Positions 1 through 37,819 of a DNA stretch of 37,819 nt are shown one piece after another. The translations under genes were made by a program, and so were the position numbers. Origin of the DNA: an uncultured Candidatus Bathyarchaeia archaeon. GTDB lineage: Archaea; Thermoproteota; Bathyarchaeia; Bathyarchaeales; Bathyarchaeaceae. The stretch covers positions 1 through 37,819 of the forward strand of contig CAYFTS010000056.1 of NCBI GenBank assembly GCA_964346135.1, in the 5' to 3' direction. How positions within the stretch are numbered: the first letter of the stretch is position 1; every line of letters begins with the position of its first letter. The notes beneath the pieces are model-generated. The model saw only the letters and a program-made list of their open reading frames with translations. It was not told where the DNA came from and ran no database searches.

Positions 1-861
1 TTTAACATTAGTGATTTTTATGTCGTTAGTGTATCTAACCGTTATGCTAAGTGTGTAGGTGTCATTGTTCGCCGTGTCGTCGGTAACTGTCAGCGTCACC
101 TGATGAGCTTCAGACACCATGTATTGATGAGTTACGATTTCACCCGTTCCTGTTGTTCCATCGCCGAAATCCCATTCGTAGCTGACAATTGTTCCATCTT
201 GGTCGTAACTTGTGGAGGCATTGAAAGTCACTGTCTCATTTATTTTTGGGCTGTTCGGAGAATAGGTGAAGTGTGCTACAGGAGGAAATTCTAGGTTGGT
301 GAAGAAACCGTTTACTGGAGTGAAAGGAATATTCTTTGGAACTTGACCTCCTCCAAAAAAAGCCATCTCTATTAGTTTGGTGCCAGTCAATTTTTGGTCT
401 TCATAAGGACGGCCATTTTTGAGTACAATCGTGTTGTTGATGTTCAAGTAACTTTCACCCGTTCCGAGAACCTTAAACTCTACAGTAGCAAGGGTTCCAG
501 ATCCATCTACTCCACTGTATTGGCCTTTCGTTGCCCACATGAACATCACCCAACCTTCCTCTACAAGAGGGGGGACAGTAGTTGTTCCTTCGGGTTGTTC
601 CTTGAGGATTTCGCCTTGGATCACGTTGACATATTCCAAGATGTTGGGGTCAAAGCTCATGTTAACTTGATAAGAATACAGATTGATGACATTTTTAACT
701 TCTACGTCTACAGTGAAGGTTTCACCAGGCATTGCTCTGCTTATCTCAGGTTCTACGAAGACTATAGTATTAGTGGCAGAGGATATCATTCCAACATTCA
801 TCAACGCTGTTGGAACAATAACAAGCATAAATAACAAAAACAAACTCTTCTCCCTTCTCAT
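1..861 (-). CDS. Secreted cohesin-domain plus PKD-domain protein. N-terminal 287 aa are visible; the 3' end runs off the left edge of the window.
   Basis: Absent from the supplied ORF track because it is open to base 1. Reverse-strand ATG at 859-861 is preceded by GGTGG (SD-like) and an AT-rich box. My translation is MRREKSLFLLFMLVIVPTALMNVG... (signal peptide). It continues with a cohesin-like module IVFVEPEISRAMPGETFTVDVEVKNVINLYSYQVNMSFDPNILEYVNV...GTLATVEFKVLG (about nt 367-765). A classic PKD module follows: VTFNASTSYDQDGTIVSYEWDFGDGTTG...VTLTVTDD (about nt 37-282). The plus-strand track ORFs 103-294 and 394-834 lie antisense to it and look spurious. Confidence 0.75.
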   Translation of the reverse strand, partial: MRREKSLFLLFMLVIVPTALMNVGMISSATNTIVFVEPEISRAMPGETFTVDVEVKNVINLYSYQVNMSFDPNILEYVNVIQGEILKEQPEGTTTVPPLVEEGWVMFMWATKGQYSGVDGSGTLATVEFKVLGTGESYLNINNTIVLKNGRPYEDQKLTGTKLIEMAFFGGGQVPKNIPFTPVNGFFTNLEFPPVAHFTYSPNSPKINETVTFNASTSYDQDGTIVSYEWDFGDGTTGTGEIVTHQYMVSEAHQVTLTVTDDTANNDTYTLSITVRYTNDIKITNVK

Positions 862-1008
862 CACACTGACCACCCAATCAAATTTGAAGTATTAAATACG
901 TTCTCACCAAATCATTTAAAGTTATCTGCTTTTCTCATTGATTCCACTTTGACGCTTTCCCACAGCAATTTGCGTGAGGATACATGCATGTACACAACTC
1001 TTGAAGAG

Positions 1009-2709
1009 TTAGGTAGCACCATAATTCATACAAACTATCAAGACATCTTGCATCTCCACAATACCATCCCTATTCAAGTCAGCGGCTTGATCGTATTGCG
1101 GTTGCCACCAGAAGTATCCATAGGACAAACTGAGCCTAGCTAAATCAAGAGCATCAACAATTCCATCCTCGTTCACGTCTCCTGCCAACGAAGTTCTGTA
1201 GTAAATATCCCAGTTACCGTCCGGCTGATCTGCTCTATTCGACGTCCACACCACCCAAACCTTCGTATCGCACGTTTGAATTGCAAAAGGCCAAGTATCC
1301 TCTGCATTATCTGTGGTAAACTGAACGCTTTCAGACCATGTGACGCCATTGTCATTTGAAGTCTTGAAGTAGATATCACCCGTAGCTGTCTGTGAAAGTT
1401 CGTCTGACCCCCAAAACACCCATATTGTTCCATCCAAAGCTTGAAGAATCGAAGGCGAAGAATCACTTTTGGTACTATTGGTCAGTCTCTTGTCAATTGA
1501 CCAGGATAATCCATCATATTTTTTGTAAAAAATTTCATCGTCTCCAGTTCTGTTAGAAGACCAAACCACCCAGAATTCACCATCTTGAGTCTGAATGATT
1601 GAAGGACCATTGTCCTTATTTGTGTCATTAGTGACTTGTTTTTCGTCGGACCAGGAAGATCCAAAATCAGAAGATGCTTTGTAGAATATGTCATTATTGC
1701 CGTTTCTGTTTGAAGCCCATAAAACGTAGATAGTTCCATTAGCGGCTTGGAAGATTGAAGGGTCTAAATCTTCAACCTCATTATCAGTTAGTGCGATGTC
1801 GTTGGACCATGAAGTTGCATAGTCATGAGAGACTTTGTAATAAATCTCGTGGTCTTGTATTGTCTGTGTCACACCCGCCTCTTCGACGAAAGATGAAGAT
1901 AACTCGTGGCTAACACCGCGTGTTTTTTTGGAGTATGACACAACTTGATTGTTTTCTAATCTCTTCTTCACATCGAAAAGGGAAAGAGACTTTGTATAGG
2001 CAAGAGGAGATGACTCTGTGATTTCTAAATAAATGTTGACACTGCGGGTGATTTTTCCACTTTTCCCCATAACTAGAAAAGTATAGTTTCCAGGAGTCGC
2101 TGTTGCTTCAACTGAAACTGTCAGGATTGAAGTGACGCTGCCATTTGGGGTGGGCGTAACTTCTGTTGGATTTAGAGCGGTATTAACGCCTAAGGGAGCG
2201 CTGAGAACTCTCAAACTAACTGTTTCATTGAATCCGTTCAATGAGGTTACCGTGACTATTGAGTTCTTAGAGCTGTTTTGCGGTATTGTTAAGTATTGTG
2301 GGAACCCAGTCATGGAAAAGTCAGGCTCTGGAGGCGGAGGCTGAGGCGGTCTGTTTGATGCCCACGCAACGAATATTGTACCATTGTTCAATTGAACAAC
2401 CGATGGATTCGAATCGTCTCCTGAGGTATATATATCAGTAAGGTTGCCTTTATGAAACCACGTCGACCCATAATCATATGAGAGAGAATAGAAAAGCGAG
2501 ATATTTTCCAAGGCTTTCTCTGACCAGACGATCAAAATCGTTCCGTCTTCAAGCTGGGTGAGAGATGGAAAGCCATCAAAGAATGGAAAATCTGTTAGTC
2601 GATGTGCCTGAGTCGACCATGTAGCCGCCTTCACAGTTGTCACGGTCGTTGTGGCTACAATTAGAATTGGAAAAAGAATTAGAATAGTAGCCATCGATTT
2701 GCAATGCAT
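1009..2709 (-). CDS. Secreted BNR/Asp-box repeat (sialidase-like beta-propeller) protein with an inserted Ig-like module and a C-terminal dockerin
   Basis: N-terminal hydrophobic signal (MATILILFPILIVATTTVTTVKA). Repeated Asp-box motifs SxDxGxTW are present (SYDYGSTW, SHDYATSW, SSDFGSSW, SNDNGVTW). A Pro-rich linker (PPQPPPPEP) is followed by an Ig-like segment. The C-terminal 60 aa carry two EF-hand-like dockerin segments, DVNEDGIVDALD and DLNRDGIVEMQD (about nt 1012-1191). Confidence 0.8.
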   Translation of the reverse strand: MHCKSMATILILFPILIVATTTVTTVKAATWSTQAHRLTDFPFFDGFPSLTQLEDGTILIVWSEKALENISLFYSLSYDYGSTWFHKGNLTDIYTSGDDSNPSVVQLNNGTIFVAWASNRPPQPPPPEPDFSMTGFPQYLTIPQNSSKNSIVTVTSLNGFNETVSLRVLSAPLGVNTALNPTEVTPTPNGSVTSILTVSVEATATPGNYTFLVMGKSGKITRSVNIYLEITESSPLAYTKSLSLFDVKKRLENNQVVSYSKKTRGVSHELSSSFVEEAGVTQTIQDHEIYYKVSHDYATSWSNDIALTDNEVEDLDPSIFQAANGTIYVLWASNRNGNNDIFYKASSDFGSSWSDEKQVTNDTNKDNGPSIIQTQDGEFWVVWSSNRTGDDEIFYKKYDGLSWSIDKRLTNSTKSDSSPSILQALDGTIWVFWGSDELSQTATGDIYFKTSNDNGVTWSESVQFTTDNAEDTWPFAIQTCDTKVWVVWTSNRADQPDGNWDIYYRTSLAGDVNEDGIVDALDLARLSLSYGYFWWQPQYDQAADLNRDGIVEMQDVLIVCMNYGAT

Positions 2710-2793
2710 GTTGGGACACCGCGAGTATGAATCGTGTATTTGAGAGAGAACATAAAAAGGGGGAAGGAAATTGGTTTGTTTCTAGTTTTGCTT

Positions 2794-4833
2794 CTAGCTT
2801 CCAGTAACCCACCAAGTGTAGGTTCTGACCTTTTCCGCTTGGATCCATGGAGTTGTATGATATCCGTCTTCGTCAGTCCAGGTGTATCTGTACTCGCCAG
2901 TTAATGTAGTGATCCATTTGCCCGTATCATAGCTCTTCAGTGTCCAATAGGCGACTGGAAGTTCAAGGTTTTCTTCGGGTTGAATGACGAAGCTCTCTGG
3001 GAACACTGGGTTGAACTTTGAGAATTCCACCTTTACTCTTAAGGAGTCTACTCTCATGGGTCCACCAGTGAGACCTGGATCATAGTTGTATATCAGAACG
3101 GATAGGCTGTTGAGTCCTTCTTCCGTTAGAGTCGCTGGGATTCTCTCAGATACTGTTTCGTCGAGCCAACGCACGCTTCCCCAATCCCATGTTTCGGTTC
3201 CATATAATGAGCCGAGCCAGACAAACATGGCTGGGTCGATGCTATAGACGTCTATGTCCATACCCTCGTCGGCTCCGTTGGGATACTGGGTATAGCCTTC
3301 AAGAATTACATTGCCAATGAGTCGGTCGCCTAGCACGAGGTCCTCAAAGCCGTAAACCGAAGTCATGGCACCGTCGATAGAGCTTTCAGCGTAGTTGCCA
3401 TCAGGTGGGCCAAACAAGCTTGTTCCAGGATTGATCCAATCCCATTCTAGCCATGGATCATACTCGTTGACGTACAGGTATTCAAAGTCTATTGGACCGA
3501 AACCCGAGTATATCTGTCCGCTGTAGATCTGAAGTCTTTGACCGTCTTCTACACGGTACATGTCCCAATGAGTCCTTACTTCCAGTGGCACACTGGCTAG
3601 GTTCTTGATTTTTGTTCCGAAGTATTGTATATCGCCAACTGTCTTGGCACGCTTGCCTGTGCTTCCCATGATTAGCTCTGCGGTTGGTCCGTAGTATGCA
3701 CTATCGGCAGTTTGGTGAAGTAGGGCTGCCCCATTACTGTCGAGTAGATCTACATCAACCAGATTGATCGGCGAATTGCCCGCGCTCACAATTTTGAACT
3801 TGATTGTTGCCAATGTTCCATTTCCATTTGCTCCGACATTTGGCTTGAGGAAAGTTGGGAGTCGCGTGTATCCTATGTTAACCGTTCCTGTCAGGACGTC
3901 GATTGTCTTGACGAAATGGGTGTTGTAGCCGTCTTGATCCAAGAAGTCACCTTTGATGATTTCAGCGGCTATAATGGTCTTTGCGAAAGGTGCATAGTCC
4001 ACTTTGAAACCTACAGTCCACAGATCTGTGGCGTTGGCTACGTTTATATCGACGTAGAATTCGTCACTCCAATATGAGTAGTCTGCCGTAATCTCTGCAG
4101 AATCACTGGGTACATACAGGAAAGTTACCACGCCGGTCTTGTCGACGATTGTGTAGTCAACATATCTGGTTTGAGGAACACCGTCAACGTAGATGGTTTC
4201 GCTTTCGTAATCTAATGGGGGACTAGAGAGACTGAACTCCGCGATGTATGATGTATAATCTGCCGTGACTGTTGCAGTATCGGCTGGCAGATATAGGAAG
4301 GTTATCTCACCAGTCCAGAAGTCAATTGCATAATCCGTATCTCTCGTTTGAGGAACGCCGTCAACGTAGATGGTTTCGCTTTCAGGAATCACCGGAGTTT
4401 CAGCGAGGCTGAACTCTAGGTTACCGTATTTGTAGTCTGCGGTGATTACCGCGTCCTTGCGAGGAGCATTGTCAAACGTTATTGTGCCAGTCCAGTAATC
4501 AATGGTGTACTTGCCGGCATGCGCCACGTGACCAGCGATGTAGACAGTTTCAGTTGACTCACCCACTGGAGTGTTGGCGAGATAAAACACCGTGGTGTCA
4601 CCGTCCCCAACTCCAAGGGTTTCGTTCACAACTGTAGTCCACATTTCAACTCCGACAGCGTCACCCACAACTGGGTAATGAAACCTCGTGTCTAAGGTCT
4701 CAACCATGCTGGGGTCCACGTAGACTACTGCTTCTGTCCCTTGAGCGCTAACAACCGGTAGCGTAGCAGCAACCATCACTGCAATCCAAGAAAGCCATAA
4801 CAAGTTTTTGATTTTTCCTTTCATTCTATTCAC
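2794..4833 (-). CDS. Secreted cohesin-domain protein with three tandem ~59-aa repeats and a ~300-aa C-terminal region of unknown function
   Basis: Signal peptide MNRMKGKIKNLLWLSWIAVMVAATLPVVSAQG. Cohesin-like module FYVDINVANATDLWTVGFKVDYAP...GTLATIKFKIVSAGNSPINLVDVDLLDSNG (about nt 3709-4062), resembling the cohesin in the 1-861 ORF. It begins 9 nt downstream of the dockerin-bearing SBP gene, so co-transcription is likely. Confidence 0.7.
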   Translation of the reverse strand: MNRMKGKIKNLLWLSWIAVMVAATLPVVSAQGTEAVVYVDPSMVETLDTRFHYPVVGDAVGVEMWTTVVNETLGVGDGDTTVFYLANTPVGESTETVYIAGHVAHAGKYTIDYWTGTITFDNAPRKDAVITADYKYGNLEFSLAETPVIPESETIYVDGVPQTRDTDYAIDFWTGEITFLYLPADTATVTADYTSYIAEFSLSSPPLDYESETIYVDGVPQTRYVDYTIVDKTGVVTFLYVPSDSAEITADYSYWSDEFYVDINVANATDLWTVGFKVDYAPFAKTIIAAEIIKGDFLDQDGYNTHFVKTIDVLTGTVNIGYTRLPTFLKPNVGANGNGTLATIKFKIVSAGNSPINLVDVDLLDSNGAALLHQTADSAYYGPTAELIMGSTGKRAKTVGDIQYFGTKIKNLASVPLEVRTHWDMYRVEDGQRLQIYSGQIYSGFGPIDFEYLYVNEYDPWLEWDWINPGTSLFGPPDGNYAESSIDGAMTSVYGFEDLVLGDRLIGNVILEGYTQYPNGADEGMDIDVYSIDPAMFVWLGSLYGTETWDWGSVRWLDETVSERIPATLTEEGLNSLSVLIYNYDPGLTGGPMRVDSLRVKVEFSKFNPVFPESFVIQPEENLELPVAYWTLKSYDTGKWITTLTGEYRYTWTDEDGYHTTPWIQAEKVRTYTWWVTGS
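4075..4560 (-). repeat. Three in-frame tandem repeats (period 177 nt / 59 aa) inside the 2794-4833 CDS
   Basis: Protein repeats: ESTETVYIAGHVAHAGKYTIDYWTGTITFDNAPRKDAVITADY, ESETIYVDGVPQTRDTDYAIDFWTGEITFLYLPADTATVTADY and ESETIYVDGVPQTRYVDYTIVDKTGVVTFLYVPSDSAEITADY. At DNA level, gtttgaggaac[a/g]ccgtcaacgtagatggtttcgctttc occurs at 4169-4206 and 4346-4383, exactly 177 nt apart. Confidence 0.8.
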
Positions 4834-4842
4834 CTCATGTTC

Positions 4843-6915
4843 TTATGAGCCGTATTCCCTTGGTACACCCCAGTAGAAGCTCAGCAATGTAACGTCTGTT
4901 GCGTCAACGATGCCATCTTCGTTAACATCTGCTAGCGGGTTGTATCCTGCCTGACCTAAGCGTTTTCCGAAGCTTAGGCTCATCGCGCTAAGATCAGTGG
5001 CATCCATATCACCATCACTGTTAGTGTCGCCGATTTTGTGGAACATTTCCACTACCATTGAACCAACATCCGTCGTGTCAACGAAATAGTTATCATTGCG
5101 ACTGAAGTCTGCGACTCCTCCTGTCGTGTCATAGCCTCCGAACACGTACGGTCCTGTTCCAAACAGTTGAGTTGGTGTTGACACAGGGCCGGTGTTTGTG
5201 GTGTTTAGCCAAACTGTATATCCAAGAATTGTTTGTTGATCTGCGCCGTCCAGCCAACTCCACACTTGGGGTGGAAGCATTGGAGCAATTTCAGCGAAGT
5301 CATATAGGTTGAACCTGCTTGTCACGTAGGAGTACACCTCAAAGGCGGTGCTATTGATTACTTGCACATCGGCGATGTTTTCCCATCCTGCTCGGTACCT
5401 TGGTATCTGATTGTTTCGCATGAACTCCAAAGCAAATTCGGCGTCGTCGGGTGTGTATAGATTTCCATCTTGCCAGTAGACGTCTGTTCTCAAGTTGAAG
5501 GTTACCTTCATGCCGTTTGTGATGTTAACTTGAGAGCCCGCGGTGACATCGTGGAACCTATCTTCACTGTCAAGAGTGATCGTCATGTTGAGAGGTCCCT
5601 CTAATTTCCAACCTGAAGCAATCCAAGGTAGGTCTTCATGGGTGTACGGGTTTATTGTTATCAATTCATCAAGAACCATGTCGATGATATTCCACTCGTA
5701 AACCGTGCTTGCCCATGTGGGGTTCATTGAATCAGGTTCCAAGTTGAGGCAGAAGATTATCCTGTCATCTCCTGTTCTAGGACGCAGGCCGTCTGGTGTA
5801 GTCCATTCCATGTTCATTAGGGTCCATGGAAGGTTTTCCCAGGGGTCTGAGCCGAAGCCAGGTGAGTTTATGATGCCTCCAAGATCTGGGTCGAAGGCGT
5901 TGAAGTATATCCTTGAGTACATTTGCATGTATGGAAAAGCCCATGGGTTGGATGCGTTGTACAACCATGCTTGAGCCGCATAGGCGGCTTCCACCTGCTC
6001 CCTTTGGTCGAGACCGAACTTCACTATTTCAGTGAGCTCATCAAGTACAGGGTCGTGGATGCCAACGGGGTTGTAGCCATCAGGGATGTCTTGGCTTGAG
6101 TGGGTCATGTCATATAGGTGATCGGGGAACCGGTTAAGGCTCCAGAATATCATGTACATGTCGAAGTCGTGATTAGTGAAGACATCGGTGGTGTACGCGT
6201 TGAAGTCTCTTGGTTGATGAATTATGTTGTTGAGTCCGCATCTATTCCACTCTTCAACTATTCTAGCACCGTGATCATGGGAGGTAGGTGCAGTTTCAGA
6301 GGTTGGCGTCCACAAATACATGGTTGGCAACGGGTTGTCCGATGGATCTGTCCAATAAGCGCTTAGGTCCCCATATCCGCTGCCATGGTAAGTGTAGCCT
6401 GCGCCTTTCAAAACCCCGAACACGCTAGGCGTGCCTGGCGGATCGCTGGCATCACCAGGATTGAACGGATACTGTGGGACATCAGGGTTCACCCAGCCAC
6501 CTTGAGCTGGAGGAACTAGAGATTGAACAGGTGTCACCGTGTATTGATAGATTTGAGCAATTATTTGGTCTTGCGCGTATCCGTGGAAGAGAGCGCGTCT
6601 GAAGTTCACATCATTAAGCACAGGTTTCCTCAAGTTGAAACCGACGTGCCCCATGTGAAAACCAGCGGCGTCTGTAACAGTGAAGCCTAGATTAACCAAC
6701 TGTTCAATGTCTGAGGTCCTTATGAGGTTAGTAAGGATGTCGATATCATGATTCCTCATCGCCAATAGCTGAGCATCAGGTTGTGTGACGAGATACTCAC
6801 GCCAATTGGCTGCGCTCGGACCAGCTGCACTGACGCTCGTACTGCTCATAGCAACGAAGAGAAGCAATGTATGCAGCGAAATCAATGCTATCTTAAATGT
6901 TGTTTTTGATTTCAA
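4843..6915 (-). CDS. ABC transporter substrate-binding protein, family 5 (peptide/oligosaccharide/nickel type), with a C-terminal dockerin. Segment order appears circularly permuted.
   Basis: Family-5 SBP motifs are present: MKVTFNLRTDVYWQDGN (family signature region), LFGTGPYVF...RNDNYF, GFNLRKPVLNDVNFRRALFHGYAQDQII and VPPAQGGW. There is a signal peptide without a lipobox Cys. The TTG start at 6913-6915 has GGAG upstream; the first ATG would delete the signal peptide. The C-terminal dockerin has DTNSDGDMDATD and DVNEDGIVDATD (about nt 4858-5034). The gene is divergent from the permease/ATPase genes of the same transporter. Confidence 0.85.
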   Translation of the reverse strand: MKSKTTFKIALISLHTLLLFVAMSSTSVSAAGPSAANWREYLVTQPDAQLLAMRNHDIDILTNLIRTSDIEQLVNLGFTVTDAAGFHMGHVGFNLRKPVLNDVNFRRALFHGYAQDQIIAQIYQYTVTPVQSLVPPAQGGWVNPDVPQYPFNPGDASDPPGTPSVFGVLKGAGYTYHGSGYGDLSAYWTDPSDNPLPTMYLWTPTSETAPTSHDHGARIVEEWNRCGLNNIIHQPRDFNAYTTDVFTNHDFDMYMIFWSLNRFPDHLYDMTHSSQDIPDGYNPVGIHDPVLDELTEIVKFGLDQREQVEAAYAAQAWLYNASNPWAFPYMQMYSRIYFNAFDPDLGGIINSPGFGSDPWENLPWTLMNMEWTTPDGLRPRTGDDRIIFCLNLEPDSMNPTWASTVYEWNIIDMVLDELITINPYTHEDLPWIASGWKLEGPLNMTITLDSEDRFHDVTAGSQVNITNGMKVTFNLRTDVYWQDGNLYTPDDAEFALEFMRNNQIPRYRAGWENIADVQVINSTAFEVYSYVTSRFNLYDFAEIAPMLPPQVWSWLDGADQQTILGYTVWLNTTNTGPVSTPTQLFGTGPYVFGGYDTTGGVADFSRNDNYFVDTTDVGSMVVEMFHKIGDTNSDGDMDATDLSAMSLSFGKRLGQAGYNPLADVNEDGIVDATDVTLLSFYWGVPREYGS

Positions 6916-7050
6916 GATTCTTTCTTCTCCTTTCTTTTACAGCACTAATAGTTAGCTGAGTCTGGATATTAAAAGGTTTTTTGAAATAATCTTATAGAAA
7001 ATACTTCTAATGATAATAGATACATTTAAATTAGTTTCAGAAAAGTTTAT

Positions 7051-8085
7051 GTGAAGAAGAAATGTCCAGCCGTATGCGCAGGAAGTGCTACGGTGAGAAA
7101 ATACCTATTGAAACGTATCATTATAGCGCTGCTGGTCTTATGGGTAGTCGCTACACTAAACTTCGTCATATTTCAGATTTTGTCACCAATAAGTCCAGAA
7201 AAGACGATTTTGGATCCTCAATTCACACCCGAGGTAAGAGCGGCGCTAAGAGAACTATACGGCCTTAACGAACCTATACTTACAAGATATTTCTACTATC
7301 TCAGAAACATGTTCACATGGGACTTCGGTTTCTCCTTTCAGAGTCTGCGTCCAATATCAGCTGAAATGGGATGGCGGCTAGGTAACACTGTACTGCTTCT
7401 CGGTTCGGCATTGATTTTGACAATCGCGGTGGGCATTCCCCTGGGGATACTAGCTGCCTCGAGGAGAGGATCTAAACTGGATGTTGCGGCGATTGGCGCT
7501 GGATTGTTCACATGGGGAGTTCCAATTTTCTTCATTGAACTGTTGTTCTTAATCTTCTTTGCATTGGGTCTTCGAGAAGTGTTTGGTTTCCAAGTTTTCC
7601 CTTTGTCACACATCTACAGCCCATCTCCTCCAACAAATCCGATTCTTTTCATAGCTGATGTTGCATGGCATCTATCTCTCCCTCTTATAACGTTGACAGT
7701 TGCATCGTTTGGTTTCTGGGCGCTATACACTAGAAATATCTTGCTGGAGAGCCTTACACAGGATTTCGTGATGACAGCTCGTGCTAAGGGGCTCAGCGAG
7801 AGAACTGTGTTGTATGGACACGCCTTCAGAAGCACGCTTCCTCCCGTTGTTACAATGGTCACGCTAGCTGTCCCGGGAATAGTGACTGGAGCCATGATAA
7901 CTGAATGGATATTTCAGCTACCCGGAATTGGCCGTTGGTACTTGGATGGGCTGTTGGCTGGGGACTACCCAGTGGTTCAATCCGTGCTTTTTATCTATGC
8001 TGTCCTGACGATCGCGGCCAATCTTATTGCCGACCTTTTGTATGGAGTGTTGGATCCGCGTATACGTGTAGGTGAAAGAAGGTAG
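7051..8085 (+). CDS. ABC transporter permease, OppB/DppB type
   Basis: Typical N-terminus (RKYLLKRIIIALLVLWVVATLNFVIFQ), six hydrophobic segments, an EAA-loop region (FVMTARAKGLSERTVLYGHAFR) and the C-terminal DLLYGVLDPRIR. The real start may be the in-frame GTG at 7093 (VRKYLLKR...). Confidence 0.9.
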   Translation: MKKKCPAVCAGSATVRKYLLKRIIIALLVLWVVATLNFVIFQILSPISPEKTILDPQFTPEVRAALRELYGLNEPILTRYFYYLRNMFTWDFGFSFQSLRPISAEMGWRLGNTVLLLGSALILTIAVGIPLGILAASRRGSKLDVAAIGAGLFTWGVPIFFIELLFLIFFALGLREVFGFQVFPLSHIYSPSPPTNPILFIADVAWHLSLPLITLTVASFGFWALYTRNILLESLTQDFVMTARAKGLSERTVLYGHAFRSTLPPVVTMVTLAVPGIVTGAMITEWIFQLPGIGRWYLDGLLAGDYPVVQSVLFIYAVLTIAANLIADLLYGVLDPRIRVGERR

Positions 8086-9535
8086 GGAGGCAAAAGTTGT
8101 GTCACCTCTAATCTCCGAAGAAAGAAGGATAATGTGGGCAAAAAGGATTAAGGGTTTCTGGCAAGAATTTAGAAGGAAAAAGATTGGTGTAGTAGGCCTT
8201 TTCCTCTTGGCCTTGTTTGTAATAATGGCTGTTTTTGCGCCTTGGCTAACACCGTACCAACCTTTGGGTTCTGAGCGCGTAGCCACAGGGTTTGCGATGC
8301 CTCAATGGGTTAAAATCTTTCCTGGACTTCAAGACCTTCCGTCTACGCATAGCATGTCGCTTTATTGGGAGAAAGAGGAAGCGTCTGAATTCATAAAAGC
8401 ATGGGGACACAATGTTGTAGTACAATTCGAACCGGGAACGACAGAAACCGTGTATGTTGAGCTCGGCGCCAAAATCTCCTATCCGGAAGATTCCCCGCCA
8501 GACACGTTCTATATCACCTTCACTTGGGGTGCGGAACAAATCAAAGACATGGAGTACTTACTCAAACTGATCGTGGTTAATCCAAAGGGTGAATCTTACC
8601 TCCTATGGCTTCCACAAGGTTGGCAAACGAAAAGTAAGGGTGCGAGTGTTTATATTGACTCACATAATCCTCTCCTGATGGATAGATTAGGCCTCAAACG
8701 CGGCGAAGATAATCTAGCGAACATTGTCTTCTCAGAAAAAGGTGAATACAATTTCACTCTGCAGGTGGCGTTCAAGCCGCAGACAGAAAACGCAGAGGCC
8801 AAGATTACTTTCCAAGATACCACTCTCGTCACATTGGGAGGAGTACATGGCATTCTGGGTACCGATAACGAAGGAGTAGACATCTGGGCGCAGCTGGTGT
8901 ATGGAGCTAGAATCTCTTTAACGATAGGATTGCTGGCGGCTATTCTCGAAACGATCATAGGCATCACCGTGGGAGTTTTTGCAGGATACTTAGGCGGTCC
9001 TGTCGACGAAATTTTAATGCGAATAGTAGACATACTTCTTTCTTTACCCCTTCTGCCCTTACTGTTGGCTCTTGTAGCTTTGTTCGGAGCGAACGTGATG
9101 TACATAGTTCTCTTCGTGGCAATATTTGGCTGGCAAAGCTTATCAAGGATCGTCAGATCTCATGTTCTCTCTCTACGGGAGACCTCTTTTATCGAGTGTG
9201 CTCGAGCAGCTGGTGGCAGTAGGTTTTACATAATACTAAAACACATGATACCCAACGTTCTTCCCATTGCCTTTGCATCCATGGTGCTTAGTGTACCATC
9301 TGCGATCTTGTTTGAGGCCACGTTGAGTTTCTTGGGGTTTGGCGACCCCAGCGCACCTACTTGGGGAAGAATGCTTTCCTACGCCTTTGGAGCAGGTGGA
9401 TTCACCCATTTGCCAATAGCTTGGTGGTGGGTATTACCTCCCGGACTAGCAATAACTTTCCTCTGTTTGGCCTTCGTGTTTATGGGGCACGCAGTTGACG
9501 AGATTGTAAACCCAAGGTTGAGGAGGCGGCGGTGA
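8072..9535 (+). CDS. ABC transporter permease, OppC/DppC type, with a large extracytoplasmic insert after TM1
   Basis: Canonical OppC motifs: GILGTDNEGVDIWAQLVYGARISL, an EAA-like FIECARAAGGSRFYIILKHMIPN, and the C-terminal DEIVNPRLRRR. It overlaps the upstream permease by 14 nt. An alternative start is ATG 8132 (MWAKRIKGFW), which has an SD-like GAAGGA. Confidence 0.9.
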   Translation: MKEGREAKVVSPLISEERRIMWAKRIKGFWQEFRRKKIGVVGLFLLALFVIMAVFAPWLTPYQPLGSERVATGFAMPQWVKIFPGLQDLPSTHSMSLYWEKEEASEFIKAWGHNVVVQFEPGTTETVYVELGAKISYPEDSPPDTFYITFTWGAEQIKDMEYLLKLIVVNPKGESYLLWLPQGWQTKSKGASVYIDSHNPLLMDRLGLKRGEDNLANIVFSEKGEYNFTLQVAFKPQTENAEAKITFQDTTLVTLGGVHGILGTDNEGVDIWAQLVYGARISLTIGLLAAILETIIGITVGVFAGYLGGPVDEILMRIVDILLSLPLLPLLLALVALFGANVMYIVLFVAIFGWQSLSRIVRSHVLSLRETSFIECARAAGGSRFYIILKHMIPNVLPIAFASMVLSVPSAILFEATLSFLGFGDPSAPTWGRMLSYAFGAGGFTHLPIAWWWVLPPGLAITFLCLAFVFMGHAVDEIVNPRLRRRR

Positions 9536-10507
9536 ATGGAAAGGTTGTTAACTGTCGAGAACCTAAAGATGTACTATGAGACCATGAGAGGATACGTCAA
9601 GGCAGTGGACGATGTAAGCTTCACTGTGAATAAGGAGGAGGCTTTAGGACTCGCTGGCGAGTCCGGATGTGGAAAAACGAGTGCCGCATTAGCAATTTTG
9701 AGACTATTGCCTTGGAATGGTAAGATAATTGAAGGAAACGTCACATTAGCTGGTGAAAACCTCATAAAAATGAGCGACAAAGAACTTCGACAGAAGATTA
9801 GGTGGAAAAGGATTTCTATGGTATTTCAAGGAGCAATGAACGCCCTTCATCCAACTTACACAATTGGGCGTCAAATAGCGGAGCCGATACTTAAACATGA
9901 AGACGTTAGCAAGCGTGAAGCAATGGAACGAGCTGGGAAGCTTCTTGAACTTGTGGGGATTGAACCCGAAAAAACTGTTCGGTACCCATATGAACTCAGT
10001 GGCGGTATGAAACAGCGTGCCATTATAGCGATGGCTCTAGCCTGTAACCCCGACCTGATTATCGCAGATGAGCCGACTACTGCGTTAGATGTCATTGTGC
10101 AGGCTCAAGTGTTGAAGGTCATGGAAGACTTAAAGCGTAAGCTGAAACTTTCCTGGATACTAATATCACATGATCTCTCGATAATCGCTGAAACGTGTAC
10201 AAAGGTTGCGATTATGTACGCTGGAAAAATTGTGGAATACGGAGACGTAGTGCACATATTCAAAGAACGCTTGCATCCGTACACAGAAAAGTTAGTAACT
10301 GCTTTTCCAAGCGTGTTGGGACCCAAGAGAGAGCTTTCTTCTATACACGGCTTCCCGCCGGACCTTCTTGAACCCCCAGCTGGATGCAGGTTTAATCCGA
10401 GATGCCCACATGTTATGGAAATTTGCAGAACTGAAGAACCTTTACTTACCGATGTTGGCAAGAAACATCATGTGGCATGCCATCTGCACCACGGTGAAAA
10501 ATCTTGA
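9536..10507 (+). CDS. ABC transporter ATP-binding protein, OppD/DppD type
   Basis: Walker A GESGCGKT, ABC signature LSGGMKQR, Walker B LIIADEPTTALD, and H-loop ISHD. The C-terminal oligopeptide-transporter domain has a Cys/His cluster (GCRFNPRCPHVMEICR...HHVACHLH). Confidence 0.95.
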   Translation: MERLLTVENLKMYYETMRGYVKAVDDVSFTVNKEEALGLAGESGCGKTSAALAILRLLPWNGKIIEGNVTLAGENLIKMSDKELRQKIRWKRISMVFQGAMNALHPTYTIGRQIAEPILKHEDVSKREAMERAGKLLELVGIEPEKTVRYPYELSGGMKQRAIIAMALACNPDLIIADEPTTALDVIVQAQVLKVMEDLKRKLKLSWILISHDLSIIAETCTKVAIMYAGKIVEYGDVVHIFKERLHPYTEKLVTAFPSVLGPKRELSSIHGFPPDLLEPPAGCRFNPRCPHVMEICRTEEPLLTDVGKKHHVACHLHHGEKS

Positions 10508-11520
10508 AAGAAGATGTAACTATAGAAGTTCGAAACTTGGTGAAGTATTTCCCAGTGAAATTAGGGTTCTTCAAGACGCTAAGATCGAAAGAAATGTTGT
10601 ATGTTCACGCTGTTGATGACGTGAGCTTCAAAATCAAAACTGGCGAAATATTTGGGCTTGTAGGCGAAAGCGGATGCGGAAAAACTACAACTGGAAGATG
10701 TTTGCTTCGACTGATCGAACCTACCCAAGGTGAAGTGATCTTCAAAGGCGTAGACATAATATCCCTCTCCCTAGAACATGACGTAAGAAGACTACGACGG
10801 AAAATGCAAGTAATATTTCAGGACCCATATGAATCTCTAAATCCGAGAATGAACGTTCTGGACATAATAGCGGAACCATTGCGAATTCAAAAAGTCACTA
10901 AAAGTGAGAGGGAGGTCAATGAGAAAGTAGCCGAAGCCTTGGAGGATTTGGATTTAGTTCCGCCTGATGAGTTTCTGTATAGGGTTCCCCACGAACTTAG
11001 CGGTGGCCAGAGACAGAGAATTGCCATAGCCCGAGCCTTTGTGCTCAAACCTGAGTTTCTAGTTGCAGATGAACCTGTATCGATGCTTGACGCGTCCATC
11101 AGAAGCGAAGTTCTAAAACTTCTCTTGGATCTGCAACAAAGATTTCACACTTCGATTCTCTATATAACACATGACATAGCTTTAGCTCGGCATTTGTGCG
11201 ACCGCGTCGCGGTCATGTATTTGGGTAAGATTGTAGAGAAAGGGGTTACGGAGGAACTAATTCAAAAACCGATGCACCCATACACTAAGGCATTAATAGC
11301 CGCTGTGCCAGTTCCCGACCCAACAGCAAGGCGGATTAGTGTTGTGATCGGGGGAGAAGTTCCAAGCGCCATTAGCCCACCCCAAGGATGCCGATTCAAT
11401 ACGCGGTGTCCTCACGTCATGGGGATTTGCCGAAAGAAAGAACCGCAACTTACTGAACTCGACCAGCGCAGACATGTAGCATGCCACTTGCATACTAGCT
11501 CAAAGGTTTCAAAAACATGA
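10504..11520 (+). CDS. ABC transporter ATP-binding protein, OppF/DppF type
   Basis: Walker A GESGCGKTT, signature LSGGQRQR, Walker B FLVADEPVSMLD, and H-loop ITHD. The C-terminal domain has GCRFNTRCPHVMGICR...RHVACHLH. A 4-nt overlap with the upstream ATPase gene indicates translational coupling. Confidence 0.95.
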   Translation: MKEDVTIEVRNLVKYFPVKLGFFKTLRSKEMLYVHAVDDVSFKIKTGEIFGLVGESGCGKTTTGRCLLRLIEPTQGEVIFKGVDIISLSLEHDVRRLRRKMQVIFQDPYESLNPRMNVLDIIAEPLRIQKVTKSEREVNEKVAEALEDLDLVPPDEFLYRVPHELSGGQRQRIAIARAFVLKPEFLVADEPVSMLDASIRSEVLKLLLDLQQRFHTSILYITHDIALARHLCDRVAVMYLGKIVEKGVTEELIQKPMHPYTKALIAAVPVPDPTARRISVVIGGEVPSAISPPQGCRFNTRCPHVMGICRKKEPQLTELDQRRHVACHLHTSSKVSKT

Positions 11521-11565
11521 GAAGAATGTATCTTCTTTACTTCTTAATCTTTTGAGGGCTCACTC

Positions 11566-12057
11566 ATGGCTCTAAATGCAAGACGAATCATAATAATAGC
11601 TTTCATATTAACTACTGTAGTTTTCAATGTCATCACCGTTTACACTGCAGGAGTTTACTTCCGAGCATATGCTGGAGTGAGGAATTTTAACGTTAGCATC
11701 CAGGAGTTCAAGGCCAACATCTTCAATGCATCTTACGCATCAACAGAGACCATTTTGACCATCCGTAATCCTTCACAATGCATGTTTGAGGCATTGTACA
11801 TCGTAGAACGACTAGAACTCGAAGGTCAATTCATATCAGTTGATGGTATGTATATGTGGACGAAGCCTCTGCAGATACCTCCACAGTCGAACATCACTGT
11901 GACACTCGAGCAGAATATTCACTATGATCGCATACAATACGTGCGATCTCGACTAGAGGAATATTGGCTTATGGAGATCCGAATGTTGTTGAATGGGCCT
12001 CTCGTCGGAACCTTCATGTACAACTCGTTGTTCACGACTAAGATAACCAATATTTAA
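11566..12057 (+). CDS. Hypothetical single-pass membrane protein
   Basis: ORF with an N-terminal TM segment (RRIIIIAFILTTVVFNVITVYTAGVYF) followed by a probably beta-rich ectodomain carrying several NxS/T sequons. I recognised no family with confidence; a LEA14/WHy-like fold is only a guess. Confidence 0.45.
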   Translation: MALNARRIIIIAFILTTVVFNVITVYTAGVYFRAYAGVRNFNVSIQEFKANIFNASYASTETILTIRNPSQCMFEALYIVERLELEGQFISVDGMYMWTKPLQIPPQSNITVTLEQNIHYDRIQYVRSRLEEYWLMEIRMLLNGPLVGTFMYNSLFTTKITNI

Positions 12058-12071
12058 ATAGAAAGCATCAT

Positions 12072-12953
12072 ATGAGCTCAAAGGAATGTTTGGCCAACAT
12101 GGGGGAGTTCCACGTGAACTCTAACATTAAAAAAAGGAAATACCCTCATAGTACTAGCAGATTCTACCTCAGCGCTCTGACCGCTCTGTTGTCCGTGATT
12201 TTGGCACTTCTACTATTGCAGGATTCCATCTTGTCGCTATATTACTTCGTCTCCACGTTGCTTATGACAATAATCACCTTCATATTGAGGACCCGCCTAT
12301 TCTCCGCTGGAACACCAAAGCACTCAGAAAAGGAATTGTTTGAAACTGAAAAAAGCGATTCAACATTTGGAATGTTGATACTCATGCTTTTTGCGCTACT
12401 TGCATTTGTGGTTATTCCAATTCTCCTGGTAAGGGTGTTAGATCCGTATACTTGGTTTATACTCATAATCAGCCTCACGTCAGGAGTTAGCATCGCGGAG
12501 GTACTCTTCTATCTCAACATAAAGAGATCTGGTTTAAAAGTAATGAGAAGATTAAAGATGCGCCGTTCGATGTGGGTTCTATTTTTGTTAGGTGCTTCAA
12601 GTCTTAACTACGCCAGCGTCTCCTTGCTAGTCATCGTTTGGAGGCTCGATATCTTCTATTATTTGCCTATGGTTTTCATCATCAGTTGCATGATCGGCGC
12701 CCTGGTGGTAGACATCACAAAGTCTATTATTTACACATATACCTGTATGATCATAGGTTACATGATAACAATCGCAACATTTTTGCTCCCCTACGTAATA
12801 TTTGCGGAGAGCGTTGAAAGAATTAACCTAGCCATCATCGCAGTTCTCAATACCATAGTAAAGGTTTTCTTCATTAGTGCAATCGTATACTTCTTAGGCG
12901 CGATAGTGGGATGCTTCTTGGGCGAGAAGTCACTGGAACAGACTCAGATATAA
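12072..12953 (+). CDS. Hypothetical polytopic membrane protein
   Basis: A 293-aa ORF with at least 6 long hydrophobic segments. No recognisable catalytic motif. The start codon is uncertain. Confidence 0.45.
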   Translation: MSSKECLANMGEFHVNSNIKKRKYPHSTSRFYLSALTALLSVILALLLLQDSILSLYYFVSTLLMTIITFILRTRLFSAGTPKHSEKELFETEKSDSTFGMLILMLFALLAFVVIPILLVRVLDPYTWFILIISLTSGVSIAEVLFYLNIKRSGLKVMRRLKMRRSMWVLFLLGASSLNYASVSLLVIVWRLDIFYYLPMVFIISCMIGALVVDITKSIIYTYTCMIIGYMITIATFLLPYVIFAESVERINLAIIAVLNTIVKVFFISAIVYFLGAIVGCFLGEKSLEQTQI

Positions 12954-13469
12954 CACACAGCCACATGACCAAATCGCATTAGTTCAACACTCCTATGATT
13001 TTGCGCATCAACTTCAACCGAAAATTGAATAAACCGCTAAGCAATCTGAAGAACAAAACACCAAATGATATGCGTTTGCATGCATGCATGCATTCGATAC
13101 TGAAAATATCGAAATTCCTCCATGGGGATTATTGATTTTGCGTTGCACCAGTATTCAAATACCGCCCTGTCCTTGTAGAGTAAGGTCTCCAAATATTGAG
13201 TTTTTTAGTGAGTTACTCTGTTGTGAAGAACTAGATGGTGGTTGGGGTGCACAACTTGGACAGGATCAATTTGGATACATTTCAACCGTTTAATTGCATC
13301 TAAGGTTCCGTTTTTTCCTTCGCCTTGATGGAATCCCTGCTTAGCGATGAGAACCTTCTGGCAGTCTCCTTTGTAATTATCCTTAGACCCATGATTTGCC
13401 CTTTTCAGTTTTTGCGGTTGCTTTTTAGAGCTAAATTTGTTGTCGTGGCGCCTATGGGTGTAACATTTG

Positions 13470-13940
13470 TTAAGGTCCCATTGCTAAACCTTTCTTAAGT
13501 ATGGCTTCCATAATTTTATGGTGCTTCTTCTCATCGTCAGCTATGTGTTGAAGTAACAGTTCCAAAGCATCGTCGTCGGTCTTTTCTATTGCGTCTTCGA
13601 CATGACGCAACATGTTCTTTTCAATTCGCATGTGATCTTCCAACGTCTTTTTCGCGAGTATGACATCAGTGTAACTGTGTATTTTTGTGTCCCAAAGTGT
13701 TCGTTTAAGCGCATCCAAATGTGTTTTCGAGTCTCTTTCTGTCTTTTTCTGTTTCATCAAATCCAACACTGTCTGTAGAATCTTGGCGTGTTTCTCAGTG
13801 TCAAACCGCAATTCAGCCAAAAACAGTTTCGCAGCCAAGTTCACAGTGTCCTTTTCTAATTTCTTGATCTTTCTTGCAGTGTTTTTTTCCAACTTGATTT
13901 GAGTTCGAACTAAATTAGCAAAATCTTTTTCAGACTTCAT
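13470..13940 (-). CDS. Hypothetical all-helical protein with an internally duplicated EKxH motif (possibly a ferritin-like four-helix bundle)
   Basis: A 156-aa charged helical ORF. Two similar segments are DTEKHAKILQTVLDL and DDEKKHHKIMEAILKK. The diiron-type ExxH pattern is exact in only the second copy, so the functional call is weak. Confidence 0.45.
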   Translation of the reverse strand: MKSEKDFANLVRTQIKLEKNTARKIKKLEKDTVNLAAKLFLAELRFDTEKHAKILQTVLDLMKQKKTERDSKTHLDALKRTLWDTKIHSYTDVILAKKTLEDHMRIEKNMLRHVEDAIEKTDDDALELLLQHIADDEKKHHKIMEAILKKGLAMGP

Positions 13941-14126
13941 TTTCCATCAGTTCCTTCAACAATATCACATCCTGCGAGTCTGCCTATAAAAATTATGTGT
14001 GCGCAAAAAATGCCTTCGTTTGGACGTGCATATTAGTCGTTATGTGGTCGAAGAAAGTTATTACCATGCGGTGATCAACGTGGCAATGACTGCAAGAGCG
14101 TTAGTATCTAGAGAGTGAAAGAAAAG

Positions 14127-15404
14127 TTAGCGCCTAAGAAACTCGATAAGTTTTGGCATCAGTTCTGTTCCATTTTCTAAAACGCCTAGGCTTCCTTTTT
14201 TGCATTCTCTCTCAGAAAACCCGCCAACTTCATCGCCCTTAACGTTGCCCCCTGCTATGAGTACAGGGACGGGATCATCACTGTGAGTCTTTAGTTTGCA
14301 TGGTGTTGAATGATCCGCTGTGACGCAAATGACGTGGTTTTCTAGTTTGATTTTTGGCAGCAGTTTTCCAAAAAAGTGTTTGTCAATAATGGTGATAAGT
14401 TTTTTCTTAAGGTCAACTTTGCCATCGTGACCTGGTTCGTCTGGTCCTTTTATGTGTATGTAGAAGCAGTCGAAGAGAGGTAATGCGTCGAATAGTTTCT
14501 TCAATCTGAAGGTGCAGTCTTTTTCAAGGTCGTGGGTTGGAGTGGGGAGTTCTATTACATGCATGCCAGCGAGTTTAGATATTCCTACTTCAATAGGCAT
14601 GTCGGCTAGACAGGCGAAACGAACGTTGTATCTGTCGTTTATGTTGAAGAATTTGGGTAGAATATGTCCTGCGTCCCTAGTGAGTATGAGGTTTGCTCTT
14701 AATTTTCCTTCAGGAACACGTTTTTTGTTTACTTCATGACTATCCATAACCTGATGGCTTTTCTGAACGAACTCGTTGACGAGTTCTGCGGAAATCTTTG
14801 CTTCTTCAGTGTCTACCATAGGCTCGCTTTTTTTTAAGATCATTTCAACTTGAATTTTTGCCACGCCGATTCCGTCTAGCTTGGAATACGCTGGATCAGT
14901 GTTTGTAATTTTGCTTGAAAGAGGCTTTTCCTTGCTACGTATGACTAAAGCTCCTCTATGACTTACGGTGTTTCTAAATTCAAAATCCACGGAGTACGAT
15001 GCCAATTTCACTTGGTTATTTATGGCTTTGCTTAGCGCTGTCGCCTCTTTTGTAGTTAAGTCTCTGCCTGCTCTTCGGTCAACAATTTTGTTTTCCTGCC
15101 CTATTGTTGCGAAGTTACATCTCAAAGCTAAGTCGCCTTCTTCAACGGTTAGACCAGCGCCAACAGCTTCAAGGACGCCTCTTCCCGTGGAATATTTGAA
15201 GGGGTCGTATCCTAAAATTGAGATAACTGCCACATCGCTTTCAGGCGCTATCCCCTTTCCTACCGTGTACATGAGTCCTGTTTTTCCATTTTTTGCTAGG
15301 AAGTCCATGTTAGGAGTTTCCGCAGCTTCTAGCGGAGTTTTGTTTCCCAGTTCTTCGGTCGGAAGGTCGCCCATACCGTCTATGACTACGTAAATCAGCT
15401 TCAA
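14127..15404 (-). CDS. apgM: 2,3-bisphosphoglycerate-independent phosphoglycerate mutase, archaeal ApgM type
   Basis: The N-terminus KLIYVVIDGMGDLP...LEAAETPNMDFLAKNGKTGLM and the C-terminal region VTADHSTPC...HSDDPVPVLI are characteristic of the archaeal cofactor-independent PGM/metalloenzyme superfamily. The TTG start at 15402-15404 is required to keep the conserved DGMGD motif. Confidence 0.9.
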   Translation of the reverse strand: MKLIYVVIDGMGDLPTEELGNKTPLEAAETPNMDFLAKNGKTGLMYTVGKGIAPESDVAVISILGYDPFKYSTGRGVLEAVGAGLTVEEGDLALRCNFATIGQENKIVDRRAGRDLTTKEATALSKAINNQVKLASYSVDFEFRNTVSHRGALVIRSKEKPLSSKITNTDPAYSKLDGIGVAKIQVEMILKKSEPMVDTEEAKISAELVNEFVQKSHQVMDSHEVNKKRVPEGKLRANLILTRDAGHILPKFFNINDRYNVRFACLADMPIEVGISKLAGMHVIELPTPTHDLEKDCTFRLKKLFDALPLFDCFYIHIKGPDEPGHDGKVDLKKKLITIIDKHFFGKLLPKIKLENHVICVTADHSTPCKLKTHSDDPVPVLIAGGNVKGDEVGGFSERECKKGSLGVLENGTELMPKLIEFLRR

Positions 15405-15480
15405 CCGTCAATGTCTCCGTCAAGTTTGGTTACGAAATACGTTATTTGCCTAAATAAGGAATGCGCGCGCCTGAACAAAA

Positions 15481-15487
15481 TTTATAT
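15481..15487 (+). promoter_or_regulatory. TATA-box-like element upstream of the saccharopine-dehydrogenase-family gene
   Basis: TTTATAT lies 28 nt upstream of ATG 15515 and 40 nt upstream of ATG 15527, within the divergent apgM intergenic region. Confidence 0.35.
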
Positions 15488-15514
15488 GTTTGGGTCGTTG
15501 ACGACAAGTAGATT

Positions 15515-16726
15515 ATGGTGAGGAAAATGTCGAAAATACTGGTTTTGGGATCTGGCGCTCAGGGGATAGTAACTGTTATGTGGTTGATTAAGGATCCAGA
15601 AGTCTCCGAAGTAAGACTCGCTGACATGGATTTGGAAAAAACCAAGAAGTTTACAAACAAATTAAAGAGTGATAAAGTGCGCCCCCAACGTGTTGACGCA
15701 TGGAAGTCCAAAGAACTACTTGAAGCTACAAAAGGAGTGGACGTAGTAATAAATTCAATAGCGGCGTGGGTTGGCGGTCGTAGTCCTACCTTAGATGTAA
15801 TGGACGCCGCTTTGAAAAACGGAGCACACTACCTTGATGTAGATACTTCTATAACAGCAGAGAAAGATAAAATGCTTGGACTCAACGACAAGTGGAAGGA
15901 TGCTGGATTAAGTGCTATATTTGACCTAGGGAAATGTCCGGGAATTTCCCACATACTTGCAAAGTATGCTGCAGATAAGCTTGACCAAGTGGAGGAAATA
16001 CGTATAAAATCATGTTTAGAGGTAATGAGCGAAAAAGAATTTCTGGTGTTGTGGGCACCGGTACCTGCAGTACTGGGATGGAGGTCAGAAGGTGGATTAG
16101 TGTATGAAAACGGCGTATACAAAGAACTTCCACCATTTTCTGGAGCGGAAGACTACCAGTTCCCCAACAACCCTTTGGGTTCTTGTACTGGTTACCTAGT
16201 CGATCATGAAGAAGTCCGAATGTTGTCACGTTTCATTAAAGGTGTACAGCACGTGGAATTCAAGTTTTTCTCTCATAGAATGCCAATTTTCAGAACCTTG
16301 AGTTTGCTTTTTAGAGAAGACAAAACAATTAATGTCAAGGGTGTTGAAATGGCTTCTACAGATATTTTCAAAGCTTTGGTTCCGCCACCAGGGGAGTTCC
16401 CTGAGAAAGTTGAAGCTGGATTAGTGGATGATGCCTACTCTTGTCCTGTAGTGGAGGTTACGGGAGAAAAAGCAGGTGTGAAGACACGCTACACCCTTAG
16501 TTGTCCTTTGAGTCTCCATGAAGCTAACAAGATACTGCCCAGTTCGCAACCTCTGTCCATTCAAGTCGGTACGCCTCCTGCGGTCGTAGCTAATATGCTA
16601 ATCAAGGGAGAAATCAAACTTAGAGGAGTTATGCCTCCTGTGTGTTTGAATCCGGAGCCGTTATTATCTAGATTTGCCGAGATGGGCATAGGGACATATG
16701 AAAAAGTGGAAAGGTACATAGCCTAG
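15515..16726 (+). CDS. Saccharopine dehydrogenase-family NAD(P)-binding oxidoreductase
   Basis: Rossmann motif KILVLGSGAQG immediately at the N-terminus. Size and layout (about 400 aa, with YLDV... and CPGISH segments) match the saccharopine dehydrogenase / homospermidine-synthase-like family. The start may be ATG 15527 (MSKILVLG), which is preceded by GGTGAGG. Confidence 0.75.
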   Translation: MVRKMSKILVLGSGAQGIVTVMWLIKDPEVSEVRLADMDLEKTKKFTNKLKSDKVRPQRVDAWKSKELLEATKGVDVVINSIAAWVGGRSPTLDVMDAALKNGAHYLDVDTSITAEKDKMLGLNDKWKDAGLSAIFDLGKCPGISHILAKYAADKLDQVEEIRIKSCLEVMSEKEFLVLWAPVPAVLGWRSEGGLVYENGVYKELPPFSGAEDYQFPNNPLGSCTGYLVDHEEVRMLSRFIKGVQHVEFKFFSHRMPIFRTLSLLFREDKTINVKGVEMASTDIFKALVPPPGEFPEKVEAGLVDDAYSCPVVEVTGEKAGVKTRYTLSCPLSLHEANKILPSSQPLSIQVGTPPAVVANMLIKGEIKLRGVMPPVCLNPEPLLSRFAEMGIGTYEKVERYIA

Positions 16727-16768
16727 CCCTATGTCTGTCCATGGGCGGTTCGGTTGCCTCCGCCTAAC

Positions 16769-17092
16769 TCAGGCTATAAGAGTCATTACGTTTGTGGAAA
16801 GCGTAGCAGGATCTATCACAAGCATAAATTCTTGATCGATTTTTGTCCACTCTTCGTCTTTCGATAGCCTCGCGTAAAACTTTTCACAGTCTGCCAGATT
16901 ATCAAACTCTGCCATTTCGACATATGCGCCGGCTGTACCACCGTAAGTTTGTGTGAAGAGTTTCGTTGATTTCAGTTCTCTAGTTTTATCTGGATTCTCT
17001 TTTATGTATCTAAGGAATTTCCGCCATATTGGCATGAACTCCTCTTGTTTTTCTGATTTGACGACCCAAGTATTCATTAAGCAAATGGTCAT
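16769..17092 (-). CDS. Small hypothetical protein (possibly a dimeric alpha/beta-barrel, ABM/EthD-like)
   Basis: A 107-aa ORF of compact globular composition (WVVKSEKQEEFMPIWRKFLRYIKENP...AYVEMAEFDNLADCEKFYARL). The fold assignment is a guess from sequence pattern only. Confidence 0.4.
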   Translation of the reverse strand: MTICLMNTWVVKSEKQEEFMPIWRKFLRYIKENPDKTRELKSTKLFTQTYGGTAGAYVEMAEFDNLADCEKFYARLSKDEEWTKIDQEFMLVIDPATLSTNVMTLIA

Positions 17093-17389
17093 TTTCTCAA
17101 CTTCCTTTAGTCTTTTATGTTATTTCAAGATATTTTAATAATTTGAGCATCCATGCATGCAACCTGATAGACTAGTTTATTAATATAGAATTTTTCCTAT
17201 CCTTAATAATTTACGGCACCACTTTTTTAACATTAGAGGTAAACCCGTTCTTACATTAGAAAGGTTAAAGACTACTGTTTTCGTTGAGAATCAAGCACAG
17301 TAAATATTTATTCTGGAACCCCAATTGACAACAAGACTTAAATAAATAGGAAGGTGTCGTACTAGGAATAATTGAGTAGGTGAAATTGC

Positions 17390-17569
17390 ATGACCACTGA
17401 AGGCAAAGGAAGATTGTTCCGAAGGAAAGATGGGAAATATCTTATCTATATCCCTCTAGCACTCGCAACAGACTCTCAGTTTCCATTCAAAACGGGGACC
17501 TCTGTTAAAGTTAAAGTGAGCTTCAAAATTGGAGACGACAAAATCATCATAGAAAAACTTAGATCTTAA
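17390..17569 (+). CDS. Small 59-aa ORF, possibly an AbrB/SpoVT-like swapped-hairpin DNA-binding protein
   Basis: Below the length cut-off of the ORF track. ATG 17390 to TAA 17567-17569 translates as MTTEGKGRLFRRKDGKYLIYIPLALATDSQFPFKTGTSVKVKVSFKIGDDKIIIEKLRS. The pattern (basic N-terminus, IYIPLAL, G-x-V-K-V, DDKIIIEK) resembles AbrB-type domains. It lies upstream of the MttB-family gene. Confidence 0.35.
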   Translation: MTTEGKGRLFRRKDGKYLIYIPLALATDSQFPFKTGTSVKVKVSFKIGDDKIIIEKLRS

Positions 17570-17731
17570 TTTCCCTTTGAGTTTTTGAAGCAACCAACTG
17601 GAAAAGTGGTAAAGGATAACACCATGGAATTCTCTAAATAGGGTTAACCATTAATGGTGGTTATGAGCCTATTATGCAAAAATGTTTTTCCGTTTATTAT
17701 TGAATCTTGTAATTGGATTAGGGTATGAGAT

Positions 17732-19165
17732 ATGAAGCCTACAATCAATTTGTTAACCCGAGACGAACTTTACGAAATTCATCTAGCTACAGTGAACATT
17801 CTTGAACGAGTCGGCGTAGGCATCTACGAGGAAAGAGCGCTTAAACTGATGGATGAAGCTGGGGCAAACGTTGATTACGATAAGAAGGTTGTGAAGATAC
17901 CTCAGTATCTTTTGAAGGAGTTAATTAGTAAAGCTCCCGAAGTTGTTACACTTTTCGCTAGAAATCCCAAGCGCACGGTTAGACTTGAACCTGCAAAAAC
18001 TTACTTCAACAACTCAAGTTACGGAATAAATGTATATGACTTAGATACTGGAAAACATAGAGATTCAAAAAGCGAAGATGTGATCAATTTCGCGAGACTA
18101 GTAGACGCTTTAGAAAACATTCATGTTTATCAGCCTACGGTCACAGCGCATAACATTCCAGAATATATTAGAAGTATCCATGAACTTGCAATATCGCTGG
18201 AGAACACTTCGAAACACGTGTCACATGCAGCTTCCGGTGCTGACGCAATCAAACGTTATATTCAGATAGGCGCAGCGGTTGCGGGAGGAGAAGAGGAACT
18301 TAGGAAGAAACCATTAATCTCTGCCAGCACATGCCCCATAAGCCCTTTACAACACTCAAAAGAAGACACAGAGACCTTAATCGAATACGCCAAATTTGGC
18401 TTACCGTTTTTCATATTAAGCATGGCTATGGGCGGAGGAACAGCGCCACTCACAATTGCAGGCGAATTAGTTGTGATTAACGCCGAAGTTCTCAGTGGAA
18501 TAGCCTTAGTTCAACTTGTAAACCCGGGGACCCCTGTGCTTTACGGCAGTGTATCATCAACAATGGACATGAAAACAGGCAAAACAGCGTTAGGTGCCCC
18601 TGAAAGACCTCTAATCAATTCGGGATGCGCTCAGCTGGCTAGATACTATGGAATCCCATCTTGGATAGGAGCCTGCTCAACAGACGCCAAGGCCTCTGGA
18701 CCTCAAGCGATGTTTGAGAAGGTTATGACAGCCATCCTTCCTATGTTGGCGGGCGCCAACCTCATATATGGTCCAGCCATACTGGATTCTGGTAAGACCT
18801 ATGGTTTCGAGCAGTTGGTTCTCGACAACGAGATAATAGGAGCAGCTTACCGCATCCTAGAAGGCGTGGACGTAAACTCAGAGTCCTTAGCCCTTGAAGT
18901 CATAGAAAAAGTTGGAATAGGCGGTCACTACTTAGCTCAGAAGCATACGAGCGATCACGTGTTAAGCGATCAGTGGAGACCCACGCTGTTGGATAGGGGA
19001 ACTAGAGGAGACTGGGTTAAAGCTGGCTGTAAGGATATATGTGCGTTGGCAAGGGAGCAAGCTAAGAAGATTTTGTCATCTCATGAAGTTGAACCGTTAG
19101 AAAAGGATGTTAAAGAAAAAATTTGGGAGATACTGAAGAAGGCGGAGAAGGAGCTGAAAGACTAA
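17732..19165 (+). CDS. MttB-superfamily (trimethylamine methyltransferase-like) protein, non-pyrrolysine type
   Basis: A 477-aa uninterrupted ORF with the typical N-terminus (LTRDELYEIHLATVNILERVGV) and core (PISPLQHS..., GPAILDSGKTYGFEQLVLDNEIIG, GIGGHYLAQKHT) of the MttB family. There is no in-frame TAG, so it belongs with the quaternary-amine (MtgB-like) branch rather than true Pyl-MttB. Confidence 0.85.
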   Translation: MKPTINLLTRDELYEIHLATVNILERVGVGIYEERALKLMDEAGANVDYDKKVVKIPQYLLKELISKAPEVVTLFARNPKRTVRLEPAKTYFNNSSYGINVYDLDTGKHRDSKSEDVINFARLVDALENIHVYQPTVTAHNIPEYIRSIHELAISLENTSKHVSHAASGADAIKRYIQIGAAVAGGEEELRKKPLISASTCPISPLQHSKEDTETLIEYAKFGLPFFILSMAMGGGTAPLTIAGELVVINAEVLSGIALVQLVNPGTPVLYGSVSSTMDMKTGKTALGAPERPLINSGCAQLARYYGIPSWIGACSTDAKASGPQAMFEKVMTAILPMLAGANLIYGPAILDSGKTYGFEQLVLDNEIIGAAYRILEGVDVNSESLALEVIEKVGIGGHYLAQKHTSDHVLSDQWRPTLLDRGTRGDWVKAGCKDICALAREQAKKILSSHEVEPLEKDVKEKIWEILKKAEKELKD

Positions 19166-19650
19166 CTTCTAGCGCGTTTCACGCTTGACTGGTGCACCAT
19201 CGACTTTTCTTTAGGTTGTCTCCATTTACATTTGGCGCATTTTCTTTGGAGGAATGAAGCAATAGCCTGTTCAAAGTAGGCGGATGAACGAACGACATCT
19301 GTTAATGTCACTAGACCGCGAAGTCGACCTTTTTTGATTACAGGAAGTTTCTTAATTTTCCGCTTAACCATGAGGCTTACAGTTTCATGAATACCAGTCT
19401 CAGGACCCGTGGTTACAAGTGGTTTTGACATAATACTACTAACTCTGGTTTTTTTCGGGTCTCTTAATTCAAGTAAAACCCTTGTTAGAAGGTCTCTTTC
19501 GGTAACTATCCCAATAGGCTTACCCTTGTGCACTGTGACTAAACATCCTAGTTCATACTTATCCATTAGTTCCGTTGCCCTTCGAACGGTTGACGTTGCG
19601 CCTATCGTTATGACGTTCTTAACCATGACATCCTTAACTCTTAGCGACAT
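19162..19650 (-). CDS. CBS-domain pair protein with a short basic/Cys C-terminal tail
   Basis: Two CBS-like units (VKDVMVKNVITIGATSTVRRATELMDKYELGCLVTV and VSSIMSKPLVTTGPETGIHETVSLMVKRKIKKLPVI). The tail contains CAKCKW. It converges on the MttB-family gene with a 4-nt overlap. Confidence 0.8.
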   Translation of the reverse strand: MSLRVKDVMVKNVITIGATSTVRRATELMDKYELGCLVTVHKGKPIGIVTERDLLTRVLLELRDPKKTRVSSIMSKPLVTTGPETGIHETVSLMVKRKIKKLPVIKKGRLRGLVTLTDVVRSSAYFEQAIASFLQRKCAKCKWRQPKEKSMVHQSSVKRARS

Positions 19651-19665
19651 GAAATCACCAAATTC

Positions 19666-20457
19666 TCATTCAGAAACAACTCTTAGGTAGAAACATTCCA
19701 TTATTTTGGGGCAACAGAAACATTCTTCAGGTAATACGGAATCCTTTGGAACTGTTTTTAGATATCCAAAGTAATGAGGACAATCTTGCGGTCTTGCCTT
19801 AGTGCTTGTTGAAGTAGTCGGCACTTCTTCTTTTGAGACCTCTGAGGCTTTAACATGTTCTATTGATAGAGACTTTTCCTTTAGATGTTCCAGTGCTTTG
19901 TATTCATGCGAGTTCTCAAGAGGCTTCGGTGTTTCCGCAACTTCTACATTGTCTTCTTTTTCCCTCATTAACTCAATGGCTGGCACTGGCTTTGGTGTTT
20001 CAACAGTCACTTTGGGTTCCTCTGGAATCTCCGCTGATTTAATGGATATTCTGGTTTCTTGATTTTTAGCGGGCACCATAGGCTCTTTTGTATGCTTTAG
20101 ATACTTCTCCCTACCTAACAGATCGTCAATTGTTATCCTTGGCTTTTCTTGGCTTGGCGACGTTTCAACAGCTAACTTAGGTTTTTTTTGAGTTTTAGAA
20201 AGTGAGGCTATTAAGATAACTCCACAATGCGGGCAAGCGGAGTGTTCACGTGGAGGCGTTTCTGACAAAACAGTTAATTTCATAGGCTTTTGGAAAATTT
20301 TTTTGCATTCTGGATTTGGACAAAGAAAAAAGGATTCAGGGGAAGTTTCTTCTTTCAACCAGCCCCTTTTCTTGAGCACAACGACGTAGATGGTTATGAT
20401 TATGCTGAGCACGGTTATGGTTATCGCTGTGACAGCCTCGAACGTATAGGGAAACAT
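19666..20457 (-). CDS. Hypothetical membrane-anchored protein with a zinc-ribbon, a long E/K/P-rich linker and a C-terminal Cys cluster
   Basis: N-terminal TM (AVTAITITVLSIIITIYVVVL), a CxxxC...CxxC ribbon (CPNPECKKIF...CPHCG), a low-complexity linker, and the C-terminal CPHYFGYLKTVPKDSVLPEECFCCPKIMEC. It starts 10 nt downstream of the pilin-like gene. Confidence 0.5.
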   Translation of the reverse strand: MFPYTFEAVTAITITVLSIIITIYVVVLKKRGWLKEETSPESFFLCPNPECKKIFQKPMKLTVLSETPPREHSACPHCGVILIASLSKTQKKPKLAVETSPSQEKPRITIDDLLGREKYLKHTKEPMVPAKNQETRISIKSAEIPEEPKVTVETPKPVPAIELMREKEDNVEVAETPKPLENSHEYKALEHLKEKSLSIEHVKASEVSKEEVPTTSTSTKARPQDCPHYFGYLKTVPKDSVLPEECFCCPKIMECFYLRVVSE

Positions 20458-20467
20458 TTTGTTTCAC

Positions 20468-20926
20468 TTATGCGGTAAAGACTTTCATAATTACTCGATA
20501 AGTATCAGCCGCTGTGGCGTTTTGGCCCCAGTTGTAGTTGGTTCCTTGAGTTCCATCACTTGAAGCGTAAAAGGCTTCTGTGCTTCCGCTGAGAGTGTAT
20601 GATGTAGTTTGTTCAACAGCTGGCGTCATGTTCGCTCCACCTTTTTGCAGCCACCACGTGATGGATACGGCTCCGCTATATCCCCCACTGGTAACGTTAA
20701 ATCTTGCGTACCATGCGCTGCCGTTTGCAATGCCGCTGAGAGTAGTGGCCCAACCCGTTGAATTGTCTTCACTGTAGTAGATTGTGCCAGTTAATGTAAC
20801 TACTGTGACATCCCCGCCTGTGTATGTTCCTAGAAGTGTGGCGTAGACCGCGATTATTAGGGCTATGGATATGAGGGCTATCAGCGTGACAACGACGAAT
20901 TCTCTTTGGGCTTTAGATCTGTTCAC
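20468..20926 (-). CDS. Putative archaeal type IV pilin-like (class III signal peptide) protein
   Basis: N-terminus MNRSKAQREFVVVTLIALISIALIIAVYATLL, comprising a short basic leader, K-A-Q, an acidic residue, then a long hydrophobic helix. This resembles prepilin-peptidase substrates (K-G/A | Q-x-x-E). The rest is a T/S/G-rich beta-type domain with NxS/T sequons. Confidence 0.5.
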   Translation of the reverse strand: MNRSKAQREFVVVTLIALISIALIIAVYATLLGTYTGGDVTVVTLTGTIYYSEDNSTGWATTLSGIANGSAWYARFNVTSGGYSGAVSITWWLQKGGANMTPAVEQTTSYTLSGSTEAFYASSDGTQGTNYNWGQNATAADTYRVIMKVFTA

Positions 20927-21190
20927 TTCGCCTTCACCTCCATAAAGTTTTCCACGTTCTTTGTACTTTTTCTACACTCAAAACTATTATATTAAGTCTT
21001 TTGTCTTACGATATATATTTAGAATCCGATTGTAACTTATATACCTTTTCAAGTCTAACTCTGACACTGATTAGAATCCAACTCTGCTTAATACATATTC
21101 AAAGTCGTAACCATCAATTCATAACTAATTTTACCGATCAAAGACGCTTTTCTAACGTTAATAGCCGACCAGTATTCAACGCGTTCAAGA

Positions 21191-23098
21191 ATGGGAAAAA
21201 AGTTGCGTAAAAAGCTAATTGCGGAGTTAAGCCTCTTCTTTCTTATTTTAATCTATTGCACAACAGCACCTGAGCCGCTTACAATGACTGCTAAAGTTTC
21301 AGCACAACCGACAGTTCCTTATAATATCGGAAACTGGACCTACGTGAGTAAGCCAGTTCTTCCTTTAAAGATAAATGCATCTCAAATTCCGATAGGTGCT
21401 AACTGGACTTATGTTTACGCCTTAAACGCCAACCACACTTATCACGTGTACTTTTACGGAGAATGGATTAATCCCGATGATCCTAAAACAGACTATGACG
21501 TTTTCGTTTACAACCCCAGTGGAGAATTAGAGTCATATCACACTGAAGCAGCAGGCTTACCTGAACATTTAGGAACCACGGTAGATCAGCCCTTTTTCAC
21601 TCCGAAACAAACAGGCAACTATAGTTTCCTCATGAAAAATGACCCAAGAGAAAGTCAAGACGCAGAAGAAGGTACCTTCATGCTGATTGAAAACATAGAG
21701 CCCAACAGATGGTATCAACGTTATCTTATGGGAAAAGTGAACGATCAGCCAGTTGAAAATACGACTTGGGCGTACGAATTTAACACAACAAGCAAACATG
21801 TAGAGGTATGGATTGATGTGTCAGACACCCTTGACATGTATGAAGCCAGACTGTATCTTATGGCGAACCCATCAAAAGGCATGGGCGACCTGTTAAACGC
21901 TATGCCTTTAGCTTGGGAACCCGGACTATACGGCGACATTTCAGGAGATTATGGCGGGTATAACTTGAATAGCACAGGTTTCAGACACACAGATGCTATG
22001 GCAAGCTGCGAGTTTCCAGGAGAAGACATGTTAATCAATTACACTTCTTCCTATGAAGAAAACATCCTTTATCATTTGGTTTTGATAGCTGAAGACGGAG
22101 TTGGTAGTCTCAATTTTACGGTTAAAACAGATTTTGAAGCTCCGAGCTTGAGCATCGAAAACCCTATAGAAAAAGCATATTCCAATAATGCAACGACAAT
22201 AACCGCTTATGTAAACGATGAATTTAGCTTGAAGAGAGTGCTGTTGAATTATACCATAGATGACTGGGCAACATGGACTTCAACCGTTATGTCAGCATCT
22301 CAAAACCAAACGTATGTTGGAACAATACCTGGACAACCAGCTGGTGTCACGGTTAAATACAAAATTTTGGCAACTGACATCGCTGATAACCACGCTGAAA
22401 CGCAAAGTAGTTACGTGGTGAAGACTCCAACCACCATATCCATCATTTTGTCCAACTCCACTATTTATTACGGCGAAAACATCACGGTTACTGGTCTTAT
22501 CTCTCCAAGCGGAGCAACGGTGACGTTAAACTATACTGTTGATGATGTAGTGGTGTCTAAGGTGGTGTCCACAAACTCCAGTGGTTTCTTTAACGATGTT
22601 TACATGCCAAACAAAACTGGGTTCTGGACAGTTTTAGCAAGTTGGAGTGGCAACGATAGTTATTTTGGTGCATCCACTAGTTACAAAAACTTTACTGTAA
22701 ACCGAACTCCAATGTCAATAATTTGTAACATAAGCAGAGTTCAGTTAATCATCGGAGAAAATGTTACAGTATTCGGCTCGGTTAGCCCTGTCGTGGAAAA
22801 TATGAGCGTTGGGTTAATATTTACAATGCCAAACGGCTCAACTGTCGAACGGTATGTTTACACGAACTCAAACGGCACCTTTACTGCCAGTTTTCGCCCA
22901 CATTTCATAGGGGCTTGGCGTGTTCAAGCAAAATTTGATGGTGACGATTTACGAGTTGAGTCTCAAAGTGAATTGGTGTCCTTCCTTGTAACTGACACTT
23001 GGATGAACCAAAACATATTGTACATAATCTTGGGTGTGGTCGCCGCCATAATAGCTTTCGTAGCCGTGATTTTCATCCGAAAACGAAGATACGGATAG
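21191..23098 (+). CDS. Large secreted surface protein with tandem Ig-like domains, many N-glycosylation sequons and a C-terminal TM anchor
   Basis: Signal-anchor LIAELSLFFLILIYCTTAPEP. Two similar ~95-aa Ig-like modules lie at about nt 22427-22991 (IYYGENITVTGLISPSGATVTLNY...GFWTVLASWSGNDSYFG and LIIGENVTVFGSVSPVVENMSVGLIF...GAWRVQAKFDGDDLRVES). The C-terminal TM plus basic tail is ILYIILGVVAAIIAFVAVIFIRKRRYG. Confidence 0.65.
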   Translation: MGKKLRKKLIAELSLFFLILIYCTTAPEPLTMTAKVSAQPTVPYNIGNWTYVSKPVLPLKINASQIPIGANWTYVYALNANHTYHVYFYGEWINPDDPKTDYDVFVYNPSGELESYHTEAAGLPEHLGTTVDQPFFTPKQTGNYSFLMKNDPRESQDAEEGTFMLIENIEPNRWYQRYLMGKVNDQPVENTTWAYEFNTTSKHVEVWIDVSDTLDMYEARLYLMANPSKGMGDLLNAMPLAWEPGLYGDISGDYGGYNLNSTGFRHTDAMASCEFPGEDMLINYTSSYEENILYHLVLIAEDGVGSLNFTVKTDFEAPSLSIENPIEKAYSNNATTITAYVNDEFSLKRVLLNYTIDDWATWTSTVMSASQNQTYVGTIPGQPAGVTVKYKILATDIADNHAETQSSYVVKTPTTISIILSNSTIYYGENITVTGLISPSGATVTLNYTVDDVVVSKVVSTNSSGFFNDVYMPNKTGFWTVLASWSGNDSYFGASTSYKNFTVNRTPMSIICNISRVQLIIGENVTVFGSVSPVVENMSVGLIFTMPNGSTVERYVYTNSNGTFTASFRPHFIGAWRVQAKFDGDDLRVESQSELVSFLVTDTWMNQNILYIILGVVAAIIAFVAVIFIRKRRYG

Positions 23099-23202
23099 AT
23101 TGCTTGACCGAACTGTAAAGTTTATTTGACTTCCTAATTATGTATCTGACTTTGCTATACGCAAGCCTTTTTTTCTTTTACAATGTATAGACTACTCACA
23201 AG

Positions 23203-24453
23203 GTGCACTTAATGAGAATAGGTTTCTTTGTTTGGGAATACCCACCTAAACTTGTGGGCGGACTGGGCACATATGCCGAATACATAACTCGAGAATTCGT
23301 TGAACTCGGACACGACGTCACAGTTTTCACACTTAATCCCGGAGACTTACGGACAAGAGAAATAAGGAAAGGCGTAGAAATTCATCGTCCATTAATCGCC
23401 AACGCAAGCAACGTGTTCCCAATGTTTGTCATTGATGACCTGAAAAAATGGGGAACAAACATCCGCTTCTTCAACGACATCTTCATCTACAACGTTCTTA
23501 GCGCAACAAAACTCATCAATAGCCTAATCAAGAAGGAGGATTACCACTTTGACGTATTATGTGTCCATGACTGGTTGAGCAGTATCGCAGGGATCATAGC
23601 TAAAAATGAGACAAATATACCTGTAGTTTTTCACGTTCACAGCGCTGAGTGGGGTCGAAGCGGTGGTCAAGGCTCGGCAGTAGTTTCTCATCTTGAATGG
23701 GCAACTGGTGAGGCGGTTGACCGTATAATCACTGTAAGTCATGCGATGAGGGAAGACCTTGTTCGACACGGCTGGCCTGTATCAAAAATCAGCGTAGTCT
23801 GGAATGGCGTGGATCCTGAGCGATATGATCCTAAGAGATGCAAGGAAGAAGACGTCAAGAAGATTCGACGCAAACATGGCATTGAAGATGATGAATGTAT
23901 GCTCTTCTTCTTGGGGCGACTAACATGGGTGAAAGGTGTTAGAAACCTAATTCAGGCTATACCAATGATATTGGAAGAGTATCCTAAAACAAAATTGGTG
24001 ATTTTGGGTAAAGGGGAAGAGCAAAGTGACGTCGTTGAAACGGCCAAAAGACTTGGAATAGAGGATAAAGTTGTATGCCATTTCGAATTCGTCCCAGAAG
24101 AAGAAAGAATTCTGCATTATGCCGCTTCTGACATCTGCATTTTTCCATCTACATACGAGCCTTTTGGCATCGTAAGCCTAGAAGCTATGTCTATGGCGAA
24201 ACCAATCGTAGTTGGAGCTCATGGAGTAGTTGGCTTCAAAGAACAGGTTATATGTCATGGTCCAGATCAGAATGGAATCCATGTGAATGGTGGAGATGCA
24301 GCGGATATTGCTTGGGGAGTAAAGGCGGTTTTGAAAGACCCTGAACAAGCGAAAAAGTGGGGAGAAAATGGGCGCAAAAGGGTTTTGCAGTATTTCACTT
24401 GGACAAAAGCCGCTGAACAGACTCTTCAGATATACCAAGCCCTCAAATCATAA
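23203..24453 (+). CDS. GT-B fold glycosyltransferase (GT4/GT5, glycogen-synthase-like)
   Basis: N-terminal MRIGFFVWEYPPKLVGGLGTYAEYITREFVELGHDVTVFT (GGLG motif). The C-terminal E-x7-E region is PSTYEPFGIVSLEAMSMAKPIVV. The probable true start is ATG 23212 (MRIGFF). Confidence 0.85.
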   Translation: MHLMRIGFFVWEYPPKLVGGLGTYAEYITREFVELGHDVTVFTLNPGDLRTREIRKGVEIHRPLIANASNVFPMFVIDDLKKWGTNIRFFNDIFIYNVLSATKLINSLIKKEDYHFDVLCVHDWLSSIAGIIAKNETNIPVVFHVHSAEWGRSGGQGSAVVSHLEWATGEAVDRIITVSHAMREDLVRHGWPVSKISVVWNGVDPERYDPKRCKEEDVKKIRRKHGIEDDECMLFFLGRLTWVKGVRNLIQAIPMILEEYPKTKLVILGKGEEQSDVVETAKRLGIEDKVVCHFEFVPEEERILHYAASDICIFPSTYEPFGIVSLEAMSMAKPIVVGAHGVVGFKEQVICHGPDQNGIHVNGGDAADIAWGVKAVLKDPEQAKKWGENGRKRVLQYFTWTKAAEQTLQIYQALKS

Positions 24454-24624
24454 TTAAACAACAAGCAGTTGACTATCGGTTCTTCTACCGATTTTTATTT
24501 TGTATAATTTAGATTTTTTATGATATCCATTTGCGCGTGTAAGACTTCCTTCTTTTTCACAGTAATTCAATTATGAACATGGAGGGAAAACAAGCGAGAC
24601 GGCCGAAGCTTAGTCCATAGTTTG

Positions 24625-27270
24625 TCATGGATATGTTTTGCCGTAGTTTGCAGCGAAAACACCGAAGTCAAACCAGTCAACATCGCCGTCCCAGTCAAAG
24701 TCACACTGATCGTCATAGTTGGAACCGCCAACACTGCTTCCATAAGCCTGAGCGAAATCGCCGAAGTCAAACCAGTCCACGTCTCCGTCGCCGTTCAAGT
24801 CGCCAGCATGTGTCACGAAAACTGCGCTGTAGATGTGGGTATTGTCTAAAACGTCGAGTTCGCTTGGAACTAGTGTGGCGTAGGCGCTTATGATGTAGTT
24901 GCCCTTGGCAAAGTCTGTAGTGTTCCATATGAAAGTGATGGTTGTGAAGTCTCCACTTGTTAAGGTGATGTTGGTAAGTGTGTCGATGATAGTTGTGTTG
25001 GCGTAGGTAGTTATGTTGAAGTTTTCAGAATAGGCTCCCTGATTTGTTACTGTCACGTTTATGCTCAAGGTGAGTCCTTGTCCCACAAATGTTTTGGAGG
25101 GAGCAACGCCTGTAACAGACATGTCGTGGACTTCGCCTCCAACGTGTGTCATTACCACAGGTTCAGCTCCATTGTTATGGAGCCAGAGGTCCCAGATGGC
25201 ATTGCCCCAGCCTTTCAAGTTGGCGAAGAAGGGGTCAGTTTGGATAATGTAGGCTTCAAGGGGCAGGGTATTACCATCTCCGTTTATCTCATCTCTAAGA
25301 AACTCGATGTACTCTTTGGAAGTGGTTTGATAGTAGAGGGTTGCATTCCAAGAAGCAGTGCCAGCAGGTTTTGCTATCGTTACATCATCATAGCCACCTG
25401 CATATTCTTCAGGAGTAAAGTAGTCTGGTGCGTCCTCACCTTCCCACCTTGGCTGGACAAGTCTTGTGTACATCTCAGTTGTGTCAAAACCTTTTGGTGG
25501 AATCCTGTTGTCTTTGTAGCGGTCTGTGGCAAGGGCAAAATGGAAGGTCTTATTCTCCCCTGTGAGTTCGACACTTGCCATCTCAGCCTCCCACACTAGC
25601 CTTTCATGTGTCTTATTGAGGTCACCACCTGACACGTAGACCTCATTGCCGTTAGCATCCGTTGTTGTTACAAGAGGCTCATATGGGTTGATCTCTCCTA
25701 TCAGGCGGTCAGCTTCATCGAAGAACTGCACACTGAGGAACATTCTCCTGCCCTCAGGGAAACCTGAGATGAGCTTGTGCCCTCCATTGTTTGTGACCCT
25801 TATTGTAACGTTAGTAGGGTTTTCATCTACAACACTGAGGTTGGCAGCCATTTGCAGTTGCTGGATTGCTCTGTCTGCACCATCTAAGAGAGCTTGTCCA
25901 TATCCTTGAATTCCAGAAACATCTATCTGGGCGCCCTCGTACATCAGACCTGAGAGAATAGCATAGTTATATGCGTCATATACAGGTCCGGCTGAATCAG
26001 TTGACGCTAGAATTCTTAGAATCCATTGGTTGCCACCAGTCAAATCGTGTAGTGGGAGGTCAGTTCTAATTGGTGTACCAGCCTTGTTACATCCCGCTCC
26101 TGTTACATCTCTCATGTGGCAGTCTTGACACTTTTCTGCCCAAGGTATAAGTGGGATGTTAGTTGCAGTTCCACCTCTTCCATATTCGCTCAGGAGAAAT
26201 TCGCTGGCAGTTCTTTCTACGTGGAAATAAGTTGCTGCTGCCTGTGTCTCGGGAACATCTTCACCAAGAAGCACGCTAGCAAGAATTGGATTTGAGACAT
26301 CGTGGCATGTTACGCAGAACATCTTGCTCTTGTGATAACGAGAATAGTATATCTGATGCTTCGCATTGGCATCCCAGAATGGCCCCCGTTTAGCATTACC
26401 TGGGTCCACAAAGTACTGCCCTGCAGCATTTTCCACGTAATATGGAAGACTGCCATCGCCATAGTAGGTGGGAAGATTTGTGGCGGTGTTGAGAAACAGG
26501 GTTCCATTAAAGAGTGTAAGGGTTCTCAACACTTCTATATCCCTTAGGTAAGTTTCTTCTGCCATTGATTGGGCGACTGACTGTGTTTGGCTGTATATCA
26601 CCACCGAAGTTACAGTCGGGATCACAAGAAGTGTTATGCTCAACATTGTCCAGGTTCTTTTAGAGTTTATTTTTGATTTGCTGGCTACTATAATCAAGGG
26701 AATGAAAAGGAGCCAGGGATATGCGTAAATGGGAATTTCCAGTGAGTTGACTTTGGCTGAACTTGTGGTGGACGAAGCTGTCTCTGGGGGGACATCTGTT
26801 TGATTTAACTGGGTAAACGGATCTATCATCTTGTGGCAGAAATCGCACTGAACGCCATCAAAATCTGTTGTTCTAAGGGCTGCGGTATTGGTGGGATCAC
26901 TTCTGCCTTCAAGCCACCCTGTTGGAGAATGACAACGTATACAGATGTCTCCTGCATTGGGGTTACCAACAGCCCATATGGAATCCTGATCTGCCACTGT
27001 TAGACAGGCTAGCCACAATGGGTCTCTTGCAGCCTGAGCCATCATAGAGCCCCTCCAATTGTAAGCTGGCTCCACAGTGATATTGTAACCTCCATGGCAG
27101 TTGTCACATTTATCTGGTGTCTCAAAAATGCCTACTTCGCCTGGTTGTGATCCTGGCATGAACACATTACGGTCGTCTTTAACAGGTGTCGGTGTCCACG
27201 AATAGATGGAGAAAACTGTCATGAGAAAAACCAATGTTAAAACTAGTAATATTCCTAACATACGTTTCAT
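24625..27270 (-). CDS. Multihaem c-type cytochrome (5 CxxCH) with an internal hydrophobic hairpin, a CARDB-like module and a C-terminal dockerin
   Basis: Signal peptide MKRMLGILLVLTLVFLMTVFSIYS. The CxxCH motifs are CDNCH (nt 27094-27108), CIRCH, CDFCH, CVTCH and CQDCH, at aa 55, 110, 142, 319 and 381. The CARDB-like segment is HDMSVTGVAPSKTFVGQGLTLSINVTVTNQG.... The dockerin has DLNGDGDVDWFD and DFDWDGDVDWFD (nt 24628-24804). Several track ORFs on both strands inside this span are shorter and lack motifs. Confidence 0.8.
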   Translation of the reverse strand: MKRMLGILLVLTLVFLMTVFSIYSWTPTPVKDDRNVFMPGSQPGEVGIFETPDKCDNCHGGYNITVEPAYNWRGSMMAQAARDPLWLACLTVADQDSIWAVGNPNAGDICIRCHSPTGWLEGRSDPTNTAALRTTDFDGVQCDFCHKMIDPFTQLNQTDVPPETASSTTSSAKVNSLEIPIYAYPWLLFIPLIIVASKSKINSKRTWTMLSITLLVIPTVTSVVIYSQTQSVAQSMAEETYLRDIEVLRTLTLFNGTLFLNTATNLPTYYGDGSLPYYVENAAGQYFVDPGNAKRGPFWDANAKHQIYYSRYHKSKMFCVTCHDVSNPILASVLLGEDVPETQAAATYFHVERTASEFLLSEYGRGGTATNIPLIPWAEKCQDCHMRDVTGAGCNKAGTPIRTDLPLHDLTGGNQWILRILASTDSAGPVYDAYNYAILSGLMYEGAQIDVSGIQGYGQALLDGADRAIQQLQMAANLSVVDENPTNVTIRVTNNGGHKLISGFPEGRRMFLSVQFFDEADRLIGEINPYEPLVTTTDANGNEVYVSGGDLNKTHERLVWEAEMASVELTGENKTFHFALATDRYKDNRIPPKGFDTTEMYTRLVQPRWEGEDAPDYFTPEEYAGGYDDVTIAKPAGTASWNATLYYQTTSKEYIEFLRDEINGDGNTLPLEAYIIQTDPFFANLKGWGNAIWDLWLHNNGAEPVVMTHVGGEVHDMSVTGVAPSKTFVGQGLTLSINVTVTNQGAYSENFNITTYANTTIIDTLTNITLTSGDFTTITFIWNTTDFAKGNYIISAYATLVPSELDVLDNTHIYSAVFVTHAGDLNGDGDVDWFDFGDFAQAYGSSVGGSNYDDQCDFDWDGDVDWFDFGVFAANYGKTYP

Positions 27271-27431
27271 TATTGTTACCCATCCTCCTTTCTCGCATAT
27301 CGATTAGTAACATCTTATATATGATTTTTTTTGATTACTATAAGGAAAATTACGTATTCTATAACTCTTCTATGGTTGACACTCTTCAATTACCATTCAA
27401 AAGAATGTTGAAAAAATAACGAGTCTATCTA

Positions 27432-27869
27432 TCAGCGTCTTGCCTTCGGTTTCGGCTTAACTGCCATCTTCTCCTCTTCTCCACTATCCTCCTCCTCCCC
27501 AACCCGCCTTCCAGAACCATGTCTATTCATTTCACTAGAAAAAAGCAGGTTAGGCGGAGGATAAGGCGTATCAAGAACCGTCGCCAAAAGAAAAGTCGTC
27601 GTAAAAACACGTTGATAAACTCTGTGGAGAAGTAAAGGTATCTTTGTTTTCGGATCAACTTCCAACAATTTTTCTATTGCAGTATTACTGCCAGAAAGAG
27701 TTGCCGCTCCCTCGACCTCAAACTTAACCACACTAGGTTTCGTGCCCACAGTTAAAACAAAACTAACAACCAGTCTCCCACTTTTCCGCTCCTTCTCTTC
27801 CAACTTGGCATTAACATCAAAACTAAACGTAGCCGACTCTTCCTTTCCCCCAAACTTAACGCCACGCAA
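27432..27869 (-). CDS. Hypothetical 145-aa protein with an acidic/basic tail (weak SecB-like resemblance)
   Basis: The ORF has a TTG start, and the frame stays open about 70 nt further upstream without a canonical start. The segment IPLLLHRVYQRVFTTTFLLATVLDTPYPPPNLLF loosely recalls the SecB C-terminal signature (LFPYARE...FP..NL.PVNF). The tail is GEEEDSGEEEKMAVKPKPKARR. Confidence 0.4.
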   Translation of the reverse strand: MRGVKFGGKEESATFSFDVNAKLEEKERKSGRLVVSFVLTVGTKPSVVKFEVEGAATLSGSNTAIEKLLEVDPKTKIPLLLHRVYQRVFTTTFLLATVLDTPYPPPNLLFSSEMNRHGSGRRVGEEEDSGEEEKMAVKPKPKARR

Positions 27870-28022
27870 ACCTAGGACATCGACTTCAATTGAAACTCCA
27901 GATGCGCTACTTTCTGCTGAAATGACTGATTCCCCGCTTCACTTAAACTGTTAACAGATGAACCTAACCTTTTTTTCTCAACCTCACCACTAAATCTCAA
28001 ACCTTAACGATTTTTTCGCTTT

Positions 28023-28045
28023 GTGTGTAAGAACATGCTACACAC
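28023..28045. promoter_or_regulatory. Palindromic motif copy 1 (GTGTGTAGCA-N6-TACACAC), a putative operator/UAS
   Basis: The minus-strand reading is GTGTGTAGCATGTTCTTACACAC, with perfect 7-bp arms. It is intergenic, 154 nt upstream of the 145-aa ORF start and downstream of the VWA gene. Confidence 0.5.
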
Positions 28046-28193
28046 ATTTTCTACATGCGTGCACATACACGTTAACCAATGATGGCAAAGAAAATACTCA
28101 GAAGTTCTCTATAATCTTCACTAGCTATACTAGTACCCTTATACACAAAGTCTCTCAAGCTTCTCAAAAATCTGTTCTTCAGTTAGCTTCTTG

Positions 28194-29933
28194 CTAAAGA
28201 CCAACGGCACCTCTACCAGCATCTAGAAATAGATGCGAAAATTTCTTTGCCAAATCCCTCATGTCTTTGACATTGCAATTTACTCTGAAAAAATTCTCCA
28301 TCCTATTGGTCTTAACTCCCACCCCAATGACAACCATACCAACTTTTTCGAGAAACTCAAGAGTTTCCCCCAGAGCCACTGTTACATTCGAATAGCCGTA
28401 GGGCCGTCCATCGGAGAGAATAGTCAACAGCCTAAGGTTTTCGGCTCTTCTCTTTAGAATTTCTCCCGCAAGGCGGAGAGCATCCGGCATGTAGGTGAGG
28501 CCTTCAAACCTTAGTCCCCCAATTCGTGCTTTTATTTTAGGGCCATATCTTTCTGTTGTATCCTTCAAAATGAGAAACCGATCGTTAAATGCGTAAATTC
28601 CCCAAGACGTTGGATCTATCAACAGTTCTTTTGCAGTGTCAGCAAGACATATACACAAATTTCGAACATCATCGCCAATGTAGCCCATACTTTTACTGGC
28701 GTCAAGGAGGATGACCCAAGCATGGCTTTTGCTTATATTTTCGTCTCGCATGAAAACATCCATTCTCGGACTCTTACTAGCCATGACTTGTATAACTTCT
28801 TGAATGTCTAGAACACCAAACATTTTTCTAGGGTCCTCATCCAAAGCATCAAACGCCACCATGAGACTATCTATGAGTCTCCTTGTTGAGCTTTTAGTCG
28901 TTGTCTTCGCTCTAAGGTATTGCGTGTAGTCTTCAGTTGGAAAGCCGATTGATTTGAACTTGGTTAGGGATATAAGTTCTTCATATCTGTCAAGAATCTT
29001 TTCGTGTTTGGCTTTTTCGCGAGACCAAGAATCATAGACTTGAAGAGCCTCTGCCTCAACTGCCCTTTTCCGCATAGTCTGTTGTGACTCATCTCCTGAA
29101 GCTTCTCCTCCTAGAGTTGTCAAACATTTGTCAAAGATGTCGCCGACTCCATCGTCAGGTTGCACTTGGTATTGAGGAAAAAGAGTACAGTGTTCCAATT
29201 GTTCTGTATGAGGCAGTGATGGGATTTCCAGTACAGGTTCATAATGTTCAAGGGCATGATAAATTTTATCCGCGACTTTTAACTCCATATTGTCTAAATT
29301 TGCCTGCTCACCAGCGAAGGATTCTAATGCTTTTTCTTTTAGTTGTCTAAGCTCTTTCACTACTTGACTGACCGTTTTCTGTTCTTCCGTTCTTATCTTT
29401 CCCTTAGCTACTCCTAAATTAGCTTGCAACAACGATGCAGCCATGATTCGAGTGGCTGAATTCCAGATTCTTCCAAGAGGCTTCATTCTTTTAAAAGCAA
29501 GAGAGTTGGCGAAAGCTATGTCCACAAGCTTGTCAGGATGCCGTGCTAAGATATAGGCGTTAGCCTTAACATCTTCAACTAATGACTCCGCAAACTTTGC
29601 AACACGATTATCTTTCTGCTTCTCCCACTTAGAATACATTTCAAAATTTGAAGTGACAATGTGTGCGCTAAGGTGGAAGACAGAAGCCTTTAGTAACCGG
29701 GCAACTTGCAGTTTTCCCTTAGACTCCGCTGGAAATTGATACCCCAAGAACGAAATTGCTTCCTCCCCTTCATCACCATGTAAAACGGGTTCTGGCAAAG
29801 CTATCACAAAGCCAACTTTGTCACGTGAAAGAATTGGCTGCGTAAGTTTTGGGTCAATGCGCAACTTTGTTTCGAACTGGTCTTTTTTGAATAATAAAGA
29901 CCAAGCATATTCAAGGTAGCCCAATGGAACCAC
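28194..29933 (-). CDS. von Willebrand factor A (VWA) domain protein, NorD/CbbO/CobT-like partner of the adjacent MoxR ATPase
   Basis: The C-terminal VWA has a MIDAS motif, VILLDASKSMG (DxSxS), and downstream ...GLTYMPDALRLA...LTILSDGRPYGY. The long helical N-terminal region is as in NorD/CbbO-type proteins. It lies 32 nt downstream of the AAA+ gene. Confidence 0.8.
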   Translation of the reverse strand: MVPLGYLEYAWSLLFKKDQFETKLRIDPKLTQPILSRDKVGFVIALPEPVLHGDEGEEAISFLGYQFPAESKGKLQVARLLKASVFHLSAHIVTSNFEMYSKWEKQKDNRVAKFAESLVEDVKANAYILARHPDKLVDIAFANSLAFKRMKPLGRIWNSATRIMAASLLQANLGVAKGKIRTEEQKTVSQVVKELRQLKEKALESFAGEQANLDNMELKVADKIYHALEHYEPVLEIPSLPHTEQLEHCTLFPQYQVQPDDGVGDIFDKCLTTLGGEASGDESQQTMRKRAVEAEALQVYDSWSREKAKHEKILDRYEELISLTKFKSIGFPTEDYTQYLRAKTTTKSSTRRLIDSLMVAFDALDEDPRKMFGVLDIQEVIQVMASKSPRMDVFMRDENISKSHAWVILLDASKSMGYIGDDVRNLCICLADTAKELLIDPTSWGIYAFNDRFLILKDTTERYGPKIKARIGGLRFEGLTYMPDALRLAGEILKRRAENLRLLTILSDGRPYGYSNVTVALGETLEFLEKVGMVVIGVGVKTNRMENFFRVNCNVKDMRDLAKKFSHLFLDAGRGAVGL

Positions 29934-29965
29934 CGTTTTCTATTGAAGTTGTAGCCAGTGACCAG

Positions 29966-30979
29966 CTAACCGCTCTTGAAAACGCTTTCAATAATTCTCC
30001 TCACATCACCCTGCACTTCTGGGCTATCACTGGTCAAAGCAACTATTGTTTCCTCAGCAGCTGCTAAAGGGGCAAGTCCATCGTTAATAAGAACTGCCCA
30101 GTGCATTAAATCTCCAAGTGAAGGTCCATAAGGTAAGTCCCCTGCCTTATACTGCCTCCGCATCTCTGCTCCAACCCTAAGAACTTTAAAAGCCGTGTCT
30201 TCATCCACACCTTTTCTAACTATCAGCTGCGCTTCTTCGGGAAGAATCCTGTCTCCAACACTTGGATAGTCAAAATTTACCCATACGCTCATTCGTCTTC
30301 TGAAAGCTGCGTTCATGGGTTTGGTTCCCGCAAACTCTGCTGAAAAGGGGTTCATAGCAATTATTACGTATCCAAACTTATGGCGCTTGACGATTTCGCC
30401 ATCCTTCTCCGTAATCACCATGTGGCCCCTCGTGTCAAGTACTGGATTCAGTCTAGTGGCAACATCCTGCTTCATCATGTTTGCTTCATCCAAGTACATT
30501 AAACCTCCATTTCTAAGCCAAGAAACCAATGGTCCATCGATCCAGTTTTCTTTTCCAAGTCCAATGTACCGTCCTATAAGGTCATAAGACGATGTTTGAA
30601 GACCACAGTTAACCTCATACATAGGCAATCCCGTAAGTTCAGCAACGAGATAAGCGATATGCGTCTTTCCTGTTCCAGATGGTCCAATTAATGCGCATTG
30701 TTTAAAATAGTAAAGAGCTCTTATTATCTGCTTAACGTAGTCATGATCGCCTTGAATGTATGGTGGAGTGTTAGCTGGAATTAAACCTCTAACCTTATCT
30801 GGGAATTCATAATTTCGATGGAGATTATATTTTTCAAGGTCGACGTTGTATAAGCCTTCGAGAGGCGATTTTGCCGCAGATTGTTTCCTTGTTAATCGAA
30901 TACTGATTCTAGCGCCGTTTCGTCTAATGTGGGTCACTTCGTCGTCTGTCGTGGTTGTCCCTCGGGTTTGGAGCGACAA
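29966..30979 (-). CDS. MoxR-class AAA+ ATPase (AAA_5; CbbQ/NorQ/GvpN-like)
   Basis: Walker A GPSGTGKTH, Walker B LMYLDEANMM, then VIIAMNP and an arginine-finger region AAFRRRM, typical of the CbbQ/NorQ subgroup. The TTG start at 30977-30979 is preceded by GAGG. The next ATG lies beyond Walker A, so a non-ATG start is required. Confidence 0.9.
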   Translation of the reverse strand: MSLQTRGTTTTDDEVTHIRRNGARISIRLTRKQSAAKSPLEGLYNVDLEKYNLHRNYEFPDKVRGLIPANTPPYIQGDHDYVKQIIRALYYFKQCALIGPSGTGKTHIAYLVAELTGLPMYEVNCGLQTSSYDLIGRYIGLGKENWIDGPLVSWLRNGGLMYLDEANMMKQDVATRLNPVLDTRGHMVITEKDGEIVKRHKFGYVIIAMNPFSAEFAGTKPMNAAFRRRMSVWVNFDYPSVGDRILPEEAQLIVRKGVDEDTAFKVLRVGAEMRRQYKAGDLPYGPSLGDLMHWAVLINDGLAPLAAAEETIVALTSDSPEVQGDVRRIIESVFKSG

Positions 30980-31015
30980 AATTTCAGCCTCAACATTAGA
31001 TATAGGTTGGAAACC

Positions 31016-31024
31016 ATATAAATA
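31016..31024 (-). promoter_or_regulatory. TATA-box-like element upstream of the MoxR-VWA operon
   Basis: The minus-strand reading is ATTTATAT, about 37-45 nt upstream of the TTG start. This leaves room for a short leader carrying GAGG. The assignment rests on position and composition only. Confidence 0.35.
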
Positions 31025-31121
31025 TTATGTCGTATGACTTACGACTATGAATTATTTCCCTCACTAAACATAATACACACGAACAATAGACGAAACCCTA
31101 AAGCCCATACGCATCAAAAAT

Positions 31122-31144
31122 GTGCGAAGTATCCTGCTACATAC
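31122..31144. promoter_or_regulatory. Palindromic motif copy 2 (degenerate), a putative operator/UAS in a divergent promoter region
   Basis: The minus-strand reading is GTATGTAGCAGGATACTTCGCAC. The 10-mer arm matches 9/10 and the second arm is weaker. It lies 46 nt upstream of ATG 31190 and 143 nt upstream of the MoxR start. Confidence 0.4.
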
Positions 31145-31162
31145 AAATCTTTTAGCTAATTC

Positions 31163-31660
31163 TTGCTTTCACCTTCAAAGGGGGTGCTCATGAGCCAAGA
31201 GCCCAAAGAGGCAAAAAAGAAACGTCTAGAAGACACTCTCAAATCTCTGGAGGACATACGTGAAGAAATAGGGCAAATGTCTGAACTTACATCAGAAGAA
31301 AGCATGCTTGCTACAGAATTCCTTAAAACGCTTATTAGGGTTATGCAATTTGTTCCACAAAAGCTACCTGTTTCCACCTCAGTGTTGCCAGAAGAATGGG
31401 GAAAGGTGAACCAAGCAAGCCTAGACCTCACTGGCCAGCTTCTTGTCCTTTATCCAGATAAAAAAATGGAGTCAATAAACTTGACAGAGCAGAGATATCG
31501 TGGACTCCTTATCAAAATAGCTTACGATGTCGTGCCAACTTTGAAGAGACTCATTACTTCCCATCGACAAAAGATTGAAGCTCGTTTCAAATTAATGTCG
31601 TCAGTTACAAAGGAACTTCAGAGAACAGTGAAAACACTTTCACTGGAAGATTCTGAATAA
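31163..31660 (+). CDS. Hypothetical coiled-coil protein (paralogue of the 32321-32917 product)
   Basis: The likely true start is ATG 31190 (MSQEPKEAKKK), preceded by GGGGGTG. I recognised no known family. The shared block with the 198-aa protein is described in the findings. Confidence 0.55.
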   Translation: MLSPSKGVLMSQEPKEAKKKRLEDTLKSLEDIREEIGQMSELTSEESMLATEFLKTLIRVMQFVPQKLPVSTSVLPEEWGKVNQASLDLTGQLLVLYPDKKMESINLTEQRYRGLLIKIAYDVVPTLKRLITSHRQKIEARFKLMSSVTKELQRTVKTLSLEDSE

Positions 31661-31743
31661 TCAACTGGCTGAACCACTATTTTTGCGCGTGCATTTGGTA
31701 AAGTCTTTATATACTATACTTTAACGCTGTTATCACATAAGTT

Positions 31744-32265
31744 TCAAGAAGTTTTGACCGTAGAAAACTCAGCTATAAACTCGAATTTTTCCGCCATCTC
31801 TTTTTCTCCTTTTTTACGTAGAACAAGCTTTTCAGGAATCTCATCACGTACATATGTTACGTAAAGTATGTCTTTTCCCAGACCAAATTTTTTCAAATCT
31901 TCAATCGTGTCTCTAAATTTTTCAAGTTTCATGACCTTTCTGTTCATTTCCTCAATGACTTCAAAAAGCATTTCAGCCTCCCCTTGTTTGTCTGCGCTAA
32001 GCATAATGTCTTTAAACGTGGTCCAACTCGAGCCTTTCTTTTTGCTTTTAGTTTTTTCTTTCTTGGATGATTTTTGTAGAGCAGATATTTCTTTGAACCA
32101 TTCCTGGTCGCCGTGGGTTGCTTCCAACTCTCTGAGAAAGAATCCTAACCTTTTACTATACTCTTCCACTGCAGTCTTGTAAGAATTGATTTCATCCTCA
32201 ACGCTTTCACTTAACTCTTTAAGGGAATAGAAATTACGTATTTCTGTAACTAGGTTGCCCAACAT
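31744..32265 (-). CDS. Hypothetical coiled-coil protein with a central Lys-rich linker
   Basis: A 173-aa ORF of charged helical sequence with KKEKTKSKKKGSS in the middle. It lies 55 nt downstream of the 198-aa ORF on the same strand, so a two-gene operon is likely. Confidence 0.5.
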   Translation of the reverse strand: MLGNLVTEIRNFYSLKELSESVEDEINSYKTAVEEYSKRLGFFLRELEATHGDQEWFKEISALQKSSKKEKTKSKKKGSSWTTFKDIMLSADKQGEAEMLFEVIEEMNRKVMKLEKFRDTIEDLKKFGLGKDILYVTYVRDEIPEKLVLRKKGEKEMAEKFEFIAEFSTVKTS

Positions 32266-32320
32266 TTTTCACGGTCCAACTTTGGTTTGTTTATTTTGGT
32301 GGGCTGTTTTCCTTCATATG

Positions 32321-32917
32321 TCATTCTGAACTCCCTCCAGCATTTTCTTTTGAAGTTTCAAATGCTCTGTTAATGCTTTCTAATCCGCGGTACATCCTTT
32401 CAAAAAAGTTGATCCTCATGCTAATTGTCTTTCTGTACGATCTCATTGACCTTCCAAGTTCAGGAATAATAATCAAAAATACTGCTAAAACAATCTCTGG
32501 GGAATACTCCTCCAAAGGTCTAGAACTTACTTTAGTTTTCTCATAAAAAAAAACTAGGTTTCCAGTTTCGTTTAGTATAATCTTGTCAGTTTTCTTGAAT
32601 ATTGGAATGGCTTCGGGTGGTATGACAAAAGATAGCCCCAATCGTTTGAGAACTGGTTGTATAAGCCTGCAGAGTTCTTTAGCCAATTTTTTATCTTCTA
32701 TCAGAAACTCGCTTAATTGCAGAACTTCTTCATTTATTATTCTTAAAGAGTCCGAGAATTTTTGTTCGATTTCGTCTCTTATTCTTTCTATCTCTTCTTC
32801 ATCAAACATTTCCAAATCTTGACGCTGAAAAAGAAGGTAGGACAAATTAACTTCATCCGTTCTGTCATCTGAAAAATCGCTTGATTTCGCCTTTTTTCGG
32901 ACTATCTTTTTACTCAA
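32321..32917 (-). CDS. Hypothetical protein (paralogue of the 31163-31660 product)
   Basis: A 198-aa ORF with a TTG start at 32915-32917, preceded by GGAG. It shares IR(E/D)EI.Q ... L(D/N)xTGxL...Y...K..S..L.E ... (V/I)P.L.R.....R..I..R with the 165-aa protein. Confidence 0.55.
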   Translation of the reverse strand: MSKKIVRKKAKSSDFSDDRTDEVNLSYLLFQRQDLEMFDEEEIERIRDEIEQKFSDSLRIINEEVLQLSEFLIEDKKLAKELCRLIQPVLKRLGLSFVIPPEAIPIFKKTDKIILNETGNLVFFYEKTKVSSRPLEEYSPEIVLAVFLIIIPELGRSMRSYRKTISMRINFFERMYRGLESINRAFETSKENAGGSSE

Positions 32918-32997
32918 AACGCTTATTTCTCCAATCGGACTGAATATTGAATCTTGATTTCAGTTATTTAGCAAATCTCTACCGAATAAGAAAATTT

Positions 32998-33020
32998 GTA
33001 TGTAATATTCTGCTACACAC
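32998..33020. promoter_or_regulatory. Palindromic motif copy 3, a putative operator/UAS
   Basis: The minus-strand reading is GTGTGTAGCAGAATATTACATAC. It lies 81 nt upstream of the TTG start of the 198-aa ORF. Confidence 0.5.
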
Positions 33021-33207
33021 TCATGGGGTTTGTACATAGAGATATTACTGTACGAGAATGGGTTCTGTAAAATGAAGATGAGGCTTGTAGAAAGCTGACG
33101 AGACGGTTGAAGTGAAGTGATTTGATTAGTATAACACAAACTTGCACGTATGTTTTTCGCCATACACCGCTGGAACATTGAAACAGTGTCAAATAAAAAG
33201 GGAAAAC

Positions 33208-33603
33208 TCATTCGCTCTCTTTGTCTTCGTCTTTTGGCTCTGGTTCATTCTTTGGGGGTGCTTCTCGCTTCTGGTTCGGTTTCTTGTTGGGGAAAGCAGG
33301 TACTGTGTACGCATCAACGACGCCTGGAATCTGATTTAACTTTTTATGTATGAAGTCTAAGGCTTGATTCGAGTTGTCGGCGTCAAACCACATGGCTACG
33401 TCCCAAGTTCCGAAAACGTTCATGACATACTGCAGGTCTACTCCGGGGCTAGGCTTTTGGGGAAGACCTCTTAGATTGCTTATTGTATCGATTACTTTCG
33501 TTGGACTCAGTTTCAGTAGAACCAAATATTGTGTCACACCAATACACCTCCGATTCTGTTTCCGATTCTTACTAGTGTTAAAGCTTCTAGCATTGAAAAT
33601 CAT
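33208..33603 (-). CDS. Stand-alone Lrp/AsnC-type ligand-binding (RAM) domain protein with a K/E/P-rich tail
   Basis: YLVLLKLSPTKVIDTISNLRGLPQ...VDLQYVMNVFGTWDVAMWFDADNSNQALDFIHKKLNQIPGVVDAYTVPAF matches the beta-alpha-beta-beta-alpha-beta pattern of AsnC_trans_reg domains. No HTH is visible. The start is uncertain; an internal GTG is possible. Confidence 0.5.
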   Translation of the reverse strand: MIFNARSFNTSKNRKQNRRCIGVTQYLVLLKLSPTKVIDTISNLRGLPQKPSPGVDLQYVMNVFGTWDVAMWFDADNSNQALDFIHKKLNQIPGVVDAYTVPAFPNKKPNQKREAPPKNEPEPKDEDKESE

Positions 33604-33691
33604 TTAACTCTTGTGAACTGCAAATAATGATTAATAAAGTACATTTACGTTTCATTCAAAAACTAAAACCAGTCAGTAAATCAACAATAAC

Positions 33692-34144
33692 TTATGCTAA
33701 ATAGACTCCTGCAGCAACAACCAAATAGAGACCAAAACCCATTGCTTGACGCATCATGTCTGAAGCAGGCCAAAACCAACTCGTAGCACCACTAAAATGA
33801 TATCCAGCCAAAAACCATGCAAGACTTACCTCAACTGGAAGGTTCACTATTTTTGACAGTTGCTGAGGCAAACTTATGAAATGCGAATTAAAACATAAGA
33901 TCAGGTAGATTGGAAGATTAATCAAAAAGTCAAATATTGTTAGTCCCAGTGGAACGCCGTAGTTTTCCATGAACATCCGTACATATGGATTAGCTTCGTT
34001 CGCTGGTGTTGTGCAAAATATGAGGGTTGCAAAGTAATCGAATAAAATGAAAGTGAACAGCAAACAAGTTCTTTTCAACCAAATATTATTTTTTGGAATT
34101 AAATATTTTCCAAAAAATTGAACGTTGCTCCACTTGTTCTCCAT
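33692..34144 (-). CDS. Small polytopic membrane protein, DUF5658-like
   Basis: Four hydrophobic segments. The motif LFDYFATLIFCTTPANEANPYVRMF resembles the D-x3-T ... E-x-NP signature I associate with DUF5658-type membrane proteins. Confidence 0.5.
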   Translation of the reverse strand: MENKWSNVQFFGKYLIPKNNIWLKRTCLLFTFILFDYFATLIFCTTPANEANPYVRMFMENYGVPLGLTIFDFLINLPIYLILCFNSHFISLPQQLSKIVNLPVEVSLAWFLAGYHFSGATSWFWPASDMMRQAMGFGLYLVVAAGVYLA

Positions 34145-34314
34145 CTTAATTCTCTTCTACTCCCTTTTGTTTGCACTTTTTCTTCATAAAATATATGGAA
34201 TTTCAGCAAATTAAACCTATTTCATTGTTTTATGTAAATAGCCATCATCCATTAAATCGATTTCGCTTTAACGTTGCAATCCATTTTTGCTATGTTCTTT
34301 TTTTCGAAATAAGG

Positions 34315-34323
34315 TTTAATTTA
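34315..34323 (+). promoter_or_regulatory. TATA-box-like element upstream of lonB
   Basis: TTTAATTTA is centred about 34 nt upstream of ATG 34353, consistent with a very short or absent leader. Confidence 0.3.
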
Positions 34324-34352
34324 TCTAAAGTCTTGTTTCATCATAGAAGACC

Positions 34353-36584
34353 ATGTCACCACCTGAAAACACCAGCGAAGCTAGTGCAAAAGCAACATTA
34401 GATTATTTCAGCGAGGAAGAAGAAATCATCCGCGGCAAGAAATGGAACTGGAAGACATTCAAATCTACAAAAGATTATCCAGTTTCCACCAACCTACTCG
34501 AGTGGGTTATCGGACAAGAACGAGCGTTAAATGAATGTTATCTCTGCCTTAAAGAATGGGTTCATAAGCTCAAGTATCTTGAAAAGGAGGAATGGTGTGA
34601 CACTTGGAAAAACCCGAAGAAGGAGAAGCCGGAAGTAACAAAAATGATTTCTCCTGGACCATACCTTCTGTTGCTTGGAGACCCTGGGACAGGCAAATCC
34701 TTGATTGGGAGGGCGCTTGCAGCCCATCTAACTGAACTGTACAAACTACACAAGATTCAACTTCAAGATGTTGTCTGTTGGTCAAACAAGTTGATTCCAA
34801 GTGAACCTAAAATTTCATGTCATCCTGCTGGTGATGGAAAAAAGATTATTTTGAAAGAGAAATTGAAGGAAGCCAAGAAACTATTTCTTCAAAGAGCTGG
34901 AATCAAATTTCTAACTTACCTAATGATAGCGGTAGCCGCAATTTTCCTGTTTGCGGGTTTCTACTACTTGTGGCAACAGAAACTTATCTGGGACGCGAAC
35001 GCAACAATTGATACTCCCTTCTACTACGGCCCAGTACAAGCAAGATACAATGGTGATTTTCTGAAATTCATATTGGATGCTTTCGTTAATATCGGAAGCA
35101 CAACATTCCTTCCAGCTGGAATGATGCTGATGTTGCTGTTGCTCGTAGTCATTATTGGACGCTTTGGAATTTTAGGTGGTTCTAAGGGAATAAGTGGAGC
35201 TAAAGCAACTAATGTGCCAAAGCTTATAGTTGACAATTCAAGAAAGGTTGCTCCGTTCATAGATGCTACTGGTCATGGGTCTGCTCAGTTGTTTGGAAGC
35301 ATTGCTTGGGATCCATTGCAGACTGGTGGTCTAGGAACGCCAGAGCACCAAAGAGTGACCACAGGAGATGTTCACAGGGCTCATCTTGGCATTATTTACA
35401 TCGACGAAATTAAGAACTTGAAGCCAAATGAGGCAGTTACGTTGCTGACTGTCCTAGAAGACGGTCAATTGCCCATAACGTTAAGAAGCAGGTGGAGTGA
35501 CGCTGGTGGAACCGCGGCAATGGCTGTAGCAACCGAACCTGTCCCATGCATGTGTTTTTTGGTCGGCGCTGGAAACTTCGACAGCATAGGACAAATTCAC
35601 CCTGCACTTATGGACAGAATTTATGGCTATGGCAAAGTTGTCCGAATGAACAATGATATGCCTAACACTGTTGAAAACCGTCGCAAATATGTTCAGTTTA
35701 TTGCCCAAGAAGTTTCTCGGTTCCACTTAATTCCTTTCAGCAGAGAAGCCTGCGAAGAAATCATTGATGAAGGACGTAGGCGAAGCAACAAAAAAGACGC
35801 ATTAAGCACAAAGTTTCGACCAATGATAGCCACAGTGAAAACTGCTGCTACCTTAGCAATGGACGAGAACTCGCAAGTGGTCAAAAGAAAGCATGTTAAA
35901 GAAGCAATAGATAAACATTGTAAAACCATTCAAAAGCAAATTCTTGAACATCAAATGAACGAAAGGGGAAAACTGCTTGAAATAAGGCCTGAAGGAGCGA
36001 AGCTCGGCCAAATTTATGGAATCGCTGTTGTCGCCGATCCCTACAGTGGAGAAATGACTGGTAACGTCTTAACTGTTAAAGGCTTATTGGAAAAACGCAG
36101 TAAACAACAAAAGAATCCTTTAGGAGAATACTACAAAGTCACTGGAATAGCAAAAGGAGAAAAAGAAAAATTCATTACAGACAGTGTTGCAAAAGTCAGA
36201 AGTGTCATGTTACAGAGGTATGGCGTTGACATTGCCTATGACTATTTCTCGCACATAGATTTCGCTCAAGCCTATGGCGTTGATGGACCCAGCGCTGGAG
36301 TTACAATGACTATTCTTCTTTGCTCATTAATAGAAGGAAAGCCTATTCGACAAGACGTTGCCGTAACCGGAGAAATCAACATTGGCGTGGATAATGTGAT
36401 ACAGGTAACGGCAGTTGGTGGGCTCCACGAGAAGATTAAGGCGGCAGAAACGTGGGGGTTCAAGAAAGTGATTATTCCAGCTAAGAATTATAAGCATTCA
36501 ATAGATCCCGCAGACTATAATGTGGAAGTTATTGGCGGCGAAACATTGGATGATTATCTGAAAGAATGTTTGGTTAGCTCCTGA
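34353..36584 (+). CDS. lonB: Archaeal membrane-bound Lon protease (LonB)
   Basis: VIGQERAL, Walker A GDPGTGKS, two TM helices inserted in the AAA+ module (FLTYLMIAVAAIFLFAGFYYLW and FLPAGMMLMLLLLVVIIGRF), and Walker B IIYIDEI. The protease domain has the catalytic Ser in DGPSAGVTM and Lys in GGLHEKIKAA. Confidence 0.92.
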   Translation: MSPPENTSEASAKATLDYFSEEEEIIRGKKWNWKTFKSTKDYPVSTNLLEWVIGQERALNECYLCLKEWVHKLKYLEKEEWCDTWKNPKKEKPEVTKMISPGPYLLLLGDPGTGKSLIGRALAAHLTELYKLHKIQLQDVVCWSNKLIPSEPKISCHPAGDGKKIILKEKLKEAKKLFLQRAGIKFLTYLMIAVAAIFLFAGFYYLWQQKLIWDANATIDTPFYYGPVQARYNGDFLKFILDAFVNIGSTTFLPAGMMLMLLLLVVIIGRFGILGGSKGISGAKATNVPKLIVDNSRKVAPFIDATGHGSAQLFGSIAWDPLQTGGLGTPEHQRVTTGDVHRAHLGIIYIDEIKNLKPNEAVTLLTVLEDGQLPITLRSRWSDAGGTAAMAVATEPVPCMCFLVGAGNFDSIGQIHPALMDRIYGYGKVVRMNNDMPNTVENRRKYVQFIAQEVSRFHLIPFSREACEEIIDEGRRRSNKKDALSTKFRPMIATVKTAATLAMDENSQVVKRKHVKEAIDKHCKTIQKQILEHQMNERGKLLEIRPEGAKLGQIYGIAVVADPYSGEMTGNVLTVKGLLEKRSKQQKNPLGEYYKVTGIAKGEKEKFITDSVAKVRSVMLQRYGVDIAYDYFSHIDFAQAYGVDGPSAGVTMTILLCSLIEGKPIRQDVAVTGEINIGVDNVIQVTAVGGLHEKIKAAETWGFKKVIIPAKNYKHSIDPADYNVEVIGGETLDDYLKECLVSS

Positions 36585-36738
36585 TTAAAATTCAAAACTC
36601 TTTTGAGCAGAGTTCTGGTAAGGCAGATCACTTATTTCTAATACATATTTTGGCTTCAGAAGTATAAAATATAAGATTAAAACAATGAGCATCCAAATCT
36701 GGGGTCGATTCGAATTCAGAAACTGAGGCTGATATCCG

Positions 36739-37674
36739 GTGGAAACAACAACCGAAAAACCTGAACGACTAGTTAACTTGTACGAGGATAATGCACGGGT
36801 ATGGAAACTTCTTAGGAAGGATAAGGAGCCCCTTAAGTCGCTTCAGGTCATTGAGGATATGCTTCTTGGTTTTGGGCTTTCAAACAATGAGATACGGGTT
36901 TACATTCATCTTGCAAGGACTGGAGTGCGTAAAGCGCGTGAAATTTCGGATGCTCTTTCTCTTCATAGAACTGAAACTTATAGAATCTTGCGTGATTTGG
37001 AAAAGAGAGGGCTTGTATCTTCCATTTTAGAAAAACCTTTGAAATTTATGGCTACGCCATTTGAAGAAACAATTGATATTCTCATAAAAGCGAAAAAACA
37101 AACGATAAAACTTCTTGAAAGACAGAAAGAAAATCTCGTCAACATTTGGTTTTCTATTCCTCAACAAAAGACGGAGCCTCAAAGTAAGGAGGTTTTTCAG
37201 ATACTGGAAGGGGAAGAACAGATCAATTTGAAAGCTGATGAACTTCTTGAGAATTCCAAAAAAGAAATTTACTTGCTTGCACCTGATTTAGACCTCTTAC
37301 GCCTTTATCATTCAGGCTTCACAGATAAACTGGAAAAATTCTCGGGGAAACGCTTTCAAGTTCAACTGTTAACCAATTATTCGGCAAAAAGTCGCTTTAT
37401 TGTTGATAAAATGAAATTAACTGATGTAAAGTACTTGTCCTCGAATGTTAAGGAGCTTCCAAGCTTCATAATATCTGATCAAGGGCAAATTCTGTTTTCA
37501 ATAAAAAATGATAACGATTTACAGGATGTTGGAGTGAGAAGAAAAAAGGGAAGAATATCTTCTCTATGGACAAATTACGAAGCCTTTGTCAAAGCTCTAA
37601 AAATGCTTTTCTTTGAGTTGTGGAACACTGGAACATCATCTTCGCTTAGTACTGGTTTATCTGGAAAACAGTGA
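36739..37674 (+). CDS. TrmB-family transcriptional regulator
   Basis: The N-terminal winged HTH, GLSNNEIRVYIHLARTGVRKAREISDALSLHRTETYRILRDLEKRGLVSSILEKPLKFMATPFEE, is a near-textbook TrmB DNA-binding domain. A coiled-coil and a C-terminal effector-type domain follow. GTG start. Confidence 0.85.
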   Translation: METTTEKPERLVNLYEDNARVWKLLRKDKEPLKSLQVIEDMLLGFGLSNNEIRVYIHLARTGVRKAREISDALSLHRTETYRILRDLEKRGLVSSILEKPLKFMATPFEETIDILIKAKKQTIKLLERQKENLVNIWFSIPQQKTEPQSKEVFQILEGEEQINLKADELLENSKKEIYLLAPDLDLLRLYHSGFTDKLEKFSGKRFQVQLLTNYSAKSRFIVDKMKLTDVKYLSSNVKELPSFIISDQGQILFSIKNDNDLQDVGVRRKKGRISSLWTNYEAFVKALKMLFFELWNTGTSSSLSTGLSGKQ

Positions 37675-37710
37675 TGGAGAAGCCAACTGTTTACTTTTGC
37701 AACGCTCTGA

Positions 37711-37733
37711 ATGTGTAGCATCAAGATACACAC
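37711..37733. promoter_or_regulatory. Palindromic motif copy 4, a putative operator/UAS
   Basis: The plus-strand reading is ATGTGTAGCATCAAGATACACAC. It lies 49 nt upstream of ATG 37782 (pilin-like ORF) and 37 nt downstream of the TrmB-family gene stop. Confidence 0.5.
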
Positions 37734-37781
37734 AAACGGTTTATCCTTACCATAAAGTAAACTTTTGTGGTGAAAACAAAA

Positions 37782-37819
37782 ATGAAGGGATTTCTAAAGA
37801 GTAAAAGAGGATTAAGCAC
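37782..37819 (+). CDS. Start of a probable class-III signal peptide (archaeal pilin-like) protein, truncated by the right window edge
   Basis: ATG 37782 opens MKGFLKSKRGLS.... The K-R-G-L-S N-terminus is the typical prepilin-peptidase recognition context of archaeal pilin-like proteins. Only 12 codons are visible, so this is tentative. Confidence 0.3.
   Translation, partial: MKGFLKSKRGLS

Follow-up and report, generated by a model that had tools for sequence, protein, structure and literature searches.

The stretch of 37,819 nucleotides analysed here (the window), from an uncultured Candidatus Bathyarchaeia archaeon (GCA_964346135.1), starts with a gene cluster whose products probably assemble at the cell surface as the receptor complex of an Opp/Dpp-type ABC importer, with cohesin-dockerin modules as connectors. 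The reading of these modules as tethers is based throughout on sequence, predicted structure and synteny. The four minus-strand ORFs reported in an earlier note on this DNA were all found (Table 1), separated in turn by gaps of 9, 84 and 147 nt. TATA-like motifs are present in the latter two gaps; co-transcription of the four genes is putative. All four proteins possess a signal-peptide-like hydrophobic N-terminus. The archaeal host proposed in the earlier note is borne out by the genes for LonB, TrmB and ApgM within the window, and by the genome loci carrying relatives of the solute-binding protein (SBP), which all belong to Ca. Bathyarchaeota/Bathyarchaeia MAGs (7/7).

Table 1. Features of the cluster and of the adjoining importer genes, with positions in the window
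Feature	Position	Strand	Size or residues	Remarks
Gene 1, SBP with C-terminal dockerin	4843-6915	-	690 aa	
Dockerin module, gene 1	4879-5031	-	residues 629-679	DTNSDGDMDATD ... DVNEDGIVDATD
Gene 2 (P2), cohesin protein	2794-4833	-	679 aa	
DUF2460-like repeats, P2	4096-4638	-	residues ~66-246	three repeats of ~55 aa, phage distal-tail-protein-like
Cohesin core, P2	3664-4095	-	residues ~247-390	
P2C, C-terminal domain of P2	2797-3651	-	285 aa	all-beta
Gene 3, BNR propeller with C-terminal dockerin	1009-2709	-	566 aa	
Dockerin module, gene 3	1033-1185	-	residues 509-559	DVNEDGIVDALD ... DLNRDGIVEMQD
Gene 4, cohesin + PKD	1-861	-	287 aa	truncated at the window start, which is the contig end
Cohesin, gene 4	418-735	-	residues 43-148	
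PKD (PKD_4), gene 4	37-285	-		
Divergent intergenic region	6916-7050		135 nt	AT-rich, between SBP gene and permease genes
OppB-like permease	7051-8085	+		Pfam
OppC-like permease	8072-9535	+		Pfam; ~230-aa extracytoplasmic insertion
ATPase	9536-10507	+		Pfam; oligo_HPY tail
ATPase	10504-11520	+		Pfam; oligo_HPY tail

A first line of evidence is gene order. In related Bathyarchaeia contigs, oppFDCB is repeatedly found divergent from a series of genes for SBP-dockerin, cohesin+P2C, BNR-propeller-dockerin, cohesin-TM, cohesin-TM, and cohesin-dockerin. By this synteny, the four genes in the window open a locus conserved in Bathyarchaeia, predicted to be a fixed six-gene cassette beside the permease genes. 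Loci L002-L004 and L012 form one ~74%-identical lineage with the same gene order as the window, loci L006 and L010 keep the order at an SBP identity of only 37-38%, and gene order is conserved in further metagenomic loci (L013-L016 and L020-L024). Of the 10 metagenomic loci with enough upstream DNA, 9 have the SBP-dockerin gene directly upstream of the cohesin-P2C gene, the gaps being no longer than ~18 nt, and a BNR(-dockerin) gene follows directly downstream of the latter gene in nine loci. There are exceptions (L011), with SBP-dockerin genes that lack both downstream cohesin genes and nearby Opp genes. Judged by its recurrence in independent contigs, the arrangement is far beyond chance. 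In addition, the SBP, BNR, cohesin, and P2C components are tied together by natural (Rosetta-stone) fusions, namely BNR-SBP-dockerin (P0047/P0048), SBP-dockerin-P2C (P0169/P0135), and SBP-dockerin-cohesin-P2C-CARDB-dockerin (P0196).

The location of the cluster next to an ABC importer, as described before, is likewise shared by related loci. The SBP-dockerin gene has the OppBCDF tetrad as its divergent neighbour both in the window and in all distinct related loci with enough upstream DNA (10/10), and the OppBCDF-type genes (7051-11520) would encode the cognate importer of this SBP. The intergenic region in between presumably contains both divergent promoters; a TATA-like TTTAAA occurs ~22-27 nt upstream of position 7051.

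Gene 1 encodes a predicted secreted solute-binding protein of family 5 or cluster C (Opp/Dpp/Nik-type), matching SBP_bac_5 (PF00496; 1.1e-34; 120.6 bits versus a cut-off of 32.4; Pfam). Judged by eye, its signal peptide (~residues 1-30; MKSKTTFKIALISLHTLLLFVAMSSTSVSA followed by AG) has a Sec class I look with an AxA site, and no class III (pilin-like) signal peptide was seen on the protein. Gene 1 possesses neither a lipobox nor a C-terminal TM helix. Similarly, within the SBP family (~100 clusters; 99 homologues counted, 32-89% identity), a lipobox was found in 0 of 99 members, and a C-terminal hydrophobic anchor or TM helix in none of the members examined. The canonical N-to-C order of the lobes was not found either, as the SBP, like its family, is circularly permuted relative to DppA/OppA. 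This is seen from residues 77-156, 247-329, 385-471, and 470-612 of the SBP, which align with DppA 253-331, AppA 408-487, 4qfk 30-118, and 7z8e 118-246, respectively. In addition, the canonical SBP P0123 matches the family HMM with its residues 39-226 at positions 388-614 and its residues 219-515 at positions 24-365.

The C-terminal dockerins announced for genes 1 and 3, with the Ca-loop segments quoted for them, are both present and score 31.3 and 37.5 bits, respectively, with Dockerin_1 (PF00404; cut-off of 22.9). Both display the features taken to define a (type I-like) dockerin, namely two tandem ~22-residue segments, each combining a 12-residue, EF-hand-like Ca loop of the pattern D-x-[DN]-x-[DN]-G-x-x-[DE]-x-x-D with a helix after it; the duplicated loops (Table 1) lie 33 residues apart in each protein. 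The solved dockerin 2y3n_B matches the dockerin of gene 1 at 4.7e-9 and that of gene 3 at 4.9e-7 (1.6e-12 with the family profile). The gene 1 dockerin is preceded by a conserved EMFHxIGD helix and followed by a WGxxxEY tail, and dockerin-type Ca loops occur within the last 110 residues of 89 of the 99 SBP homologues. In many family members, however, the first of the two segments has a degenerate sequence (for example DVDRDGWIWAGD), so classical cohesin binding may not apply to all SBP dockerins. The dockerins of genes 1 and 3 belong to different subtypes, both conserved, which suggests distinct partners. Another dockerin protein encoded in the window is a multihaem cytochrome (24625-27270).

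Cohesins had been claimed for genes 2 and 4. For gene 4 this is confirmed by the Pfam profile (58.8 bits versus a cut-off of 24.1), whereas for P2 the claim fails by profile (PF00963; 18.3 bits) and holds by predicted fold. P2 is a secreted, anchor-less protein, consisting of a signal peptide, a cohesin split by three DUF2460-like repeats, and the C-terminal P2C domain; translation may actually begin at an ATG at position 4824, as it does in the homologues. Precomputed PF00963 matches exist for some of these homologues (P0006, P0014, and P0015). On the AF2 model (residues ~257-390; pLDDT ~77-93, mostly 82-93), the region has the jelly-roll beta-sandwich fold of cohesins. Foldseek aligned this model with the Archaeoglobus fulgidus cohesin 2xdh (TM 0.70, rmsd 2.7 A, prob 1.00) and with more than 30 solved cohesin chains, many of them of type I/II (prob 1.00; target-normalised TM 0.57-0.70), with rmsd values of 2.6-4.1 A for the single-domain matches. 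Furthermore, the region can be aligned to the cohesin of gene 4, which is a bona fide one, and P2 matches a cohesin HMM made for this analysis at 5.6e-69, this HMM having been built with the family of P2 included. In the sequence pattern that the earlier note ascribed to both cohesins, the F-D-P element reads VDYAP in P2, and the first cohesin strand of P2 (VVYVDPS, residues 36-42) is parted from the remainder (from residue ~257 onwards). The DUF2460-like repeats (67.4 bits over three stretches in Pfam; TIGR02217 matched as well) form an insert in the beta1-beta2 loop of the cohesin, which, by alignment, is absent from the short homologues P0008-P0014. The P2C domain is a confidently modelled beta-sandwich (AF2; pLDDT 90.7, pTM 0.82), for which no close solved relative was found by Foldseek in the PDB (best E of 3e-3, with weak CBM/jelly-roll-like matches). 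It is represented by 89 clusters in 1.84e9 proteins. Among the P2C-domain proteins with a length of 400 aa or more, 54 of 62 contain a cohesin, and the partner domains of P2C elsewhere are almost only cohesin, dockerin, or the SBP family of the window.

Membrane anchoring can be read from the orthologues of gene 4, which, like gene 5, is complete only in orthologous contigs. The 287 aa of gene 4 present in the window, with a PKD_4 match of 72 bits, are 79% identical over their entire length to a 424-aa protein of L002, ending in ...LGILTIFAIVVVVAGVLGAGVFLYLRRRNASPPS. Beyond the PKD domain, gene 4 orthologues possess a CARDB domain and, at the C-terminus, a TM anchor, an architecture repeated in L006, L010, L013, and L023. 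The orthologues of both gene 4 and the next gene consist of a signal peptide, an N-terminal cohesin, a PKD/CARDB stalk, and a terminal TM helix followed by a basic C-terminal tail; in L002, Cohesin scores are 56.9 bits for the gene 4 orthologue and 33.3 bits for the gene-6 protein. The anchor of gene 4 itself would lie past the contig end, as judged from the 79%-identical protein; the window appears to span the whole contig, as no contig on record with its SBP is longer than 37819 bp. The statement that neither fully visible cohesin protein is anchored is correct for P2, the only one that is fully visible, and does not extend to gene 4.

The product of gene 3 is a secreted beta-propeller of the BNR/Asp-box type, interrupted by an Ig-like domain and ending in a dockerin. 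It contains four strict Asp-boxes (S-x-D-x-G-x-T-W) in very regular blades, and BNR_2 is matched weakly in precomputed results (53-55 bits in the orthologues); this agrees with the Asp-box repeats on a six-bladed propeller that are expected of GH33 sialidases. The description of this propeller as sialidase-like rests on the Asp-boxes only, and a sialidase character is not established. Indeed, the GH43/sialidase matches are weak (28.6 bits, below the cut-off of 32.2; PDB sialidases at E ~5e-3), the family profile reaches solved sialidases weakly and through Asp-box segments only (best E of 5.8e-5, 0 significant stretches), and the conserved columns of the family are mostly repeat-framework residues. 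An unlikely alternative, which would draw on these weak matches, is a cellulosome-like degradative complex, in which dockerin enzymes, among them the BNR protein as a sialidase or glycosidase, are arranged on cohesin scaffolds and the SBP is merely a neighbour for product uptake. The cohesin-dockerin grammar is as in cellulosomes, and P2C weakly resembles CBM-type beta-sandwiches. However, profile searches of the six cluster genes revealed no glycoside hydrolase, lyase, esterase, or peptidase domain above threshold, and the earlier view that the cargo comprises an SBP and a BNR propeller instead of glycoside hydrolases agrees with the lack of a CAZyme catalytic domain above threshold at the locus. 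Moreover, regular blades are as in binding propellers. The three to four genes neighbouring the SBP and BNR dockerin genes carry one cohesin each, and no protein with more than one was found among the cohesin proteins of the window and the related loci, which argues against a scaffoldin. Finally, the presence of a dockerin on the SBP across its family indicates that the SBP is a component and not a bystander.

In the favoured receptor assembly, the SBP dockerin would act as a tether, plugged into a membrane-anchored cohesin stalk and keeping the receptor above its permease, as archaea have no outer membrane to hold a free binding protein. Docking of the SBP may be direct or may proceed through the adaptor-like cohesin-dockerin protein. 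The same assembly would also recruit the BNR propeller and the cohesin+P2C protein, which lacks an anchor; the probable task of these two is to bind or process a substrate of polymeric or oligomeric nature (peptide or glycan) and pass it to the SBP. The extracellular nutrient-capture assembly suggested earlier for this archaeon thus gains support from the profiles, the cohesin fold model, the type of cargo, and the adjacency of the importer. A counterpoint is that P2, whose gene shows the closest coupling to the SBP gene, has no anchor; if P2 is the partner of the SBP, tethering would need a further interaction. This close coupling, with a gap of 9 nt and an adjacency conserved elsewhere, would also fit a released scavenging complex, in which SBP-dockerin, BNR-dockerin, and P2 form a soluble or S-layer-associated particle for substrate capture at a distance from the membrane and the TM cohesins serve other dockerin proteins, such as the multihaem cytochrome. 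Fusions of the type SBP-dockerin-cohesin-P2C and other dockerin proteins in the genome, such as the one encoded at 24625-27270, are in line with such a particle. It is nevertheless quite improbable, as uptake by an ABC importer depends on an SBP located at the permease, the cluster includes two conserved genes for TM-anchored cohesins, and the extra terminal dockerin on the fusion protein P0196 implies further attachment. Very unlikely, lastly, is a set of envelope or adhesion proteins, in which the cohesin, PKD, and CARDB proteins are adhesins or S-layer accessories, the dockerin tails are Ca-binding stabilisers lacking a specific partner, and the link with transport is coincidental: PKD and CARDB are modules typically found in adhesion or in stalks, their counterparts in ANME archaea have been interpreted as adhesion-related (PMC5244752), and part of the SBP family has a degenerate first dockerin segment, but gene order and OppBCDF are conserved down to 37% SBP identity, fusions join the cluster components, and the dockerins exceed the Pfam cut-off and match dockerins of solved cohesin complexes.

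A more far-reaching form of the receptor assembly, which can be put forward only tentatively, is an archaeal 'utilisome', in which the permuted dockerin SBP, the BNR protein, and the cohesin-P2C protein are held in a defined stoichiometry on two anchored cohesin stalks, above a permease with a ~230-aa extracellular domain, coupling the capture or processing of polymeric detritus to import. In such a utilisome, the circular permutation of the SBP would have evolved to put the tether in a place that allows the plugged-in receptor to dock on the permease, and P2C would represent a previously undescribed substrate-binding domain.

The Sus-like utilisomes of Bacteroidota also comprise binding proteins at the surface, along with accessory propellers or enzymes, that are encoded with, and physically assembled on, a dedicated importer. 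These systems involve a TonB-dependent outer-membrane transporter and lipoprotein assembly, and are unrelated to the Bathyarchaeia locus in sequence, membrane architecture, and assembly chemistry. With the clostridial cellulosome, the locus shares the modules themselves, namely a dockerin with a duplicated 12-residue Ca loop plus helix and a cohesin consisting of a 9-stranded beta-sandwich, as well as their distribution, with the dockerin on the cargo and the cohesin on anchored proteins. In contrast, a multi-cohesin scaffoldin was not encountered in the Bathyarchaeia window and related loci, no GH, CE, or PL cargo occurs at the locus, the cargo being a transport receptor and a BNR propeller, and anchoring is by a C-terminal TM helix instead of SLH or sortase. 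The A. fulgidus cohesin mentioned above, among the closest structural matches of the P2 model, is a single-cohesin archaeal protein too; the A. fulgidus modules are isolated cases without a known cargo logic, whereas those described here are part of a conserved, transporter-linked candidate operon. A functional analogue is the bindosome of Sulfolobus, an archaeon without an outer membrane, in which SBPs of ABC transporters are assembled into surface complexes (PMC3047682). The bindosome makes use of class III signal peptides and a type-IV-pilus-like assembly ATPase, whereas the present locus possesses Sec-type-looking signal peptides, no Bas genes, and a cohesin-dockerin connector; no pilus-assembly gene, whether for the ATPase or for the membrane protein, was found in the window. 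The nearest precedent comes from ANME archaea, in which OppA/NikA- and TroA-type SBPs bear dockerins (Chadwick et al. 2022, PMC9012536), making the present idea less unprecedented than first thought. In these archaeal, non-cellulosomal cases too, the dockerin is part of an ABC importer's periplasmic-type receptor, the same genomes encode cohesin proteins, and the function proposed is surface organisation (PMC9012536); archaeal cohesin-dockerin pairs have been found to bind specifically (PMC9012536). That study was a genome-wide domain census of Methanosarcinales and ANME-1, without a defined locus, an anchored-cohesin partner, or a family-level analysis. The present case differs in its Bathyarchaeia host, fixed six-gene cassette, permuted SBP, single-cohesin proteins with a TM anchor, and new P2C domain, and points to a putative role for cellulosome-type connectors outside cellulose degradation.

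An ORF check reproduced exactly the four minus-strand ORFs that the earlier note had proposed as an operon of dockerin- and cohesin-bearing proteins beside an ABC importer, with intergenic gaps of 9, 84 and 147 nt (genes 1-2, 2-3 and 3-4, respectively) and a Sec-type signal-peptide-like N-terminal segment in all four proteins. The duplicated calcium-loop segments of the dockerins of the solute-binding protein (SBP; gene 1) and the BNR propeller (gene 3) were present and canonical, both dockerins scored above the Pfam cut-off (Dockerin_1, 22.9 bits), and both matched 2y3n_B, from a solved dockerin-cohesin complex (4.7e-9 and 4.9e-7, respectively). Similarly, the gene 4 cohesin exceeded its Pfam cut-off (Cohesin, 24.1 bits). 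The cohesin claimed for the gene 2 protein (P2) remained under this cut-off as a profile match, but held as a fold, its predicted structure matching solved cohesins (Foldseek). The dockerin matches, the canonical calcium loops and the cohesin-like P2 model thus confirm the observation. The archaeal origin was borne out as well, by genes coding for archaeal LonB, TrmB, an ApgM-type phosphoglycerate mutase and an MttB homologue; tRNA genes were not found in the window. Overall, the locus encodes a system that is real, conserved and interpretable.

Position and domain content of the dockerin/cohesin genes and of other features of the window
Feature	Position	Strand	Length	Domains and motifs
Gene 1 (SBP-dockerin)	4843-6915	-	690 aa	SBP_bac_5 (1.1e-34), Dockerin_1 (31.3 bits) (Pfam)
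Gene 2 (P2)	2794-4833	-	679 aa	three DUF2460-like repeats; Cohesin (18.3 bits, Pfam)
Gene 3 (BNR propeller-dockerin)	1009-2709	-	566 aa	Dockerin_1 (37.5 bits, Pfam)
Gene 4 (cohesin-PKD)	1-861	-	287 aa, open at window start	Cohesin (58.8 bits), PKD (Pfam)
Repeats in P2	4096-4638	-	three of ~55 aa	related to DUF2460/TIGR02217
OppC-like permease	8072-9535	+	487 aa	OppC_N (residues 27-64), BPD_transp_1 core (297-485)
Two small proteins	11566-12953	+	163 aa; 293 aa	N-terminal TM helix (163-aa protein)
MttB-superfamily methyltransferase	17732-19165	+	477 aa	349 bits
Haem-motif protein	24625-27270	-	881 aa	five CxxCH motifs (residues 55, 110, 142, 319, 381); weak MtrC/MtrF-like and CARDB matches (Pfam)
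AAA+ ATPase, then VWA-domain protein	28194-30979	-	337 aa; 579 aa	MoxR/CbbQ-type; VWA

P2 was aligned with its 14 close homologues, and its structure was predicted. Its cohesin region had a pLDDT of mostly 82-93, and Foldseek retrieved dozens of PDB cohesins at probability 1.00, the non-cellulosomal Archaeoglobus fulgidus cohesin 2xdh being superimposed with a TM score of 0.70 and an rmsd of 2.7 Å. The first cohesin strand (VVYVDPS) lies ~215 residues ahead of the remaining domain, with the DUF2460-like repeats, missing from shorter homologues, in the beta1-beta2 loop. These repeats, related to a phage or GTA distal tail protein, vary from 0 to 4 copies across homologues, and phage-sheath-domain proteins (P0016-P0018) carry similar ones. 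A search of the PDB with the P2 sequence gave noise, apart from a marginal match of the RcGTA distal tail protein to the repeats. The last 285 residues (P2C) were modelled as beta-sandwich modules with a pLDDT of 90.7 and a pTM of 0.82; Foldseek found nothing in the PDB below E = 1e-3 (best E = 3e-3). P2C is thus a confidently modelled domain without a close solved relative. Its weak resemblances concerned CBM/jelly-roll-type sandwiches, and a CBM-like assignment was not made on these. An exhaustive phmmer search of 1.84 billion representatives yielded only 89 P2C clusters.

The window seems to span its entire contig, since no contig on record for its SBP is longer than 37,819 bp, the length of the window itself; its continuation and the anchor of the gene 4 protein were read from orthologous contigs. 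The only other contig with gene 3 was a 3.4-kb Logan contig (L001), and for the 98%-identical protein P0001 no encoding contig was found. A 74% identical copy of the locus stems from a sample with contigs named SMTZ1. Contigs L002-L004 and L012, with a 74% identical P2, show the order oppF-oppD-oppC-oppB (divergent), SBP-dockerin, cohesin-P2C, BNR-dockerin, cohesin-PKD-CARDB-TM (424 aa), cohesin-PKD/CARDB...-TM (909 aa) and cohesin-dockerin (254 aa). The 424-aa protein is the orthologue of gene 4 (79% identity over all 287 residues), and its C-terminus (LGILTIFAIVVVVAGVLGAGVFLYLRRRNASPPS) consists of a TM helix and a basic tail, as does that of the 909-aa protein. Hence, the gene 4 anchor, for which the earlier note had suggested extending the contig, is present in the orthologues, as a C-terminal TM helix.

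Related loci were annotated with HMMs built from these locus sequences. The same gene order occurred in two Bathyarchaeota MAG contigs (L006 and L010), with an SBP identity of only 37-38%, and in metagenomic loci (L013-L016 and L020-L024). Where a metagenomic locus extended far enough upstream, the SBP-dockerin gene lay directly upstream of the cohesin-P2C gene in 9 of 10 cases (measured gaps, at most ~18 nt); a BNR(-dockerin) gene lay directly downstream in nine loci, followed by cohesin proteins with C-terminal TM helices wherever the contig extends that far. The SBP gene has the OppBCDF tetrad as its divergent neighbour, both in the window and, without exception, in the ten distinct related loci for which sufficient upstream DNA is available. 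Exceptions were the L017-L019 lineage, in which the P2-like gene is followed by a cohesin gene instead of a BNR gene, and L011, in which the SBP-dockerin gene has no downstream cohesin or Opp genes. The latter contig, from another Bathyarchaeota MAG, encodes at 2775-4993 a 548-aa cohesin protein whose C-terminus is exceptionally rich in Trp and Tyr (...WRPWWGWWWHWVYWRHWYWWSSYFPYDP); next comes a small dockerin protein, with this orphan SBP-dockerin gene ~5 kb downstream.

A search of 5.8 billion proteins retrieved 103 SBP relatives, nearly all full-length. At least one dockerin-type calcium loop was present in the last 110 residues of 89 of 99 homologues, mostly two; a hydrophobic C-terminal anchor was found in none of the homologues, and a lipobox in the first 45 residues in none of the 99. 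A dockerin thus belongs constitutively to this SBP family, as its only visible means of attachment. Furthermore, gene 1 encodes a naturally occurring circular permutant of the OppA/DppA (family 5) fold, with ~100 homologous clusters. The canonical C-terminal ~300 residues come first, followed by the canonical N-terminal ~190 residues and the dockerin. In alignments with solved DppA/AppA, its N-terminal half pairs with their C-terminal half and its second half with their N-terminal ~220 residues; residues 39-226 and 219-515 of a canonical SBP match positions 388-614 and 24-365 of the family HMM, respectively. All full-length family members share this swapped order. Among one genome per GTDB species, the SBP-family profile retrieved seven loci, all from Candidatus Bathyarchaeota/Bathyarchaeia MAGs; the archaeon of the window most probably belongs to the Bathyarchaeia. 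No report of natural circularly permuted SBPs was found in the literature searched, which is weak evidence of novelty.

The gene 3 propeller, into which an Ig-like domain is inserted, shows very regular blades and four strict Asp-boxes. A profile of ten BNR orthologues matched solved dockerins (1.6e-12) through its dockerin, and solved sialidases weakly and only through the Asp-box segments. Therefore, neither GH33 membership nor a catalytic role is established; of the sialidase-like propeller with dockerin described earlier, the Asp-box propeller and the dockerin stand, and the sialidase identity was not adopted.

A moderately probable explanation for the locus is that, through the SBP dockerin, the receptor of the importer is tied to a cohesin stalk anchored in the membrane. 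P2 and the BNR propeller would be part of this assembly at the surface, where they may bind or process substrate; the ligand could be a peptide or an oligosaccharide. Rosetta-stone fusions speak for a single complex in which the SBP, P2 and the BNR propeller act. Of the 62 P2C proteins with 400 aa or more, 54 show the cohesin-P2C architecture; the rest are fusions. P0196 is an SBP-dockerin-cohesin-P2C-CARDB-dockerin protein (internal dockerin and P2C by purpose-built HMMs, the other domains by Pfam), and P0169 and P0135 are SBP-dockerin-P2C proteins. Outside this P2C set, P0047 and P0048 are fusions of a BNR propeller with SBP-dockerin. The SBP dockerins (EMFHxxGD...WGxxKEYP) and the BNR dockerins (TSLAGD...YGAT/ET) form distinct, separately conserved subtypes, which suggests different cohesin partners. 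In a single locus (L010; n = 1), a second BNR-dockerin gene adjoins a second cohesin gene with a weak P2C-like match, a co-duplication hinting that the BNR dockerin may pair with the P2-type cohesin.

On the transporter side, the OppC-like permease contains, between its first TM helix and its core, a ~230-aa insertion predicted to be extracytoplasmic and beta-rich; the size of this permease is kept in all related loci (477-502 aa). The insertion had no match in Pfam or with a purpose-built cohesin HMM, and a cohesin carried by the permease itself was dropped accordingly. The SBP/P2 complex could dock on this insertion. The ATPase genes are closely followed by genes for two small function-unassigned proteins, perhaps members of the transporter cluster; in L002, a 163-aa ORF is found at the equivalent position (2761-3252).

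Elsewhere in the window, the 881-aa protein has an internal hydrophobic stretch (~residues 183-225) and, at its C-terminus, a dockerin-like segment in duplicate (GDLNGDGDVDWFDFGDFAQAYG...DWDGDVDWFDFGVFAANYG; 3e-9 with a purpose-built dockerin HMM, no Pfam call). Its dockerin subtype (DGDVDWFDFGDF) also ends the L002 cohesin-dockerin protein (18153-18917). The protein resembles a multihaem cytochrome tagged with a dockerin, here in a Bathyarchaeon, similar to those described in ANME. The MttB ORF is uninterrupted, so that it has no in-frame amber codon and represents a non-pyrrolysine member. The AAA+ ATPase and VWA-domain protein form a chaperone-like pair of a standard type and show no evident connection with the cohesin-dockerin locus.

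Bathyarchaeia are predicted to ferment peptides, and the locus bears on their nutrient acquisition. It offers three dockerins and four cohesins whose gene context is known, together with the prediction of an ABC-importer receptor tethered to a membrane-anchored cohesin. The long-standing question of what such modules are for can hereby be put to a simple binding assay, in a class of uncultured archaea that is ecologically dominant and has been described as predominant in cold, anoxic marine sediments (PMC9534799). In addition, protein-assembly engineering can use orthogonal archaeal cohesin-dockerin pairs as parts.

Membership of the cellulosomes was rejected, because the locus lacks both defining elements, a scaffoldin and CAZyme cargo. 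It is of an already known kind, namely the archaeal non-cellulosomal cohesin-dockerin systems and dockerin-tagged SBPs, and is not categorically new. Such archaeal modules have been catalogued for 25 years, their function still being unexplained (PMC9012536, PMC5244752), and archaeal cohesin-dockerin pairs have been shown to bind (PMC9012536). In ANME archaea, NikA/OppA- and TroA-type SBPs are common dockerin-bearing proteins, with their function left open (Chadwick et al., PMC9012536), and the cohesin/dockerin modules have been read as possible adhesion devices (Timmers et al., PMC5244752). The literature searched yielded no description of cohesin-dockerin systems in Bathyarchaeia, nor of a fixed cassette linked to a transporter, with single-cohesin stalks anchored by TM helices. 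Two further features that appear unreported are the P2C domain and the permuted SBP family. The nearest functional analogue is the Sulfolobus bindosome, which, unlike the locus, uses pilin-like signal peptides (PMC3047682). If the tethering holds true, it would give archaea a third means of retaining binding proteins at their surface, in addition to lipid/TM anchors and this bindosome.

Follow-up and report, generated by a model that had tools for sequence, protein, structure and literature searches.

A circularly permuted Opp/Dpp-type substrate-binding protein with a C-terminal dockerin, encoded beside an OppBCDF-type importer in an archaeal contig

TpMglB-2 (Tp0684) of Treponema pallidum is a circularly permuted glucose-binding protein of 'Cluster Bc', whose permutation its authors speculated to be related to tethering (PMC4990184), and dockerin-bearing binding proteins of the NikA/OppA and TroA types have been noted in the genomes of ANME archaea (Chadwick et al. 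2022, PMC9012536). The window analysed here, a stretch of 37,819 nucleotides from an uncultured Candidatus Bathyarchaeia archaeon, encodes a substrate-binding protein (SBP) of cluster C (family 5) whose chain is circularly permuted and ends in a dockerin (Table 1). Like TpMglB-2, it represents a natural and family-wide permutation of an ABC-transporter binding protein. In contrast, TpMglB-2 is a cluster B, type I protein with another cut site, an N-terminal lipoprotein anchor and no dockerin; it shares no sequence homology with the SBP, all of whose sequence and fold matches are cluster C proteins and not members of 'Cluster Bc'. With the ANME proteins the SBP shares the fusion of an archaeal binding protein to a dockerin, in genomes that encode many cohesin and dockerin proteins, although this comparison is by description, as the 2022 study gives domain annotations only and mentions neither a permutation, nor a cohesin cluster, nor an OppC ectodomain.

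Compared with canonical cluster C proteins such as E. coli DppA, OppA and NikA (PF00496), the homology extends across the whole SBP and the partner genes are the same, i.e. OppB, OppC, OppD and OppF with oligo_HPY tails. The differences are a cut at residues ~237–242 of the DppA precursor (~209–214 in mature numbering), the absence of an N-terminal lipid anchor, the presence of a C-terminal dockerin, and the residues D436 and R383, which clamp the peptide termini in DppA and, as judged from the alignment, are apparently not conserved in the permuted proteins. Bacterial cellulosomes and the non-cellulosomal archaeal cohesin–dockerin pairs (e.g. 2xdh) resemble the present cluster in their type-I-like dockerin repeats, their cohesin fold and the placing of membrane-anchored cohesins beside dockerin-bearing cargo. 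Here, however, the cargo is a transport receptor and an Asp-box propeller in place of an array of glycoside hydrolases, each cohesin protein has a single detectable cohesin instead of forming a multi-cohesin scaffoldin, and anchoring is by C-terminal transmembrane (TM) helices instead of SLH domains or sortase. The combination of a multi-cohesin scaffoldin with dockerin-bearing carbohydrate-active enzymes, by which a cellulosome is recognized, is not found in the cluster.

Table 1. Features of the SBP gene and its neighbours (positions in the window)
Feature	Position	Strand	Basis
Whole gene, circularly permuted family-5 (cluster C) SBP with C-terminal dockerin, 690 aa	4843..6915	-	ORF, Pfam, AF2
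Signal peptide, residues ~1-30, MKSKTTFKIALISLHTLLLFVAMSSTSVSA followed by AG	6826..6915	-	Read from sequence; predicted helix 4-24, then low-pLDDT stretch
Segment A, residues 32-372 = canonical C-terminal ~285 residues (DppA precursor 237-520)	5800..6822	-	Profile-DppA alignment; half-profile A match 32-372
Join of old C-terminus and old N-terminus, residues ~366-385, ...WTLMNMEWTTPDGLRPRTGDDR	5761..5820	-	Profile gap 364-393
Segment B, residues 374-621 = canonical N-terminal ~215 residues (DppA precursor 27-242)	5053..5796	-	Profile alignment, half-profile, PDB matches
Conserved linker helix and dockerin, residues 623-689	4849..5049	-	Pfam Dockerin_1, PDB 2y3n_B, motifs
Secreted cohesin-containing protein, 679 aa, directly downstream of SBP	2794..4833	-	Pfam, AF2, Foldseek
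Asp-box/BNR beta-propeller protein with C-terminal dockerin, 566 aa	1009..2709	-	Dockerin_1 E 2.8e-9; weak GH43 and PD40; conserved position
Fourth gene, cut by contig end: signal peptide, cohesin, PKD-like	1..891	-	Cohesin profile E 7e-21; translation
OppB-type permease, divergent	7051..8085	+	Pfam BPD_transp_1 E 1.9e-36
OppC-type permease, 487 aa	8072..9535	+	OppC_N 27-64; BPD_transp_1 297-485
OppC extracytoplasmic insertion, ~200 aa (residues 62-274), between TM1 and permease core	8255-8893		
OppD and OppF ATPases, oligo_HPY C-terminal regions	9536..11520	+	Pfam ABC_tran + oligo_HPY

The open reading frame starts with TTG. The motifs from which the permutation had first been proposed were each found where they had been placed, both in the protein and in the DNA: LAMRNHDIDIL at residues 51–61 and GFNLRKPVLNDVNFRRALFHGYAQDQII at 92–119 in the first part of the chain, followed by IIFCLNLEPDSMNP (386–399), MKVTFNLRTDVYWQDGN (469–485), LFGTGPYVF (584–592) and RNDNYF (606–611). 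Pfam SBP_bac_5 (PF00496) scores 120.6 bits against the protein (cutoff 32.4; E 1.1e-34), and its match falls into two stretches, the best of which aligns residues 42–270 with positions 154–357 of the 368 in the model. Matches to sequences in the PDB fall in the same swapped order, with residues 77–156 corresponding to DppA 253–331 and 247–329 to AppA 408–487, and further along the chain 385–471 to 4qfk 30–118 and 467–623 to NikZ (4oet) 59–195. The curated NCBIfam models yield partial matches only. A family profile built from 45 homologues and aligned to the E. coli DppA chain 8z1z_F showed that profile positions 33–364 correspond to DppA 237–520 (i-E 1.1e-14) and positions 393–624 to DppA 27–242 (i-E 2e-6). 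These pieces meet at DppA ~237–242 and together account for DppA 27–520 exactly once, with no duplication. Judged by these scores, the swapped two-piece match to DppA is far beyond chance. When the SBP was artificially de-permuted, single colinear alignments spanning the junction were obtained (95–376 with DppA 87–359 and 13–372 with SapA 35–380). The original prediction of two profile matches, with late canonical coordinates preceding early ones, is thus borne out by Pfam, PDB sequences and the family profile alike, and the colinear segment order of canonical cluster C SBPs is swapped in this protein.

Within lobe 1, the chain is cut in the loop that leads from the '..NxNYF/YWG' strand to the one after it. 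Segment A comprises the end of lobe 1, the whole of lobe 2 and the stretch by which the chain comes back to lobe 1, and the join between the halves, with ~28 unaligned profile positions, has a pLDDT of 78–89. The AF2 model as a whole has a pLDDT of 91.3 and a pTM of 0.84, and the best 50 matches in a Foldseek search of the PDB, which included LpqW, were all cluster C SBPs with a probability of 1.0, a value that DppA, AppA, NikA/NikZ and OppA share. The alignments span only ~300–365 columns, with ~310–350 of the ~500 residues of solved SBPs matched and TMt of ~0.4–0.5, as expected when a sequential aligner meets a permuted chain. Both lobes are retained according to the profile coverage, AF2 and Foldseek, and the permuted chain is predicted to form the normal bilobed Venus-flytrap fold. 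Behind a Sec-type signal, the chain starts with the strand that corresponds to DppA precursor ~237, crosses lobe 2 and comes back to lobe 1 along the canonical C-terminal part. After a short join it continues from the canonical N-terminus through the remainder of lobe 1 to the '..NDNYF' strand (DppA ~242), a conserved helix and the two-repeat calcium-binding dockerin.

The same swapped order was found in every family member with both halves, in line with the proposed survey of homologues. In a first search, half-profiles read C-half, N-half and dockerin in 98 of 113 proteins, the rest being insertion variants or fragments. Altogether, the swapped order was present in ~100 clusters at 90% identity and in ~120 of another 132 representatives (50% identity); none of these 132 showed the canonical order, while the canonical controls P0103 and L047 were read as N-half then C-half by the same half-profiles. 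More than 200 sequence clusters, which come from numerous independent assemblies and sources, share both order and junction. No intermediate with N-half, C-half and N-half was found among the first-search proteins or the 50%-identity representatives. Long homologues of 1000–1200 aa were considered as tandem-duplicate intermediates and rejected, as they contain insertions or extra N-terminal domains and no second SBP copy. Among the 50%-identity representatives, the C-terminal anchor is a dockerin in ~80% and a TM helix in 10 clusters, and 4 permuted clusters have none; in total, the new C-terminus bears a tether, either dockerin or TM helix, in more than 90% of complete members. The contigs of TM-anchored and anchorless members were too short to reveal neighbouring genes. 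All members of this large family that have both halves are permuted, and the dockerin is their most frequent, though not the sole, C-terminal anchor. Our literature searches found no report of a permuted Opp/Dpp-type (cluster C) SBP. No earlier natural circular permutation seems to be known for the large Opp/Dpp/Nik class; here it is fixed across hundreds of sequence clusters.

The genes around the SBP form a conserved cluster. In ~30 metagenome loci, divergent OppBCDF, the permuted SBP–dockerin, the cohesin protein, the Asp-box propeller–dockerin and cohesin–PKD–CARDB proteins follow in this order. The cohesin-protein gene lies directly downstream of the SBP gene in ~23 loci. In the window its product, which lacks a TM anchor, combines an N-terminal signal and DUF2460-like repeats with a cohesin at residues ~257–385 (nt ~3679–4065) and a conserved beta-rich C-terminal domain. 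The sequence signal for this cohesin is weak, with 18.3 bits for Pfam Cohesin (PF00963; cutoff 24.1, E 0.0027) and a marginal match of its family profile to cohesin sequences in the PDB (E 0.077). Foldseek with the AF2 model (pLDDT 77–93 over residues 260–400) found many cohesins, among them 2xdh, 6kgd and 1aoh, with a probability of 1.0, TMt of 0.57–0.70 and rmsd of ~3 Å, the best named match being the Archaeoglobus fulgidus cohesin 2xdh (TMt 0.70); on this basis the neighbour is predicted to have the nine-stranded beta-sandwich fold of cohesins. The GH43 match of the propeller protein is sub-threshold, and this protein is a possible exo-glycosidase or substrate-processing protein. Membrane anchors occur on the fourth and fifth genes of the cluster: full-length counterparts of the truncated fourth gene end in a TM helix and a basic tail, the TM helix being present in all nine counterparts checked, and the cohesin–PKD–CARDB proteins have C-terminal membrane anchors. 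One full-length homologue of the fourth gene lies at 16099–17373 in L009.

We consider it likely that the permuted SBP is the receptor of the divergent OppBCDF-type importer, held by dockerin-to-cohesin tethering. It would act outside the cell, and its dockerin would plug into a cohesin from the same cluster, the candidate partners being the secreted downstream cohesin protein and the membrane-anchored cohesin–PKD–CARDB proteins. The receptor would thereby be kept on the outside of the cell close to the permease, alongside the dockerin-bearing propeller, and the new C-terminus would be the tether point of the family, through a dockerin mostly and a TM helix in some. From the gene content of the cluster we infer that the dockerin probably clips onto the membrane-anchored cohesins encoded nearby; that the directly adjacent cohesin protein lacks a membrane anchor counts against this reading. 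The transporter assignment is favoured by 23 loci (the window and 22 others) in which divergent OppBCDF directly adjoins the SBP and no other SBP gene is present in the cluster. In the recovered loci, moreover, every OppC beside a permuted SBP has the ectodomain, and the ectodomain always adjoins a permuted SBP. The OppC insertion itself matched nothing in Pfam or among PDB sequences, and a word-indexed homologue search with it found one protein.

These loci, together with the retention of the full two-lobed fold, also stand against the alternative that fares best, in which the chain order is truly swapped but the SBP works with the propeller inside a cohesin–dockerin surface complex, where it would bind ligands or play a structural part, for substrate capture or sensing, with OppBCDF served by another SBP or only loosely linked. 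OppBCDF is absent from the available upstream sequence of the L006 and L012/L013 loci, which retain the trio of SBP, cohesin and propeller, and a permease-independent role is therefore possible. In addition, the SBP is fused to a propeller in L016, L036 and L042, and cohesin–SBP fusions exist. The apparent lack of conservation of the ligand-clamping Asp and Arg of DppA would also suit such a role. Taken together, we regard this alternative as improbable, and favour the receptor of the OppBCDF-type importer.

The proposed tether is the C-terminal module. Dockerin_1 (PF00404) matches residues 629–679 with 31.3 bits (cutoff 22.9), and the predicted helices of this region are residues 614–626, 639–648 and 672–680 (AF2). 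The calcium-binding loops, DTNSDGDMDATD (630–641) and DVNEDGIVDATD (663–674), belong to two canonical DxNxDGxxDxxD loop–helix repeats, and solved dockerins in the PDB are matched with E-values of 4.7e-9 (2y3n_B, single sequence) and 6e-12 (profile), so that the module proves a bona fide dockerin, as originally claimed. A dockerin profile matches nearly all complete family members. The module could instead be an EF-hand-like calcium-binding domain that stabilizes the permuted fold as an integral part of it, e.g. by capping the new terminus, with the cohesins serving the propeller protein only. A conserved helix before the module and a family-specific '..WG..KEYP' tail, absent from the dockerin of the propeller, would fit this reading; so would the Pfam dockerin call, which is made in a minority of members only, and the high pLDDT of the module (83–91), which together with the pTM of the model suggests rigid packing on the SBP. 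The matches to solved dockerins and the presence of both repeats argue against it, however, and the module is replaced by a TM anchor in 10 representative clusters and missing in 4, and is therefore not needed for the fold. Moreover, cohesins are fused to the same polypeptide in L024, where the order is cohesin, permuted SBP, dockerin, cohesin and dockerin. A purely stabilizing role is thus quite improbable, more so than a role apart from the permease. Least probable by far, and effectively refuted already, is an artefact (a chimeric assembly, two partial SBP genes joined through a frameshift, or a partial tandem duplication with halves that do not co-fold), which the metagenome-type contig and the two-stretch Pfam match might suggest but which is countered by the junction shared across independent assemblies, the single coverage of DppA, the lack of N-half, C-half, N-half intermediates and the single confident AF2 fold.

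Other routes of surface retention are absent from the SBP, as had been stated. It has no lipobox, and there is no Cys in the signal peptide, which is thus not a lipoprotein signal; the only Cys residues of the protein are 226 and 389, and the C-terminus is the dockerin and not a TM helix. More tentatively, the permutation of the receptor could be adaptive: it would place the chain end at a surface position for a C-terminal tether (dockerin or TM helix) that orients the receptor over the ectodomain-bearing OppC permease, in a cohesin–dockerin 'transportosome' that co-anchors propeller and receptor on membrane cohesins and directly couples extracellular processing to uptake. We hold this to be possible but rather doubtful. 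Canonical archaeal SBPs are likewise anchored, via their native termini; permutation is therefore not needed for tethering, and it may have come about by neutral accident. If the adaptive reading were true, it would provide a new principle for the organization of surface transport in archaea and natural support for the tethering hypothesis put forward for TpMglB-2. The frequency of a tether on the new C-terminus makes the idea of permutation for tethering testable.

Together with TpMglB-2 of cluster B, the family shows that natural re-wiring of the Venus-flytrap fold has occurred on more than one occasion. The cluster also offers a concrete, conserved case in which cohesin–dockerin pairing would mount a transport receptor at the surface, beyond the co-occurrence of domains in ANME genomes. 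The natural cut site and linker are design information for permuted biosensors of peptides or oligosaccharides. Annotation pipelines at present treat these proteins as if they were ordinary 'peptide/nickel SBPs' and break up the domain, which a dedicated model would correct.

From the genes themselves an archaeal source is probable, on the strength of a LonB AAA-LID, TrmB, an ApgM-type phosphoglycerate mutase, the C-terminal anchors of TM helix plus basic tail and, in L006, an ATP-dependent DNA ligase. A dockerin-tailed multihaem cytochrome is also encoded in the window.

The gene under study, which encodes a family-5/cluster C substrate-binding protein (SBP), is preceded by AAAGGAG. According to the original prediction, its product is circularly permuted and anchored by a dockerin, and every motif quoted in that prediction was recovered in its place. 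Pfam matched SBP_bac_5 in two stretches (E 1.1e-34), the best of which pairs residues 42–270 with late model positions 154–357 of 368, and found the claimed dockerin (Dockerin_1, 629–679) with a score over the curated cutoff. The Sec-type signal lacks a lipobox, as had also been proposed, and the sole cysteines are residues 226 and 389. NCBIfam models gave partial matches only, far under every equivalog cutoff and in swapped order (Opp4A 294–466 on residues 85–265; NikA 61–200 on residues 467–623). The NCBIfam search with the protein found no curated model covering the family, and source annotations of its members read as an ordinary 'peptide/nickel transport system substrate-binding protein'.

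A single-sequence phmmer run against all PDB chains aligned residues 77–156 with DppA 253–331, 247–329 with AppA 408–487, 385–471 with a dipeptide-binding protein (30–118) and 467–623 with NikZ 59–195. When the profile of 45 full-length homologues was compared with E. coli DppA (8z1z_F, precursor numbering), exactly two pieces were obtained, late before early as predicted: profile positions 33–364 correspond to DppA 237–520, and 393–624 to DppA 27–242. The pieces meet at DppA ~237–242 and in sum cover mature DppA once. Such a pattern marks a clean circular permutation and would not be produced by a duplication or by a rearranged fragment. For the reverse test, the protein was re-joined in silico (373–622, then 31–372), and single alignments ran straight across the artificial junction at 250/251 (de-permuted 95–376 with DppA 87–359, 13–372 with SapA 35–380, and 95–378 with NikZ 59–309). 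The cut separates the '...NDNYF' strand, which corresponds to canonical '...YWG', from the strand after it, where the canonical 'kPqIDtLvF' reads 'ANWREYLVT'. In DppA, this site is in lobe 1, within the second segment of domain I and ~50 residues ahead of the crossing to lobe 2. The join from old C-terminus to old N-terminus is short, with about 28 profile positions left unaligned, which agrees with the two native termini being neighbours in lobe 1. These data support the interpretation that the product is a circularly permuted cluster-C SBP.

The AlphaFold2 (AF2) model built with the family alignment has a mean pLDDT of 91.3 and a pTM of 0.84, with pLDDT 83–91 in the dockerin region and a conserved helix (614–626) ahead of it. 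All of the top 50 Foldseek matches in the PDB belong to the cluster-C binding proteins (LpqW among them), each with a probability of 1.0. Only ~300–365 columns of the ~500-residue targets align (TM-score per target, TMt, ~0.4–0.5), and this sequential aligner gave no full-length match of the model to any solved structure; such partial coverage would be expected of a sequential aligner on a permuted chain.

A first homologue search returned 102 clusters at 90% identity, with 92–100% of the query length aligned at 27–89% identity, together with one canonical SBP of 529 aa. An 85% identical homologue lies on contig SMTZ1_10001478. Segment order was read in 113 sequences with separate profiles for the C-half (A), N-half (B) and dockerin (D), and was A-B-D in 98, A-B-B-D in seven and A-A-B-D in two; two sequences had two dockerins and three were contig-end fragments. 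The A-B-B-D and A-A-B-D patterns were rejected as duplications, insertions being present instead. B-A order was read in the canonical protein P0103, the positive control for the half-profile method, and likewise in L047, a further canonical control. Exhaustive searching of 1.84 billion representatives with HMMER retrieved 612 proteins at E <= 1e-30. Among the best 150 of these, none of the 132 new proteins has the canonical B-A order and every one with both halves is A-B; the permuted order is thus a defining trait of the family. Their C-termini comprise a dockerin (~104), a hydrophobic helix with a basic tail (10), another extension (6) or none (4). The new C-terminus is the tether point in >90% of complete members, and the dockerin is the commonest, not the sole, anchor. 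An insertion of ~105–240 aa occurs at one N-half point (profile position ~75–80, inside extra domain II) in P0034, P0046, P0051, P0053, P0056, P0070 and P0075, and two other members have a C-half insertion.

Coordinates of features in the window and, for the extra ATPase, in related loci (L-numbers)
Feature	Position	Strand	Description
Permuted SBP-dockerin gene	4843-6915	-	single ORF, 690 aa, TTG start
Partial fourth gene, off contig end	1-891	-	signal peptide, cohesin (profile E 7e-21), then PKD-like
OppC	8072-9535	+	487 aa vs usual ~300
Extracytoplasmic insertion in OppC	8255-8893	+	~200 aa, beta-rich, between TM1 and permease core
Dockerin-tailed multihaem cytochrome candidate	24625-27270	-	881 aa, secreted, five CxxCH, CARDB
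Extra OppD-like ATPase	L003 1581-2576; L017 2329-3330; L022 2709-3749; L026 1448-2473; L030 1199-2239		

Gene neighbourhoods were compared by a local-profile scan of the window, four loci from an exact protein look-up and 39 metagenome loci. OppB-OppC-OppD-OppF is divergent from the permuted SBP in 23 loci; in L006 and L012/L013, no OppBCDF was found within the available upstream sequence. The recurrent order is OppBCDF, permuted SBP-dockerin, a secreted protein (~460–700 aa, directly downstream of the SBP in about 23 loci), an Asp-box/BNR propeller with a dockerin, a cohesin-PKD-CARDB protein (~430–490 aa) and a cohesin-PKD protein (~900 aa). Small ORFs without a Pfam match (163 and 293 aa) follow OppF in the window at 11566–12953 (+), and the corresponding place in L002 (1977–3358) and L005 (2131–4295) holds small genes for which no Pfam hit is recorded; both sets may be conserved components of the cluster. 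Several related loci have an extra OppD-like ATPase gene 1–2 kb past OppF, mostly on the opposite strand, which was not seen in the window.

The immediate downstream neighbour (2794–4833, -) is sub-threshold for cohesin by sequence. Its AF2 model (pLDDT 77–93 over 260–400) matched many cohesins at probability 1.0, with TMt 0.70 and rmsd 2.7 Å against the non-cellulosomal Archaeoglobus fulgidus cohesin, and the protein has no TM helix besides the signal peptide. Three N-terminal repeats, 'ESETIYVDGVPQTRDxDYxI...TGxITF', at residues ~67–240 match DUF2460/phage distal tail protein family TIGR02217; they are modelled poorly (pLDDT 45–85) and occur only in the closest homologues, most neighbours being ~460 aa without them. 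The fourth gene encodes a C-terminal TM helix and an RRR/KK tail in 9/9 loci checked, and the partial gene at the contig end is the window's counterpart of this membrane-anchored cohesin-PKD-CARDB gene. Five further cohesin-PKD proteins (four ~900-aa fifth genes and one ~450-aa cohesin-PKD-CARDB paralogue in L006) have similar C-termini, with weaker hydrophobicity scores in three. In L024 (855–4499), one chain contains cohesin, permuted SBP, dockerin, cohesin and dockerin, and a propeller is fused to a permuted SBP in L016 (5875–9438), L036 (2592–4415), L042 (2154–4184) and the homologues P0027/P0028. These fusions support a functional link. In several of the propeller fusions, the partner of the Asp-box propeller is a second permuted SBP-dockerin; P0027 and P0028 are ~1180 aa.

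What is established is a Sec-type signal in front of a permuted cluster-C SBP body, followed by a canonical dockerin of two repeats; cohesin genes lie adjacent, and some of their products are membrane-anchored. We infer that the exported SBP would adopt a normal Venus-flytrap fold and that its dockerin would bind a cluster-encoded cohesin in a Ca-dependent manner. This pairing would keep the SBP on the surface beside OppBCDF, to which it would hand its ligand, and the propeller-dockerin protein would be anchored alongside. The OppC insertion recalls the MalF P2 loop in its position and matched no Pfam or PDB sequence; every OppC adjoining a permuted SBP has it (E 1e-43 to 1e-113 across 23 loci). 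In DppA, R383 and D436 clamp the carboxylate and amino groups of the dipeptide. In the profile alignment, which is uncertain by 1–2 residues, D436 aligns with Gly/Arg of the near-invariant 'W.LGRFPDHLY' family motif and no Arg lies opposite R383. Since neither residue is matched, classical peptide specificity is not supported, and the ligand could equally be an oligosaccharide or another kind.

One natural permutation of an ABC binding protein was found in the literature, T. pallidum TpMglB-2, the founder of 'Cluster Bc', whose authors regarded the topology as possibly an adaptation to tethering (PMC4990184). Unlike the protein described here, TpMglB-2 is a cluster B lipoprotein, and the two have no sequence kinship. 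Dockerin-bearing NikA/OppA-type and TroA-type binding proteins are common in ANME archaeal genomes, as judged by domain annotation only (PMC9012536); thus, the dockerin–SBP pairing by itself is not new. A permuted Opp/Dpp/Nik-type SBP was not encountered in full-text literature searches. Both the observation and its interpretation are supported: inside a conserved cohesin-dockerin gene cluster, a very familiar class of protein exists in a genuine structural variant shared across the family. What adaptive meaning the permutation may have, which cohesin is the partner and what ligand is bound are directly testable questions.

Other window genes encode an archaeal LonB AAA-LID domain, a TrmB regulator, an ApgM-type phosphoglycerate mutase and a non-Pyl MttB homologue, and related loci contain an ATP-dependent DNA ligase and archaeal-type C-terminal TM anchors. 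The source organism is probably an archaeon from sediment. Rfam matched PYLIS_3, the pyrrolysine insertion element of mttB, at 18677–18776 (+) inside the MttB-family ORF 17732–19165 (43.3 bits; gathering score 38). The assignment as non-Pyl follows from the lack of an in-frame UAG in its 477 codons, which also makes the PYLIS_3 match probably coding-sequence similarity. The secreted product with five CxxCH motifs carries a double repeat resembling a dockerin (GDLNGDGDVDWFD...DFDWDGDVDWFD...YGKTYP) at its C-terminus and, from its sequence, looks like a dockerin-tailed multihaem cytochrome; dockerins thus seem to serve generally for surface attachment in the organism.

Follow-up and report, generated by a model that had tools for sequence, protein, structure and literature searches.

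What does a c-type cytochrome with five haem-binding motifs and a C-terminal dockerin do for an archaeon of the Bathyarchaeota? The gene lies in a 37.8-kb stretch of DNA (called the window below), and in the first-pass annotation its product was described as an exported pentahaem cytochrome of 881 amino acids with a CARDB-like module and a dockerin, and was interpreted as an extracellular electron-transfer component. The description was borne out by the reading frame, the haem motifs and the N-terminal signal. The interpretation was borne out only in part: the haem density is low, no conserved conduit partner was found in 80 genome loci, and the closest structural class includes an enzyme. In our estimate the chances are about even that this is an exported five-haem cytochrome whose core more probably acts as an enzyme than as a wire, and to which a hairpin and a CARDB-dockerin tail were added in the lineage as means of retention.

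The gene is complete (Table 1). A protein 100% identical to its product (P0001) is present in the public collection, together with close orthologues of 69-78% identity. Direct reading of the DNA 5' of the gene revealed an A-rich tract and, some 45 nt ahead of the ATG, a TATA-like 'catatataag', as well as a Shine-Dalgarno sequence, 'aaggagga'. A scan for sigma-70 promoters and terminators gave nothing above the shuffle control, as expected for an archaeal host, to which such a scan is not applicable. A bacterial mis-bin was also considered, and the contig was found to be archaeal: it encodes LonB, TrmB and an archaeal-type phosphoglycerate mutase, and the nearest named homologue of the cytochrome (73% identical) is encoded on a Bathyarchaeota chromosome beside the genes for TFIIB and archaeal ribosomal proteins. 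Since haem is attached to c-type cytochromes outside the cytoplasm, an export signal is expected. The N-terminus contains a hydrophobic segment (hydropathy peak 2.0-2.7 at residues 10-18), and all 62 homologues compared have A, S or G just before the conserved W25, with mostly A or V at position -3. Thus read from hydropathy and alignment rather than from a predictor, a signal-peptidase-like site appears to precede W25, where cleavage would occur.

Table 1. Features of the cytochrome gene and of its candidate partner (positions in the window; residues in the encoded protein).
Feature	Position	Strand	Basis or remark
Complete pentahaem cytochrome c gene, 881 aa	24625..27270, stop codon included	(-)	ORF list
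Likely own expression signals of the gene	27271..27330	(-)	read from sequence; function putative
Signal peptide, residues 1-24 (MKR, hydrophobic core, ..IYS before W)	27199..27270	(-)	hydropathy and homologues; cleavage predicted
Haem motif 1, CDNCH (C55-H59)	27094..27108	(-)	in 68/70 family members; gaps in other two
Haem motif 2, CIRCH (C110-H114)	26929..26943	(-)	kept in 70/70
Haem motif 3, CDFCH (C142-H146)	26833..26847	(-)	kept in 70/70
Haem motif 4, CVTCH (C319-H323)	26302..26316	(-)	kept in 70/70
Haem motif 5, CQDCH (C381-H385)	26116..26130	(-)	kept in 70/70
Lineage-specific 70-aa insert, residues 165-234	26569..26778	(-)	alignment, hydropathy, AF2
Ig-like beta-sandwich domain of conserved core, residues ~476-650	25321..25845	(-)	AF2 strands, 5ZE8 fold match
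Invariant Ig-domain loop NNGGHKLISGFPEGRR, residues 494-509	25744..25791	(-)	conservation
CARDB module, residues 719-797	24880..25116	(-)	Pfam PF07705
Dockerin, residues 818-879, two Ca-loop and helix segments (824-844, 857-877)	24634..24819	(-)	phmmer, AF2, DNA repeat
Candidate partner, secreted 679-aa protein, cohesin-fold module at residues ~258-392	2794..4833	(-)	AF2 and homologue Pfam

The protein contains exactly five CxxCH motifs, the number claimed before; 20,000 shuffles of the same residues gave a mean of 0.0039 and a maximum of 1. All five proved to be conserved when homologues were checked, gaps in two sequences at the first motif being the only exception. Across the same 70 family members, which are roughly 30-76% identical, M76, H305, H408 and H498 are kept in all 70, R82, D83, R353, R508 and R509 are conserved as well, and six conserved candidates for distal ligands are available for the five haems. 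Within the Ig-domain loop, conservation is 97% or higher at N494, H498, K499, G503, P505, E506, G507, R508 and R509. The only cysteines of the core outside the CxxCH motifs are C89 and C394, present in 40 and 41 of the 70 members, so neither is conserved. The low haem density, five in a core of ~690 amino acids, taken together with the invariant loop, suggests an enzyme and not an electron conduit.

The AF2 model of the protein was confident (pLDDT 83.9, pTM 0.75), with a helical N-terminal part and strands at residues 476-648 (pLDDT >90). Foldseek returned one significant PDB match, 5ZE8 (E 2.1e-7, probability 1.0, TM 0.66 on the target), which is the pentahaem low-potential cytochrome c552 of Thermochromatium tepidum and reportedly consists of a haem domain plus an Ig-like domain. 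Both proteins have five c-type haems and, at the level of the fold only, a five-haem helical domain packed on an Ig-like beta-sandwich. However, no sequence-level similarity is detectable between them, and c552 has 385 amino acids against ~690 in the core of the window protein, which thus carries large extra segments. In addition, c552 is soluble and periplasmic and lacks the probable hairpin, the CARDB module and the dockerin of the window protein. When the PDB was searched by sequence, with the full protein, with a profile of the family and with the Ig-like region by itself, only the dockerin, FN3 tails belonging to homologues and, weakly, a part of 6I5B covering two haems were matched; the core therefore has no solved homologue. 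The viral structure library yielded irrelevant generic beta-sandwich noise. The pentahaem nitrite reductase NrfA was rejected, as the protein has neither a CxxCK motif nor a Pfam or NCBIfam match to NrfA.

The core is a member of a very large unnamed family, with 9,432 representative matches (1,050 of them at E<=1e-30), and occurs in over 15 bacterial lineages as well as in Bathyarchaeota and Thermoplasmata. The 263 genome loci collected include Bathyarchaeota, Thermoplasmata, Aminicenantes, Actinomycetota, Verrucomicrobiota, Ignavibacteria, Zixibacteria, Bacteroidota and others. NCBIfam gave no family for the 881-aa protein even at E<=1, and no description of the pentahaem family was found in the literature. 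The family is mostly bacterial, and its bacterial members have plain signal peptides and FN3 tails; the earlier remark that multihaem cytochromes are uncommon outside specific archaeal lineages did not hold for this protein. We infer that the family reached Bathyarchaeota and Thermoplasmata by horizontal transfer. A gene that seemed to be split in Bathyarchaeota bin345 was truncated by masked runs of N and is not a case of gene fission. Here, then, is a conserved, enzyme-like five-haem family of more than 15 phyla, abundant sediment archaea among them, without a Pfam or NCBIfam model and without a solved member. Its cultured carriers include Flavobacteriaceae, Mangrovibacterium and Aestuariivivens, and the last two make it experimentally tractable.

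The C-terminal tail agreed with what had been read from it. The CARDB module was found by Pfam above threshold (E 8.5e-6, 26.4 bits against a cut-off of 22.7), in a region of low AF2 confidence (pLDDT 36-74). In the dockerin, the 12-residue loops DLNGDGDVDWFD (at 824) and DFDWDGDVDWFD (at 857) have a spacing of 33 residues, and a helix comes after each of them (833-842 and 866-875 in the model, pLDDT 78-93), giving the two tandem segments of ~22 residues, loop (D1, N/D3, D5, D12) plus helix, that define type I. By phmmer against the PDB the domain matched the Cel48 dockerin 2Y3N_B over its whole length, residues 818-879 (E 6.7e-6), and eight close orthologues have precomputed matches to Dockerin_1 (PF00404), although the protein itself scored below threshold with this model (15.9 bits against a cut-off of 22.9). 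The two halves are also repeated in the DNA, as had been noted: the 51-nt segments 24652-24702 and 24751-24801 are 82% identical and 99 nt apart.

Cohesin and dockerin proteins do occur together in the window. Besides the cytochrome, two proteins carry dockerins, one of them an OppA-like binding protein and the other GH43-like. Of the two cohesins previously placed at 1-4833, one stands, in ORF 2794-4833, while the product of ORF 1009-2709 is a dockerin protein. The Pfam Cohesin match of ORF 2794-4833 was below the cut-off (E 0.0027) and a sequence search of the PDB gave only weak subtilisin noise, so the fold was settled by structure prediction: the AF2 model matched more than 30 solved cohesins (probability 1.0, TM 0.6-0.7, rmsd ~3 Å), among them 2XDH of Archaeoglobus fulgidus, and three homologues carry precomputed PF00963 matches. 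On the strength of this model the cohesin fold is confirmed. At positions 10-11 of both loops, the usual recognition positions, the dockerin of the cytochrome has W-F; the other two dockerins are of the I-V-D-A type. In the non-cellulosomal systems of ANME archaea and A. fulgidus, C-terminal dockerins are likewise found on diverse extracellular proteins. OppA-dockerin proteins have been reported in ANME archaea (PMC9012536), which is exactly the pattern of the SBP_bac_5-dockerin protein that adjoins the Opp permease genes in the window. In the literature we found no c-type cytochrome described as a direct fusion with a dockerin. The CARDB module of the cytochrome is ~50% identical to CARDB repeats of unrelated dockerin proteins, and the same cassette is carried by proteins of the beta-helix/NosD-like and DUF362 types and by one in which no catalytic domain is recognised. 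Judged by this distribution, the CARDB-dockerin tail is a generic, lineage-wide surface cassette, which would mark where the protein is located rather than a dedicated redox scaffold. The proposed display on a cohesin scaffold as a redox system was thus overstated.

The first-pass annotation missed a hydrophobic insert in the middle of the chain. Of 71 aligned homologues, 61 lack it and have a loop of 8 residues in its place; it is found only in the ten closest sequences, the query included, where it measures 70-77 amino acids and occupies the same alignment columns. It consists of a Ser/Thr-rich linker, helix H1 (179-196, IPIYAYPWLLFIPLIIVA), a basic loop SKSKINSKR (197-205), helix H2 (206-226) and a tail of small residues ending ..SVAQ. 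Hydropathy peaks at residues 185-188 and 215-219, and AF2 places helices at 185-197 and 203-248. The order of hydrophobic helix, basic loop and helix is kept in these sequences, with a loop charge of +3 to +6 and at most one acidic residue. The insert is probably a transmembrane hairpin. Its origin from a duplicated N-terminal signal peptide was rejected, as no DNA repeat was found in 26560-27275. H1 with SKSKINSKR resembles an archaeosortase/exosortase sorting signal (PGF-CTERM and the like), but in such signals the motif, TM helix and basic cluster stand at the extreme C-terminus; because this one is internal (179-205) and NCBIfam gave no family, it was not taken as one.

The surroundings of the gene were compared by all-against-all clustering of ORFs from 80 genome loci, in which only the cytochrome itself and its shadow ORFs recurred. 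There is therefore no conserved operon partner, and the gene usually stands alone. No cytochrome c maturation genes were found in the 37.8-kb window, in agreement with the first reading, whereas in five archaeal loci (Bathyarchaeota, Thermoplasmata) CcmF or CcmABCE genes adjoin the orthologue. In six loci, which represent four phyla or more (Verrucomicrobiia, Eiseniibacteriota, three Bacteroidales and one Bathyarchaeota), an immediate neighbour is a CCP_MauG gene, and in the Bathyarchaeota locus among them the genes for the cytochrome, CCP, CcmBAEC and CcmF form a single cluster. Two loci of Ignavibacteriaceae and one of Bathyarchaeota have a rubrerythrin gene next to the cytochrome gene, and another of Bathyarchaeota has a putative catalase, called from its N-terminal sequence, in this place. 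Altogether, peroxide-related neighbours occur in ~10 of roughly 85 loci.

These observations bear on several alternatives. As a terminal component of extracellular electron transfer, the cytochrome on its cohesin scaffold would pass respiratory electrons to minerals, humics or partner cells. This we hold to be rather unlikely. The protein is predicted to be extracytoplasmic, multihaem and surface-tethered, like the surface cytochromes MtrC, OmcA and OcwA, and shows weak local matches to them over two or three haem motifs: PF22113 (pentahaem domains II/IV of MtrC/MtrF) gave 25 bits against a cut-off of 30 over three motifs, and a PDB sequence search gave a weak match (E 0.0047) over two haems of chain 6I5B, which we take to be the surface reductase OcwA. 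Membership in the MtrC/MtrF/OmcA decahaem group was nevertheless rejected, as the protein has five haems in all and not ten; it differs from these cytochromes in haem count and density, and lacks both a staggered-cross decahaem or nonahaem core and an MtrAB-like partner. The hosts are sediment anaerobes, which would suit such a role, but most members of the family are bacterial proteins that include those of cultured Flavobacteriaceae and Mangrovibacterium, which are not known to be electroactive. A role of dockerin and cohesin in 'MHC adhesion' has been speculated for ANME archaea (PMC5244752); the cassette found here is, however, generic. Furthermore, the 80 loci share no porin, no second cytochrome and no membrane quinol oxidase near the gene, and the very strongly conserved polar residues and Ig-domain loop look like an active site.

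The adjacent CCP_MauG, rubrerythrin and catalase genes could be explained by extracytoplasmic defence against peroxide or other oxidants, with the pentahaem protein acting either as the donor to a dihaem cytochrome c peroxidase, or as the peroxidase itself, or as the substrate of a MauG-like maturase. Such neighbours are found in a minority of loci, however, and none flanks the cytochrome gene in the window, where the nearest rubrerythrin-like ORF (13470-13940) lies 11 kb away. We consider this role unlikely. A further candidate was suggested by MccSep, the multihaem selenoprotein polysulfide reductase of Geobacter sulfurreducens, in which a five-haem alpha-helical cap is joined to a C-terminal Ig-like stem and the catalytic residue comes from the Ig domain; its authors compare it with the c552 structure 5ZE8 (bioRxiv 10.1101/2025.11.18.688581). 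The shared class of architecture and the sulfidic sediments inhabited by the hosts would fit an orthologous polysulfide or sulfur reductase. MccSep, however, depends on Cys as the distal ligand of haem 2 and on a Sec or Cys that its Ig domain supplies (bioRxiv 10.1101/2025.11.18.688581), and the window protein has neither this His/Cys-ligated haem nor the catalytic Cys/Sec; with no conserved cysteine outside the CxxCH motifs, membership in the MccSep family was rejected. Read-through of an in-frame UGA need not be assumed, as nothing interrupts the ORF. The two proteins also differ in size and taxonomic range, MccSep homologues being nearly all from Desulfobacterota or Nitrospirota, and there is no sequence-level similarity, nor was the MccSep structure among the fold matches. 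Orthology to MccSep is therefore highly improbable, and MccSep, whose Ig-like beta-sandwich contributes a loop to the active site, serves rather as a working model for the way in which H498, R508 and R509 of the invariant loop could make up a catalytic pocket.

If the core is an enzyme, the precursor would be exported by Sec, its signal peptide removed, and the haems attached by a Ccm system presumably encoded elsewhere in the genome. Electrons would then move from haem to haem along the chain of five, towards a pocket or away from it. The invariant Ig-domain loop (H498, R508, R509) and the cap residues M76, R82, D83 and R353 would line this pocket, in which a small extracytoplasmic substrate would be reduced or oxidised; the best lead to its nature is a link with peroxide or oxidant chemistry. 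An archaeon with a single membrane offers no periplasm in which such a protein could be kept, and the lineage may have added two retention devices: the mid-chain transmembrane hairpin, its basic loop in the cytoplasm, and the CARDB-dockerin tail, which in place of the bacterial FN3 tail would bring the protein into the general cohesin-dockerin surface display. The Bathyarchaeota version would in this way show by what changes a redox protein that bacteria export can be adapted to a cell lacking a periplasm.

Bathyarchaeota are usually seen as fermenters or acetogens, and a surface-held cytochrome encoded beside its own Ccm genes, and sometimes beside a peroxidase gene, bears on whether these archaea perform redox chemistry outside the cytoplasm. 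The present findings are not yet evidence for extracellular respiration. More tentatively, the insert could be a stop-transfer anchor with an internal, signal-peptide-like segment behind it, placed in a surface loop, so that a redox enzyme of the bacterial periplasm would be stapled into the membrane of the archaeon at a site between haems 3 and 4; with its dockerin on a cohesin of the outer surface layer, the protein would have two points of attachment and would span the pseudo-periplasm. This reading is possible, if on the doubtful side. If true, it would represent a way, not described before, to build a redox link from membrane to surface, or to retain an acquired enzyme, in a cell that lacks an outer membrane. 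The small residues before the conserved QSM might also allow cleavage into two chains that stay associated. As means of anchoring, hairpin and dockerin seem redundant, and one of them may serve another purpose.

The gene of the pentahaem cytochrome was intact in the ORF list, and a TATA-like box and a Shine-Dalgarno sequence could be read upstream of it (Table). Its product contained exactly five CxxCH haem motifs, at C55, C110, C142, C319 and C381; in 20,000 shuffles of the protein's own residues the motif occurred 0.0039 times on average and never more than once. CARDB was matched above the curated Pfam threshold at residues 719-797, MtrC/MtrF domains II/IV, cytochrome c554, c7 and Dockerin_1 were matched below threshold, and a search of NCBIfam gave no match. 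The dockerin was made up of two canonical Ca-loop plus helix segments, beginning DLNGDGDVDWFD and DFDWDGDVDWFD, at a spacing of 33 residues, and residues 818-879 aligned to the Cel48 dockerin 2Y3N_B (E 6.7e-6, phmmer against solved structures). As DNA, the two halves formed a 51-nt repeat, 82% identical, with a spacing of 99 nt. The five motifs, the CARDB module, the duplicated dockerin and its DNA-level repeat had been described in the first-pass annotation, and each element proved to be real.

Table. Features of the window and genes adjoining family members at other genome loci (L numbers)
Location	Strand	Feature	Remarks
1009-2709	-	566-aa secreted protein	canonical dockerin, E 2.8e-9
2794-4833	-	cohesin-fold protein	Pfam cohesin score below threshold
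4843-6915	-	OppA-like solute-binding protein (SBP_bac_5)	strong C-terminal dockerin, E 2.4e-7
7051-11520	+	OppB/C permease and OppD/F ATPase genes	divergent from and adjoining the OppA-like gene
17732-19165	+	MttB-family gene	477 aa
21191-23098	+	secreted protein	635 aa
24625-27270	-	pentahaem cytochrome	881 aa
27432-27869	-	145-aa unknown ORF	upstream of cytochrome, between cytochrome and VWA gene
28194-29933	-	579-aa VWA protein, NorD/CbbO-like	upstream of cytochrome
29966-30979	-	NorQ/CbbQ-type AAA+ ATPase	upstream of cytochrome
L055, L061, L064, L074, L080, L006		CCP_MauG gene	Verrucomicrobiia, Eiseniibacteriota, Bacteroidales, one Bathyarchaeota contig
L019, 10398-11870		catalase, as read from N-terminal sequence	immediately beside family member
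L033, 11450-11974		rubrerythrin gene	immediately beside family member
L050		rubrerythrin gene	immediately beside family member
L085		rubrerythrin gene	immediately beside family member

The cytochrome is one of a very large family. At least 3,998 relatives came out of a word-indexed search, and an exhaustive search matched 9,432 representatives at E<=1e-3, 1,050 of them at E<=1e-30. Scanning one genome per species gave 263 family loci, hosted in the archaea by Bathyarchaeota and Thermoplasmata and in the bacteria by Aminicenantes, Actinomycetota, Verrucomicrobiota, Thermoanaerobaculia, Ignavibacteria, Zixibacteria, Latescibacterota, Bacteroidales, Flavobacteriaceae and Gammaproteobacteria, among others, with Mangrovibacterium and Aestuariivivens as cultured carriers. 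Conservation was assessed over 70 sequences of the genome scan that are true members; their best local alignments with the query showed identities of roughly 30-76%. All five CxxCH motifs were kept (motif 1 in 68/70, with gaps in the other two), together with M76, H305, H408, H498, R82, D83, R353, R508 and R509; H313 and H577 were kept in 68 of the 70. The proposed check, that the haem motifs and candidate distal ligands should be conserved in homologues, was therefore passed in this set. H350 and H698 showed no conservation across the 70 members, nor did any cysteine other than those of the haem motifs.

An AlphaFold2 model from an alignment of 71 sequences was confident (pLDDT 83.9, pTM 0.75); helices make up its N-terminal part, and a beta-sandwich spans about residues 476-648. 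Among solved structures the model had a single significant fold match, the Thermochromatium tepidum pentahaem cytochrome c552 (5ZE8; E 2.1e-7, probability 1.0, TM 0.66 on target), a likeness at the level of fold; searches of PDB sequences found no solved structure for any sequence-level relative of the core. The same c552 serves as comparison structure in a 2025 preprint on MccSep, a Geobacter polysulfide reductase built from a helical cap with five haems and an Ig-like stem, a loop of which supplies the catalytic selenocysteine (bioRxiv 10.1101/2025.11.18.688581). The window protein is of the same architecture class but has neither the His/Cys haem ligand nor the Sec/Cys residue that define MccSep, and its identification as MccSep was ruled out for this reason.

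Of the 71 aligned homologues, 61 had an 8-residue loop after haem 3 and before the next core helix, whereas the ten closest sequences, query included, had 70-77 residues over those columns. This insert (residues 165-234), missed in the first-pass annotation, kept a constant architecture: a Ser/Thr-rich linker led into a hydrophobic helix of about 19 residues with a proline, followed by a loop of charge +3 to +6 with no more than one acidic residue, a second hydrophobic helix of about 21 residues, and a short tail of small residues ahead of a conserved QSM. The simplest reading of the sequence would be a transmembrane hairpin with the basic loop in the cytoplasm and both halves of the cytochrome outside. 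The insert looks like a C-terminal anchor in its first half and like a signal peptide in its second, so that internal cleavage is conceivable. A duplicated N-terminal signal peptide was considered and rejected, and no NCBIfam sorting-signal model matched. A classic membrane anchor similar to the first half of the insert, a hydrophobic helix followed by RKRR, was also seen at the C-terminal end of the 635-aa secreted protein, which gave weak, sub-threshold Ig-like matches. The pentahaem cytochrome is a conserved exported five-haem protein with a dockerin, a CARDB module and a hydrophobic hairpin, in the c552/MccSep architecture class. Archaeal dockerin proteins and pentahaem-plus-Ig cytochromes are kinds already known; new here are the direct fusion of a cytochrome to a dockerin, of which no description was found in the literature, the mid-chain hairpin, and the recognition that the family is very large and uncharacterised.

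The window is archaeal by its gene content, as judged from LonB, TrmB and an archaeal-type phosphoglycerate mutase. Its MttB-family gene (trimethylamine methyltransferase superfamily) is probably a non-pyrrolysine member because the ORF is uninterrupted, with no in-frame amber codon. No Ccm genes were found within the window, in agreement with the earlier reading. CcmF adjoined the cytochrome in loci of Bathyarchaeota-type orthologues and CcmABCE did so in Thermoplasmata, while an estuarine Bathyarchaeota contig had the cytochrome, CCP_MauG, CcmBAEC and CcmF in one compact cluster. Across 80 genome loci no neighbour gene was conserved with the cytochrome; there was no sign of a tie to the 145-aa ORF or to the NorQ/CbbQ ATPase-VWA pair, and other loci showed no such tie for the pair. 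One Bathyarchaeota locus (L005, 11888-14791) had FeoA, FeoB, a DtxR-type iron repressor and a ZIP transporter on the flanks of the orthologue and CcmF; this one locus hints at a connection with iron uptake.

We propose that the haems would be attached outside the membrane in a Ccm-dependent manner, that electrons would hop from haem to haem into a pocket to which the invariant Ig loop (residues 494-509) contributes, and that the hairpin and cohesin binding would retain the protein at the archaeal surface. An enzyme, to which we give about an even chance, is favoured over a pure extracellular conduit because the haem density is low, the conserved residues look like those of an active site, conduit partners are lacking and the family is mainly bacterial. 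The conduit, proposed earlier as displayed on a cohesin scaffold, had nothing but its location in its support, and we regard it as unlikely. Ranked below it, and likewise doubtful, is a peroxide-linked role, which would overlap with that of an enzyme. A dihaem CCP_MauG gene directly adjoined the pentahaem gene at six loci, which span at least four phyla, and rubrerythrin or catalase genes adjoined family members in four more; these neighbours point to peroxide or oxidant chemistry, but the signal comes from a minority of loci. Sulfur reduction of the MccSep kind is disfavoured as very improbable.

Most family members were about 750 aa long with an FN3 domain at the end, in place of which the closest relatives, from Bathyarchaeota, carried a dockerin; CARDB preceded it in the window protein and two other relatives. 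The CARDB-dockerin segment was about 50% identical to tails on unrelated proteins, with N-terminal parts including beta-helix/NosD-like and DUF362 domains, and is thus a surface cassette generic to the lineage. This reading is supported by the OppA-like and GH43-like dockerin proteins and the cohesin-fold ORF of the window. The OppA-like binding protein of the window seems to be tethered through a cohesin and not through a lipid anchor, as has been reported for ANME archaea, where the OppA-dockerin pattern is known (PMC9012536). The 566-aa protein had repeats with weak GH43 and PD40 matches, below or at threshold, and dockerin loops (DVNEDGIVDALD and DLNRDGIVEMQD) unlike those of the cytochrome, which carries W-F at positions that small or aliphatic residues, as is usual, occupy in the other two dockerins of the window. 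The predicted structure of the cohesin-fold protein matched dozens of solved cohesins, that of Archaeoglobus fulgidus among them. Its N-terminus carried three repeats with a match to DUF2460 (E 1.6e-18), a domain of the phage/GTA distal-tail-like type, and its C-terminal part was large and beta-rich, an unusual combination with a cohesin fold.

Follow-up and report, generated by a model that had tools for sequence, protein, structure and literature searches.

The window analysed here, a stretch of 37,819 nucleotides from a metagenome-assembled Bathyarchaeia genome, harbors four copies of one palindrome, and the question that this locus raises is whether the copies are operators of a small regulon and, if so, which protein binds to them. 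The copies share the consensus GTGTGTAG(C/T)A-N6-TAC(A/G)(C/T)AC-AAA and were found, with the positions and sequences that the original prediction had given, at 28023-28045 (minus strand, no mismatch), 31122-31144 (minus strand, three mismatches), 32998-33020 (minus strand, one mismatch) and 37711-37733 (plus strand, one mismatch). Matches with up to three mismatches numbered four, as against 0.05 expected and a maximum of one in dinucleotide-preserving shuffles. The palindromes are significant because both arms count jointly. The 10-mer arm by itself, which had been thought rare, was found four times vs 1.64 expected, and at least four copies occurred in 11 of 100 shuffles.

With a weight matrix derived from 54 related sites, scores of at least 8 bits were obtained in the window at these four loci only, shuffled sequences giving 0.13. 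The scores were 32.8 (site 1), 30.6 (site 2, plus strand), 36.0 (site 3) and 33.6 bits (site 4); site 2, previously taken for the weakest copy, is thus not weak when read on the plus strand as GTGCGAAGTATCCTGCTACATAC-AAA. Since AAA trails the promoter-proximal arm, as it does in at least 50 of the 54 sites, the conserved unit is 26 bp, and the 23-bp unit described earlier holds as the palindrome only. Full symmetry is 10-3-10 (GTGTGTAGCA-N3-TGCTACACAC), its inner part being mostly retained on a single arm. Beyond 26 bp the copies show no likeness and their flanks are not shared; among the 54 sites, the AAA is followed by an A/T-only stretch at +9 to +11 and then by a T-rich stretch. The sites and the surrounding genes are the following.

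27432-27923, minus strand: p145, target gene; the 145-aa ORF, Bathyarchaeia-specific, with a predicted SecB-like fold
28010-28017, minus strand: A-rich TATA-like box GAAAAAAT, 6-13 nt past site 1; putative TATA role
28020-28045, minus strand: site 1, GTGTGTAGCATGTTCTTACACAC+AAA, exact match; putative promoter element of the 145-aa SecB-like gene
28194-29933, minus strand: VWA protein (Pfam)
29966-30979, minus strand: MoxR/CbbQ-type AAA+ ATPase (Pfam)
31122-31147, plus strand: site 2, GTGCGAAGTATCCTGCTACATAC+AAA; putative promoter element for the 165-aa ORF, whose divergent upstream region is common with MoxR
31190-31660, plus strand: p165, target gene; p198 paralogue, ATG 46 nt past the 23-bp core
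31744-32265, minus strand: p173, directly downstream of p198 by gene order
32321-32917, minus strand: p198, target gene; AF2 model with four beta strands flanked by a long helix on either side
32995-33020, minus strand: site 3, GTGTGTAGCAGAATATTACATAC+AAA; putative promoter element of the p198-p173 gene pair
36739-37674, plus strand: TrmB-family regulator, 311 aa (Pfam TrmB wHTH, E 2e-15)
37711-37736, plus strand: site 4, ATGTGTAGCATCAAGATACACAC+AAA, beginning 37 nt past the TrmB stop; putative promoter element of the first pilin gene
37783-37819, plus strand: type IV pilin-like gene (MKGFLKSKRGLST...), truncated by the window end

The element is conserved in position, orientation and gene set, lying at a constant distance from the same gene families, in the same orientation, in dozens of related genomes and metagenome contigs. 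The genes concerned are a pair coding for type IV pilins, p305 at the head of the pilus-assembly operon, p145, p165, p198 and, in some lineages only, a GT4 glycosyltransferase. The element lies upstream of the same genes where the TrmB of the locus is 72-95% identical, and likewise in more distant genomes. When 185,579 species genomes were scanned with a strict pattern, Bathyarchaeia accounted for 14 of the 16 hits, and outside this group the element occurred at chance level only. In metagenomes, 117 of 132 matches precede a target gene in the same orientation (p145, 40; p305, 39; pilins, 24; p198, 10; p173, 4), while 11 are too near a contig end and 4 resemble eukaryotic chance hits; the gene begins ∼146 nt (p145), 47 nt (p305), 31 nt (pilin) or 78 nt (p198) past the end of the element. 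A matrix survey of 831 kb of Bathyarchaeia DNA at a threshold of ≥14 bits yielded 271 hits, all at target-type promoters save 13 unclassified ones near contig ends; seven unassigned hits were palindromes scored on the wrong strand, and none of the 271 was demonstrably coding. In this DNA the motif is absent from coding sequence.

Site 4 is followed by the TATA-like sequence TTTATCC (37740-37746) and by GGTGA ahead of the ATG; pilin promoters have the layout of element, AAAnnnnC, TTATTTTT, ∼20 nt, GGAG, ∼9 nt and ATG. The pilin-like gene (Pilin_N, E 9e-5; UpsA, E 1e-4; both under the curated cut-off) heads a pilus cluster in orthologous loci, which continues in L001-L006 with two to three pilin-like genes, p305, DUF7266, a T2SSE ATPase and a T2SSF platform protein.

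The orthologues of site 1 are invariant across 15 loci (alignment A2), and p145 homologues lie downstream of 59 of the 271 matrix hits. The TATA-like box at p145 promoters is A-rich and less clear; that of site 1 is kept as AARGNAAAAAAT in alignment A2 and in the oriented site table. The start-codon distances reported earlier (154, 46/143, 81 and 49 nt) are right for the ORFs then used. However, p145 probably starts at ATT (27923-27921) rather than at the TTG of the ORF list (27869), which would place copy 1 at 100 nt upstream; the distance of 154 nt stands for the TTG start. None of the 262 p145 homologues has a Pfam domain, and the few named ones are from Bathyarchaeota. The AF2 model of p145 (pLDDT 71) gave SecB and Rv1957 as top Foldseek hits (E 7e-5 to 1e-3). 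The p145 genes with a site are often distant from the TrmB and pilus genes (L018-L024).

Copy 2 had been assigned to both the 165-aa ORF and MoxR. It aims at the 165-aa gene (ATG 31190), the start codon call of which is identical in L001, and MoxR merely shares the divergent intergenic region: among 36 loci, the MoxR start lies 96-185 nt from a site in 31, of which 30 have the site facing away from it. MoxR and VWA are linked, but their membership of the regulon is uncertain. Orthologues of site 2 occur in L001, L008, L012 and L014, and p165 homologues follow 14 of the 271 hits. p165 shares 29% identity with p198 (BLASTP, E 6e-11). Site 3, followed by TTTTCTTATT at 32985-32994, is kept in L001, L004-L006, L008, L012, L014 and L016; homologues of p198 or p173 are found downstream of 39 of the 271 hits. 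Only two of the 58 p198 homologues carry an organism name, both Bathyarchaeota, and the prefoldin-like topology of its model (pLDDT 77.5) is not significant, the best PDB hits being prefoldin at E ∼0.5. p173 and p198 probably form one operon, and in lineages without p198 the site lies directly upstream of p173 itself (L014, L015, L016).

The TATA-like box, which like the BRE was assigned from sequence resemblance, starts 6-9 nt past the element. With this box downstream and centred near -26, the element would span about -40 to -62 and would probably not be transcribed. The proximal arm abuts the presumed BRE, an arrangement equally compatible with repression.

The fixed distance and orientation at six to seven gene families in Bathyarchaeia agree with the dimeric-factor operator and small regulon proposed originally, as do the other comparative results (absence from coding DNA, chance-level occurrence outside Bathyarchaeia and synteny with TrmB). 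The element is probably a protein-bound promoter element, which a dimeric winged-helix regulator would use as an operator or upstream activating site. Placed directly upstream of the BRE/TATA region in at least six promoter families of Bathyarchaeia, it would govern three distinct promoters of the type IV pilus locus (those of pilin 1, of pilin 2 and of the p305-led assembly operon) and, beyond the pilus, the SecB-like p145, the paralogues p165 and p198 (with p173 downstream) and, in some lineages, the GT4 glycosyltransferase. A TrmB-family dimer bound to it may recruit TFB/TBP; we lean toward activation of transcription by such recruitment on the basis of position, by comparison with TrmBL1 and EarA.

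It is possible but unlikely that the element is instead a repressor operator. Like TrmB at the trehalose/maltose promoter, the dimer would then sit over the BRE-proximal AAA and keep TFB/TBP off until an effector frees the protein and the pilus regulon is switched on. The proximal arm ends just 6-9 nt short of the TATA-like box, so that the AAA flank would sit within the BRE; TrmB represses through BRE/TATA overlap (PMC4706686), and a TrmB effector-binding-domain hit is present in some orthologues. On the other hand, the centre of the element lies ∼25 bp upstream of the TATA-like box, and in vitro transcription with TrmBL1 was activated from sites upstream of BRE/TATA (two of three templates) and repressed from downstream ones (PMC4706686). 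Further, the rigid promoter register recalls activator sites such as those of EarA, and the TATA-like boxes appear weak, as expected of activator-dependent promoters.

The TrmB-family protein, whose gene ends 37 nt before site 4 and which the original prediction had already named as a candidate, is a reasonably likely binder because of its synteny and its invariant recognition helix. About 40 of 50 TrmB-bearing loci (37-100% identity) have a site after the TrmB stop, at 18-100 nt and at 253 nt in the most distant loci; this count is partly ascertainment-biased since the motif retrieved most of the loci. Among the eight loci retrieved through TrmB, the site lies just after the stop in six and is absent in one. 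In the window lineage the TrmB gene has no site ahead of it and thus shows no sign of autoregulation. Sites distant from the TrmB locus, as in genome CP070759.1, where TrmB is at one place (L007) and sites are elsewhere (L014), suggest that the binder acts in trans. A stand-alone RAM protein had also been put forward as a partner of the regulator. Its sole Pfam hit is sub-threshold (E 0.004), and in L004-L006, where the element is retained, the corresponding place has no called gene of similar size; the suggestion is not supported.

The protein-DNA link for TrmB is drawn from sequence, the half-site spacing is unlike known TrmB-family motifs and many sites are distant from any TrmB gene (L018-L024). 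The element could then be read by a regulator encoded elsewhere, or by a lineage-specific TFB/TBP variant recognizing an extended promoter, with TrmB tied to the pilus genes for a separate reason. We consider this improbable, as the order of TrmB, site and pilin persists to 37-40% protein identity, TrmB keeps its recognition helix (LSLHRTETY-ILR-LE) unaltered down to 40% identity while the rest of the protein diverges, and its DNA-binding domain is the sole one detected in the conserved neighborhood.

A post-transcriptional role in 5′ leaders as an RNA hairpin (7-bp stem, 9-nt loop) is very improbable. The arms are complementary, the changes of A20 to G and C21 to T would leave G-U pairs on the sense strand, fold energies reach -4 to -9.3 kcal/mol and read-through from TrmB could transcribe site 4. 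However, with a TATA-like box after the element and the start codons of the pilin, p305 and p165 genes only 45-53 nt from it, the element lies upstream of the likely transcription start. Covariation is almost absent: one double change, A3/T21, occurs in two sites, C4 (eight times) and G20 (seven times) never occur in the same site, and the mismatches C4-A20 and A1-C23 occur eight and five times. The Z-scores are just -0.8 to -2.5 and no Rfam family matched; the downstream TATA-like box, the missing compensatory changes and the weak folds led to rejection of this candidate, which the original prediction had offered as its alternative. A dispersed repeat unrelated to promoters (MITE end, recombination site or origin recognition box), as a short inverted repeat with several copies within 10 kb might suggest, is extremely improbable, since similarity ends at 26 bp with differing flanks, the copies occupy orthologous and not variable positions across genomes and are always oriented and spaced alike relative to the same gene families, and no transposase, integrase or orc1/cdc6 was found among the scanned ORFs or the precomputed Pfam hits of the neighbors.

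Among known systems, the EarA boxes, TACATA in Methanococcus and A(C/G)(C/G)TACA(T/C) in Thermococcales, lie at a fixed distance just before a weak BRE in type IV filament operons, often with the regulator gene nearby, and activate archaellum (arl/fla) promoters, presumably via TFB recruitment (PMC10665913, PMC5512572). Similarly, the proximal arm of the Bathyarchaeia element is TACACA or TACATA, and a TACA-containing box is found just upstream of the presumed BRE at a filament operon with a regulator gene nearby. In contrast, EarA boxes are direct repeats, 6-8 bp long and one to four in number, and not a 23-bp inverted repeat, EarA belongs to the archaellum of Euryarchaeota and the element to the pilus of Bathyarchaeia, and the regulon here also takes in non-filament genes. 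TrmB and TrmBL1 share with the candidate the regulator family (Pfam PF01978 wHTH followed by a dimerising helix) and a palindromic operator, and for TrmBL1 the sign of regulation is set by the site position relative to BRE/TATA (PMC4706686). Their Thermococcales glycolytic motif (TGM), TATCAC-N5-GTGATA, is however 6-5-6, with half-sites 11 bp apart centre to centre, whereas the element is 7-9-7 or 10-3-10, with half-sites at 16 bp (7-bp arms) or 13 bp (10-bp arms), and their regulon comprises sugar metabolism, as against pili and chaperone-like proteins here. The closest solved structure to the TrmB-family protein of the window is TrmBL2, and the window protein's score of 31 bits is far under the NCBIfam cut-offs for TrmB, TrmBL1 and TrmBL2 (530-650). 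ArnR proteins differ in being membrane-anchored and crenarchaeal, with boxes of different sequence. ArnR and ArnR1 of Sulfolobus are HTH regulators of archaellum and pilus promoters that act via repeats upstream of the core promoter, and they resemble the present case in that a dedicated HTH regulator is encoded beside a type IV filament locus (PMC6396743).

The pattern GTGTGTAGCA-N6-TACACAC, scanned with up to three mismatches, was found at four loci in the window, against 0.05 matches expected by chance from dinucleotide-preserving shuffles. The coordinates agree exactly with those of the original prediction. All four sites fall between real genes, as had been claimed, and the distances assigned to start codons are right for the ORFs used at that time. 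The sites and the located genes around them are listed here; p145, p165, p173, and p198 are uncharacterized proteins named by their length in amino acids.

Sites and neighboring genes in the window
28023–28045: site 1, at the p145 promoter
31122–31144: site 2, at the p165 promoter
32998–33020: site 3, at the p198 promoter
37711–37733: site 4, at the promoter of pilin 1
27432–27923 (minus): p145
28194–30979 (minus): MoxR-VWA pair (MoxR/CbbQ-type AAA+ ATPase and VWA protein)
31190–31660 (plus): p165
32321–32917 (minus): p198
36739–37674 (plus): TrmB-family regulator of 311 aa
Window edge: first 12 codons of a pilin-like gene (pilin 1)

The other genes around the sites code for p173, a small protein whose Lrp/AsnC ligand-domain match is sub-threshold, a 150-aa membrane protein, and a LonB-like protease. 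The 10-mer arm by itself was non-significant (4 found vs. 1.64 expected), and the signal hence resides in the paired arms. Copy 2 had been regarded as the weakest and had been assigned in part to MoxR. When read on the plus strand, it scores 30.6 bits, and it faces p165 (ATG at 31190, 46 nt off), not MoxR. Aligning the copies together with flanks of 80 nt, and running a repeat search, showed that the likeness ends at ∼26 bp, which rules out a larger repeated element. The weight matrix revealed no further window site of ≥8 bits, and thus none before the GT4 gene at 23203 or before the TrmB gene (background in shuffles, 0.13 at ≥8 bits).

A consensus was built from 54 non-redundant sites, each turned toward its own gene. 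The distal part reads G1 T2 G3 T4 G5 T6 A7 G8 (C/T)9 A10, the center is variable with weak T14/R15/C16, and the proximal part T17 A18 C19 (A/G)20 (C/T)21 A22 C23 is followed by near-invariant A24 A25 A26, in short GTGTGTAGYA-N6-TACRYAC. The pattern indicates a symmetry of 10-3-10 with polarity. Contigs carrying TrmB orthologues at 72–95% identity were fetched, and the neighborhood was found to be kept in them. The element precedes each pilin gene, the p305 gene that opens the pilus-assembly operon, p165, and p145, as well as p198, or p173 where p198 is missing; in L004 and L006 it also precedes a GT4 glycosyltransferase gene. Recurrence before orthologous genes in related genomes, the check that had been proposed, is thus observed. 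The alignment of 15 p145 upstream regions showed an invariant element with varying flanks, and the oriented site table showed the same for the other promoters. This constitutes a phylogenetic footprint, the element being kept at orthologous promoters while the flanks diverge.

A scan of one genome each for 185,579 bacterial and archaeal species with the strict pattern gave 16 matches, 14 of them in Bathyarchaeia, most of the matches lying upstream of p145 homologues remote from TrmB and pilus genes. The metagenome scan gave at least 132 matches on at least 120 contigs, for which downstream genes were counted in the same orientation as the element.

Genes downstream of the element among the metagenome matches listed (number; distance from element)
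p145: at least 40; ∼146 nt
p305: at least 39; ∼47 nt
Pilins: at least 24; ∼31 nt
p198: at least 10; ∼78 nt
p173: at least 4; 87–88 nt, one at 135 nt
Contig end too near: 11
Eukaryote-like DNA, taken as chance: 4

In 831 kb of bathyarchaeal DNA, 271 matrix matches of ≥14 bits were obtained, which lie upstream of seven gene families except for 13 unclassifiable ones near a contig end and seven where the palindrome had been scored on the opposite, incorrect strand. The element is therefore over-represented and confined to non-coding DNA upstream of genes, as an operator requires, this restriction referring to the 831 kb of loci and contigs covered, with most of the comparison loci retrieved through the motif. 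Neither a comparable density in coding DNA nor a dispersed repeat, either of which would have told against an operator, was seen in these 831 kb.

Exact strict-pattern matches were also present in two bacterial genomes, a metagenome-assembled Cytophagales (L013 4517–4575), where the match belongs to GTGTGTAGT/ACTACACAC-like repeats in a local tandem array, and Lunatibacter (L009 1872–1897); neither is likely to be related to the element of the archaea. The center of the p198 site is inverted between lineages (ATTCTGC vs. GCAGAAT on the same strand; window 33004–33010 vs. L004 9261–9267 and L005 5648–5654), with both arms and both flanks keeping their orientation, which looks like a small inversion of the palindrome loop. 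At the second pilin promoter of one lineage, a degenerate extra palindrome (CACTGTAGTTCTGTTCTACGTAG-like) abuts the distal arm (L012 2355–2400, L016 4883–4928), suggesting two adjacent putative binding sites.

The 23-bp core is followed by AAA and about four variable bases; past the core, positions +9 to +11 form an A/T-only stretch, and positions +13 to +17 are rich in T. Pilin and p305 promoters share the order element, AAAnnnnC, TTATTTTT, ∼20 nt, GGAG, ∼9 nt, and ATG, and the distance from element to start codon is fixed for each gene family. The element thus appears to stand in fixed register with the core promoter, the A/T stretch being a putative TATA box. The archaeal TATA box is usually centered near −26; if the stretch is a TATA box so centered, the element would lie at about −40 to −62 with its AAA within the BRE. 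The element itself would then be untranscribed, except that site 4 could be transcribed by read-through from the TrmB gene.

The TrmB-family protein, with a stop codon 37 nt before site 4, had been proposed as the regulator. Its N-terminus carries a TrmB-type winged helix-turn-helix (PF01978, E 2e-15, 56.8 bits vs. a cut-off of 25.6). The NCBIfam TrmB, TrmBL1, and TrmBL2 models gave only 18–31 bits against cut-offs of 500–650, and the protein hence represents a distinct subfamily. Homologues at E ≤1e-10 numbered 1366, from metagenome-assembled Bathyarchaeota/Bathyarchaeia genomes, which marks the window as bathyarchaeal; a Methanosarcinales origin, considered in view of the PYLIS/MttB match described below, was discarded on this ground. 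Among 50 loci with a TrmB homologue (37–100% identity), most of them retrieved through the motif, ∼40 have a same-strand site 18–100 nt past the TrmB stop (253 nt in the 37–40% group), and in some lineages the divergent region before TrmB holds a second site, ∼127 nt upstream of the gene. Of the eight loci retrieved through TrmB itself, seven have sites, six of these directly after the TrmB stop. The one without a site (L007) belongs to a genome with sites in L014 by p145, p165, and p173, which fits action in trans. The winged-helix stretch LSLHRTETY-ILR-LE remains unchanged in homologues of 100% to 40% overall identity, in parallel with the invariance of the DNA element, and profile searches revealed no other DNA-binding domain in the conserved neighborhood. 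This association is in agreement with the original prediction, and the TrmB-family protein is, by guilt by association, a reasonably probable candidate for the binder. The small Lrp/AsnC-type RAM protein (sub-threshold ligand-domain match, E 0.004), which had been suggested as a ligand-sensing partner, does not appear to be required, since no gene of its size was called at that position in L004–L006, where the element is kept.

The direction of control was considered in the light of characterized archaeal regulators. Of three templates with the site upstream of BRE/TATA, two were activated by TrmBL1 in vitro, whereas templates with a downstream site were repressed (PMC4706686). EarA activates archaellum operons through TACA-containing boxes placed at a fixed 9–11 bp upstream of a weak BRE (PMC10665913, PMC5512572). 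By analogy, the position and rigid register of the bathyarchaeal element would resemble those of an activating site, and activation is the somewhat favored mode of action. Repression through the element would be compatible with its closeness to the BRE; given the resemblance to an activating site, it is considered rather unlikely. The element would work most like EarA/ArnR control of type IV filament promoters. The proximal arm TACACA/TACATA and its position would fit EarA-type sites; EarA boxes are direct repeats, whereas the element is an inverted repeat. An operator of the Thermococcales glycolytic motif type (TATCAC-N5-GTGATA; PMC4706686) was rejected, as the element differs from it in sequence and spacing. 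In kind, this would be an ordinary operator and regulon with no new mechanism. In full-text searches, neither the motif nor a pilus regulator of Bathyarchaeia was found to be described. Bathyarchaeota loci are mentioned in a recent preprint on type IV filament systems of archaea, and the passages on regulators available from it concern other systems.

An RNA hairpin in 5′ leaders had been offered as an alternative, and the element was evaluated for compensatory changes in 48 distinct sites. Deviations in the arms were almost never compensated: C4 occurred eight times and G20 seven times, never in one site, leaving eight C4–A20 mismatches in addition to five A1–C23 mismatches, and the sole double change (A3/T21) was found in two sites. 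Predicted hairpins were weak and uneven (−4 to −9.3 kcal/mol, z-scores −0.8 to −2.5), and no Rfam family matched the element. The half-sites drift independently, which fits a protein-bound palindrome and not an RNA stem; with at least 13 uncompensated mismatches, near-zero covariation, and a TATA-like box downstream of the element, a cis-regulatory hairpin was rejected. A MITE or other dispersed repeat was likewise discarded, as likeness ends at 26 bp and the copies occupy orthologous positions.

In orthologous loci, the gene truncated at the window edge is the first of a type IV pilus-like cluster, which comprises two or three pilin-like genes and the genes for p305, a DUF7266 protein, a T2SSE ATPase, and a T2SSF platform protein, along with three others. 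Judged by sequence, L001–L006 contain the components that characterize a type IV pilus locus, i.e., a T2SSE-type ATPase, a T2SSF-type platform, and pilins with class III signal peptides; the Pilin_N match (E 9e-5) was under the cut-off. p145, p165, p173, and p198 gave nothing significant by sequence in Pfam, NCBIfam, or PDB.

The p145 family has 262 homologues, none with a Pfam domain, and the few named ones are from Bathyarchaeota. The AlphaFold2 model of p145 showed a four-stranded sheet with helices at moderate confidence (pLDDT 71, pTM 0.60), and its top 19 Foldseek matches in PDB were all SecB or the SecB-like chaperone Rv1957 (E 7e-5 to 5e-3, TM 0.4–0.6). A SecB-like fold is hence predicted for p145; to our knowledge, SecB-type chaperones are no usual feature of archaea. 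The start of p145 was analyzed over window 27869–27940 (minus; alignment columns 129–200) in 53 related loci. A conserved GGGG/GAGG Shine-Dalgarno-like box is followed, after 8 nt, by a conserved ATT/ATC codon (window 27923–27921), with an in-frame stop five codons upstream. At least 26 loci have no ATG/GTG/TTG at or near this Ile codon (at least 15 codons upstream of the annotated TTG), some of these having such a codon nearer to the annotated TTG; the annotated TTG itself is missing in six loci. Variability by codon position past the Ile codon (0.22/0.14/0.36) looks like that of coding sequence, the values being 0.12/0.18/0.11 in the Shine-Dalgarno stretch and 0.41/0.44/0.41 upstream of the in-frame stop. 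It appears from this comparison that p145 starts at the conserved non-canonical ATT/ATC codon.

p165 and p198, both preceded by the element, are paralogues (29% identity, E 6e-11). The p198 model (pLDDT 77.5) has four strands between two long helices, a prefoldin-like topology of coil, beta-hairpin, and coil; the PDB fold search gave nothing significant, with prefoldin at E 0.5. Of 36 loci, 31 have a site 96–185 nt from the MoxR-VWA pair, with the site facing the other way in 30 cases; membership of the pair in the regulon is uncertain. In the 36 loci, the operon nearly always shares a divergent intergenic region with a motif-bearing promoter, that of p145 or p165 depending on lineage, and although inverted between lineages it still adjoins a site. 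A gas-vesicle cluster, considered because of the resemblance of MoxR to GvpN, was rejected, as the search for Gvp families found none.

A regulon joining pilus genes with chaperone-like proteins is speculative. The dedicated chaperone-like set would consist of the SecB-like protein and the prefoldin-like paralogues p165 and p198, with the neighboring MoxR-VWA pair as a possible further member. In a joint reading, put forward only tentatively and held to be doubtful as a whole, an undescribed TrmB-subfamily master activator would govern type IV pilus formation across Bathyarchaeia together with this set, p145 being under a second layer of control because its translation would begin at a conserved AUU/AUC codon. 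Bathyarchaeia rank with the most abundant sediment archaea, and we know of no pure culture. The literature searched yielded no regulator–operator pair described for Bathyarchaeia; if true, the joint reading would give this abundant uncultured class its first defined transcription-factor regulon and would place a SecB-type chaperone in the biogenesis of filaments or in secretion in an archaeon. The hypothesis concerns how surface filaments, with their bearing on how cells attach to particles and partners, are controlled, and it lends itself to testing in vitro with a single protein, a single 26-bp probe, and about seven promoters. The hypothetical, Bathyarchaeia-specific p145 (SecB-like), p165, p198, and p173 may be grouped with the pilus genes through shared regulation, which would be the first functional clue for them.

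Elsewhere in the window, an Rfam match to PYLIS_3, the mttB pyrrolysine insertion sequence (43.3 bits, 18677–18776), lies within an uninterrupted 477-aa MttB-family ORF (17732–19165, plus). As this ORF has no in-frame amber codon, the match probably reflects mttB sequence homology and not pyrrolysine decoding.
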